From Nageia nagi (lineage: Eukaryota; Plantae; Pinophyta): 64,000 bases of DNA. A program made the position numbers and the translations under genes. This document shows, in pieces, positions 1 through 64,000 of this stretch. Every line of letters begins with the position of its first letter. The first letter of the stretch is position 1. Where the stretch lies: the NCBI GenBank assembly GCA_050084985.1, contig JBITNC010000001.1:202616001-202680000 (forward strand). Reading direction: 5' to 3'. Below the pieces are notes generated by a model. That model did no database searches. It saw nothing but the letters and a program-made list of their open reading frames with translations, and was not told where the DNA came from.

Positions 1-300
1 CATACATGATTGCTCTAATTTCATAACTTAACGCCATGGGATCATTGTCTTTCAACTCTAGGTTGAAGAGCTTCAATTGTAATTGGATGAGTTCCAATTC
101 AAAATAGGAGTCATACAAATCTTTCAATTTCTTCAATGCATTCCAAACACAATTAATAGAGCTAATGTGGTGGTTAACCTCTTCATTAACTGAAGTTGCA
201 ATCAAAGCATAGGCCTTAATATTTTTCATATTTCAAACCGCAAGCTCTTTGGCATCAATCAATTTGGTAAGTTCGATGTCACCATAACAAATTCCAACCT
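1..300 (-). mobile_element. Ty1/copia gag N-terminal remnant (UBN2-like), degenerate
   Basis: Minus-strand translation KNIKAYALIATSVNEEVNHHISSINCVWNALKKLKDLYDSYFELELIQLQLKLFNLELKDNDPMALSYEIRAIM, with an in-frame stop upstream; lies just downstream of a PBS. Confidence 0.75.
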
Positions 301-324
301 AGAAATCATTGAAAATTAAGGTAT

Positions 325-336
325 GCTCTGATACCA
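325..336 (-). promoter_or_regulatory. Primer-binding site complementary to tRNA-iMet (TGGTATCAGAGC)
   Basis: Plus strand gctctgatacca at 325-336, next to a TG...CA LTR end at 338. Confidence 0.85.
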
Positions 337-337
337 A

Positions 338-725
338 TGACAAACCGTTCATTAACTCTAAGATCAAAAGTGTTGTATTAGCTTATAAATGAAACTAAAT
401 ACATTATCAAATGACTTTACACATTCACTTTTCTAGGTAACCTACAGCAAACCAATTTATAACCTGGCAACTGGTTTATCACATATGAAACAATGTGATT
501 CAAGGAAACAATGAAATCAGTTATTCCACTAGAGAGAAATCTGGACTAGAAAAAATTGCTTGCAATCTTTTGAAACCACTATTTCTACAGAAAACATAAC
601 AATATTTATATAACAATATTTTGAAGTTAATTAAAGTGGATTAAAGAGAACACTTAGATGAAGACACATTATATGATACATGCATGTGTTTATTTGTTGT
701 GTAATAAACACCTTCAATGCTAACA
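338..725 (-). mobile_element. Putative 5' LTR of the Copia element
   Basis: Minus strand starts TGTTAG (725) and ends ...TGTCA (338) just before the PBS; TATA-like ATATAAATA near 603-611. The 725 end is inferred because no second LTR is in the window. Confidence 0.5.
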
Positions 726-1020
726 TGCTTGAAATGATCAAAATAAAAACTAACATGAGACATGGTTTTGATTCATTATACAACCACATCTGTAGCTAAT
801 CTCGTCTTTCTTTCTGCACAGACCACCTCAATCTCAACCGTTCGAACCATCCCCAGAGGTTCAAACAAAGTATAGCATATAAAACCAAAAGAAACTGGAG
901 ACTGGATTATAATAGGGTAAAATGGTCACAGAAAAGAAAGCTCTCTGAAACAGATAATTTTAGAAATAAATCTACTGAGAAAAAACACTTACAACTGCAA
1001 TATAATGACAAGTATTATCA

Positions 1021-1215
1021 CTAATGCATATTAACGGACTTCAATTGTTTGCAGTCCAAAAAATTAGAAGATCCATCCATAGTTCCAAAATCCAAAACAA
1101 TTACAGTTGTGTTATCCTGTGTCCGCAACATCTGTGCCTTACTCAAAATCAAGTTAGCTATTCTTTCTGCACGAGGGACCTTAGGCCCTTCACCTAAGAA
1201 TTTCCCCTCAATGAC
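1021..1215 (-). CDS. KAPP: KAPP-like PP2C phosphatase, terminal exon
   Basis: tgcag|GTC acceptor; VIEGKFLGEGPKVPRAERIANLILSKAQMLRTQDNTTVIVLDFG...stop. Contains the PP2C DN motif and resembles the KAPP C-terminus. Confidence 0.9.
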   Translation of the reverse strand, partial: VIEGKFLGEGPKVPRAERIANLILSKAQMLRTQDNTTVIVLDFGTMDGSSNFLDCKQLKSVNMH

Positions 1216-1549
1216 CTGCATATAAACACAAACTGTCTGGATAAGCGATAACGTAAAGACCACAAACGACATCTCTTATATTTGTGCCACTGATTTTTTT
1301 CGTAGGAGCATATAGCTTGACTGGGTGTGACCATGTATCCATTTTGTGCTTGAACCCCTCTCATTGACATTTGATTCATTCAACAAAGCAGCATTCCTTT
1401 CTTACAAGTTACGACTATTAAAGATTTTATACCACTTTTTAAGATAAGTAATCAAAACATACATAAAACAACAATTATCATATAGATTTATTCCTTCAAC
1501 AGTCAAAAATATATCATGCACAAGTCTTTTGTTTCATTGAACAAATTAC

Positions 1550-1604
1550 CTCAATAGCCAGATGTAGTGCACTTCTAGGACTCAAGACATCCCAAAGGCC
1601 ATCA
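1550..1604 (-). CDS. KAPP: KAPP-like PP2C exon
   Basis: ctgtag|T...GAG|gtaatt; (S)DGLWDVLSPRSALHLAIE, the metal-binding DGLWD motif; phases match neighbouring exons. Confidence 0.92.
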
Positions 1605-1721
1605 CTACAGCACAAAAGCATGTAAAGAGAAACATGTTCTGTTAGAAATTAGAGGAAATGGTAAACAAATGAAAAAGTTTGTGTTTCAAAAAAAATAAGA
1701 GAGAATTCTTGACTAACCCAC

Positions 1722-1851
1722 CTTGCTATCACCGCTAGGGCTTTACTTTTTTGTGTTATTCTCAAAACTTCACTAATATATGGTTCAGCAGAGAAACGAA
1801 CATCTTGCTCCTTGAGATATTTGTCACCAAGAACACGAGCTATGTTCATTC
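1722..1851 (-). CDS. KAPP: KAPP-like PP2C exon
   Basis: ttag|GA...AG|gtgggt; (G)MNIARVLGDKYLKEQDVRFSAEPYISEVLRITQKSKALAVIA(S), with the KAPP-type RFSAEPYIS. Confidence 0.92.
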
Positions 1852-1946
1852 CTAACACACAAGAACAGCTACTTGGTATGTTATTAAAAACAAATCAAAT
1901 TTGCTCTATCCAATCAAAATTGATAATAAACAACAATTTTTTTTAC

Positions 1947-2062
1947 CACATAGTCGTGTTTCCCCATCTCGCAACTGCTTGCCTATTTCCAGCATACGGG
2001 TCTTTTCAGACATACTAGTAAGTCTGTGATCTTCTGTCATGAAAATGTGATTTTCTCCCAAG
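1947..2062 (-). CDS. KAPP: KAPP-like PP2C exon
   Basis: ggcag|C...G|gtaaaa; LGENHIFMTEDHRLTSMSEKTRMLEIGKQLRDGETRLC, with the TEDHR motif. Confidence 0.92.
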
Positions 2063-2809
2063 CTGCCAACAAGAATAAAACCAGATATCTAATTTGAAAT
2101 TTCCACTTTGATTTCTTTAGAGAGAAACAACCTTACTGTAGATTTGAGTCTAATTTGGAGACAAGATGTCAGTAACAATTGAAGAAAGAAAAGAGAGACC
2201 CTTGGAAACCAGTTAGATGTGAAAATAAAAGACATTAAATAGAACATCAAGTCCTGCTCTCAACAGAAAAAGAGAATGCAGACAAAAGTAAAGCATGTGA
2301 ATATCACATAATTTCTGCTCAAATATATGTTATGTTTCTAGCTCCTAGTGTCTTGTATACTCTTTATGCTCATGTTTAAGGTCCCAATTCTAACAAATTC
2401 ACTATAATGAACAGAGACAACACACACTTACATGAGAAGCCGGAACTAAACCTAGTTGCACTAACATTACAATTCATGATATTGCAATTAAAGATGTTTG
2501 AGTAATAGCATACACCTTATGGAGATCTTTGTTAAAGAAATCACTAGACAAATGCCTGGCCAATACATAAAGAGAAGAAGAATCTTAAATCACTTAAACA
2601 TATATGCATGAAGCACATGAATGCAGAGCTCAACACAAAAATAAAATGAAGAATGTGTTGGCATGTGAAGTTGACATGTAAATTTCACATGAACAAAGGG
2701 AAAATGCACTGCATGAGGGGCCTAAAACATGTATGGCGCAAATATATACAACCTACATGAAATGGAGTTTAACACAAAAGAGACTGACATATCCAAACAT
2801 AAGAACAAA

Positions 2810-3185
2810 GAACATGGTTTACTTCATATTTTTCAAAGGATTCTAATAACTGTAGAATGTCCTAAAGAATGCTAGTCACCTTTCAACTTAAATTAGCTTT
2901 GCCTCTTAAGCAGTTAATTATATTCAGAGAGTCTCTCTCTACCAACAATTTTTGGACCTTAATATCCTTTGCTAGTTTAACACCAGCATAAACAACTCTT
3001 CTTCAACCAAATTGCTGGTCATTTCTCCTAAACATTCTGTAAAAGCATGAACCATGACTCCCTTACTATTTTTAATAACCCCTCCACCTCCAGCGATTCC
3101 AGGATTTCCTTTAAAAGTCCCATCAAAATTCAATTTAAACCAATCAGTTTTTGGGGGTTGCCTGAACTGGTTTAGTGGCCCATTC
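2810..3185 (-). mobile_element. L1-type LINE ORF2 RNase H fragment
   Basis: PPKTDWFKLNFDGTFKGNPGIAGGGGVIKNSKG...SNLVEERVVYAGVKLAKDIKVQKLLVERDS, typical plant L1 RNase H motifs, with stops downstream. Confidence 0.85.
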
Positions 3186-5699
3186 TAGTTAAAAATGTTT
3201 ATTTAATTGAAGAGATGATATTTAGTGTCCAACAAATATTTATATGCTTGCTAGACCAATGGAATCAAGTTTGAATAGAGTGAACTTCGGAAGTGATACA
3301 TTGTGTAAACATTCACTTAATGAATGTTAACCCTTTCCGTATAAGGTTATTACTGGTAAACAATATGATGGAAGTGGCAGCGTCTAAATATCTGCACCTC
3401 TCAGATTGTAACCTTTAACACTTGTAGGATTTTTAAGTTGAAATATAAGGCAAGAAGATTTAGCATATAACAGTGATTTAAATCCATATCTTCCGTAAGT
3501 CCCTTGTTTATCCTCATGTATTTCTACAACGCAATAGGGAACTTAGGTACTACCTTGTATATCCATAACTATGTTGCTATAAGCATCACGTGTTTTCCTT
3601 TAAAGCATAAAAGTCGAGTGAGATGATGATGTAGCCTATAAATAATTTGGCAATGGACATACATCTTTACAGCCTGTATGCAGATCACAAACAACAAACT
3701 ACGGCCTTGGCAATATCTATTAACAGTAATAGCTAGACGAAAGGGCATTATGCACACATTGGTGCCATCATTGTTTCCATATGTATATGTCCAGTCCACT
3801 AGATCTAGTATTCAATCTCATCACATACAGATTTATCACACTTAACCCCTAAATGCTTGCAAAATAAGTTAAGAAACTAAAACAATGTAAAAGTTGCCAA
3901 AATAAGAAAGAGATAAAAACATCAGCACACAATAATGAAAACCAATGTAGCCTAGGAAAAACCTTTTTTGGGAAGAAAACCTCAACAACAATCAAAAACT
4001 CCTATTCGCTGATGAAGTACAAATTCGTCCTTCCAAAAAGACCAATGCAATCAAAAGAACTTAGAGTGGGTCACACAAACGGATTAGTTTTGAACAAGAA
4101 GTCTAATCAGATATCACAAAAGAAAGGCAATTCAAAATACGAAACATTTAAACATGAAAGCAATGGATTAGCAACAACTTGGGACAATTCAAATACTTTA
4201 GAAATATTTCCAACAAATTCTCCTAAAACTTGTGAGTATTCAAGGAGGGGGCATGGAAATTTTCGAATTATGACAAATTGTTCTAAAGGATCAATCCACA
4301 ACTCCAATTGATGACAAAACACTTAGAATCAATATTTATGTAAAATTCCCAAATATTCTCAACATGGAAATTAGGCAAGCAAATATTAAATAAATATCAA
4401 ATGATGCTCCTAGGCATGCCACAAACTGATCTAGGGCATCAAACAAGTCACACTAAATACTAGAAAGCCCAACAATGCACTACTCAAGCAAAATATCACC
4501 CCTATGAGACAACGCCACATCTAGGAATGCATTTATCAAGCACACCACATCAATAATAATCCAGGAATGCCGACAACTCAAACAACTCACTCATACAAGC
4601 ATAATTATACTAAATTGTTCAACGTTGCATATATGGTAGCATGAACAAGTCAAACGAACATCAATATGAGACAATGAAATGGAGATCAACTATGCCACGA
4701 TTGTATTAATGATATATGCTAAGAGAGATACAATACCAGGCCCAAAAATGGCTCAATGTTGGCCTCCAAGGAACCAACTTGGGCACACAACTATGTAGAG
4801 ATGGATATTGCTGATGAAACCACTGTAGAACAATCACACTTTACTAGATATGTGGATGCCACACTGAAGGGCTCCCTCACAGGCTAGCTCCCTGAGAAGA
4901 GAACGGATGTGATTTCGGACTGACATCGGATGGATTCAAAGGAGCAAACCGCTTGTGGATGCCTCAGGATAGGGAAACCCCACAACACGAACATTCACCT
5001 CAACCACTAGTCAGAAGGTGTTCCAAGCCTCATGGAATCTCCTTGTGCACTACGCCCAAGGGTGCTTGACGCCACCAAGTCTTAAATAGCAAGAGGAGGT
5101 TTCAATATCAAATTAAGTCTATCTCTACAATGAGGCTCCTTTGCCTTTTATAACATGTCTCTAGATCTGGATCTCACCTATGAGTCATCCCCAACCTCTC
5201 CAATCTCAACGTTAGCCTCTTGGAGGCCCAAAATCTCCAATGTGGGTGCCTAGGAGTCAAGCATGCCCAATGTGGATACCTAGAGTCCATAGATGCTAAT
5301 ATGGTAGTCCAAGGTGCCACGCATGCCAACATGGGAGTCCAAGGTGCCATGTGGGTCTAGAAGCCTCCCCAAGGTTGGCGTAAGTGCTTAAGCCCATCAT
5401 TGGGTTCTAGGTGTCCATTATGCTAGTTTTGATGTTACAATGAGGCTTGGGATTCCCACAATTATCTTAGGATCTCCAAATGAATTAATGACAAATTAAT
5501 TAACACATCCTAGCTTGGGAGGAAAACGTACCTCATGGGGATCACAATGTGGCTCCAACAGACCATTATATTTCTATCACAAGTAACCAACAACAAATAC
5601 ATGAATAGATAAAATATTTACAAAAGGAAATCCCTAGGATTCCAAATTTATTTAATTTCTAGTAAAAAGGGATGTTACAAAGCCTCCCCTCTCAAAATT

Positions 5700-7610
5700 G
5701 CTTGCCCTCAAGCAATTCAATGATGGTTGTGCTAGTATTTCAACTCCTTCCCATGTGGAATCTTCATTTGGAAAATCCTTCCACTTGATCAAGTACTCAT
5801 GAATCTATCTTGATCTTAACTTCTTTATTTTGGTCTCCAACACCACCTCTGGAATCAAAACCAGCCATCTCTCTTCATCAAGTGGTGAAAGGGTGGTTGA
5901 TGAGGCATCTTGTTGTCTCAATGCCTTCTTAAGGAGTGACACATGAAAAATATTGTGAATCTTGCTTTCTTTGGGCAGCTCTAGTTCGTATGCAACTTCT
6001 CCAACCTTGCGCAGGACTTTGTATGGGCCAAAAAATCTAGGTTGTAGTTTTTTTGCTCTTCTCTTCTTGAGTGAGGATTGCCTAAATGTTTGCAACCTTA
6101 AATACATCATCTCCCCTACTTCAAAGGTTCTATTAGTCCTTTGATCAGCATACTTCTTTTGACGATTTTAGGCCATTTGCAAATTTTCCTTTAGAGTTTT
6201 CATGATGTCTTGGCTGTCTTGCAAAAAATCTTTAGCTTTGGGGGCTTTCCCTTCATCAAAAATCAAATCTATGAAGTTAGGAGTATCATAACCATACAAA
6301 GCTTTGAAAGGAGACATTCCTATAGACAATTAATGCATAGAGTTGTAACAATACTCCCCAATGTGGAGCCATTTAACCCACGTTTGTTGTTGCCATGTTA
6401 CATAGTGCCTCAAATACCCCTCAAGCCATTTGTTTACAATTTCTGTTTGCCAATCAGTTTGTGAGTGATAGCTAGTGCTTGGGGTCAAATTAGTGCCACT
6501 CATCTGAAAGAGTTCTTGCCAAAACATGCTCATAAATTTGCTATCCTTGTCACTTACAATCCTTTTTTGCAAACCATTTAATCTAAATATTTCTTTGAAG
6601 AATAAATCAGCCAATTGTACTATTATATATGTGTTGGTAATGGCAAAGAAATGAGCAAATTTAGTGAGCCTATCCATTACTACAAAAATGCAATCTTTAC
6701 CTTGCACCTTTGGGAGATCCGTAATGAAATCGATAGAGATATCTTCCCATTTTTGTAGTAGAATGGGCAATGGCTGAAGTAGTCTTGCTGGTTTTACATT
6801 CTCCTCCTTATTTTCCTGACATTGCACACACTCATGAACATGTTTACAGACGTCCTATTTTAGCCCTTTCCATGCAAACCACTCCCTTACTGCTCTATAC
6901 GTTTTCATGATCCCTGGGTGACCTGCAAGGGGCATATTATGCAAAGCATGGAGCACCTTTTCGTTCATTTTAGAGTTAGGGTCAAGAAGATTATGTTATT
7001 CTTCCAACCCATCCCTTACCGTGTACCTTTCATTTTTCACCATTCCATCAAGAATGCCTCAAGCAAATTTATCTTTGATATATTCAGCCATAATATTTGT
7101 TTTCCAATCAGCAGAAATAAAAGAGAAAGAGTAGAAAGAAGGATTCCTAGATAATGTATCAGCAGCTGTATTCTATTTCCCTTTGATATATTGAATCTCA
7201 AAATCAAAAGATTGAAGCTTCCTTACCCACTTTTGTTGCTTTTCACTCAAATCCGATTGGCTGAGGAACTATTTCAAGCTATTGTGGTCACTTTTGATAA
7301 TCAAAGGCCCACAAACTAGATATTGCCTAAATCTCTCCAACGCATGCATAATAGCCAACATTTCTTTGTCAAACACACTAAAATTTTGTTCTGCATTAGT
7401 AAGTTTTCTACTTTCAAATGCTATTGGCTATCCATTTTGCATGAGTATAGCCCCTATACGAAGTTTTGATGCATGACATTCAACAGTAAATGGTGCTGAA
7501 AAATCAAGAATAGTTAAACATGGACAAGAACACAACCTTTTTGAGCGTCTCAAAAGCATATTGAGCATCATTACTCCACATGAATGCATTCTTCTTGGTC
7601 AATTGTGTCA
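5700..7610 (-). pseudogene. Family B pol: RNase H, integrase, chromodomain (stops and frameshifts)
   Basis: LLQPLPI..KWEDISIDFITDLPKVQGKDCIFVVMDRLTKFAHF; IVSDKD; KLQPRFFGPYKV; HNIFHVSLLKK; chromodomain EYLIKWKDFPNEDSTWEG. Confidence 0.93.
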
Positions 7611-7619
7611 ATTACTAGA

Positions 7620-10218
7620 AATCCTCTTAATTATGTCAAGGTGGTGGGCACCGGCCAATCCTGACTTGCTACAATTTTTTGCTCATCCACCCTAACTCTT
7701 GCTGGGAAGCAATCAGCTAGACGATCAAAATGGGAAAGCAACCCAACATTTAGGTGAGAACACGTTACTAAACTCCTCTTGTAAGGAATGATACCCCAAG
7801 GTTTCTATTGGAAAGCTCGTGTCGTTAATACGAGCTTTAAATTGTGTAGGTCTTGTTTGTGAATCAGCTGAGTGGTGTAGTAGAGATACTAACTATTAAC
7901 ACATTTTTTTTAGGGACTGAGGTGTCTTATCTTGCAATAGTTCAAAAGTTGCTATAGTTTTAAAGAAAGTGTAAAAATAAAGAAAAGAAAAATGAGAATG
8001 AGGTTGGATACTAGATAGACTTCAAAGAGGCAATCACAATGCAACATTGTCTAAATTTTCTCTCTCGGATCAGTTAAAAAATCTTGTTCAATTCAATCAA
8101 ATCTTTGAAACGAATGACTGTTGTCCAATCATTCCAAAGATGAGCGAAAAGTAGAGTTGATTGTCGGTACTCTGCAAGTAGGATCGATGCAATCAAATGG
8201 ACTAAGCATAAGTGGGGGTGAATGGTTTTGAACAAGAGGTCTAGGAAGATGTCTTAAGAGAAAAGTCGATTCAGAATACAAACATTTATCAAGCAAGCAA
8301 TGAATTAGCAACAATTCAAACATTTTCAAAAATTTCCAACAAACTCTCATAAAACTCAAAAGTTTTCAAAGAGAAGGCACGAAAATTTTTGAATTACAGA
8401 AATTGCTCTAAAGGGATGGATCAATCCACCACTCCAATAGATGAAAACACACTTTGAATCAATATGTAGCCACTTCAAGTTTTGAGAGGATTCGGAGCTT
8501 TTAGAAGCTTTTGAGCAAGATTTGGGATTTTTGCCAAAATTTTGGGTTTTCATGTCTATAGATTTTTTTGGAAGAAAAAAGTGAAAAAAAGTTTAAATTT
8601 CCATAGGAATGCAAAACACCTCCTAGATTTTTGACCACTCAAACTTGCTTGAATCTGAAATTTCCAAACTTTCAATGCGCTCCAAATGTGCATTTCCATG
8701 CAACGCTCAAAATTGAATTTTGCCCAAAATTTGGTCTTTCTCCATGAAAATAGGCGCCATTTTTCACCTCTATGGATCTTCTAAGTTTAATTTTGCTTAG
8801 AATGGGGTCCTTTGTCCATTGATGTGCTCACACTTCATTCTTGATCAAAATCTACCTTTTTCCTTGAAACTAGGCGCTCATTTTCACCTCATTGGATTTC
8901 CATAGACATGGAAAAGTGTGCCTAGGAATTAGGAGCAATTCCCTTGGTAAAAATCAAAATTTTCAAAGTTTAAACCTTTCTAAAATGGCCCCCTTTATGC
9001 ATTGATGTGGTCAAATTCGATCTTTGAGCACAAAACCACTTTCCTCCTTAACTTAGGTGCTCATTTTCACCTCATTGGATTTCCATAGACATGGAAAAGT
9101 GCACCTAGGAATTAGGAGCATTTCCCTTGCTCAAAAGCAAAAACTTGAAGTGTTAAATGTGTCTAAAATAGCCTTTTCCATGCAAATATGTACTCAAACT
9201 TGGGCTTTGAAAACATTTGTACTTTCTCCCTTGATTTAGATGCCAAAATGTATGCCAATGGATTTCTATTCCTTGAAAACCAGCACCTACCCTTTAGGAG
9301 CCTCAAACTTGGTTAAAATGCAAAAATTTGAAGTTTAAACATTCCTAAAATGAGGTTTTCCATGTCCCCAAGCCTTCAAAATTGACTTTTGAGCCCAAAA
9401 TATTTTATCTTTTCTTGCGAGGTGCCAAAATTCACCCCATTGGATTTCCATAGGCATGAAAACATGCACCTAGCCTTTAGGGGCTCAAAAAATTGCTCAA
9501 AATTGAAAATTTGTAGACCTAATATGCCTTATAGTCTTTTCCATCCATTCATGCACTTAGACTTGAATTTTGATGAAAATCCACTTTTCCTCTTGGAGTT
9601 AGGTGCTGATTTGCACCTTAGTGGATTTCCCATAGGCATGGAAAAGTGCACCTAGGGTTTTGGGGCACTAGAATTACTCAAAATCAAAAATTGGAAGACC
9701 TAAAGTGCCTTGCAAACAAATCATCATCTTTGAGTTTTGAACCAAATTCCATTTCCTCCTTGGTGGCTAGGCACCAAAATTCACCCCATTGGATTTCCAT
9801 AGGAATGCAAAACCCCTCCTAGATGCCATTTGTGCATGCTTGGTCGAAATCAAAAATTTCCAAGCCTAAACTTGCCTGAATTGACATCCTCCACTGGCAT
9901 GTGTTCTCTGATTTCAACTCTGGAAAATTTTGAAAAACCCCATCTCCATTGGCCTCATTCTAGACCCAAAAATTCGTTCTCTGATAATATCTCTCAGATC
10001 CTGGCTCCTTGACTGCAAAATTGGTGATTGGATACTTTCATACTCTTCGGGGTCTTTTTCACATGACCCTATGAATCGCTCCCTGATATCATGTTTGCAC
10101 TCTTCAGAATGAACTATCCATTGCCAAACGCCAATCTTAAGGCAATGCACCTTATTGCCTTTGCAAAAATAGGGTTCCCAAAATCTTGTATTTTGGGGTG
10201 TGTTGTGCAGGCACAACA
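7620..10218 (-). mobile_element. Family A inner copy, inserted in the family B RT/RNase H region
   Basis: Ends GGGGTGTGTTGTGCAGGCACAACA at 10218 exactly where RT breaks (GHVISHQGV); 9900-10218 aligns with 21570-21880 and 8310-8475 with 4190-4338; internal degenerate ~180-bp repeats; left junction deleted. Confidence 0.75.
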
Positions 10219-11130
10219 ACTCCCTGATGGCTGATTACATGCCCTAAATACATAATTTCAATCATGCCAAATTCACATTTGGATTGTTTAGCATAGAATT
10301 TTTGATTCTGCAAAATGCTCAAAATGGTATCCAAGTGTTGGAGGTGCTCCTCCCACATTTTGCTATATACCAATATGTCATCAAAGAAAACCAACACAAA
10401 CTTTCTTAATTGTTCCCTGAAAACCTGATTCATGGTTGATTGAAAAGTAGTTGGTGCATTAGTCAATCCAAATAGCATAACTAGAAACTCAAAATGCCCA
10501 TTATGACACCTAAATGTTGTCTTGTGAATATCCTCCTCTTTCATTCTTATATGATGATATCCTGATCTCAAATCAATTTTGGAGAAATATGTAGCACCAT
10601 GTAACTCATCAATAAGATCATCTACTCTAGGGATAGGATACCTGTTTTTGATGGTCTTCTTGTTGAGCATCGATAGTCAATGCACATTCGCATAGTCTCG
10701 TCCTTCTTCTTGACCAACACCACCGAAGAAGCAAAGGGGCTAGAGCTTGGCTGTATGAATCCCATGTCCAATAACTCTTTGATTGTTTTCTCGATCTCAT
10801 CCTTGTAGACCTTAGGATTGCAATAGGGAGTAATCATGAATGGTTTTGCTCCTTGCTCCAACTCTATGATGTGCTCAAATCCTCTTGAGGGTGGCAACCC
10901 TCTAGGCATGTCTCCAAAAACGTCAAGGTATTTTTCCAAGATGCATTGGACCTCTCCTTGCTACGATTTTCCCTCCTGAAGATGTGACGTAGGGCTTCCC
11001 TTGGTTAGGGTGAAGATATAGCCCCACTCTATCTCCTCCTTTCAGATGATAGTACTCATCTTCTTGGCTGAAACAATCCATGCAATGGCCTCCAACTTGT
11101 TGCATGTTGCTTTGGATCTGAGTGAAAATT
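10219..11130 (-). pseudogene. Family B pol: reverse transcriptase (frameshifted)
   Basis: GLPPSRGFEHIIEL, SSPFASSVVLVKKKD, RMCIDYR, YPIPRVDDLIDEL, FSKIDLRSGYHHIR, FGLTNAP, FFDDILVYS. Confidence 0.95.
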
Positions 11131-12299
11131 TTCGTTCACTCTTTTTCTTTAGATCCAGTGGGGTAACTACATCCTTGATGCTCTTGAACTGCCCAGATCC
11201 AGACGTTGGGGGCTTTGCTAACTTTTTTCCTACAACGTTGGATTCCTTCTTCTCTACCACGTGGGTCTAGGAGCCATGCGTGGGTGCTAGGGTGTCATCA
11301 TGGGCCAACATGGGGGTCTAGAAGCCTCCCCAAGTTTGGCGAAAGTGTTCAAGCCCATTGTTGGGTTCTAGGTGTACATTAATCTATGCTTTATGTTACA
11401 ATGCGGCTTGGGATTCCCACAATCATCTTAGGATCTCCAAGTGAATTAATGACAATTTAAATAACACATCCTAGCTTGGGACGAAACCATCCCTCATGGG
11501 GCTCACAATGTGGGTCCAACGAACCATTATATTTCTATCCCAAGTAACTAACAACAAATATATGAATAGATAAAATATTTACAAAAGGGAATCCTTAGGA
11601 TTCCAAATTTATTTAATTTTTAGTAAAAGGAGATGTTACAATTTAGCCACTTGTATTATGTTCGTAAAAGAGTCATGCACATGCACACATCAATTTGCTC
11701 CTCAATTACAAAAAAAATTTGATTTTCAGGAAATTTGGCCTTTTCTGACACTTGAACATTCTAACTCAAAAGGAGACCCCCTATGATCTATTTATAGACT
11801 TTTTGGAGCCAACTTTTGGGTGTTGCCGTAATTCTAACCTAATGAAATTGAAATGCAAACGAAATTACATTTGAATTGGTAGGAGAACACATTCATTCTT
11901 TTAACCACTTTAGTCTATTTACATTGAAAATTGATCCTTTTACAAAAGAGCTTGTGGATCTTGAGTTTGTTTTGGATCTCCTCCACCATCTTTGAGTAGC
12001 CTTTTCGCTAAAATGTAGATTCAATCTTTGACTTGAGCGATCTTGGCAAGCTTTTGAGCAATCTAGTGAGGATTTTTAAAAAAATGGATTTTTGGTCTAA
12101 CATTTGGAAAATGATAGGGATGGGGGCCGGCGAAATTTATAAAAAAATTTAAAAGTGCCTAGATGGATCTTCAAGGTGTTTGAGATCAATTCAAGGGATT
12201 TTGGAGCTTCGGATCAAAATTTGAGATTTTGAACACTTGAAGAAAAATTGGCTTTAGTGATCAAGTGTGGTGTACAAGTTTTGTCAAAAAGCTCATGCC

Positions 12300-13384
12300 T
12301 GGTGCTCAAATGCTCAAGTTATCAAGTTTTGGTGCTCAAATGTCCCCTTTGTGCGTTCTAGATGCTTCGTAGCCTCAATTGACCACTCCAAAGGTGCTTT
12401 TTGAATGCTAGACCAGTCTTTCTCCATCTTAGGCACCAAGTTTTCATGTTTGATGGTCTCAAAGCCCAAAAATTTGTGCCTAGCTCTAGATTGTGCATTT
12501 TTTTGTGAATTTTTTTATGTTTCTTGGAAGTTGTGCCATTTCCAAATGGGTATGCCCTCATGAAATTGCAAGGAATTTGAAATTTTGACCAAATCAAGTG
12601 GATTTCACCTCTCGGCGTACAGTTTAGCTCTTTGATGGTGTTAAAGCTTAAATTCTTGTGCCTAGCTTGAGGGGATAGCAAATTTGGTCAGAATTGAAAA
12701 GTTGCAAGTCCAAATATGCTTGGAATGACCTTATGCAACTTGCCCATGTTTTTGTTTTTCGAAATTTGCATGTTGAAATTTGGCCAAAATGACCTTGCTC
12801 TTGCTTAGGTGCCAATTTTTGGGCTTCTATGGTTTCAAAGCTTGAAAAATTGCACCTAGCCTCTAGGCATGCAAATTTTGCTCATTTTTGGAATTCCTTT
12901 GGCCATTTGATGTGCAATTTGAAGATGAATCCTCTTATGATTTCAAGAAAATTTTCAATTTTTGGTGCTCAAGTGCTCAACTTTGGTGCTCAAATGTTCC
13001 CTTTGTGCACTTTGCATGCTTCGTGGCTTCAATTGACCACTCTAAAGGTGCGTTTTGCATGCTAGACTGATTTTTCTCCATCTTAGGCACCAATTTTTCG
13101 TGTACGATGGTCTCAAAGCCCAAAAATCTGTGCCTAGCTTTAGATTGTGCATTTTTTGTCATTTTTCTTTTATATTTCTTGGACCAAGTTGTGCAATTTC
13201 CAAATGGGTATGCCCTCATGAAATTGCAAGGAATTTGAAATTTTGACCAAAACAAGCGGATTTCACCTCTAGGCGCACATTTTTGCTTTTTGATGGTGTC
13301 AAAGCTTGTATTCTTGCGCCTAGCTTGAGGGGATAGCAATTTTGATCAAAATTGAAAAGTTGCAAGTCCAAATATGCTTGGAAT
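12300..13384. repeat. ~660-bp tandem duplication inside family A (second unit continues at 20236-20470)
   Basis: 12330 tggtgctcaaatgtcccctttgtgc recurs at ~12985; 12711 caaatatgcttggaatgacc recurs split across 13370/20231. Confidence 0.85.
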
Positions 13385-14949
13385 TGTTGGTATGTTTTTC
13401 TTTCCTAGTCCAAAACATGCACAAGATTTGGAGGAAACAGCATTACTTGTCTCCACCTAAAAGGACTGGTTACTCCAAGCGCTCACATGGATTATAGTCT
13501 TAAGGCACAATAGTCAGAAATGCATGTTGTTAACCGTATACAAGGGAAATACAACGTTGGAGTTCTTTTCCACAATGAGGAAAGCCTGCAAATGTGAACA
13601 AAAGCAAAGAAAGATAACAAATGCAGGGACAAACATAGGGATGAGTGCAAAGGAATATAAAGAAAATGAACTTATGAAGATATCACCAATGATGCAGTGT
13701 CTCAACAAGTCATCTCCGGATTCATTAAGATGGGTGTATTCACTATCAAGTCAGGTAACAAATAGCAATGAGCTCTCAAATTACTACCATACGAGAGCAA
13801 GGAGTTGTAGGGTCTTGGTGGAAGACTTGATGGAAAAAGGATAAATGAAGTGAAGTCGTGAATACACAGGCCTAACCGAATGACATAGAGACAAGCTATA
13901 CGCTCCATAATATATCCACTTGCGTGTAAACCATGCAAAGAATAACCATTTCAACAAATATTCAATATGCAACTTCAGGAAGAAAACTATTCAGACATGC
14001 ATAATCCCACAAATGACAATCTTCATAGTATTTAATTTGTAGCTCTATTCCAAAAAGAAATCAATGTATGATAATATTCAATAACATGAGTAGTGAAATT
14101 CCTTGCCTGATAGCAGTAACCTCAAAATGATATTCATTGATTCAAAATAGAGATGCAATGGTACGCAATCATAGCAAGCATAGAACCCCTTACTCAGCAA
14201 TCTTCTATGCAATGGAATGCTGAAATCTTTTTATATGCAAACTCACATACATGCTAAATCCTCACAGATAGGCAAGGATACGCAAAAATGACACATATGC
14301 TATGGATTCTTCAATTTTGCAAATGTAAAGAAATTCCTCCAATTCTTACAAATGCAAAACCTCATGCAATCAATGTTATGCAATATTCCAAATGCAAAAA
14401 TCCCAAATGCCAAAATCCCCTTCTAAATCACCATGATGGAGTATAAATAGGCCATTAGAAGTGTTTCCCTAAGGGCATTGAATCCAATATGGGGTGCACA
14501 CATGCAACACACATATCGATACAAAATATGATTGTTCACATGAAACGATGCAAGTGGCACTTAAAAGTCTGACAAAATATAAATGCCACTACCAAAATGC
14601 ATTTAATCTACCCCTAAACTACTCAAAAGTAAATCAGATATGCAATGAAATTCTGACATCTGAATCGGCAAAAGCAAAACCTCATCCCTGCACCGATCAG
14701 AGTCATAAATGAGTCTGATAGATTTGATCTGGCGGGAGAAAAAACTCATCCCTGCAGTAGTCAAATCAAGTAAATAGAGTCTGACATAATAACAACCATC
14801 ATAAAACATGCATTAAACAAAAGAAAGATCGTTGCAGAGAGAATATGGGAGTGGATCAAATCTAGGCCAGATCTATTCCGGTGTCGGCGGAGTTCCACTC
14901 CTCGTTGGTGAGACCGTATGACTCAATGGTCTCCTCCAACAACACCACA

Positions 14950-17900
14950 GTCTTCTGTACGCCCTTGGAAATCATGCCAACGATGTTTGCCATTTTGCCG
15001 AAAGTAGTCCTCTATCTTTTTGGATGTCGCCTACATTTGGTGCCTCCATATGACCATCCGCCTTTTGTGGAAAATGGGATGACCTACCTTCAACAAACTA
15101 AGGCGTCGATGTCTAAATGCACCTATATCAGGTTCTGAGCCTTTGCCAATACTGCCTCCTTCCTCCTTACGTTGTTGTCCTCCCCTTGGAACTTAAGCTA
15201 ATAGAGATAGTTGCTCATTTGTTCCTCGACCTCCTTTCTCAAGGGGATTCTAAGTTTCAGTACTACATTGCACTTCTCAAGTGCATGATTCAACCAGTTG
15301 TGGTGGTAGGTGAAATAGTGGCAATAGACTAATTTCTCAAGATTTGCGTAAATGTGCTGCAAATGGGATACATTGGGAAGTTAGCCATTTAACATAAGCC
15401 ATTTAACATGTTGAGGTGTGCTGAGATTTTTGTCTTAAGGTCCTTGATTTCCACACCTTTAGCAAGGAGCTTGTAGATTTGAGAAGACAATCTCTTCATA
15501 GCCTCCATCATTTCTTTCTTCACCTTCTCCTTCATCAATTTCCATCCTTCATGGAAGGAGGTGTGCTTCTTCAGATCAAGGGGGGCAGTATTGACCTTCT
15601 GGAACTCATTGATGATCTTCTTGCTGGTCGTGAGTTCCTTTTCAGCCTCTTCACCTTGTTTTTGGCTTCATAGCCCTCCTACTCCATGACTACAGCATTT
15701 TGAGTGTCTATATGCTTGCGGGCTATCAATCCTAATTTTATGAGCAACTTAAACGTCTCAATTACATAGTCTTCTACTCTCTGAGGATGTTTCTCCTTTG
15801 AACAACAATGGTTGATGGAGATTTCCTTTCGAGTGGTAGAAACAAATCTATCAACCCTTCAAATCTTCTCACCATCCGAAAGCTCCTCTTCCTCATCTTC
15901 AAAGCACAGATCCTGGTCTATATCTTCGTCATGAGCCTTACTCATGCTGAGGGCTTTAAGGCAGGCATCCAAGTCAAGATTCAGATGCTCGATTGTTGGT
16001 TAGGGAGGAAGCCTCTGTACCAACAATCATCCCTTATTGATTTTCTTGACCTCTTTCGCCGGAGTAGTTTGAACAAGGGTAATCTCCTTACTCTGGTGCT
16101 CTTTCTGTCTTCTCTTCTTTTGCTCTTTAGTCTCTCGTACATCTTCTTCATCTCTATCATCACCACCTATAGATATGCTTTTGTTCCATGGTTGGGGGGG
16201 CCTTTCATGGTTGGTTCTCTTCATAGAGGGTTTCTGTGAAGAAGAGGGGGAGCTTTCCTATGCTTGGCAAGAGAGGGTTTGGAGGCACCCACCTCTTTGG
16301 CACACTTTACTCCAATGACTTGGACCTCATCATCATCATAGGTTCTAATGTCCACAATCTCGTCGTCTTCTTGGAGATTCTTCATCTTTGTTTCGTTAGG
16401 TGCAGAGGCACCTACAGCTACATCGTCTTGCTTGGAGAACTGCTCGTCAACAACATCACCATCGTCATCATCTTCCTCTTCTTCTTCTGCCCCACCATAG
16501 CTATCTAACTCTTCTTCGGAGTCTTCTGCTATACGGTCGAGCTCTTCATCAGTCTCTTCATCAAAAGAGAAAGTAGAATGTTCAAAACTGGAACTAGAAG
16601 TTGGTTGCAATTGGGGGACTTTCTCCCTACATCTAGGAGAACAAGTGGGTCTGGAAGGGTCCTCTTTTGTGTACGAATCATTGGCGCAAACCTCATCCAG
16701 TATGTCTGAGGGGATAGTGCGATAGCCAACATCCTTGAGATCAGCCATTATTACGCTACGCTTGCTAGAGCTTGGAATATACTCCCTCGGAGCCTCTTTC
16801 CTCTTTCCAGTGGGAAGCAAGGGCGCCTTGACTGGCGGAGGTGCAACGCAAACAGGAGGAGGGGATGATTTGATCATGAGTGGGACCTCTTTAGATTTAG
16901 ACTTGGTAATTTGGGGTCTCTAAGGTGGTTTCTCCGCTTGGAAGGGAGCCTTGTTCTTGCTAAAGATAGCATCTATCTTCGCAATCTCCTCCTCATCTTG
17001 CACGTTTCAATACTTCTCCACATTCCCTAAGGACTTATGCTAAAAACTGATAGGCTTGTGGAACGCAGTGTTGTAGAGATGTGCAATTGCACCTCTAGGA
17101 TCATAGTTCCTCGATGCTACCTCCTTGAGGAAGACATACTGCTGCAGCTCCTTCATACTAGCTGCTTCAACCCAGGTCTGAAACACATATCTTGCAATTG
17201 AGATAGGCAAGTTAATGGTCGCATTCTTCTTCTTCCAAACTCTCTCTTTCAAGAACAAGAGTTGCCTAGCAAACTCCATGAGGATGAGCCTATCATTGGC
17301 ATATCTCGGTAGGAGCAGGGGTTGCTCTTTGGAGCCATAGACCATGATGAATGTATGGTCAATATCTTGCAGGAAGAAATCTGCATGTACACTGATAACT
17401 TGGATGGTTGCATCAAAAATCCTCTTCACCATGGATTCCCCTTTGATATCTTTATAGATATCATATTCCCACCAGTCATTTCTCTCATAGAAATGCTGGA
17501 ACTTGTTTTGGAACCACCACTTTGGATAAACCCGCCACACGGGAATGCCTTTTTGTCCCAAGTATCTTTCATCAGCAAGTTCCTTGGATCTGACCTTGCT
17601 ATACAACAATAGGTACACAAGATAGAAGTTCATGTAGAATCTCCTTGAGGAGCCAAAATAAGCCAACTGGTGGCGTAGGGCATCACTAATCACCGCACCC
17701 CACCAGATAGATCTCCCTGAGCTAATGACTGCAATGAAGCCTGTAAACTCCTTCCTATACTTTGCATCATTTTTCTGACCAGTAACCCTGGACAAAAGAG
17801 TGATCAGCTTGGCCACGACAGGCAAGAACTCCTCTTTCGGAGCGTTGATCAACCTCTAGCCCTGAAGGTTCTGGTAATCTTTGAGTAGCCATGGTCGAAT

Positions 17901-18413
17901 GTAGTCCCCAGGCCGGGCCATGGAATCATGGAATTCCTCAGAATCCAGTATGTAGTAGTTCCCATATCTTTTCCAGCCAAAGGTTGTTTCAATTCCACCA
18001 AAGGAGAAGTCCATAATTACATTTCCCTTCATGTTTCGTAGGACTCTCTTGTCGTATTCACATCTCCTGGCTACCTCGTAGCACTATCAGAAAAAGGTGC
18101 CGTGAAAGGCATCATGGTGGCGTTGAACAATCCACAAGTGTGGATAAGTTCCTTTGATAAATCCTCCTTACTGATGGAGGCAGTGGAGGCTAAAGTCTGG
18201 ATGGGGTCCAAGTTTCCCCAGTCTGTATCACCAACAAAGATGTATCGCCCCTTAAATTTGGCTTTAGGGAGTTAGGGTCTTTCTCTCTCTTGAAACTCAA
18301 TCAAACTCTCTCTTGAAAGTCAAATCATCTGGTTCTTAGTCACATGTCTCTCGAACAACTATCCTTGAACCTTCTAAGCTCTTAATGGAGGTGGTTTAAC
18401 TTTGGAAGCCATG
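14950..18413 (-). pseudogene. Degenerate accessory ORF of element C (~1100 codons): conserved N-terminal domain, acidic/Pro linker, coiled-coil-like C-terminus
   Basis: Starts MASKVKPPPLRA; collinear ORF pieces 17040-17852 (270 aa) and 16221-16877 (218 aa); similarity to the remnant at 39050-40500. Function unknown. Confidence 0.7.
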
Positions 18414-18649
18414 CAGGGATGTCTGAAAATGCCCCCAGGAGAACCTAAGGAGAAGTCTAGATGCTGTGAAGGATGCAGCAGGAAAGGGCCAAACGTGTAA
18501 GTTTGGGCTGCAAGACGTCCAACACACTGAATAAAAGTTGACTTCTTTTTATAAGAGATGCATGGAGGGTGAATGTATGGTAGAGTGCATGTCTGCCACT
18601 TGTCTCCTTCTCTTCTCAACTCCTGGCATCTCAAACTTAACAAATTTCA

Positions 18650-20070
18650 GCTTGTAACCTTGGGTGTACGGTTTTGAATTAGTGCAAAAGCACTGTCTGG
18701 AATGCATGCAACTGGGTCCTGGCACACTTAGTTAATTTTTGGGGTACAATCCTCCATTTCACATTTGTGTGCTGGATGAATGGAAAAGCATGCACCTCAA
18801 ATTCAGGGGCTCAACTTGAAATGCCTTAGCCAAAAATGTCTATCTGGATGCACAAACAACCCTCAGCACCTTATTTCTCCTTGGTGCACCGTTTTGAATG
18901 AGTGCAAAAGCATGTACCATAAATGGTGCGATTGGGAAGCAGGGTGAAAATCTGAAATGAAGTGATAAAAATGACTAAGGGGTAGCTTACCATTTATAAC
19001 TTTCCAAGTTGCCACATGTCGCCCCTTGATTGATTGAAGTTAGGATCAAATGGAGGAGTCAAAATGGAGAGTGCATGGTTTAAGGTGAGTGCAAAAGCAT
19101 ATGCAAAAATGTATGCGCCAAAAAGTGAGGGACTTAGTCAAATTTCACACCAAACTGAAGCTCTATTTTCCTGGTCACACCTTTTAGGACGAGTGCAAAA
19201 GCATGCACCTTAAAGTATGCGCTTGGGCCTCCTTGCTAAATTTCTAACAATCAATTTTACTCCTAGGCCAGGACGTCTAAGACTGGGCACATGGTTTTGG
19301 AAGAGTCCTTTTTCATGAACATATAATGATGCGACTAGCCAATGGCACACCTCCCAATGCAAGAAATCCCAGAAAAAGGTGAAAATGATTCAAAATGCTC
19401 TTTGAAATAGGACGTGCCTTTCTCCTATACTCCATGTAGTGCTCCAAACATAGCCATCCGAACATACTAACTGGGGTTGACCTTCCTTTTATAGCCCTCT
19501 TGAACGGGACAGGCATCATCATGTGATTGGTGCAAGAGGGGGTCAAATGTATGTAGTTACACTTGTCAACGACCGAGCCCAACGCTTAGCCAAATTTCCT
19601 CTGAACCTGGTCTCATGGTTTGGGATGGGTGCAAAAGCATGCACCTGAAAGTATGCGAATAGCCCTATAAGCTCCAAAAACAATTAAGTATAGGTCTTCT
19701 TTCACCTTGGTCGCACCATTTTGAGGATGTGGAAAACACATACCTTAAAGCATGTGACTGAGCCATTTACCAAAAAATGCTAAGTATGGAAGCTCCTAGC
19801 CCTGATTGCACCATTTTGGGGATGTGCAAAAGCATGTCCCTCAAAACATGCAACTGGCTGAAAAAAATGTTTTTATCTTGAAATCTGACCAGAACGACCT
19901 TAAACATGAAAATGCAATGATAGAGAAATGAACTTTTGCGACATGAGGGACTCGACAGTGCAATTTTAAGGCTGAAAAATGCAGGTATGAGTATGAAAAT
20001 GCAGCATGAGCTTGGTTGTACCGTTTAGGGGATGTGCAAAAGCACGTCCCTCAAAACATGCAACTGAGGA
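18650..20070. repeat. Dispersed array of about 9 copies of a TTTTG-N-GTGCAAAAGCATGCACC-like motif
   Basis: Cores near 18681, 18781, 18901, 19087, 19191, 19627, 19726, 19821, 20031. Confidence 0.8.
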
Positions 20071-21880
20071 ATAGTGTATATTTCTGACTTGGGTTGATCA
20101 TGAATGTGCAAGTTTAACATGTTTCCCGAAACTAGACCAAAATGCATACATTCCCTTTAGACATATGTTTGTTTCCATGCATTCGCATTTGATTTTTGAA
20201 AATTTTGGGGGGTGTTGTGCAAGCACAACAGGAATGACCTTGTGCAACTTGCCCATGTTTTTGCTTTTCAAAATTTGCATGTTGAAATTTGGCCAAAATG
20301 AACTTTCTCTTGCTTAGGTGCCAATTTTTGGGCTTTTATGGTGTCAAAGATTGAAAAATTGTGCCTAGCCTCTAGGCATGCAAATTTTGCTCATTTTTCG
20401 AATCCCTTTGCCATTTGATGTGCAATTTGAAGATGAATCCTCCCATGCTTTCAAGAAAATTTTCATTTTTTTTGTGAAAAATGACCTTATTTCCTCCTTA
20501 GGCACTAATTTTTGGTGTTTGATGACACCAAAGCCTCAAAACATGTGCCTAAATATGGGAAACTTATTTTTGGAGCAATTTGGAAAACTTCAACCCTAAA
20601 CTTGCTTGATTTTTGCTACTCTTCAATACCCATTTTTTTTTATTTTCAATTTAATCATGTCAAAATTTCACCATTTCCAAGTGCATGCATACTAGGTGCC
20701 AAAAAAAAGTGTTTGATGGTGTCAAAGCTTGAAATCATGCACCTAGATTTTGGAGGAGTATTTTTGGTTCATTTGGGTTGGTCCCAAAGGCAAATTTGTG
20801 TAAAATTTTATCCTCCATCATGCCATGTGTTCAAAACAATTTCAAATTTTGGTGAGAAATGAGCTATCTTCATGCTAGGCACTAAAAAATGAGCTTTGAT
20901 GACATCAAAGCATGAAAAAATACACCTAAGTTTGGGGGGCATGATTTTAATCCATTTTAGAAACATTCAAGAACAAATTTGCTCAATTTTCCATTCTCCA
21001 CAATACTCATGCGCCCAAATTTCTAATTAGTGAAGTTGACATTTTATCAATTTTGAGTGCAATTGGGTCTAGGCACCAAAACTTTCCCTTTGATGGTGTC
21101 AATCCCTCAAAACATACACCTATGTCCCTTGGACACAAAATTTGAGTTTTTCCAAAAATTCGAAGTGCAAACCTGCCTCATTTTGCCTCCTACACCTTGC
21201 CATGTCATCAAAATTGGATTCAAAATTTTGTGAAAAATGTATACTTTGAGCCTAGGTGCCATTTTTCCTTCTTTGATGGCCTCAAACCCCAAAAATATGC
21301 CCCTAACTCTCCTTGGTGCAATTTTGATCCAATTCACAAATTTCCAAGCCCAAATATGCTTAGAATTTGACCCTTTATAGCTTGGCATTCTCGAAAATTC
21401 AATCCAAAAATGAGTGCTTCTATCCTTAGGCACCAATTCCTAGCCCTTGATGACATCAAAGCTTGGGAAACTACACCTAGTGGGAGAGGTAGCAACTTGG
21501 TCGGAATTCGGAGTTTCCAAAGCTTAAACTCGTATGAAACGAGGTCCTTTACTAGCTTGTGTCTTCTAATTCCAACTCTGGCAAACTCTGAAAAATGACC
21601 CCATCTTCATTGGTCCCATTCGAGACCCAAAAATCCTATATACTGGTGGAGTCACTGGATCCTGGCTCCTTGGCTTCAAAATTGGTGCTTGGATGCTTTG
21701 ATACTCTTCAAGGTCTTCAATGAGTAATTATCATGTATCACTCCCTGATATCATCTTTATACCGTTCAGAATCAACTATCTATTGCCTAAAGCCAATATC
21801 AAGGCAATGCACCTCATTGTCTTTGCAAAAATAGGGTCCCCAAAATCTTGTATTTTGGGGTATGTTGTGCAAGCACAACA

Positions 21881-22571
21881 GAATGTGGACAATGAAGATG
21901 ATGATTTCTTGTAGGGATATGGACTTGAACACCTAGAGAAGATGGCTGAAGGTTTGGTTGATAAAGAAGAGTTGGAAAGCCAAGACATGCTAGGATCACC
22001 AAGCAAACCTTCAAGAAGTAAGACATGAAACAAAGGAAAGGAGATCAGGGGAAGCAACAACAAAGGAAAGAATGAAGGGGAAAAAAAAAGACTAACATGT
22101 TTGATGTGTTTGAGGGATCTTCTTTGTATTTTGCAAATTCAAAGAAATATTGCCAAATGTATTTCAAAATTTATGTACTCACTTTGTTAGTATGCAGCCT
22201 ATGCACTATGCAGTATTTTGATACGAAAAACATGTTTTCCTCATCTATAATGCAATATCATGTGTTTTGGTAATAGCAAATGGCACCTACTTTTCAGTTT
22301 TCAAGACTGTTGTAATAGCAAATGACTGTGTTTTTGTAATATGTTTTGGTTATATTTAAATCCTCTCTTGCAAATGACTGTTGTAATAGCAAATGACTGT
22401 TGTAATGACTGCTGCAATAGCAAAGACTCTTGTAATATTTAAAACAAAAAAATTAAATGACTGCTGGTATATTTTTTCTGCATTTTTTTTTCCAAACATT
22501 TGTCAAATCGTCGATTAATCTCCTCAGCAGCGAAAACAATTAGTGGCGAAGAGAAAACTTTCGAACACTAC
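21881..22571 (+). mobile_element. Probable hAT-type DNA transposon 3' end fragment
   Basis: Acidic transposase-tail-like stretch (NVDNEDDDFL); short repeats gcaaatgactgttgtaata; subterminal cgattaatc; TIR-like end ttcgaacacta. Confidence 0.45.
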
Positions 22572-22579
22572 CATAAACT

Positions 22580-23180
22580 ATCTAAAAGAAGTGCTTCGCA
22601 CAATAATTCATCTTAGGATTAAGTGGTGAGGAAGGGGAGGTCCATGTTATGAGAGAGTACTGTCAGTAAATATCAGCACAAATCAACCTAGGAGTGCTCT
22701 CCATCGAAGGACGAGGTTGAGGGGGTCAACCAAAGAGTGCTTAAAGGGAGGAAGTTAATCATTGGAGAAACCAATAGACTAGAGGTGCAAACAAGTCTCG
22801 AAGAACCAACGACAACATCTGGTAGAGCTAGACGAGGTGATTTCCTCTATGGAGAAAAAAGCTAGAAATAGACATCTCCCAAGTCTAGAGGTAGAGGCCC
22901 CCATATATCTAAGTTTTTGAATATTAAGGATGATCCAAACAATGCATTCAGGATGGAGGGGCAAAGCAACAACCGCAGCTTGGACAATGCATTGTGGAAC
23001 TATCCATTTACAATGAACCAAATGTTTGAGCATCAAAGTTTGAACTTGCTCAACATGAGTCCAATTAGTGGATTGTAAACTAGGTGCCCAAATCTCAGAC
23101 TTTGTTCTTCTTTCACAAGAGGTTTTGTCTACCATAAGAATGCAAACAACATGCAAAGAGTCCAAAAAGGAAGAAATCTC
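22580..23180 (-). mobile_element. Highly degenerate LINE ORF2 (zf-RVT region) fragment
   Basis: Weak HL..C..W and W.SP...KMN patterns on the minus strand. Confidence 0.3.
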
Positions 23181-23843
23181 TGTCTTATTTATGTCTTTAA
23201 ATCAAAAACCGAACTAATGATTTTCACCCACAAAAAATTACAACACTCAAAAAACGGATTTTTCGGTGCACCTAAGAAACTCAACATAATTGTAATTGTA
23301 TCATAAGTGGTTAACCAAATACATGATTTAACACAACTTAGATAACTTGCTAGGCTCAAAGTTTGAAACAACTTGGTAGATATTGGAGTTACAATCTCAG
23401 GAAACAAGAAAACATTAATAAAATGCTTAGAGATCTATGGAATACAATAGAACTTATGCACCACTTTTGGCACCAAGCCATAACAGAATTGAACTAGGTG
23501 TCATAGTAGAAAACAAAAGAACACAATGAAATCGGACAAGGAATACTGAAGAGCAGGAGAAAAAGGTAAGCTACCTGAATCCATTATATAAATAACTGCT
23601 ATAGCATGCAAATTATGCTCTAATAGTTTCTTCTTCCTTTGATACTCAAATCTTAAATGGTAAATGATACATATACAAATTACAGTCCCATTAATCATTT
23701 TGTTTAATAATCAACATAATGAATATCTCATTTCCTTTTATTCATATTTACTTGTTATAAGTAGCAAAATAAATATGTAAGGAATGTTGAATCACAATTC
23801 ACAACTATCATAATAATGTGCACTTCAATGTAGAGATATTTAC

Positions 23844-23938
23844 TTGAAAACACATCCTGAATCTCCAACATTTGCACATTGTGCAAAGTAGACATTATTC
23901 AAATCGTGCCACAGTAAGAGAACAGTTGCTGTGCAGCC
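23844..23938 (-). CDS. KAPP: KAPP-like PP2C exon
   Basis: tttcag|GGC...AA|gtaaat; GCTATVLLLWHDLNNVYFAQCANVGDSGCVF(N), with the ANVGDS motif; phase 2 joins exon 1947-2062. Confidence 0.93.
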
Positions 23939-26344
23939 CTGAAAAATATTTGAGAGATTGGTAAGAAAAAAATAACCCAAAATCTAATGTCCCAGTATTT
24001 GCAAAAAGAGACATTGTATCCCTTGAAAGATAAAGTTCCCATGCATCTCTCCCATAACGATCAGATCAACCCACAACTATACTGAAATTTCAAAGTGGCA
24101 AATGAAATTCTCACAAAGAAACGAATTAATTGACATTGAATTCTAAAAAGAAAAATAGCATTAAGCACAAACATTGTTTCTCCACATTTAAGTTTCTAGA
24201 AAGAAAATTTATCCATACATCACATGTCCTACTTAGAAAAACTATGTTTATTCTGTAAAACAAGAAGAAATCGACGAGTGAACATATCCTAGTCTTTTCT
24301 CCAGGTCAAATATTATTATCAGAGTTTAGGGAGTTACTCTCGAAGATGAGAATACCAAAGGGCCAAGCTCTCATGAATTAATAGAAAGCATTAATAAGAA
24401 TTGAGAACAAAAAAGAGTACAATTACAAAACATCAAGATAATGACAGATCCCAGTAAAAATTACAAGCGTAAAAAGCCTGAGATTTCAAGGAAAGAGCGC
24501 ACAATATTCATAAATGATGTTACCCAGAATGCTTTTGAAAAAATTATTTTGTTTGGAACAGGTGATGCATTGCAGTTAAACTGTTGACAGTTATATATCA
24601 TTTTGTAAAATAAGATGTCAAAGACTCAAATGCCTAACAACTTTCAATTTTCATTGAATGACATAGAGTTTCAGATATGCCAACAGAAGCAACAAACAAG
24701 CTCCTGAGAAAGTTCTGTATTAGTTACAAAACAAAAGCTTATTGTTAACAGTGAGATCCAATATTTCACGTGCCTATTGAATAATAATCACATTATGTAA
24801 TGTTATGTACTCTAGTGTTGTATCTCTAGATACTTAAATTTGATTTTGATATTTTAAAATACATTAATTTATTTATCAAAAATGACTTATTTAAGAATGT
24901 GCAAGTAGGACATATCTAAAGGGTAAATTCAAATTTTATGATTATTTCAATTTTATATCAGCTAACTTCATATTGAAGCAATATTTTCCTATAAAAGGCT
25001 TCTTGTTTCATATATGAAGGCAAATGCAAAGATTATCAAGCAAGATCATCACCAAGCTCATCCACTGGTTTCGAAATGCCATATCCTGCACAGGAAATAA
25101 TAGACCATCAACAAAGAATATTGTTTTCACTTAAAGAAGATCGTCATAGCAAATTTGTTGTGAGATCCTTATCCTTTACAGGACACATGCGACCTAGAAT
25201 TTCTGCTACAAAAAGCATGCATTCTAGAAAAAAAAATTGAATTTTGAGATTCCACTTTTTGTGCCAATCGTTTTGACATATGACATGAAAGGGTTTCGAT
25301 CACAACGAAGGTGTTACAGGCTTCATATGTTGACCAATTCTGGCTGCTCCTTCATGGTGTTAATTAGTTGTTCCTCATCTGCTAATCATTCATCCTGCAG
25401 ATTTTAAGGTTCACCCTCCAAGGCACAAGTCAGACAAAAGGCTCATGATTCTGAACTAAACTAGCCAACTTTCTCAACCCATGTTTGTATATTTCTTTTT
25501 ATCACTGGTTATCTTTCTTTATACATTTCAGCTTATCATTGCTTTGTCACTATTCATCAGGGGACAAATGGTTTGAAAAGTTAACAAACGTCATGCATAT
25601 CAGCTAAGTCTTTCAACCTTTCCTTATTCATTTCTTTATAATCATTGGTCAGCTCTTTTTATATGTCATCATTGTTCTATCACTGTTTATCAATTTTCAT
25701 TTAATGTAATAAAATTTAGAATATTTGTCAATGCATTGTTCTTTATTTTTATGTTACATATTTTGATGAACCTGTCTTCTTCATGTTATCACATACTTGA
25801 GTAGCCAATCATGCATATGCCAAATTGTCACTTTCATGTCATCTTTGTCACCATGGTTAGCATAGCATTTGAATTTCCTTTGGAAAACAAAGATAAAACT
25901 AAAGCAAACTTAAGAAAGAGCAAAAAATTGACAAAGAAAAATGCACAATTAGCGCAAATTCATGAGAAAGACAATAAAAATGCCAAAGAAAATCATAATG
26001 ATGAATATCCTAAAGAAACCTATCAACATGAGGACTATCTCAATAGCATAACAGCTTTAAATCAGCCACCAGGAACAATTTCTTAAGACAATTTCATCAA
26101 GGTTTGAAACAGGCTTGCTCTTTCCCTTGTTCATCTATTTTAAAGCTTGTCATTTTTACTTTTGTCTTTATCTCTGCTTGTTCTTGCTTATGTATGGCCA
26201 ACCCTTTCTTTCATTTGCCTCGCTTGCCTTTGATGATCTTCGCTTCTTTTTGCTCTTACTTGCTTCTCATGTGTTTCTTATGGAATCTACATTGAAATGT
26301 TCACTTTCCATTAAGGATTCACTTTATCATCATGTGCTAATGTC

Positions 26345-26570
26345 ACTTATCTTTAGGATTACCTATTCTATAGCTCATCTCAAGGATTATCTCTTACATG
26401 GCTTATCTTCAAGATTAACTCTTATATGGCTCATATTCAACATCATCTCTTATATGGCTTATCTTCAGGATTATCTTTTATATGGCTTATCTTCATGATT
26501 ATCTTCTATATGGCTTTTCTAGGGGATCATCATCTTTACAGTATGTTTACAGGATTATCATGTATTTATA
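26345..26570. repeat. Tandem repeat, ~28-bp unit (ggcttatcttcaggattatctcttatat), about 7-8 copies
   Basis: Directly visible. Confidence 0.85.
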
Positions 26571-27717
26571 TAGCTTCAACAGTATTGGACAACATTTCAT
26601 ACTATCATGATTATCTACAAAAGTATCATATCATTTATTTTCACCTTTCAAATGACAGAAAGAAGTTCAACCCAAAGGCATCCATGGGAGATAAATATCA
26701 TACATCAGGAACAACAAAACAAGTATGTTTCAAGTTTATCATGCTTTTCTGTAATGTTTATATCTACTTCTTGCTTATCTCCTTAATTCCTCTTGATTTT
26801 GGGGGAATTTGCAAAACACATGCAATTTGGGAAAGTTACTTTGAATCGCAAACAGTTTGGAAATGTCGAAATATTTGGAAGTTTACTTTCGTAAAATTGC
26901 TTAGAATAACTGCAAATGGCATGTTTTTCATGAAAAATGTTAGATTTGTCATTCTGAAAATAAAAGTTCATTTGATAAACTTAGGAATATCATCATGTTT
27001 TCTCAACTAGTGCACCATGCTATTCAAAAGATCATCTCATTCATTATCACTATTCATCTTATCTATTCATAAAATTATCATTTCTCTCATGATCATCAAA
27101 GTTCAACAACAATTATCAATTCATCAAGCATTATCATGTTTATCAAATGTTAATCAAATATTATCATAGATTATCATGTTTTTTCAAATATAATCGAAGC
27201 ATTAGCAAAGCTGCTCATGTGCTAGCAAAGTTTACCTTGTTTATCAAATGTTTTTTATGCGTAAGCAAAGTTTACCTTGTTTATCAAAAGCTGCTCATAT
27301 TTTGGCAAAATAACATGTTTATCAAAAACTAAAGTTTCTCATGTAAAGCAAAGATTATCATAGAATATCATGCTTATCAAATTTTGTCAAAGAATTTAAC
27401 ATGATTATCAAGTGTATGTGTCTTACAAAGAAACAAGACAAAAAGTAGAAGCCATTCACAACTCCCCTAGCATTCAAGTTTATCCTTTTAAGAAACACCA
27501 ACTTCAACATCAAGCTTGAAGGCATGAAGGGCAAATCAAGCAATATCATACATCTTACAAGATGATCAAACATCATCTAACAAGTAAACACAAGTATATC
27601 TATGTTTTGCTGCATCATCTCTGATTACCACTGTTTTATCATATCTATATTATTAATGTTTATTAAGATAATCAAAGACTATCAAGTTTTCAACAATATC
27701 ACACTTGATGAACATTA

Positions 27718-27892
27718 GATAATATCACCCTTTTCATCTTTAAGCCATCAAAAAAACCCTTCATGGCAACCCCATGATCATATCACCCTTTTAGTCTTTA
27801 GAGCAATAAATAACTCTTCATCACAACCCCATGATAATATCACCCTTTTGGTCTTTGGGGCAACGGAAGACCCTTCGTGCCAACCCCATGAG
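27718..27892. repeat. Tandem repeat, ~57-58-bp unit, 3 copies
   Basis: gataatatcaccctttt...caaccccat repeated three times. Confidence 0.85.
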
Positions 27893-28124
27893 GACACCAC
27901 AAATCCTCTGGGTAGACAACCAAGATCAATGCTTATCATGTTTAACAATGTTCATCATGTTCATTAAATGTTTCTCATGTTATGTTTCTTATAATGGTCA
28001 TTAATGCTTATCATACTGCTGATCACGTGCATGCTTATCATTTGTTTATCATGTTCACCATGCTATGTTATCGAAATGTTTACCAAAAATTAAAATAACT
28101 ATCAATTCTTGTTGTAAGACACAT

Positions 28125-29055
28125 GTCATTTAGTAAAGGACGCACACAACTTGCAACAGCTCATACCAAAGTTATTAGAAGCGAAATCCAATAAGAGTCT
28201 TTTTCTTTTGGCTAGAGGAGTTAGATTAATCAGGAATTGGATTAGAATTGGAAAAAAAAATGGACAAAAAATCGGCATATAAGAAAAACCAAGGAATTTT
28301 CCCAATTTGACATTGAAAGTTTGAAACAAATAATTTTTAGTTATCTCTCAACATTGCATATCAAATAAGACAACATTCCATATCAAATAACACATTACAC
28401 AAGTAAAAACATAATGTAACATTAAAAATTGTAGAGTTTTATATTAAATATCGAATGTCCAAGGACAAAAATACATCAAAGATTTCTAATTTAACAAAAC
28501 AAAATCTGAACCAAATCATTTATTTATATTGTCTTTGTTTCCCCTTTCTTTGTCTCTCTTTTGCAGCTCGAGCCCTAGTTCTTGTTGGTTCTTCTTCTAC
28601 TTCTTCTTGGAATATGATGGATCCCCTACTTGTGGTTGTGACTTTAATCCTAATGCTCTAGCCCTTTCCTCTTTCTCTTCCATTGTAATAACTTCTTCAA
28701 ACCTTTCAAGCTTTAGAAACTTATTTGGATGTGTTGGAATCTCGGTTAATTCATGAAACATGTTGTTTCCCCTAGCTCCTCTCAGCTCATGGTTTGAAGA
28801 AAATGTGAAAATGAGTCAGATTTCATGTTTTTAACCTCACTACCCGCCTATCAAAGAATCGATGATTTTTCCATTGGGGAGTTGGGCCACTTAGTAATAG
28901 AGAGTAGGGGTTTCAAAAAATCAGAATCAGGATTCCAGTCAAAAAATTGCAATGTTCAGGGAAAAAACACGGAATTGGTTAAAAAAAATCGTTTAGTTGG
29001 AGGATTCCAATTAATTGGCAAAAAATCAGACTGCATCAGGATTCTGATAACATTG
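28125..29055. mobile_element. Probable hAT-derived non-autonomous fragment inside family F
   Basis: TIR-like end gattctgataacattg; subterminal aaaaaatcgg/aatcag repeats; compositional break from flanks. Confidence 0.4.
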
Positions 29056-31242
29056 GCTCAAACAACACACATGTATCTTGTTCCAAGATCACCTTAGAAC
29101 TCCAAGAATGTCATTTTGCTATTTAAATATCATGATGATGGTCATACTCTTTCTTATATACATTGTCAAAATACTTTATCAATGATTGTGATCATCAATG
29201 ATTATGAAAATGCTTATTAATTATTGCCAAAATGCTTATCAATGATTGTCAAATGCTTATCATGTTCAATACTATATCAATTTTTATCATGTATGTCTTT
29301 TACATTGATAAAAGGGGTTGTTTGATCACTATCGAGGAATGCTAATGTCCCCTATGCTACCCAAGGAAACTCCTAAACATCTTCTCCCTTGCAGTACTCT
29401 TTTTCTTTTTAGTTATCATTTTGCTTTGAACTCCTTCCAACCAAGGTTTTCACCAGCAATTCAAGGCAAAAGGGGCAAGTAACAAAGAAAAGAATACAAG
29501 ATTATCTCCAATTTCAAGATGTGTGTGGCCTAGAGCATCCCTTCCAAGACTCATGCGACTTGCTTCAAGCAAAGAAATGAGCACATTCAAGCTTCCACTT
29601 ATCCCTTGCATCCATGAACAAGACATCAATTGTCTCCAATATCAATAGAAGTTCATATCCTTTATCACTTTGGGAATGTGGTATCATGTCTCTCCACCAC
29701 ACTCCCAAAGGGGGCAAACTACAGATACTTAAATATGATTTTGCTATTTTAAAATACATTCATTTAAGTATCTAAAATTATTTATTTAGAAAAGTGCAAA
29801 TGGGGCATAACTAGAGGCTAAATTCAAATTTTATGATTATTTAAAGGTCATGTCGATTAACTTCATGTTTAAGTAATGTTTTCCTATGAAATGCTTCGCA
29901 TTTTAGATTTTAAGGGATATACAAAGATTATCAAGCAAGATCATCACTAAGCTCATCCATTGGTTTCGAAAAACCATATTCTAGCACAAAGTGATAGAAC
30001 GTCAACAAAGAAGATCGTTTTCACTTAAAGAAGATCATCATAGCAAATTCATTACGAGATCCTCATCCATTCAAGATGCATGCAGGCTAGAACAAATTTT
30101 TAAACCGCATGTGGCCTAGAATTTCTGCTACAAAATGCATGCAGCTTGGAAAAAGAATTAAATTTTCAGACTTCTCGTTTTGTGCTGATCATTTTGATGT
30201 ATGACATGATAGGGTTTCAATCACAAATAGAGTTAATCTTTAAATGTTTTTCATCTACACATCATTCATCCTGCTGATTTTAGGATTTTCCCTCCAAAGC
30301 ACAATGTGTTCAATAGCAAGATCATGATTCTCGTCTAAACCAGCTAGGTTTCTCAACCCATCTTTTCATATTTCTATTTATCATTGATTATTGTTCTTTG
30401 TACATTTCAACTTATCATTGTTTTGTCACTATTCATTGACATACTATAACAACTTAATCCGCAAAGACCTTCGCTAACAAATACTCAACATATTAAATAA
30501 TTCATTTTTGAGACATCTGATCATATGAAGGTTGTGTGTGCTAGGATCACTATCTCTATATCATTGTTGGAAAACTCAGATTCAACAAAAATTCAACAAG
30601 GCAAATTTTTTAGAGTACTTAAGGACTCGGAGATTACTTGGCAAAAAAACCTCAAACATTTCATGAAAAAAATTAAAAAAAATATATTTAAATATGAAAT
30701 TAAAGAGTTGCAAAGTAAATTTTCTATTAGATTTAAATGACATAAGTACATTCATCATCTGTGATCATCCAAAATACAACAATGTAAATAGTCAAGTAGT
30801 TATATTTCTAATTTCTAAAGTCTAAACTTTAAGAGTCTAAATTGATGGTGAACCTTCAAATCCTCCACGAACAAATCTATAGAGCAAAAGAGAGAGCCAA
30901 TGAGAAATGAGAGAAAAAAAGGGCATTTTAGGACTATCGCTAAGTATTTTGTTTTTGGGAGGGGGGAGTTCCACTTTGCACGGTAGATAGCTGAGCACTT
31001 GACAAGTTACTTGGCTCAAGGAAAACATGCAAGAACTCGTCAATCAAACACTAGTTTTCCTACTATGCTCTATATCATGTTTTCATGAAATGATGATTAA
31101 TGTTGTATGATAAATGTATGGTAAATAATTCTATGCTTTTGAATAATTTATCATATTATGAGACATTGTTATACTCGGAAACTACCTTCTCTTTCTCTCT
31201 ATGTATTTCAGGTTACATCAACATATTTACGTAAAGGGGTGC

Positions 31243-31406
31243 AGAGAGAGAGGGGGGGAGGGAGAGAGGGAGAGGGAGAGTGAGAGAGAGGGGGGGAGGG
31301 AGAGAGGGAGAGGGAGAGTGAGAAAGAGTGAGAGATAGAGGGGGGGAGAGGGGGAGAGGGAGAGAGGGGGAGAGAGAGAGAGGGGGAGAGAGAGGGGGGG
31401 GCGGGG
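31243..31406. repeat. Purine-rich (GA/GGA) microsatellite-like tract
   Basis: About 160 bp almost entirely G and A. Confidence 0.95.
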
Positions 31407-31701
31407 AAACTTCATGGGGATGATGTCAAACTTATGAGGAAATATCCTTGAGAAACACAATAGTGACAAGGTTGCAACCAATTCCATGTTTGATCTCATT
31501 TCACCCTTTTGAATACTTAAAAATTGATTGTTTTGAATTTCTCATCCTACATAATCAAAATTGAAAAAAAGAAAATAAACCATAGTGTTATTTAGAAAAT
31601 TCAAGAAAAAGGATATTTATGGGAGTACAAGATTTTATATTTTACAAAACACCTAAATAATGCATTAATACCTTATTTAAATAATAAATATATAAGCTTA
31701 T

Positions 31702-34700
31702 GGAGATCTGATGGAGCATTCAAATGGGCAAAAGGGCAAGAGAGATGAGGTTAGGCTTTTAGGGGGTGGTAAAGAGTTGGAGCAACGATGTGATTGCGAG
31801 AGAGCGCATTGTGGTCGAAAGCTAGTTGAAGGACATTGGTTTGCTGCTAGGCGTCCTTTAGAACCAAGTGTTACTGGTTTGAGATTGTATTTATCAGCAT
31901 TGGGAGTGGAGGACATAGGGTCTCCCTAGAACACTTCAGTTGAAGGACGACATGTTGGGGTTCAGTCTAAGAGCAAATCCTGGGTGCATGTGATCTAGGA
32001 TCAAGGAAGAAAAAGGAAATCTAACCACATTGCTGACTTTCACCCTCAACAAGGTAGACTACTCATTACCCATGCTATTATTGCTTTTCTTCAAGCACAA
32101 GGAGCATACGATTTGGTGGGAAGTCTTTTTGGGCCCAAACCTAATTTGGATACCCTTAGGCAGTGGACAATGGGGAAATGGAGACTGAGAGGCCTATTAG
32201 ATATCACAACCTTGTTAAAAGGGTTTTTCCTGGTAAAGTTGGATTTGTTAGAAGACATGCAACAAATCTTATCAAGTGGGCCATGGTTCTTTAGGAAGAG
32301 AGGCTTTTTCTTGAGGAGATGGGGGCCAAATTTTGATCCCAACACACAACGATTTAATATGGCACCCATGTGGATTAGGCTTCCAGGTCTACCTATGCAT
32401 TACTGGCATGAAGATGTTTTGATGGGGATTGTTAGGGTTGTAGGAACTCCAATAGTGTTGGACACTGCAACTAAGAATAGATCTCAAATGGTGTACATTG
32501 GGATTAGTGTCCAAGTTGATCTAGATGGATCTCTACCAAACTCTATTACCTTGGTCTTAAATTTGGGGAACATGGGTGTAGGAGATAGAGTATGAATCAA
32601 AACCCAAAGCCTGTTCCAGTTGTGCTTAGCTAGTCATATGGCAAGTAGATGTACACTGGAGAATTCAGGAGGAGATATTGCAAACCAGGCTACAAGGAAC
32701 CAAAATAACCTGATGCCAGTTAACCAGGTAGATTTCAAAACCCTCAAGGAAGTGGCAATCAAATCATCTCTAGAGAGAAGGCTTGAAGAAGAGAGTCTTC
32801 ATCCCAAAGGAGATCAAGAGATACAGGAGAAGGTCGGGGATGGTGTCCCAGAGAAGACCCTGAGGGAAAGGGTAGCAAGTAGCGACACACTCGAAGACAA
32901 AGGAAAACTGAGATCCTCTTGTGAATAAAGGGCCTCATGATAGGGGAGCTTTGAAGAAACAACAGAATGACCAATGGGTAGTAGTCCAAGTAGCGAAAGG
33001 AGGAGAGGAGATACCAGAGACTCAGCCTTTGCCCCATGTTGGGTCTACTTCAAAGGTGTTATGGGAGGGGGGGGGCACCCAGAATGAGGAGATGATCCTG
33101 GAAACACAGTGGAGTAATCCACATATTCAAGTGGAAGAAGGGGAAATTGGATCTCCAGGTACGTATCCTATGATCCAAAGAAAAACACCAGTAAGGAAGG
33201 AAGTCTCCCAAGTTGATAGGGCAATGGCGAAGGAAACCTCTGAGGAACAAAGATGTCTAGTTCCATACCTCCAAACAGGTGAGTCATAAACTAATGTGGA
33301 TGTAATGTACACTGTTAGTGATGAGGAAGTAGTTGAGCACGTTGTGAAGTTGGAGCAACTCCTAGGAATCAACCCATCGGAACATATGAGGAAGGCCTTA
33401 GTGGATAAATTTCAAGTCAAATTGACTCAACAAGCTAGAGAGAAAATAGAAAGAGAATTAAAAAAGGAAATGGAGGGCCCGAAACCTTACCCCCAAAAGT
33501 ACTATTTCACGATTGACCAGCTTTTGGAGAAAGGTCTTTCTAAAAAAGAGGCCACAACATTACAGAAATGGGATCAAAGCCACCATGTTTTTTGACGGAA
33601 TAAGTTTGAGGAAGTGGCCAGGCAAAACCAAGGGGCAGGGAACCCTACCAAAAACACTAGGAGCAGAAGAGGAAGGAGACATTAGTTTTTTTTTTTTATG
33701 GACCTTTGACTGGTGTTGATTATGTGTGCATCAAGGTATCCTTTTGATATATCTTAAACCCTAATAAATTTTGTTTTAGTGGATTTAAATAAGTTTAGGA
33801 ATCTCGAGGATTCTTTGTCCAATTTATCTCCTTTGCTGCTTTTGTGGGATTGTTTTGAATATCTTAGACTGATGTAAAAGGTAGCTGGTCCTTTTTTTTG
33901 GTAAGGGTAAAAAAGAAGAGCGGGTTTTCCAAAAAACAGGGCCCCAAAAACTGTATATACATCATGATAGATATTCAACAGAGTTACATTTGAGACAAAA
34001 ACTAACACAAAGTTTCTTCCGTAAATGAGAAGAGAACTATGGAATATAGGTTATCAACTTACTCCATTGGTTCCTATTCATACCACCCTTTCACATGCTG
34101 CCACAATTAGATAATTATCAATCTCAAGATTTAAATCTGCTAGTGTGTGATTCAACAATTCTCTGAGTGAATCTGCTACAAAACCTGTAGCATGTAGATT
34201 ATCACCTCATTTCTTCTTAGTTTTGAGGAGGAATCCTCTTCCAAGGCCTTCAAGTGTTGCTTGTTTTCCATCAACGACTTCCTTTGCAGTCTCTAATTCT
34301 CTGAGTTCTCCTTCACTTGGTCATCCAACATGTCTTTGTCCTATATCAAGTTTCTTCGAAGTACTACGTAGTACTCTTTGATAGGTTTCTTTACTTGTAG
34401 TGTCATTAGATTGAGTTGGACTAGCTCGATTCTTTCTACTTTTCACCGTTTGCCATTCCTCATTCTAAGAACGATCAAGATCCATACTGAGCTAGATAGG
34501 TTCAACTGCACGATTTGATGGACTTTCATTGGTTGGAGGGTTATTTTTAGCCCCTGTAACAAGATCATCAGTGCCTTGCGCTGTCTTGCCATCTTCTAGC
34601 CTGCTTGACTTATTCTCCATAGTCTATTTAGGGTTGATCTCACCTCCCTCTAGGTCATTCTCCTCCATTTCTTATTCAAAATATGGTTCCTCCTAGGGTG

Positions 34701-35640
34701 GTTTCGATCTCCATTATTTTTTATCCTGTAGCACTCTCTTTGGGCACACTCTCGCAATGTGAGCAACCTAATTACATAGGGAGCATAAGTAGTTATTTGG
34801 TTCATACTTAATTTCTTAGTCAAAATCTCGTCACTGCTTCCAGAGTGTTAGCTGTTGGGATTTTCTCCCTGAATTCTACCATGACACAATATCGAGCCGA
34901 TATCATTTGTGTTCGAGCTTTTGTTACATCATCCGTTTTGATAAATCTTCCAAAGGAATTGCTAATTTCTTCAAAAACATTTTGGTGCCAAAGGTCAAAC
35001 GAGAGCTTGGATAGTGTAACCTAGATTGGTGCTCTCAAGATCTGTACTTTAGTCAAGTCAAATCCGAGCTACCTTCTCTCCAGGAATAGTCCCCTGTTGC
35101 CTATGAACCATCCAAAGCTCAGAATTTCATTTCAATCCTCTTCATTCCCTAAAACAAAGAGCAAATAGTCATTTGGTAAGGCTATTATATCCAGACTTCC
35201 TCTTAGTTTCCATTTGAACTTCGCCCATCTCCGCACATCATCTATATTTGGCCTAGCTCCCTCTACTTTGCCAATTAAGCTCAGTCGCCCTCTTTCCGTT
35301 GTCTGATCTGTATCTGTTCGTGGGACTTTAGATGAAGCTTCCCATTCGGTTCCCATGTTGCTTGCAATGGGGGCATCGATTTTTGCCTCCTGGGAAAAGA
35401 GTTCCCGCCATGGTTTTTGTCTTTCCATTTGCCTACAGGGCAACTCGAAAACCTAGGCGCATTCTAAGAAGCAAAAGAAAGTTAAATAGATTTACCTTGC
35501 TATTGGTGTAGGAGGTTCCTATCTGTCACCATTCCCCTCCCGACCTTCTACGGACAAGATTAATCCTGCTTTCGCTCACCTAGGTCTTAGTAGCGGGTCC
35601 TTTCAAAACCCTTCTTTTTTTTCTATTTGTCAAAAAATAA
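31702..35640 (+). mobile_element. ORF1-only L1-derived element (a), interrupted near its 3' end by element (b)
   Basis: TSD ATAAATATA(t/a)AAGC(t/a)TAT at 31684-31701 and 35641-35658; DUF4283-type ORF1 (GPWFFRKRGFFLRRW, APMWIRLPGLPMHYW) and zinc-knuckle remnant; A-rich tail tgtcaaaaaataa; no ORF2. Confidence 0.8.
33895..35589 (-). mobile_element. ORF1-only L1-derived element (b), ~1.7 kb
   Basis: TSD GTAGC(t/g)GGTCCTTT at 33881-33894 and 35590-35603; tail ttacccttaccaaaaaaaa; ORF1 LIGKVEGARPNIDDVRRWAKFKWKL, CSLCN.VAHIARVCP knuckle, ends KQATLEG...KTKKK stop; no ORF2. Confidence 0.85.
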
Positions 35641-37049
35641 ATAAATATAAAAGCATATTTAGACTAAATGAATAATTTAGAATTATAGTTTGAAATTCCA
35701 TGCAAATTTGAATGGGCAATACTACAAATACATTTGAAACACTAAGGAGGCGCCAAAGGTTTTAGAAGCTCCAAGGGAAGCGTAGTTGTTTTTGCTTCCC
35801 ACTTACCTCCTCCTTGGGAAGAAGAGGCCATCATCACTCGTGCAAAGGGGAAAAGACCACCCCATTCTTCCCTTTTGCTAGCTTGCACGTGTGCATGCAA
35901 GGTAAGGAGAGTCATAGCTTTTTATAAGCCATGAGACCCCTTGCTTGCCAGATGTGGAAAATGGAGGATGAATTTTGGAGAAACGAATGGAGGAATCAGT
36001 TTATAAGGGAGAAAATGTACTCCAGACTTCATCTAAAATTGGGTAACGGTTGTGTCTTCCCCAATTTTGCTATCAATTTTCTAAGCTAATCCTATATTCT
36101 ACTCAGCTGCATTTGTATTCACTCTAACCACGAAAAAAAATCTAAGTTGAGTATATTAAAAATATGTTTGCATTTGTTTTTACTTTTTAGCCAATAATTT
36201 ATAATGGGTATGTCTCAAACTGTTTTTATTTACTCTAAACATGAAAAATCTGAGTTGGATATATTAGAAAACTTGTTTGCATTGTTTTTAACCAAAACTT
36301 TATAATGGGTATGCTGAAATCTAATGTATTTATTCCAGAGTGGAATATGTAAACATTGATTTGGCTTTCATTTGTCAACCTAGTGTTGTCACAAAATTGT
36401 GACCCTTTAAAAAAATGTTTGAAACTAGTGTCACGAATCACAAATATTGTCTGAATACAACAGATTTGAGACTATCCAGCTATAGCCTCTTTTATGGGTT
36501 AATCTCTCCTCAACAACATAATTGCAAACCCAAGATTGTAACCCTCTTTTAGATCCTCTCTACAGATTTATCAATCAAAGATCTACCAAAAAACAAAATA
36601 AAAGCCATTGCCTATTTGTGTAAAAGTTGATCAATTCACCAAAAGATGACCATATAAAACTACAAAAGACCGATGCTTAAACCTCAACATAGTACATTGG
36701 GCATGGAGTCAGAAGAACAACAAAGAAAAGGTAAATATTGAACAACTTTGTTCAAATAATGCAACATGCATGTATAAACCCTTGTTCAAATAATGTGACT
36801 AATGTAGTACAGCATTCACAAGAGAAATACAATGACAGCATTCAAGTAATGTAATACTATCATAAATGACCACAAAACTCATCACATAACAGGATACTAG
36901 AACCAAACAAGGAGCCCTTTGTAATGAAAATTCATTACATTTTGTTTGTGAGATACAACAAACATGCTATACTCTCCAATTTACAACTTCCTCCATTCAA
37001 ATAATGTCAGAGGCACAAAAAGATCCTAAGCTAAAATCCTCAGCTATCT

Positions 37050-40000
37050 TGAAAAAACTTGCAGCTCCTAGAAACGATCTGAGACTTTGCATTCAGTCTT
37101 GGTTCCTGAATTTGACAAGAGAAACACGGAAAGATGAGGAAAACACAGGACAGACTAAGCACTCGTACCTCACAGGTTCCAAAGTTCAAAAATTGCAAAA
37201 GGATCAGGAGCTTGTCTTCCTTCTGCTACTTAAAAGTTTTTAAATTTCTTCATCTTTGCCTTGGGCAATAATAATCCTGTCATATTTATCATCTTTTCCT
37301 TTTACATCTTCTAAGTGTACTATAAACTCCAACACATTCATAAAATCAGTCATTTCCCTGAAAATCTTGTTGAGACTGGGAAATTTATTGTAAAAGGCGT
37401 GTATGGTATTTTTTTGTAAATTTCCACAAATGGTGACAAAGCTATCCTATTTTCTTTTAGTGGGTTTGTCTGAGTAGCACTTGTAACATGTTCAGCCTGT
37501 AACAGTTACAGGGCAGCTAAGTCCTGTACTATCTGTATTAGCTGAGATTGCTCTAAATTCTTTTAGTTTCTTTTCCAACTCTAACTTTTCCTACAACAAT
37601 GTCTTGCTGCTCTCATATAGACTTTTAACTGTTGTCCCTGAAGTACCTGTGCTCATTTGATAGAAAACTGGGGGGGTCTTGTTGCATCTTGAGATTCATT
37701 CCCCTGTAGTTAGTTCAACAGTGGTTGCTTTTGCTTCTGGAGGCAAGGAAACTGAAATGGTTATAGGTGTAACACTCACAGGTGGTGGTGATGATGGCCT
37801 TTGCACGATGGGAGTTTCAGAAACATCCACTATTGCTAGAGGGTCTCTCCCTTCTTCAATCATTTGCAATTTTTTATCATCAATTGCAGTTAACTTCTAA
37901 GTTACCAGATACGTCTGCAGAAGGGGTGGATACGGGTACGATATGCACCAGATACGGATCCGGATTCGAAACGCCTGTGGATTTGTTCAGGGTGCATTTA
38001 TTTGGAGTCGCATACACTGCCGACGTACCTGGGACATACCCAGGTGTATTGGGATGAACCCAGCACGTATCCATAGCATTTGGCAGATTTTTAAATGAAG
38101 TTTATCATTTTTTTATTGTTTTTTTATTTTTCTCCTTGACTTTGACTAATTGAACATGGGAAACCCTAAAAGTTACCTCTTAAAGGCCTTGAGCCTTCTA
38201 AACTCATTCATTCTTGTTCATTTTTCTTGCAACAGCAAATTATTTTCCCAAGAGGCTGAGCATTGTCTTCAGAGTTGACGAGTGATCAAAGGGAGCTTCT
38301 ACGAGGATTGTATTGCCATTCCTACTCATTTGCAAGTGTTCATTGGCTGCCAAGAAGATCGGAGAAGGATCTTTTTGCAAAGAGGTAAGTTTTTTCAAAT
38401 TTTTCTTCTTTCTTTTCAAGCTTGAAGCATAGAATAAAAATACGGTTTTTTGAAAATAAGGCCTAGGGCCAAATAAGAAAAATACATCAAAGACAATAGA
38501 AAAATACAGGAAAAAGGGGAAAAAAAAGCCAAAAATACTATAGAAGGTAAGTATTTTTAAAATACGGTTAAATACAGGACCCATGAAAATACGAGTTTAA
38601 ACGGAGTTTTTTTTATTCTATGGCTTGAAGTTTGAGTTTGTTTATTTATGTTTTTAATTCTTACTTTTAGTTTTTTTCCATTAGTTTTAGTTTTTTTATT
38701 TATGTTCACCATTATGGCTTCATGTGTCGTTGAATCTTCCTCAGCCAACTGCTCTTAAGATGTTGTAATTTGGTGCTCTAAAGAAGTGGAAGCACCTGCA
38801 ACCAGCTTGTCTTGTTGTGAAGGAACAACTTGAGAAACTCATTGCGGACGTAGTATCTACATTTTTCAACACATACAGGAGAAGTGAAATTCTTTGCAAG
38901 TAAACATCCATTTCATTATCCTCATCCCAGATCTTCAACGTTGTCTGGCAACAATGGTCCTATATTGAGAGGTATGTTCTCAAAGTATTTTTGTTTTAAA
39001 TCTGTCAATTCCTTAGAATCTTTTTGCCAACAAATTCCAATTTGTAATAGAATCTGACCTCTTTGGGATATTTATTCCATACTACTTATGCTGGTCCACC
39101 CTTTTTCAATGTCTGACTCAGCTCATCTTCAAAGTTGTTTCGTGCATGAGTAACACAAATATAGGTACCAAGTTACCAACCTTTTTAATCAGATCCCTAT
39201 GGTTTTTCCAGGGATAATATGGCCTCCAGGTTACTTCTTGCAAACAAAATTCATCCATTTTCTCGATACTACTCAACATGGATTGGTAACCATTATACAG
39301 ATAATGGCCAAACCTAAAAGGTGGTACAAGCCAAGGGATTTTACCCACTTTTTTTAACAGCTTCACTTTGGCATCTTTCAATCATTTGCCTTATAATCGA
39401 TTAATCTCCAATCCAATAAAAGAAAAAGATCCAAAGACAAGCAGGGCTTTTGTCGGTATTTTGAACCCATAAACTCTTATGAAAGAAAAATCTTTAACCA
39501 AAAAATAATCACCAACATGGTTGTCCACCAAGAAATTATACAAAGAATCACTGGACCACTGTGGGGTTATCCAAATAAAGCGATGTACATTGTTGGAAGG
39601 AAATCTCCATAAAATTTACCTTTATTACCAACTCCACCTCCTTCATGAATCATGACAAGATTATCTTGGATATACTCTACATCTACCCGTCCAAGGCTAT
39701 GAATTGTTTGATTGTCTGGCTATCCTATCATGAAGTGTATGAAAATTGAGTACAAAGAAAAATGAGACATCATGTCATGATCTTGCTCTACTGTTGTTTT
39801 CAGAGTAGTCATCTCCTGATGAATTTTAGAAAATTATATATATTGATGAGCCTGTATCTATTGTTTTAATTTTTGACAAACAGATATAAAATTTTCCTTG
39901 GCACCCAATCAAAGTCCTTTTCACCTAATACAATCTTCAACATATCTACAAAATCCATCACCCAAAACTTCAAGATACCTTTTCTAATTGGGAATTGTTT

Positions 40001-40500
40001 TCGAATTGGCGCATTACTTCTTAAGTGTGTTTAATACAAGGTAGTGTGATAATCTTCAAGGATTGTTGAATTATTTCTTGTTGGTTTACAGTTACTGAGC
40101 TAGGGTAAAACTTGAAAATTCTTCTAAATTCATTAGAGTTAAATTGAAAGCAACACGGCCATCTTTTCTCCTAAAGACTCTATTTTGAGGATCATAATTT
40201 TCAGCAAACCAGGTCATCAAGTCTGAGGAGAGACATACTTGCAGGCAGATGATTTACCCAAGTTGGAATCCCATTTATGACAGTATGGTGTGATGTGCCT
40301 TTGAGGATTTGGCCTTGTTGTAGAGCTTCTTCATCAGCATCGAGGATATGTGAGATATCTCTTCCACATTGCGGTTTGCTAAATCGATGATATGAATATC
40401 CTTTGAAATAACCCCACCTACAAATTGCTGATAAGGGCTTAGCTTAGACTTGTCATATTTCTCCTTAGCTTAGACTTGTCATATTTCTCCATCTTTAAGC
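37050..40500 (-). pseudogene. Degenerate accessory ORF of element D (split by hAT fragment)
   Basis: FAENYDPQNRVFRRKDGRV; GDYFLVKDFSFIRVYGFKIPTKALLVFGSFSFIGLEINRL; LQEVTWRPYYPW; C-terminal EKLELEKKLKEF coiled-coil-like segment. Confidence 0.6.
37895..38900 (+). mobile_element. Probable hAT 5' fragment nested in element D
   Basis: GC-rich subterminal repeats (gatacgggtacg, cgtacc, cgtatcc) followed by a leader with an intron-like AT tract. Confidence 0.5.
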
Positions 40501-40656
40501 TCGTATTATATCTCTATTAAATGCTTCAATTTTGTTCTGTCTGTGCAATTTCTTCAGCTACGAATTCTTCTCAGTTCATAATGGATGCAAGTAGGCACTA
40601 TGATACGTTTGCCATGCTTTTATCTACGTGAAGCATGCCACATTTAACTTGCCACC

Positions 40657-41804
40657 TGTAATATTCCAAATATTTTCTAAGACTAAAATATGCAAATTAT
40701 GCACCAAATATACCAAATAAAATGCTCCAAAAATCAATTACACATGCCAGAATATCAATGTCTCACTTAAAGACAAAAAATATCACTCATACACATCCAC
40801 AAACCTGACGTCAAGCTTCTAGAGGCAAGATAATTACAAATAGACAACAAAATGAGACCAATCTACGGATATCAATGTGCCAACAGCTGAATTAAGCAAT
40901 GAAGAGTGATTAAAAGCCTCAAATCTGCCCAAAGGGCTCAACGCTGGCCTCCAAGGAGTCAACTAAGGCACATACACATGTAAATATGCTCACTGCTGGA
41001 ACAATGGATGGGATAGCCACACTCTCTCAAGTTCTAAATCCTCTCCACTAAAGGAGCCCTCTCCAAATCCTAGAAACCAACTAAATGGTACGACTACAAC
41101 CTTGGAATACCACCAGCTAGACTAAGATGTTGCACCTTCGCCGTAGATTAGCAAGATCCCTCAACCTACAAACCCTCCTAGATGTTGCACCTAGAGGAAG
41201 ATTGCTTGATGCTATGCCAAGACTTGTGCCTTTTGAACAAAAGAAGAGATAATCCAAAACTCAACATATCTCTGCAATGATGCTCCAATGCCTAATATAG
41301 CTCAAGTCTGGATCTAGATTATCACCTCAAAATCAATCAATGCCTCCCTATTCCAACGTTAGCCTCCTAGAGGCCCTCAAATGCCTCAAACATGTCATAA
41401 ATGCTCATGCGTGGGTTTAGAGTCTCCCCAAGGTGTGGCGTGGTCTTCAAGGGTGATGGGATGCCTCCAAGTCCAACATTGGGGTCCTAGAAGTCCCTCC
41501 ATGTCATGCATTGGGTTTCTAGGAGTCATACATGTGCCTAGATCCTATTTTCATGACAATTCAAGGCCTTGGGATTCCCACAATGAATTCTCGGGATCTC
41601 CAAGTACATAAAATAACATTTAAATATGCTAGCCTATGCTTGTGGGGAAAACGTCCCTCTTGGGGCTCATAGTGGGGTCCAATTGACCATTATTATTTCT
41701 ATCCCAAGTAACTAACAACAAATACATAAATAAATAAATATTTACAAAATGGGAATCCTTAGGATCCCAAAATTAATTATCTTTTACAAAAAGGGGATGT
41801 TACA
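40657..41804 (-). mobile_element. Solo LTR of chromovirus family B
   Basis: TSD CCACC at 40652-40656 and 41805-41809; TGTAAT...TGTTACA; right end closely matches 5450-5679 and 11400-11640. Confidence 0.92.
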
Positions 41805-43026
41805 CCACCCTTGTATTAATTTCTTTAATTCTCCTTTTATCACCTTTTAGCTAGCATTCTTTTATTTTCTACAAAATTCTCAACAATATCAGTGCCAATA
41901 ATATTTTTGATTGATTTATTTCAAGGTAATACAAGTTGTTTATAAGTTTTGCCTCACCAATCGTAGATCAATAGTCCAGATGGAGCCTCATTGTACAGGA
42001 TGACGGTTTGAAAAGAACACAAGGGGTTGTTGATACACAACAATAGAAGATATCCTCCACTTGATAGATCCAACCTTTGGCAAAACATGATGAAATGGAA
42101 GGGGCAGATGGTGATGGATGGTAACTTTCACTTCACGACATGGACGATGAGCAGAGAATAGTGGAAGGTAGTAGACACATGGCATACAACAACTTCTGCT
42201 TGATGGGATAGACAATTAGCATAGGTTAGCGAAAGATGTCCATTATAGGACACATGGCATGTGGCAAGTGTCTCCACTTCAATGGATCTTTGTTCTCGTG
42301 GAGCTTGGTAGGTAGTGTGGTATACGTTGATGGCAATGCTAGTTTCCACTTGATGGGCTAATGCATTAGCGAAACACTGGAGTAAATGGGACACATGGAA
42401 AGCAGTGGAGACTTCCGTTGGATGGGACATTGTTTTGGCAGAACATGGCGAAGACCTAAGGATACATGGCAAGATATGATGGTCTCCACTTGACGATCTT
42501 ACAACCTAGCTGGAATTAGTGAAGAGTAAAAGAAGGGTCTCAATGTTCCATCAAAGGGTGACACATGTCTCACCATTTGCACATCTAGTACCTTTACATT
42601 CTTGTTAACCAAGCAACAATCTTTAGTCAAACCCAAAGCTATCCCTTTCGAGATGTTCTGACAACCTTCGTAGCCACTTACAAAATCACCTAAGCCTACC
42701 AAACCATTGTCTACCTTCAACAAAACCTTTATTAGATTGTTAAATGCTTGCCTGTCCATCTGTTCACTATATGTTATTGGACATAACCTATTACCTTGAA
42801 GGGGAATCAAGCTTATTACAACAATCGGTTAATTTGTGGTAAAGGCTTGTCTGACCAAAGATGTTTTACTCGACAGTGGGGTAAACTTCATTTCTTTAGA
42901 CAAACTTACAAATTTTTACCCAACCAACTCTTTTCAATCTCAAAACTTTCAAGCATGACGATTTGAAGTTTTCAAGGTTCATCAATAACAAACTTAATCA
43001 CTTTTATTGGACAATTTTAAGCATTT

Positions 43027-46000
43027 TGTGACACCCCCCTTGTACTTCTAATGGGACCTGTTGGGTCATCTTGTATTATATTCCTTTCATGTATTTGTAT
43101 GTACTTTGTTGTAACTCAAGATAGAAGGTTTAATGGATCATGTGAACCCCACTATGAGCCTCAAGTGGGACCTCTCCCTCCTAAATACTAGAATAGGCAT
43201 GTTTTGTATTGGAGATCACGGATTGTGGGAATCCCAAGGTAGATTTATACATTATAATGTTGGATGGTCATCAAAGTGCTAGCGCTAGCTTGGGGAGGGC
43301 CCCATACACCCACATTGGCTTATTACAGCTCCAAGACCCCCACATTGTCATATTATGTGTTTATGACACCCACGTTGGCACTTAAGTGAATTGGGGCCCC
43401 CAATTACCCAACGTTGGATTAGAAGGGTCTGGAATGATCCCAAAGTGAGCTTCCGACATGAGAATGGTATAAATAGACATTGGAGCTTGAGTATTGGACA
43501 GCTATTGATCATTATTACTTCTACTACAGACCTTCGGGCACAAGTACTAGCAGCACTAAGCAAACCATCCCTAGACGGAGTGTCTAGAGGGCGATTAGGC
43601 ATTGGAATCTTGATCATCTATGGCTTAGGTGGAGCATGTAGCCCATCCGGTGGTATTCCGAAGATTCACTTCTACCTTCAATGGTTCACCAGGGTTCGAG
43701 GAGGGCTCCCTCAGTGGAGAGGATTCGAAGTCTAAGGGAGTGTGTTTATCCCATGGTTCTACAACTATTCCAGATTGGAGATATCATTGTATTGTGCCCT
43801 AGTTGGCTTCCTAGAGGCTAACAACTGCCCATTGGGCATTGGTATTGTATTTCATCCATTGCATATCATTTGTATAGCCAGAGGGCATTGGATCTCATTA
43901 CTGTGTGTATTATCTCATACCTGTGCATGCGTTGGATCGCATGATGTTATGTACTTGTATTTATCATTTGATGGCACATTAATGTAATAGGATTTGAATA
44001 ATGCATGTATGAGCCAGACGTTGGCATTTTGGGTATTTGAATGTTGAATGTGCATGCCCTAACCCTAACGTTGCATGTTGGAGAGTTTGTATGTGTGTAT
44101 TGGATGCCCTAGACCTAATGTTAGGATTTGATGGTCCAAACTTGCTAGTTTGTGTTTAAAACTAAATTCGAATCATCACAAGTGGTATCAGAGCCTGGAT
44201 CTGGTTAGCCTATGAGGTTAAGATCCAGCTAGCAGCAAATTGAACCAGTAGATTGGGAGGTCTTGCATTTAAAAGGCCAGTTTTAGGGTTAAAACGGCAA
44301 TTTTTTGGGAAAGTCTGAATTCTTAGACTAGGTCATCTTGGGTTCGAAGGACATATCTATAGATCTGAAGGCTGTTTCTAGATATAGAAGGACTTGATCT
44401 ATCATTCTAGCTAATTAGAAAAATTTAATATGAGGGTTTAAGCTAGAGTTTGAAAACTATGGAGGCAATCGTTCAAGAGGATGAGAGGTGGTCATGGATG
44501 AACATGCAGTCAAAAGCTAGGGTTTTTGGCAGTGAAGGAGAGACGCATATATACATGCAAAAGATTGCCAAGAGGAGGAGCTCTACTTTGGTTTGGGGAT
44601 TCACTTCCGAACGAAAGTTTGATGAGCTTATCTCGGCCATTAACAGTATGACCAGAGTGATCACTTCAATGGGTCGGCAGATGGCCGAGTATTGGGAAGA
44701 GATCGATGAGTCAGAGAAGCACCATTCACCCCCACAACATGCTAGTGAGGATCAGGAGGCACCACGCCATGGTCAAATTGAGAACAGGCAAAGAGAAAGC
44801 TTGGCATCACATGCTGGGCATAGAGGAGGTTCGACACCCCATACTGGACATGGAATAAGATTGGCACCCAACATTGTCCCAATAGGCAATTTAACACCCC
44901 ACGTTGAGCACCCAAGGAGTTTGGGCACCCAACATTGGGCAGGAAGAAGAAGTGGCAAGAGAAGAACCTTGGGTCAGCCATATTGACACTCCAAAAAGGT
45001 ATGATAGCAATTCTGATTTTCATAGCAGTAATTCAGAAGTTTTGCATGGTGTTTTTGGATGTGATAACATTGGGAAGAAAGAGGAAAGCCATTGTTGTTT
45101 CAGATTTGGTTTTGGGAGATAGTGATGAGAAAGGTGAAGAGCATGAGCCAAGCATGGAAGAAGATAAAAATAGGAAAGAAGGGAATACTATTTCAGACAC
45201 CATGCAAGGTATGTCAAGTAAAGTTTCAAGAGGTTTCCTTCAAAATGCAATCACACCTATTTGTTGAAAATGTAGTAGGGAACAAGAAGCTTGATGAAAA
45301 GATGAATGTTTCTTGTGAGTATGCATATACTAGTTACATGCCTTTGGTTTCAAGGTGTGATGTGTTGGAGAAGTAAATTCTTCATGTGAATGGAAATAGA
45401 CTTCTAGCTCCATGGGATCCGGGTGTGTTAGCACACAATGGGAGATTTAAAAGAGTGGAGGTGTTCATAGGGGATGAAGAAGACAGCATGAAGCTTTCCA
45501 AATCAGCCTTAGAGAAGAAAGGAAAAAAAGTCTCAGCCTATGATGGAGGACTTGATGGTCCTTGGAGCTAGTTGGATCTTTGGAACATGATATGAGGTAA
45601 TGGCCTCACTTGTTTTAGCTCACTTTAATTGTTGGTGTATTTGCATGAATCCATAGCCTAACTCGAAAGATAGGAGCATGAGAAGGGCATCATACTTTCT
45701 CATGGCACATTCATTTGCAGCCAATACATCAAGAAGAAGGGAGATACACTTGTTGATCTCTGTGACCATTATGTTCCAGAAGATTCATCGCTGCTTGGGG
45801 CAAGGAATCATGTCATTTCAGAAGCTACTTTGCTATTCCAAAAAGCTACAATGTATGAGAGCAAGTCATACATTACTAGGAGGTTTCACTCTTCATCTTT
45901 GTGCTTGGTATGGGCTGATTCAGAAGGAAGATATTCAGATCTGATTTCAGCTATCTTTGAGCTGAGTTGGTACAATTCAAGGGCAGCATTTGATAGGGGA

Positions 46001-47953
46001 AGATGGATGACAGTTGGGACTGAAATGTTGCCATTATTGTTAACATCCCACGCTGAGCATTTAGGAGGCTTGCCATGCCACGTGGTGCATTTGGGAGGAT
46101 TGTCTTGCCACATTGGCAATCCAAGAGGATTGGAGCCCCACGTTGTGGTTTGAGGGGGCTAGAGTTGCTATTGAGAGGTGTCATGTTGTTGGACACCCCA
46201 CATTGAGGTTTGAGGAGGCCAAAGTTGCTGTTGAGAGGTGTCATGTTGTTGGACACCCCATGTTGAGGCTTGGGGAGGCCATGATTGTTGTTTGGGGGTG
46301 TCATGATGATGGGCACCCCACATTGAGGCTTAGGGAGGCCAGGATGGTTGATTGGAAGTTTCAGGAACTAGAGGATAAGATGATTTCTTGCCTCACACTG
46401 GCCTTGAGGAGCATGAGAGGTCTTGAGTGGAGATTGGAGGAGATACTACTACCTAGATGGAGCCTAGCTCTACTTGTTCCATGCTAATATTTATATTTCT
46501 CAGGGTTTTGCAGGTACATCCCAACCTGAATGTGTACACACTCACATGGCTATGGAGATTTGTGACTGAGTATCTGCTAAGGAGTGATGGTTACAGCAAA
46601 CTAGAGAGTTTGCAACTTGCACCAAGACAGGAGCATGGGGCTCCAGCTGTTCACTCTACACCACCGTCCAGCATGGTGCATATTGAAGTTGCATTCCACC
46701 ACCATGTGCTTCGGTTGATAGCTCCTGATGATGCATGGGAGACTGAATGTTGTGATCTCTTGCAATTGCTTGAGGGCAGGAAATTCGAGAGGGGAGGCTT
46801 TGTGATGTCCCCCTTGTATTTTTGATGGGACCTGTTGGGTCATCTTGTATTATATTCCTTTCATGTATTTGTATTTACTTTGTTGTAACTCAAGATAAGA
46901 GGTTTAATGGGTCATGTAGACCCCACTGTGAGCCCCAAGTGGGACCTCTCCCTCCTAAGTAGTAGAATAGGCATGTTTTATATTGAAGATCATGGATTGT
47001 GGGAATCAAGGTAGATTTATACATTATCATGTTGGACAGCCATCATAGTGCTAGCGCGAGCTTGGGAAGGGCCTCATACACCCATGTTGGCTTATTACAA
47101 CTCCAGGACACCCACATTGTCATATTATGTGTTTATGACACCCACGTTGGCACTTAAGTGAATTGGGGCCCCCCAATTACCCAACGTTGGATTAGAAGGG
47201 TCTAGAATGATCCCAAGGTGAGCTCCGAACATGAGAAAGGTATAAATAAACATTGGAACTTGAATATTGGACAGCTATTAATCATTATTACTTCTACTAT
47301 AGACCTTCAGGCACAAGTCTTAGCGGCACTAAGCAAACCATCCCTATACGAAGCATCTAGAGGGCGATTAGGCAGTAGGATCTTGATCATCTACGGCTTA
47401 GGTGGAGCACCTAGCCCATCCGGTGGTATTCCGAGGATTCACTTCTACCTTCAGTGGTTCACCAGGGTTCGAGGAAGGCTCCCTCAGTGGAGAGGATTCG
47501 AATTCTAAGGGAGTGTATTTATCCCATGGTTCTACAACTATTCCAGATTGGAGATATCATTGTATTGTGCCCTAGTTGGCTTCCTAGAGGCTAACAACTG
47601 CCCATTGGGCATTGGTATTGTATTTCATCCATTGCATATCATTCATATAGCCAGAGGGCATTGGATCTCATTATTGTGTGTATTATCTCATACCTATGCA
47701 TGCATTGGATCTCATGATGTTATGTACTTGTATTTATCATTTGATGGCACATTAATGTAATAGAGTTTGAATAATGCATGTATGAGTCAGACGTTGGCAT
47801 TTTGGGTATCTAAATGTTGAATGTGCATGCCCTAACCCAAGCGTTGCATGTTGGAGAGTTTGTATGTGTGTATTGGATGCCCTAGACCTAACGTCAAGGT
47901 TTGATGGTCCAGACTTGCTAGTTTGTGTTTGAAATTAAATTCGGATCATCACA
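43027..47953 (+). mobile_element. Intact-structure non-autonomous LTR retrotransposon (element E), chromovirus-derived
   Basis: TSD CATTT at 43022-43026 and 47954-47958; LTRs 43027-44180 and 46801-47953; PBS TGGTATCAGAGC 44183-44194; PPT GAGAGGGGAGGC 46787-46798; 2.6-kb interior without RT or integrase. Confidence 0.95.
46130..46350. repeat. ~60-bp tandem repeat, 3-4 copies, in the interior of element E
   Basis: gagaggtgtcatgttgttggacacccca recurs at 60-bp spacing. Confidence 0.85.
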
Positions 47954-48127
47954 CATTTCTTAGGTATTTATAACTTGAAATGGAGTTAAGTATCAAGAAT
48001 GGTCGATTTGTATGGCAAAAGGTGTTCCCAAACCAATTGTAACCAAAATTTGAGGATTCCTTAGTAATGAATACCCTAAAAGGTTTGGAAAAATTCTAGG
48101 GGCAATGTTGGACAGTTCGACACCTAC

Positions 48128-48503
48128 GTACATATATTTCAATTTTGGCTTTTAGTTGCCAACCTAGGTATTTAAATTTCGATTTTTGGCTTTCATTTGC
48201 AAACCAAGATATGTATATTTCAATTTTAGCTTTCATTTGCCAACCTCAGCATGTAGATTTCAATTTTTGGCTTTCATTTGCAAACCATGGCATGTAAATT
48301 TCGATTTTAGCCTTCATTTTCAAACCAAGGTATGTAAATTTTGATTTTGGCTTTCATTTGCCAAACTGGATATGTAAATTTTAATTTTTGACTTTCATTT
48401 TCAAACCAAGGTATGTAAATTTCAGTTTTTGGCTTTCATATGCAACCTAGGGTATGTAAATTTCGATTTTGGATTTCATTTGCCAACCTGGGTATGTAAA
48501 TTT
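48128..48503. repeat. Minisatellite, ~40-41-bp unit, about 9 copies (one more unit at ~36345-36383)
   Basis: ggtatgtaaatttcgattttggctttcatttgccaacct repeated. Confidence 0.92.
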
Positions 48504-48739
48504 AGAATGTTTGTCAATTGTAAGTTAATGTAACAGAATTTAGAATGTTTACCAATGCGTTATTCTTTATTTTTATGTTACAGTATCAAATATATATTAA
48601 TAAGGAGGGTGGTTAGGAACAGACCACACGACCATCTTAGCCTATCATCATATAAAAGATGCACTTCAATAAGAATAAAATACCACTGTTTTCATCTCTT
48701 TAAGGTATGAAAGCCATTTTATCTTGATCCATCATAGAA

Positions 48740-50740
48740 ATTGATGATGACAGACAGGCGAAAATTCAGAGACAGATATTGTGACATCCGACAAAAGTCT
48801 CAGCACATTTGAGAGAAGAAATAAATTCTACCAGAGACATCAAGAAACAGCCTGAGGAGCTAACATCCCACAGAAGAATTGAAAACCATGAAAGTTCGAG
48901 ACTGAAACCCTTAAGAAACTGTTACAGAAGTAAGTGTTTTATGGCAGGAAGTAAAGAGGAGCCAAATCTAAAAAAAAAAGAGATCAGTTACTTCTATTCC
49001 TTCATTTGGGACTTTGCAGCCGTAAAAGGGTTACACGAGGTTATTCAGTTGAAAACCCTAGCACTGAAAAAATATAATTTATATACGAATAGAATTGTAG
49101 AATATGAGGATGAAGCAAGAAAGTATAACTGTATATATACCAACCAAAACCATGAAACAATTGTTGCGATTTGCCTGTCTTTAGAAATCCTGTGTAAGCC
49201 CCAGAAACAATGGAATTTACATCGTCATATTGAACTCCATTTTTCTATAAAAGATAGTAGCAGCCTCGGAGAACCACAGATTACAGGATCGAAATTTAAG
49301 AAACACATTGCACTCTGAAAATGTTTCTGAAGTACTTTATCTGTAAAATGTCGAAATTTTGAAAATATTTTTGGACTGTCTACTGTAAAATCTTGGTTGG
49401 TTGAAGAACAGAATTTTGTGACTGTAATACAAACTACTGCAGTTATTCTCAAAATTCTAGGCATACAAAGGGAATTATGTTTTAAGCTTAAATTGAAAGC
49501 AAAAATAGAAAACCCTAGATTGCTGAACATTAACTGAAAATCGTGTTTGTCTGTCGATTCTGTATATCTATTGTAAACTGGAATCTGAAAATCGGTTTCA
49601 TATGCAGCTATCTGTTGAAAAAGTATTGTTTAGATCCACAGAAGTTCAAAAAACTGTATATCTAGGAAACAGAATGAGGACCAATATATATACTCATCTC
49701 TTTCCAGATTCAGTGAAGTTGATTAGCCATTACTAATATGGTTGGTAATGTAAATGGGAAGGCACAGGGACCTCAAATTGATAAGCCTCAGCATGGTTTC
49801 AAATGATGTAACTAGGCGAGGAAAAAGAAAGATAACTCAATCTGCTGGAAAACAGGCAAAAGGAAGTCCTTCCAAACCAAAACCCAAATGCTTGTCCTTC
49901 CATATAATCAGCCACCTTAAAAATAAATGTTGAAATAAATAGACAGTATGACCTAACTCAAAAGCAAGCAAATACTATGAAGGTGGATGATTCTTTCAAA
50001 GGTTTTGTTTCTATGGCTTCTTCACGTAGAAGCATCCACATCTATTTCATCCAAAAAAACATAATAGCTATAGATGTTCTAAACTGAATAGCATTCTGGA
50101 TGCAGCAATCATCAGAAATTTCAGAATTAGACAAATATCATGTGCTTATCACCAAAATATGAACCATATATCAAAGTGTTTTGTCAAACATATGCAGTCC
50201 AAGAAGAAATTGAATGGTGGCACAGAGAAACTTAATCCAGGACAAAGAAATTAGAGGAATATGAAACAATCAATATTTTCCATAGAGAAAGCACACTAGA
50301 TCCAATTCCAATCATTGCAGCATCAGTGATGACTGAAATGGATTCACTTCATAGTTCTCTGACTCTCATTTAAATTGGAAAACATAGTTCAGATTTCCAC
50401 CATAGATCAAGTTTCATCGATTCTTTGCATGGTCAGATTCTGTGATCAAATGACATATATAGAGTTTCAAAGTTCCAGATTTGACAACCATATATTTCTA
50501 CCTGTGACACAATTTCAGTTTTTCTTTTTCATAGGAATGTTATAGCATATTCTTGCGGAATTCTCTATCACCCATTGCATTTCCTTCAGTGTTTATGCTT
50601 GGAAAAAGCATAGGGCTGGACCAGGGTACGTTATATCACTGATTATTTAGGTATTGTCTGATGCCTGTAAATTTCTACAATACATTTCTTAAGTCACTAC
50701 AAAAAGAGGTATTATCCTGCAAAATATTTTGGATTCATAT
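48740..50740. mobile_element. Possible old solo-LTR-like repeat
   Basis: Distinct composition rich in cagaa/ctgaa words and LTR-end-like gtattatcctgcaaaatattttggattcata; no TSD confirmed. Confidence 0.3.
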
Positions 50741-50832
50741 TAATGAAAGGATGGTTTAGCATTCCTCACAATATCAATGCGTTAAATGCATAATGAATAA
50801 ACAAGTGACATATAAATTTGGATGTTGCTGCA

Positions 50833-52408
50833 ATACTTTCTTAACTTTAGGGAGGTCCCATAGACCATGGCACATATCTAACTTTCTATGCATGTATTCA
50901 CGAGACCTTCTAGAGCCCTGATGGTGCTCTTGCTGAGGCCTCCTACACTTCTACGTGGGTTCACCAACTTGTTTGTAACTATTCATGACTGCCACCTATC
51001 TGCACATAACCTTCCAGAACCCATACAAGGCCTCCCACACTTTTGCCAGGATTAATCAGGCTCACTTCCAGCTTCTACATGGTGTTGTACCTAGGTGCCA
51101 TGGAAGGGTCCAATGCAGACTGAAATTCAGCCAATTGGGCAAGTCTCTTCAATTCTGAAAGTACAAAGGTAGCTATTGATGTTCCATTCGAGCCTAAATT
51201 TGAGAATGACTCTTGGAATTGCAAGTCTGTCCATCCTCAACAATCTGGTTGAAAATGAGGAAAATCTGAAGGAAAAATTCCCTGATTGCGAAATTTGTTG
51301 GAGCAAGGCCAAACATTGATCATATCTAGAAATGGGCACAAATCAAATGGAAGATCAAAGGGCACCTGGAGGTAAGCACTCCCCCTAAAGATTTCAGAAT
51401 GTCTTCTTGTTTAATTTCAATCTTGCAATGGATATGGAAGCTGTCCTCAAGAAAGGCCTTTGGTTCTATGCTAAGAAGGGTTGTTTGTTTCTCAAAAAAA
51501 TGGCATAAGGGTTTCGGAATATCAAACAAAGCAGTTGGGACATTGATCGTTGTTGATTTGACCACCAAAAACAAGACTAGAATGCTTGAAGCCAAATTTT
51601 GTGTCAACGCGGACCTGACCCAAACCCTACCCAGGAAAATCATTCTGGACACTAAAGACAGCCCTTGGGAGTAGAAAAATTGTTATGAGCACCTTCCGTC
51701 CAGATGCACCACCTGCAATAAGGTTGGACACTCGAGAAAGGATTGTCTTGTGCAGAAATGAACTCGCCAAAACAATCAAGTTAATCAGGAATGGAGCATC
51801 AAAAACCTTACCCACATGGCACCTGAGAACATTGAAACAAAAAATTCTTAGTTCATAGTTTAATGTTGAAGTAGGAAGTTTTAGGTACAGGTGTTTCAAG
51901 TGCAAGATCACAATGTCAAAAAAATCCCGAGCAACCCCAGCCCTCCAAAACCCATCCCTCCTTTGGAAGCTTCTCCAGAAACGCAGCTAGATGTTCCCCA
52001 GGCCACAATTGACGTGGATCTTGCTTCCAAGTTCATGGAGTAGTCAAAACAAATTAACCAGGAGTTCAAATACAATCGCGGAAGATAGTAAAACTCCTGG
52101 AACTATTGGAATGCCCCCTGAATCAACAATTCGAGCCAAAGACACATCAAAAGCCATTGCTAACATAATCCAACGCACTCTTGAACAGAGTGGGTGTGTC
52201 ATATTAAATTGTTTTTTCATCAATGGAAGGTTACTGGTACTTTACTAGTACTTTTCTGGAACTACCATGGAACATCAGTGGAAGGCTTCTGTATTTTTCT
52301 GTATCTTTTGTATATCTTTAAATGCTCAAAAATGAAATTGTCAATACAGGTTTTGAGACCCTCTATAAAAAAACAAAAACTAATTTATTTACCTTATCAA
52401 AAACAATA
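50833..52408 (+). mobile_element. ORF1-only L1-derived element (c), ~1.6 kb
   Basis: Perfect 13-bp TSD GGATGTTGCTGCA at 50820-50832 and 52409-52421; ORF1 remnant (KKWHKGF, AVGTLIVVDLTTKNKTRMLEAKFCVNADLTQTLPRKIIL); tail ttaccttatcaaaaac; no ORF2. Confidence 0.85.
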
Positions 52409-52680
52409 GGATGTTGCTGCAGACTAATCACCTTCTTGACCCAAAAATAAAGTGATTCTATATTAAAAGAAATGGAAAATATTCTTTGAAACACAGCAGG
52501 TTATGTAGAATATATGCATCAGCATGGCATACATTATGGCTACCAAAGTAGATACTCACTCAACATACACAAAAAACGTAATGAATAAAGCCTATAATGC
52601 TAGAATTTATGCAAAGATCTTCAGCCATATCACTTTCCTAGGAACCAAACATAAAAGTAAACAAAGGAATCAGAATAAAC

Positions 52681-52816
52681 CTCATACTCATAGTCTAATG
52701 CTGCTTCTGTCTCCCTAAAGGCATCTCTTAAAACATCTGCAGCATTGCAATCAGAAAGAACCTGTTCTCTCTTCTCTACATCTGATAGAATATCTGCCAG
52801 CTTTTGTCGCATGATC
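52681..52816 (-). CDS. KAPP: KAPP-like PP2C exon
   Basis: ttacag|G...GAG|gtttat; IMRQKLADILSDVEKREQVLSDCNAADVLRDAFRETEAALDYEYE; phase 0 joins GCTAT to give YEGCTAT. Confidence 0.92.
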
Positions 52817-54229
52817 CTGTAAATATGCAGTAAACCATTATTATCAAAATCCAGAAGACTAACAACCCTTTCACTTGGCCACTACCAGCAAGCAAAACAG
52901 ATTTAATTAACAAAATAAAAATGAAAGAGGTCGATGAGTAATACACCCATACGATTCTATATTAGAAAAATTGTAGTCGACCGCTTGGGACAATAGATTA
53001 TGATTATTACAATAAATAACAGAAATAATACAGATTATTCCTTACATTGTCCACATAGATTTATTTATAGTTCATGGTACAAAAGTGAGCTAAATATTAA
53101 AATTCGTGATGGAATTTCATAGCTTCTATCTTGAAACTCTTGATATTTTCTTGTAACGTAGAACTTTATTAAAGTTTTTTTTTTCTCAATCTTAGTTATC
53201 AGACGCAAAGGGATAAGCAAATACCAATTGGTATCAAATATAGACATCAAACTGTACAGAGTGCATCCAAGTTTGACTACCACAATAAGATCTGGCAATA
53301 AGGATCTTATACTCTGGCTCAATGGTGTGAGCTTTTTTATTTTCAATCAACTTTCCACTAGGTACATGAAATATAAGATCGTGTAATTATTTGTATCTAT
53401 CAAACAAGCAACAGAAAAAACAATGCATGCAATATATTTCTTAAAAACTCGAGGAAACTTCAAGAACTATTTGGCAAATGCTGGTGGAAGAATGTGGTAG
53501 GAATCCATTATAAAGGGAATCCTTTCCAGTCTTATCTGACTATTCAAGAATCAATTATGTCCTTACTACTGAAATATTCCACTCAAGGACTGATTGTGAT
53601 TTTGGCCACCAAAAAGGTACTAAATTATATTATAGAGATGTTTTTTCAGGGTTTTCCCATCTCCTGGCTGCTGGCCAAATTTTGAAAAAAAACTATATAT
53701 GAAAAAAACAGAGAAAATGAAAGTGGAGAAAAAGGAGTTGCACACAGGTGGTGGATCAGCAAAGTGGGTAATTTCCATGGTGGAGGTCCAAGTTCAAAGC
53801 CCAATATCCTTCCTATGGTTTAATGATTCTACATTACTAGTGTAGGCGCAGGTAGCAACAATGGAGTTTAAGTACTCTTTAACGAAATTATAAAAAAAAA
53901 GGCCTTAAAATATCAAAAAAAGAAAGTGGAGAAAAAGAGAAACAGGTAAAAAGAATAGCTTAAAAGATGAATTTAAAAAAAAAAAAAAACTCCTGTTTTA
54001 AAAAGAAAAGGTTAAAAGAATTAAAATAAACAAAATTATATAAAAAAGATCCTCCAAGCTTGGCACTTCAGACTTCCCACCATATCGACCAACTGCTTCA
54101 GAGTGTTTACAAATAGCAACCACTTACATCACTTATTTCCTAACCACTTGGATGAAAATAATAATGACATTGATAATATGATATTGAAAAAAATGAAAAA
54201 GAAGAGAAAAGAAAGAAATAATGTCCTAA

Positions 54230-55873
54230 CAACCCTCTTCCCCTCATGATAGCTCCTCTTCTTCCAGCAAACTCTTTATCAGAGGTCCAAGACACCATCT
54301 ATAGGTCTTTTATTCGTATCACTTGGGTCTCACCCCCTCTGCCACTATTGCCAAAGTTGGCACACTATGCACAGCAATATCTGCATATCGACAATGGCTT
54401 GATCCTCCCACAAGGCTACTTCAGTTTACATCTTCCTCCTGGTTTGAAGATATTCTTAGGACATTTTCAGGTTTGTTCCCATCAGCTAAGGATTGATATG
54501 GACCACCATCTAGTCCGTGATTTACATGTTTCTCGCCCTTGCTCTTGAGACCAAGTCTAAGGACCACTTCATTTTTCGGTACTCAATCTACTATGAGATC
54601 CAAGGTTGGTACCATTGCCTCTTTCAAGACTCCCATGGATCGTTGTCTACTTTTCTTGAATATCTTGATCAACGATGTTTGGCTCTTTATCTTCATGATA
54701 CCTTCCTTATGCGGAAGCATCTTCTCTCTCGTGCTCAGTAGCCAATAGGAGATCGCCACATTACGTCTTTTTTTTAGCTTCTTCTACAAATGAGACTTGT
54801 AGACGACCACGAGACAAGCGCTCACTCCCCACATGTTGTACCAGGAGACGTTTTCTTTACACTCAAGCTCTGTTTAGGACACACCAGATCTCCTCTTCCT
54901 TCCCTTCCAATAGCAAGGCTTCAAGCATGACCCCTACAGATGAGCAAGATCTCTCCCCAGTGCAAAGAGAACCCATAGGCTTGAAATATCCCCTAATTAA
55001 AATTTACAAACCCTAAATGAAATATTATAAATTTAGCTAGTAAAAAATTCTGATCTTTGCAAATAATAATCAGATCTAAAAACATTACAGAAAAACTAAC
55101 ACAACAAACGCCAAAGTGACAGATCTGGCCACACAAATTTATTTAAAAAATATAATGAAAGTGCCAAATGATGGATCAGCCCAAATATGTAGTGAATCAA
55201 CCTCCAAACAACATCAAAATGGTGCCCTAGGTTGGGCGTCATCCCTCCTCTATGAAGCAAATCACACCACAAACACTACAAAATCCACTCCAAAACATTC
55301 CACAAAATTTTCCAAATTTGGGCAACCTTCTTGGAGGGTAAATCTGATATGGAAACAAGTAAATATGGCCCCCTAAATTGGGCGAGCCACTCCTTAAGCT
55401 CTGATGCAAACTAAATTGCTGAAATTTGAAGCTCAAGTGTAGATCCTGAAGTAGATCCACCAATTCCCAATCAGGACCAATGGTGCATCTCCTCAGCTGC
55501 AAGATTGACTACTTCCGAAGAGCAAGGGCACATCACCTTGTCATTGTAGAAGTTGGGTAAGGGTTCAACCCTCAACCTCAAAATGACAATAATAAATAAC
55601 ATAAAGATCCCCAAATGGAGTGCCCCTAGCATATAATACATAGCCATTCTAATTTCTCATTATGTGGCCCCCACAATTTAAAGCCACATAATGTTATCTC
55701 CTAACATATCCCATAACATTATATTTTTAATACTAAAAACACTCCTAACGCTACAAAAAGAGATGTCCCACTTCTTAGCCCATATTGACCTTTTAACTTA
55801 GTGAATTTTGACATGATACAACATTACAATTAGTGGGGCCCACACGGTCTTCAAAAAAAAATGGAACATTGCA
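54230..55873 (-). mobile_element. Probable 5' part of an LTR retrotransposon (LTR ~55412-55873, degenerate PBS, leader/gag remnant)
   Basis: Minus-strand start TGCAATGTTCC at 55873; PBS-like gctctgatgcaa at 55398-55409 (2 mismatches to the iMet PBS). Confidence 0.4.
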
Positions 55874-57214
55874 ATCCTCCCTGAAGAGACCTAAGATGGC
55901 CCTTTCTTGACCATCCCTTTGTATATCTCTCCCTTTTTAGAGATTGTTTTTTATTGTACGGATTTATTTATTCTTGCGCTATTTTCTTTATGCTTTTCTT
56001 AGATTGGATCCATTCGAAGTTACATTGGTTCCTAACACATGATTGTATCTAGTAGGCCCATTAACCGCTTTTGGTCACCTATGAAGATTAATATACTTTC
56101 TTTCTTCCTTTCTTTCTAGTTGCACCCTCTCTTCTCTCCTTTACAACACATGCTCCACTACCAACTCCAACTATTTGTTATTTATTCTTTTTCTTTAAAT
56201 AAAAGAAGCACAAAGAGCACACCAAATCTATCACATTCCTTTTCTATCCTCCCTTGGTCCACTCTCTACACTGTAGACAAACTACAGTCTAATTTTCTGA
56301 TGCTTCTTGTTTCTTTATTAACCCATAACCTATCATTTTCTGTACAGCCCATTTTTCATTCCTCCAGCAGGTCATTTTCCTCTCTTTATCTAGATTTCGT
56401 ATGCATCTCTCCACGTTTATTTGCCCAAAGATGAAATATTTTCATGTGATTGCCTTTTCACTCAGTTTCCAATTCACATTTTAACTTAGTTGATGTCTGT
56501 AGTTAACGATATAATAATCAAATAAGGGAAGATAATTCAACTTTCTATAACAAAAATACTGAAAAAGTTCACAAATTGTCTATTGTAGGCTCATGAACAA
56601 GGAAATCCTTCCACAGGTGCTTCAACTTTTCCAAGCAATCAAGAGACACAAGAGTTAAAAATACATCTATGTTCATTCAAAATACTTAAAAAAGTACTTG
56701 TACTAAAGGGATTTACGTAATGAGCCTTAAACAATATTTAAATTTCATATTGTACTTAGATAAGGGAAGGGTATTTTAATACTCGTTTTTAGATAAGAAA
56801 AAGTGCAAATCATTATATAATATAGCTGAAAACTAGTCTGAAAATAATATACTAAACCACACTAAAAACATTGTACAGTAATTCAATTCTAGCCCACTCT
56901 TTATGGGCAGCAGAAAAGACAAGAACATACAACAAGGTTTGGTGGAGAGCTTTCAAAGCAAACTAGGATGGTGGGAGGGCAGATGACTCACAAGATGCAA
57001 CTCAACCAAAGTATTTGAGAGGTTTCAATACACAATCATTATCTCCTAATGACATCTCCTTTAAATATAAACATGTCTTGAAAATTCACAACCTTGGCAT
57101 CAAGGGCTTTCTAAATTTATTGCAGCTCGCTCTTTCCTATGCAATATTCAAGAGTTCACTAATCCAAAATGTATCAATTTATAAATGTAATGATAAATAA
57201 CCTCAATGTGCTTA

Positions 57215-58450
57215 GCTTGAGCGTGAGAAACAGGGATTTAGGCCATAGTCTTTAGTCGTCACAATGTATGACAATGTGTTTTTGCAGCAAACAAAATATC
57301 TTTTGCACCTACAAATCCAAACTACTACTTGTGCAACATTAACAACGCCTCTATGCTGGATCCCAAGCTGCCGCAGTACACATTGGCGATGGTAGGGCTC
57401 CACTACCTTCCTCCGTGTCTAGAGGAAACACTCCTGATGCACCCATGCTAGTTGATGCGCGTGGGGGTACCTGTCATCTCCTCGCCTTTAGCGAGTGGGC
57501 TACCTGTATCCTCCACTCCTAGAGGTCCAGCAAACCAAGGCAATGTCCCCCGAGTCCTCCCTGGCCTGCTGTAGTCCCATCGGTCGTGTAATGGCTACGT
57601 GCTCATAAACCCATATCTGTAGTAATCCTGCATGGGCGATCGTCATGTTGAACTTGTCAATGCTGACAAAGTTGTACAAGTCCATGTACAACTGAGCTAG
57701 AACTTGGGGTCCTCACACAAACTATGCTCCCCTCTCGCAAATGAGCCTCACAACCCAAACCAATCCTAGTGGGAAGGCCAAGCTACTCTTGTCTAGGCAC
57801 AAGTAAGTAGCTATGCTTGCAGCTACATATAGCAACAAATGTCGTCTCGTTGGGGCAAACTAGCATACTTCAGCTAGCCTCGCTGAGCGGTGCTCCCAAT
57901 CGTGGTCTTCTTCCCCAATCAACCATAGTGCCTCTTGTTCCCGGACATTGTTGTCTAGAAGCTCTCTCTGATGTACAAGAGTTCCCTTGATGGGAATCCC
58001 CCATATGCAGTAGACATCAAGTAGTGTGAAATGAACAACAATCAAGGTCCCATCTCTCCGCCAATGCTATCAGTAGTGGCAAATCCTGCTGCACGTGCCC
58101 AGCAATGGCTAGATCTGCTAGCCCGCATCTTGATAAGATATCATCGATGTGGTTGGTTCTAGGCCAACCCCTCACCTTCTCTAAGGCGAATGTGGTCATT
58201 AGTCCTCCCCGGATGAGAACCTTGCGTTCCTACAAGGGAATAAAAGAAAAATAAAATGGTAAATTGCTTAGCTATAATAAAATATTGAATTCTCAAACTT
58301 AAACAACATAAAAATGTGAATTATCAAAGAAAAATATAAAACAAGAATACTTACTGCAAACTCATATGGAAGAGAGTGGAGATACTTCGCTATGTGGCCC
58401 TTCCAGCCAGTAATGGGGCGTCCAAGTGCCCTCCATGCCTCGTCCGCCAT
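57215..58450 (-). pseudogene. Plant mobile domain (PMD, MAIN/MAIL-like) gene remnant with one intron (58230-58354)
   Basis: LLIALAERWD..CSFH, TLLDVYCIWGIPIKG, LLQIWVYEH, EPYHRQCVLRQLGIQ are PMD signatures; frameshifts present; GCA|gtaagt...ttgtag|GAA intron is in frame. Confidence 0.85.
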
Positions 58451-61127
58451 TTAGAAAACCAAAACGATGTACAAAATAGTGAAAGGCAAGTGTATGCGGC
58501 AACGACCAAGGAAAAACAATGTCCGGCAAGATAAATGACGTCCAAGCCAAGTCAATCAACCTCGAACTTGATCATGCGCAGCTAGAAGATGAGTCAACGC
58601 GCGGGCAAGACTTCGCCAGGTAGGTTGGAAGTCAAAGCGCCAAGTAAACCAAAGCAAAAAGTCAAAATGACACTTTTCAACTACAATTTTATGATATAAT
58701 TTCTCAATTGTAAAGAAACCCTAGGGCTTCATCGCTGTCCCATATAGATGCCCTAATTCATTATGTTACATATTCATGGTGCATAAAATTATTTTAAATG
58801 ATTGACATCTCTTTTTCAAAAACTTGTACTACTATTTTCACGATGCCAGAGGCATCCATTTCCTTGATTTATGTGTCCATTCAGGGGCTAATAACCTATA
58901 ATGATTTATACGTGCATTTAAATTTGTTACCGATTGTGTATGATTGAAATTTTAAAATTTATGTTATTTAAAATTATATATAGAACTTATATGACACAAA
59001 CGGCGTGGAATTGGCTAAATTAGAAAAAATTGTAAACACGTTTTCTCAATTTGTGTTGACATACATATTATTGAATGATAAGTGCACTTATAATGTTGAT
59101 ATACATGATTAATTTTTATTGGCAAAATGTTATTATATTTAAATTGCATTTCAAATTTATATCTTCAAATTTATCTATTGAATGCATTCCTTTGGCAATT
59201 GAATATCCTTGTTTCAACATCAATTGAAAATACTACTAATTCTGGAAAAAGTTATATTGGCATGAATTTTGCAAAATTTGTGATCTATTAAATAATTGTA
59301 AAGTTTTCATAATGCCTCTAATTTATAGCAATGGTTATAGGAATGTTACATAGCTTACAAATGCAAATTGCAAATATGCACAAATGTTGCTATCAAATGA
59401 TTTCTCTGAAATTTCTATGATCAATTGGATTGTTCTTTTCTTCATGAATGAAAACAATGTGCTATAGATGGTTTTTAATTGAATATCTTCCAAATTTCTA
59501 CACTTGAAATAGAAAATCTCACACCACCTATGATGTGCAATGGCTATAAATCCTTTGGTATTGGGGCATGTTATTTTATTGAATATTTCCCCATTTACAT
59601 GGTTTCTTCATACATATGAGTTGCTTTACAGCTAAGGATCAATATTTTTGAAAACATTATCGTTCAATTCTAGGCATCCCACGACGGTCACGACATGGAA
59701 TTACATTGAATATGCATGCAAATTGAAATATTACAATGCATGGCCAAAGAATAATTGAATATATGGTGTAACGATAAAAATGTAATATACTGCTTTATTG
59801 AAATACTGACATTGTTTTAGAGCCATGGTCTTCCCATGAGCAAATATGATATTGATATAGGACATCACCATCGTGAGTCATTGAATGGATATTTATGGAC
59901 TATGAGTTGTCTATCGTAGTAGTCTATAAATTATGGATATTGTAAACATGGGGCATTACAAAGAACCCATGCATTTGATCTTCATAGACTATGAGTTGTC
60001 TATCGCATAAGTCTATGTATAATTGTTTATATGTCACTATGAGTCGCATCGGCCATAGTCATATATTGTATATTATATTTATTTCATCCTTGTTATTTAT
60101 ATTGTTTATTCTTAAGATGGATGTGATCTATGCAGGTATACGTTGTTTTGTTCTACAAGTATTGTCCGAGTGTGTAGGGGTTGACATCAACCACTCACCT
60201 CATAGAGGGACTCCTATTTTGGCTTGATCACTTGACATAGCAAGAGCTAGAGGCAACCAAGACCAAAAGGGGGCAAGCAACATACCATACTTGACATATC
60301 AATCAAAACAGGAAAATCCACTTTACTATTGAAAATCTTTTTCTCTTCTCTAAACTTCGTTGGATTATGCAATTTCAATGTTTTTTCATTACATATTCAA
60401 AGAGGGGCAAAATGTAGACACCTAAAAATGATTTATTATTTATTTTATAAATCATATTTAGCACATTAATTGATTAAAAAGCAATAATGAATAAATCAAG
60501 ATAAAATGCTATTATATTGCAAATATCATGTGCTAGGGCCAATGTGATATCATAATGTGGTTTATATTCTAAGTTATATTGACTATTGAAATGATTATTG
60601 TTATTGCTATGTGTTGACTTTCACCCCTTTCTATTTCGTTCCAGGTTATAAATACTGGAGGTAAAGGTTGACATCACTATCGGAACTCTCTGATAGGTGG
60701 TTGTCCCAAACATTGTACCAATGGTGTCTCTTGACGCCACCTATCTTTGAGAACTTGTTAACTCTCTAAGCTCTGTAATCTCTCTCTTGCGCACAACACG
60801 AAACGGCCTTTCCTACAGCGTGCGACTCATACTGCGCCAGCAATGTGCACCTTCTAAATCAGGAGGTCCAGACTTCGGAGGTATCACTCTAGCGAATATC
60901 TGTTGCGAGATCATCTAAAATCCTATCACGATCCTTTGAATGTTCATTGTTGTCTATTGTTGAGGATTGTACACATACTAGCTGCAAGCCCCACTCTGTA
61001 TCAGGTTTTTATATGTTTCATGTATATTGCTTGTAATCAGATATAGACATGTTATTCATTGTATTCGTAGATCACATTTATATTTATTTGTGTATTTATT
61101 TATTATTTACATATTTTTGGGTCTACA
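57215..61127 (+). mobile_element. 3' portion of a Tat/Ogre-like gypsy element: antisense PMD gene, PPT and 3' LTR (60413-61127)
   Basis: PPT aaagaggggcaaaa directly before TGTAGACACC...GGGTCTACA (inverted termini TGTAGAC/GTCTACA); TATA gttataaata near 60645; left end not found. Confidence 0.7.
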
Positions 61128-62011
61128 AGACTACTCGTTTTAGTTTTTGTTCTTTGTTATTTGACACATTCATGTCAAAGACTATGTAGTTGGCAAATTC
61201 AAACTTGATGGCATTGATTTTTGGTTTTATCATGATGATTTTAATCTTTAGATTATCGTATGTATCGATTTGATATTTTAATTTGAATAATTTCATATTG
61301 TTATGATAGTAATGAATCAATGGTACAGATATTTAAGTTGATTTTCAAATTATGTTACATGTTTGAATTGGTCCTCAGATGAATCATGAATGTCAAGGAT
61401 GAATGAAACATTGAAACTATATTTATTTTTCATAAATATGGAAATTTCTAAAAAATTTAATACTATTGTTCTTGGCATCCCCAGCCATTTACTAAAATCG
61501 GCTTGTCATCTATAAAACCCGTTCGCTAGTCCATGACAACCTTGTTTATGGCTAAATTTTGGACAATTTGATATTAGAACAAAGCTAGTATCATACACAG
61601 AAAATAAATAAGGACTAACAATCGAAGTGGGATTAATAAATCCATCAATTTAGGATAAAAATGACCCAAACGTTACCCAAGGACATCCCTTTAAATTACT
61701 TGCTTACAAATTTACAATTAAATACAAACTATTGTTTGAATGAGCAATTGACCCAACAATTTATAGCACAAAACATATAAAATATTTCATTGAATTGAGA
61801 AACAATCACGGAATTTGACCAATGCCTCCAATGGGCACTCAGCATTAAATTTTAAACAAATGATTCAAAAACAGAATTAGAATGAAACAAATGGGTGGGC
61901 TTCCACAAGATGAAATAATCTAACTATAGAAATCCGTTTCCAGCAAAGAATCAATTTCTAGCTACTGGAAATAATCACAGCACGAGAAATGAAACACAAA
62001 AATGACACAAA

Positions 62012-64000
62012 TGTGAACCAAGGCCAACAATAGTTGATTTTATTAATATTGCTCAAAAGAAATTACAACAATAAAGTCTAAGAACCAAGGAAATTATCTC
62101 AAGGCCAACAGCTTTACTGAATCAAAAAACAGACTATTCTCCTTTTCACACAACGGATCCAAAATTATTTGAGTTTCATGAAGACCATGTAACAAAACTG
62201 CATAACAAAGAAAAGGATGATATTAGAGGAAACAAGAACACAACGGAAATATACTCAGAACTCCGAATGACACTTGAACAGAATGCAAGACTGATTGAAT
62301 TCATTCTTCAACTTGCTACCAATTCTCATTTTATAGTTGAGTGATAACTTGTAAAATTGGTCATGAATGGACTCCTATTCACATTTCCTAGCTATCTTTT
62401 GCTACATCATGCCTTTTGTCATACAACAGATACACCTACCTTTAACTGTTGGTAATCTTTATCGGGAAGCTTGCATATGAAGCAAGCTAACCACTTTTTG
62501 AATTTACATCATCTCAATTGAATTACAATTTTTGCTTGCCGCATCAGACTCATAGTTAGAATTCTGAACTGCTTAGTCTATCAAACTCTACTCTTCAAGT
62601 CATTCTAAAGACTAATATCACTCAAATCAGCCAAACTAAATGAACAATATTTACTGAACCAAATTTTCTACTTGCCAAGCTTAATCATTCTTTCTTCCGT
62701 ATTTTCCAACACTACATAGTTTCTTTTTGCTTTCTGACTTCAATCTTTCACCATCTAGTCTTTAACTTGCAAATTCTGAACATTCTGCTACCTTCTGATA
62801 TTCCCAATCATCAGTTTCCTATAATTAAACCATTTCTGGACTTTTCTGAGAATTTTGGACATCAAAATTCAAAATTCCGAAAGTTTCAGCCATGAAAACA
62901 TGAAACTTATGTTATTTTCATCTTTATCAGATATTTCTATAAGTCCAAATCATCTTTCTTTGATAAAATCTCCGGACTGAAACCGATCAACGTCGCTTTG
63001 CGACCTTTTCAGACTTTCAAACTCTTGCTTGCCACTTGTAAAACTTTCGAAACATTTTGAGCTTTGAACGCTGAATTCCCACCAATGCCTCTGGTCATAA
63101 CCTTATATCAGAGAGGCGGAACTCCAGGAAAGGAATGTTGATGTGTAACCTTTGAAAAATCTGGTCTTCCAGCAAAGTATATAGTTTAAGGTTTTCAATT
63201 AGTCGTTCCAAGTGGAAAAATGTAATATCTGCGTGGACCATTCACTGATCATTTCGCTTTCCATGTTACCAACTCCTCATGGTAAGACAGACTTAATGAA
63301 ATCTGAATGGTGCTTGACAACTCTTGGAAAACTAAACCATAAGTATGGAAATATTGTTTCCAAATGCCCGTAATCATCATTGTGATTCCATATCCTAATT
63401 GGTATCTTTGAATATTTGGGAGGTTGTCACCACGAAGTGGCAACAGCTCTCGGATCTTTTCATTGTCATTTGTTGTCAAGTTCTATTATTCTAATTTTTG
63501 GATTTTGGCACATGCACATGGTGTTTTGTTAACAACTGTTCTGTTATGTTGCTTGAGCTGCTATTAGCCCTTGCTATTGCATTATCAAGTGTGAAATGCG
63601 CATGTACTTTCCATTATTATACTAGTTGAATCATAACAAAAGGATGCTAAGTTCATATCATTTCCAAACACGCTCAAGATTTCAGCAGCTGTATTTTCAT
63701 GCTGAATAGCTTATGGTGCAACCTTAATGCTCTTCTAGTGTATTTCTTGGTATATGTTCTACAAATGTGCCTATTGGAAATGTGTGAAGACATCTAGTTT
63801 AATTCTAATACTGCACTAATTGATGTTATTTGGCTAAAACAAAAAGGAATTAGGCAAAACCCTAGAAATAGAACTTATCTACTATGTAATTGACATCAAA
63901 GCACTCATACACTACAAGTCTGTCAAGTACTAATAAGAAATCTTGCCAAGTCAATCAAGGCGTGTACTGGCATTCAACATACAATTTTTTGAGGTTGACC
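62012..64000 (-). mobile_element. Possible LTR-element remnant running off the window
   Basis: LTR-like start tgtgaacc at 62012, minus-strand TATA-like ctataaaa near 62330, degenerate unidentified ORF at 63100-63500. Confidence 0.3.

Follow-up and report, generated by a model that had tools for sequence, protein, structure and literature searches.

Three ORF1 remnants at the locus

The window (the whole 64-kb stretch of Nageia nagi DNA analyzed) contains three elements, (a), (b), and (c), each carrying the remnant of a plant L1-type ORF1 composed of a DUF4283 domain and a CCHC knuckle (Table 1). All three are present where a sequence-only reading had placed them, with small corrections such as the start and end of element (a). 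DUF4283 is a signature of plant L1 ORF1 proteins (PMC5203782; PMC11288735). Among 10,346 homologues, the long ones also carry Exo_endo_phos, RVT_1, and zf-RVT domains and are thus L1 gene models. Pfam searches of the elements themselves returned DUF4283 and zf-CCHC only, without the mammalian Transposase_22 domain.

Table 1. Features of elements (a), (b), and (c) and of their flanks, with window coordinates
Feature	Position	Strand	Remarks
Left target-site duplication of (a)	31683..31697		AATAAATATATAAGC; 14/15 identical to right copy
Element (a)	31698-35639	+	Interrupted by nested antisense (b)
Element (a), 5' part up to (b) insertion point	31698..33894	+	Sequence reading
ORF1 remnant of (a)	31711..33595	+	~628 codons, ATG to TGA; three-frame reading
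DUF4283 of (a)	32140..32505	+	Uninterrupted; Pfam PF14111 (E 1.1e-31), matching positions 1-122 of the 124-position profile
CCHC zinc knuckle of (a)	32612..32652	+	C-x2-C...H-x4-C; broken by 1-nt deletion
3'UTR of (a), first part	33596..33894	+	Without ORF2 similarity
Target-site duplication of (b), copy adjoining 3' end	33881..33894		GTAGCTGGTCCTTT; 13/14 identical to other copy
Element (b)	33895..35589	-	Antisense, nested in 3' end of (a)
Post-knuckle/3' segment of (b)	34039..34706	-	Much commoner in public runs than remaining element
CCHC knuckle of (b)	34744..34785	-	CSLCN*VAHIARVC; one stop
DUF4283 remnant of (b)	34823..35284	-	3 in-frame stops
Target-site duplication of (b), copy adjoining 5' end	35590..35603		GTAGCGGGTCCTTT
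Last 36 nt of (a)	35604..35639	+	3'-terminal signature AAAACCCTTCTTTTTTTTCTATTTGTC and A6 tail
Right target-site duplication of (a)	35640..35654		AATAAATATAAAAGC
Left target-site duplication of (c)	50820..50832		GGATGTTGCTGCA; 13/13 identical to right copy
Element (c)	50833..52408	+	
DUF4283 remnant of (c)	51285..51671	+	Frameshifts and stops; frame reading
CCHC knuckle of (c)	51705..51746	+	CTTCNKVGHSRKDC; intact; Pfam
3' end of (c)	52355..52408	+	3'-terminal signature GAGACCCTCT...TTTACCTTATCAAAAA and degenerate A-rich tail
Right target-site duplication of (c)	52409..52421		GGATGTTGCTGCA

The ORF1 of (a) begins with an ATG 13 nt inside the element, contains about six breaks (stops or frameshifts), and is comparable in length to that of the poplar L1 Celine (1617 bp; PMC11288735). 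An AF2 model of its DUF4283 has a pLDDT of 66, and nearly all of the best PDB matches listed for that model are RRM proteins, all of them weak (E 0.02-0.3); the DUF4283 of these elements is probably an RRM-like RNA-binding domain. In element (b), ORF1 is recognizable by a tblastn match at 34838-35380 (E 9e-59, 53% identity to homologue P0042), and the Pfam match to DUF4283 is weak (E 0.006, on a fragment). Element (b), nested in (a) and the younger of the two, has many more breaks and more stops per base, which suggests that the source of (b) was already non-coding; (b) looks to have been defective at the time it was copied. The ORF1 of (c) matches homologue P0001 at 51276-51824 (tblastn E 1e-18) and has lost about 30 codons (~90-100 bp) within DUF4283, in the WVRLPGLP region. 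The knuckles originally seen in (a) and (b) are indeed there, but they are not restricted to those two elements: (c) has one as well (Pfam zf-CCHC 21.1 bits against a cut-off of 20.8; zf-CCHC_4 E 6.4e-6).

The great divergence among the elements noted in the first reading is borne out by amino acid identities of only 33-51% among the three DUF4283 domains. At the nucleotide level, a single 53-bp match, between (b) and (c), is the only similarity among the three elements. Elements (a), (b), and (c) belong to three deeply diverged ORF1 lineages.

Insertion structure and absence of ORF2

Target-site duplications flank all three elements as had been described, although they span 13-15 bp rather than 13-18 bp. 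As a control, we took 3000 random position pairs from the window, searched each within +/-25 bp for a perfect run of at least 11 or a one-mismatch run of at least 14, and found duplication-like runs at 2 of them (P about 7e-4). A high-depth contig of the flanking repeat stops at ~31692-31708, at the 5' edge of (a). The tails are very short: (a) ends in A6, (b) in A8 (the T-run at 33892-33899), and (c) in an A-rich stretch that is degenerate. In this sample of three target sites, the contexts of (a) (tttaaat/AATAAA) and (b) (ggttttg/AAAGG) look L1-endonuclease-like, and that of (c) (aaattt/GGATG) fits a T-rich/A-rich site only upstream. The 3'UTR, first estimated at 200-300 bp, measures ~330 bp in (a), and in (b) and (c) the end of the ORF is too decayed for it to be measured.

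The termini of (a), (b), and (c) have a short 3'-terminal sequence signature in common. The combined pattern, which was defined after the sequences had been inspected, occurs four times in 128 kb (both strands), and three of these occurrences are the element termini. No significant fold was found for the signature. A search for SINE heads with ARAGORN and Rfam over 31000-53000 returned no tRNA, 7SL, or 5S head, and we rejected a SINE reading.

We observed no ORF2 remnant in any of the three elements, in agreement with the ORF1-only content first proposed. In tblastn searches of the elements with 150 homologues, matches were confined to the DUF4283 and knuckle parts. Six L1 ORF2 segments, searched at E values up to 10, matched the elements only at noise level and gave nothing in the window; these queries came from angiosperm L1s and still matched distant metagenome L1s. 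As positive controls, the ORF2 queries matched the autonomous L1 loci L001, L003, and L004 at E 1e-33 to 1e-49, starting ~600 bp past ORF1. No autonomous L1 that could serve as a partner was seen in the window.

These results weigh on one alternative directly: that the elements are full-length L1 insertions, each of which lost ORF2 after insertion, is very improbable, for although deletions are common in old repeats and (c) has one of ~90-100 bp inside DUF4283, this account requires three independent, clean deletions of ~3.8 kb sparing both ORF1 and the 3' end, no ORF2 edge is left, and the junction of (a) is found in other copies.

Copies of (a) and (b) in public sequencing runs

Evidence for further copies comes from contigs of four public sequencing runs that match the stretch of (a) and (b) at 80% identity or more. 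There are 3009, 2387, 168, and 26 such contigs in the four runs, mostly below 95% identity. The (a)-type contigs are positioned between 31892 and 33759, and 6-14 distinct contigs per run (X1, X5) cover sites 32760-33722. The ORF1 stop at 33595 lies inside several independent (a)-type contigs (33297-33759, 33298-33756, 33334-33695), which continue collinearly into the 3'UTR. In one X3 contig, the 3' end of (a) is present but (b) is not, and the sequence departs from that of the window at 35645. Contigs from the same species, 85-95% identical, lie along (b) from 34009 to 35580, and in three X4 contigs the match stops at 33892, the 3' terminus of (b), and the flanks beyond it are unlike. Summed contig depth, which is not copy number, reaches 6512 (X1) and 5267 (X5) over 34039-34706, with 72-87 contigs per site, compared to ~230-330 in the DUF4283 part of (b).

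Elements (a) and (b) therefore belong to multi-copy families and are not single-copy accidents. The expectation of multiple copies with a common ORF1-to-3'UTR junction and different insertion sites is borne out in part: the (a)-type contigs have the junction in common, and for (a) and (b) 3' ends are common and flanks differ. Because the contigs are short, no single record contains another full copy bounded by both of its ends and a duplication of its own.

We considered whether each element could instead be an isolated retrocopy, dead on arrival, of an autonomous-L1 transcript made aberrant by internal deletion, splicing, or template switching in reverse transcription, with no self-propagating ORF1-only family behind it. 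All three elements are decayed, the copy evidence is limited to (a) and (b) with none for (c), and an internally deleted L1 would retain the common 3' signature. However, 6-12 distinct contigs per run, from two organisms, contain the same junction of (a), where the ORF1 stop is followed by the 3'UTR, the same-species contigs cover (b) from its 5' leader through to its 3' end, and with three elements within 21 kb such an accident would have to be very frequent. We regard this explanation as unlikely.

Another possibility is that L1 retroposed the mRNAs of host (domesticated) DUF4283-CCHC genes, which would make the elements processed pseudogenes. An ORF with UTRs, an A tail, and a duplication would make an identical structure, the Cryptomeria japonica RefSeq annotation includes short DUF4283-only gene models, and DUF4283 is enriched among parents of plant pseudogenes (PMC7935947). 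On the other hand, the many diverged copies and a depth that rises toward the 3' end point to copy-from-copy amplification rather than to one gene, the 3'-terminal signature is common to three unrelated lineages, and the annotated DUF4283-only "genes" may themselves be ORF1-only elements. A pseudogene origin thus appears quite unlikely.

Probable ORF2-less LINE derivatives and their relation to known systems

The explanation that we favor, and consider probable, is that (a), (b), and (c) each arose by a separate insertion of a plant L1-clade LINE derivative devoid of ORF2. The earlier proposal that they were retrotransposed in this non-autonomous form is supported by the duplications, the tails, the lack of endonuclease or reverse transcriptase similarity, and a canonical-looking common 3' end. 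An intact element would comprise a short 5' leader, ORF1, a 3'UTR of a few hundred bases, the terminal signature, and an A tail, and its ORF1 would encode DUF4283, the CCHC knuckle, and then a long, lineage-specific C-terminal tail. Since (a) and (b) belong to repeated families and have no reverse transcriptase, we infer that, like mammalian HAL1, they relied on the enzymes of complete L1 elements for their copying. After transcription, the 3' end or A tail of the element RNA would be recognized by the ORF2 protein of an autonomous L1 located elsewhere in the genome; this protein, an endonuclease and reverse transcriptase, would nick a T-rich/A-rich target and copy the RNA by target-primed reverse transcription, generating the 13-15 bp duplications. 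The elements' own ORF1 proteins, the RNA chaperones of the earlier proposal, may also play a role in mobilization. The three may represent one old, diversified non-autonomous lineage, as was also proposed, but separate autonomous L1 lineages could equally have lost ORF2 repeatedly and independently, as reported for mammalian HAL1 and the ORF1-only telomeric elements of Drosophila; the domain tree does not separate these alternatives.

Mammalian HAL1 (half-L1) is a non-autonomous L1 derivative that encodes ORF1p only, forms families, and arose more than once (PMC5753468). Like HAL1, the N. nagi elements contain ORF1 without ORF2 and have duplications and an A tail, and (a) and (b) appear to occur in families. 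Unlike the Transposase_22-type ORF1p of mammals, theirs combines DUF4283 with CCHC, their host is a seed plant, and the likeness is an analogy by convergence, not membership in the same family. HeT-A and other telomeric Jockey-clade elements of Drosophila are likewise non-LTR elements with ORF1 (gag) only and rely on other families for ORF2 proteins; loss of ORF2 recurred among them, and ORF1-only lineages can found new ones (bioRxiv 10.1101/2025.06.09.658640). Those elements target telomeres and have a host function, whereas the elements described here are dispersed, with (b) nested in (a).

Among plant elements, the autonomous poplar L1 Celine combines a ~1.6-kb DUF4283 ORF1 with a ~190-bp 3'UTR and a short poly(A), and its duplications average 15 bp (range 10-30 bp; PMC11288735). 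The N. nagi elements have the same type of ORF1 as Celine and the control loci, a short A tail as in Celine, and duplications within Celine's range, but they lack the ~3.8-kb ORF2 that directly follows or overlaps ORF1 in Celine and the controls. Plant processed pseudogenes and L1-dependent retroposons also have a duplication and an A tail and are mobilized in trans by L1 machinery, as the N. nagi elements would be. The cargo there is a host gene or non-coding sequence, whereas here it is a LINE's own ORF1 with a 3' end resembling that of LINEs, and its copies are grouped in families.

ORF1-only non-LTR elements are known from mammals (HAL1) and Drosophila telomeres. The sequence-only reading knew of no description in gymnosperms, and our search of the open literature found none for any plant. 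If the families are real in a giant conifer-type genome such as this, L1-clade elements would have a recurrent path open to them in losing ORF2 and retaining ORF1, here with a different type of ORF1 protein. DUF4283-only genes and transcripts have been reported in conifer genome papers as species-specific or unannotated (PMC5144951, PMC10755193); with real families, retroelement ORF1s would underlie many of the conifer gene models and transcripts labeled "DUF4283 domain-containing" or "uncharacterized, species-specific," and these would need masking. A broader proposal, which we put forward as speculative, is that ORF1-only LINEs have long persisted as such and are widespread among gymnosperms, and perhaps among seed plants as a whole, with ORF1 under selection and a conserved 3' signature recognized by the reverse transcriptase of a partner L1, and that they account for much of the large and puzzling collection of conifer "DUF4283-only" genes and transcripts. 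Were the 3' signature also present on autonomous partners, it would point to recognition of the 3' end, which is not the usual assumption for the L1 clade. Real families would also provide a natural system in which to ask whether an RNA competes better for trans-supplied ORF2p when ORF1p acts on it in cis; element (b), apparently defective already, suggests that ORF1p in cis is not always needed.

Boundaries and ORF1 content of the three elements

Reading of 31500-35800 and 50600-52600, with translation in all frames, bore out the three bounded elements proposed in the sequence-only reading. Element (a) has a net length of ~2.2 kb. Direct repeats surround each element: 15 bp with one mismatch around (a), 14 bp with one mismatch around (b), and a perfect 13 bp around (c). 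Repeats of this quality were found at only 2 of 3000 random position pairs taken from this window at the same spacings and with the same latitude of +/-25 bp; thus, the target-site duplications (TSDs) of (a), (b), and (c) are real. The 3' end of each element is a short A run directly before the repeat, A6 in (a) and A8 in (b), with the tail of (c) being a degenerate A-rich stretch.

Positions of the elements and of other features discussed in the text
Feature	Position	Strand	Remark
Element (a)	31698-35639	+	interrupted at 33895-35603 by (b) and a second copy of (b)'s duplication
Element (b)	33895-35589	-	sequence reading and frame translation
Element (c)	50833-52408	+	sequence reading and frame translation
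Fourth match to the 3' signature	9934-9972	+	AAAACCCCATCTCC...CCCAAAAA
Integrase core (rve)	6330-6827	-	E 1.5e-4
Reverse transcriptase (RVT_1)	10152-10670	-	E 1.4e-30

The best preserved of the three is (a), in which an open stretch of 160 codons matches DUF4283 end to end (Pfam, E 1.1e-31). When 1.8 billion representative proteins were scanned in full with HMMER, 10,346 homologues of this domain were found. The long homologues also contain Exo_endo_phos, RVT_1, and zf-RVT and are plant L1 LINE gene models. In surveys, DUF4283 together with zf-CCHC_4 is the hallmark of plant L1 ORF1p (PMC5203782; PMC11288735). Among the named homologues, the closest are short Cryptomeria japonica models annotated as "uncharacterized protein", and Logan contigs also occur among the closest matches, in keeping with a gymnosperm as the source. 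A search that requires shared 5-mers within a narrow length range, and thus carries little weight, gave no homologue of the 160-aa domain of (a) at 1e-10. When the 150 best homologues were compared with the window by tblastn, matches were confined to three places, 31855-32892, 34405-35440, and 51234-51848. Element (b) matched the homologue P0042 with 53% identity (E 9e-59), and the best match of (c) had an E value of 1e-18.

A CCHC zinc knuckle had been claimed for (a) and (b), where we confirmed it, and it extends to (c), so that all three elements carry it right after the domain. A 1-nt deletion disrupts the knuckle of (a), and a single stop interrupts that of (b); the knuckle of (c) is intact and exceeds the Pfam zf-CCHC cut-off. 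In (a), a nearly continuous reading frame of ~628 codons with ~6 breaks starts at an ATG located 13 nt into the element and closes with a TGA at 33595; the poplar L1 Celine has an ORF1 of similar size (1617 bp; PMC11288735). The part of this frame that follows the knuckle has no relatives in Pfam, in BLAST comparisons with the 150 homologues and nine metagenome loci, or in the ESM Atlas; we read it as a putative lineage-specific tail rather than as a captured gene. In (c), ~30 codons of DUF4283 are gone at 51380-51560, including the conserved WVRLPGLP..W motif, and there are two frame changes, making this the most damaged copy of the three.

Type I ORF1 proteins are RNA binders composed of an RRM and a knuckle. 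An AF2 model of the DUF4283 domain of (a) reached a modest pLDDT of 66, and the best listed matches in a Foldseek search of the PDB were nearly all RRM proteins, all of them weak (E 0.02 to 0.3). Agreement of the model with an RRM-type RNA-binding domain is suggestive only.

Search for ORF2 in the elements and in control loci

According to the sequence-only reading, the elements were retrotransposed with ORF1 alone. With queries taken from the ORF2 part of six L1 gene models, we found no ORF2 remnants in the elements, where only scattered, strand-random matches appeared at E values up to 10. In the whole window, the same queries gave a single chance-level match at E values up to 1 (E 0.70), located outside (a), (b), and (c). 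In three autonomous L1s on metagenome contigs that served as positive controls, they gave E values of 1e-33 to 1e-49, with matches starting ~600 bp after the ORF1 match; the method thus detects ORF2 where it is present. These controls came from a search with a five-sequence alignment that yielded nine metagenome loci, three of them autonomous L1s; in one further locus (L008) the ORF2 match is no more than weak and partial, and the remaining five stop too soon after ORF1 to judge ORF2. The autonomous L1s (L001:289-2801, L003:510-3741, and L004:6001-9873) are of the plant type, with a DUF4283 ORF1 followed by endonuclease and reverse transcriptase.

The sole reverse transcriptase in the window adjoins an integrase core, and the RT-then-IN order identifies the pair as the remnant of a Ty3/gypsy-type LTR retrotransposon unrelated to (a)-(c).

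Premature polyadenylation inside ORF2 could in principle produce an ORF1-only transcript. We rejected this explanation because the 3'UTRs have no similarity to an endonuclease domain in any frame, and the canonical-looking signature at the 3' ends of the elements also argues against it. This signature, A(A/G)A(A)CCC..TCT followed by (C/T)CAAAAA, is similar at all three ends. The ends of (a) and (b) align well over ~35 nt, and those of (b) and (c) have TTTACC(C)TTA(C/T)CAAAAA in common. Written as a regular expression, the combined signature has four matches when both strands are searched across the window. Three are the element termini; the fourth may be due to chance or may mark the end of another LINE-dependent element. 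RNA folding gave no significant fold at the three 3' ends (z-scores of 0.15 to 0.95). With a pattern set after the sequences had been seen, and without a significant fold, the signature is a lead, one that fits a canonical LINE 3' end retained when ORF2 was lost. A SINE identity was ruled out for (a)-(c), as no tRNA or other small-RNA head was found in or around the elements.

Further copies in public sequencing runs

We mapped Logan contigs of four public sequencing runs (X1, X3, X4, and X5) to 31200-36200, which holds (a) and (b), at >=80% identity. Flank pieces from X3 and X4 show 0 to 1 differences, so these runs are from the same species; X1 and X5, in which the flank is ~92% identical, are, by sequence comparison, from related organisms. 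The interval attracted 3009 contigs from X1, 26 from X3, 168 from X4, and 2387 from X5, the majority below 95% identity; these contigs are short, their depth does not equal copy number, and both ends of a second copy occur in no single contig.

Contigs of X1 and X5 tile (a) over 31892-33759. Three records (33297-33759, 33298-33756, and 33334-33695) cross from the ORF1 stop of (a) into the same 3'UTR, and positions before and after the stop are covered by 4 to 14 distinct contigs per run, indicating that the ORF1-to-3'UTR junction is common to other copies. One X3 contig contains the 3' end of (a) without (b), with 14 loose letters resembling (a) left of the (b) insertion, and diverges at 35645; it therefore represents another copy, located elsewhere, that has the same terminus. 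Element (b) is covered over 34009-35580, up to its 5' leader, by same-species contigs that are 85 to 95% identical, and three X4 contigs match it exactly to its 3' terminus (33892), beyond which their sequences are unlike one another.

The evidence supports (a) and (b) as ORF2-less L1 derivatives that were retroposed as such and amplified; for (c), the same origin is plausible.

Several other features of the contigs were observed. Summed depth over the post-knuckle and 3' segment of (b) (34039-34706) reaches 6512, compared with ~250 over the ORF1 part, with 72 to 87 contigs per site, and falls again in the last ~150 bp. Such abundance could come from 5'-truncated copies that pile up and have a variant 3' end, or from a module that also occurs in a different, very abundant repeat. 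The flanking sequence on the left of (a), 31367-31700, is a high-copy repeat in its own right, represented by one X1 contig at a depth of 256 to 330 that stops at ~31692-31708, the 5' boundary of (a). A 2.5-kb X1 contig carries the tail of (a) and its right flank (35589-36200) at ~92% identity, and its start coincides exactly with the 5' boundary that (b) has in the window. In a second X1 contig, positions 35651 and 33893 are joined, with 7 additional letters. Element (a) may have inserted before the species diverged, and the X1 organism may lack (b). Lastly, a 184-nt X3 contig is identical to the window at 35551-35734, across both the junction of (b) with (a) and that of (a) with its flank; if X3 were RNA, which is only a guess, this would indicate read-through transcription of the locus.

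Relations among the elements and to known ORF1-only LINEs

The mutual divergence described earlier holds: the only nucleotide similarity among the three elements is a single stretch of 53 bp in which (b) matches (c), and their DUF4283 domains are 33 to 51% identical in amino acids. A domain tree of 157 sequences, in which the broken domains of (b) and (c) were read through with X at each break, places (a), (b), and (c) apart and gives supported neighbors only for (b) (the homologues P0042, P0112, and P0128). This tree does not discriminate between one loss of ORF2 and several.

Because (b) lies inside (a), it is the younger insertion. Element (b) nevertheless has ~14 stops per ~1.3 kb, versus ~6 breaks per 1.9 kb in (a), and ~8 versus ~3 when only the domain and knuckle, which are securely coding, are counted. 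A younger element with more stops suggests, without proof, that (b) was copied from a source that had already ceased to be coding, in which case (b) was retrotransposed without needing an ORF1p of its own. The three elements may form a single old lineage, as the sequence-only reading proposed, or may stem from repeated losses of ORF2, and the RNA chaperone that this reading has them supply may not always have been needed.

The HAL1 elements of mammals are non-autonomous, derive from L1, code for ORF1p alone, and had several origins (PMC5753468). In Drosophila, ORF1-only telomeric elements of the Jockey clade need ORF2 proteins of other families, and ORF2 was lost repeatedly (bioRxiv 10.1101/2025.06.09.658640). 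By analogy, (a)-(c) would work like both of these systems, but they belong to neither, since they have another type of ORF1 and another host. The open-access full-text literature that we searched contained no report of plant LINEs with ORF1 alone. In sugar pine, DUF4283 is the commonest domain of unannotated transcripts, and in black spruce it is frequent in species-specific proteins (PMC5144951, PMC10755193). ORF1-only elements would explain the abundance of DUF4283 in both of these conifer data sets.
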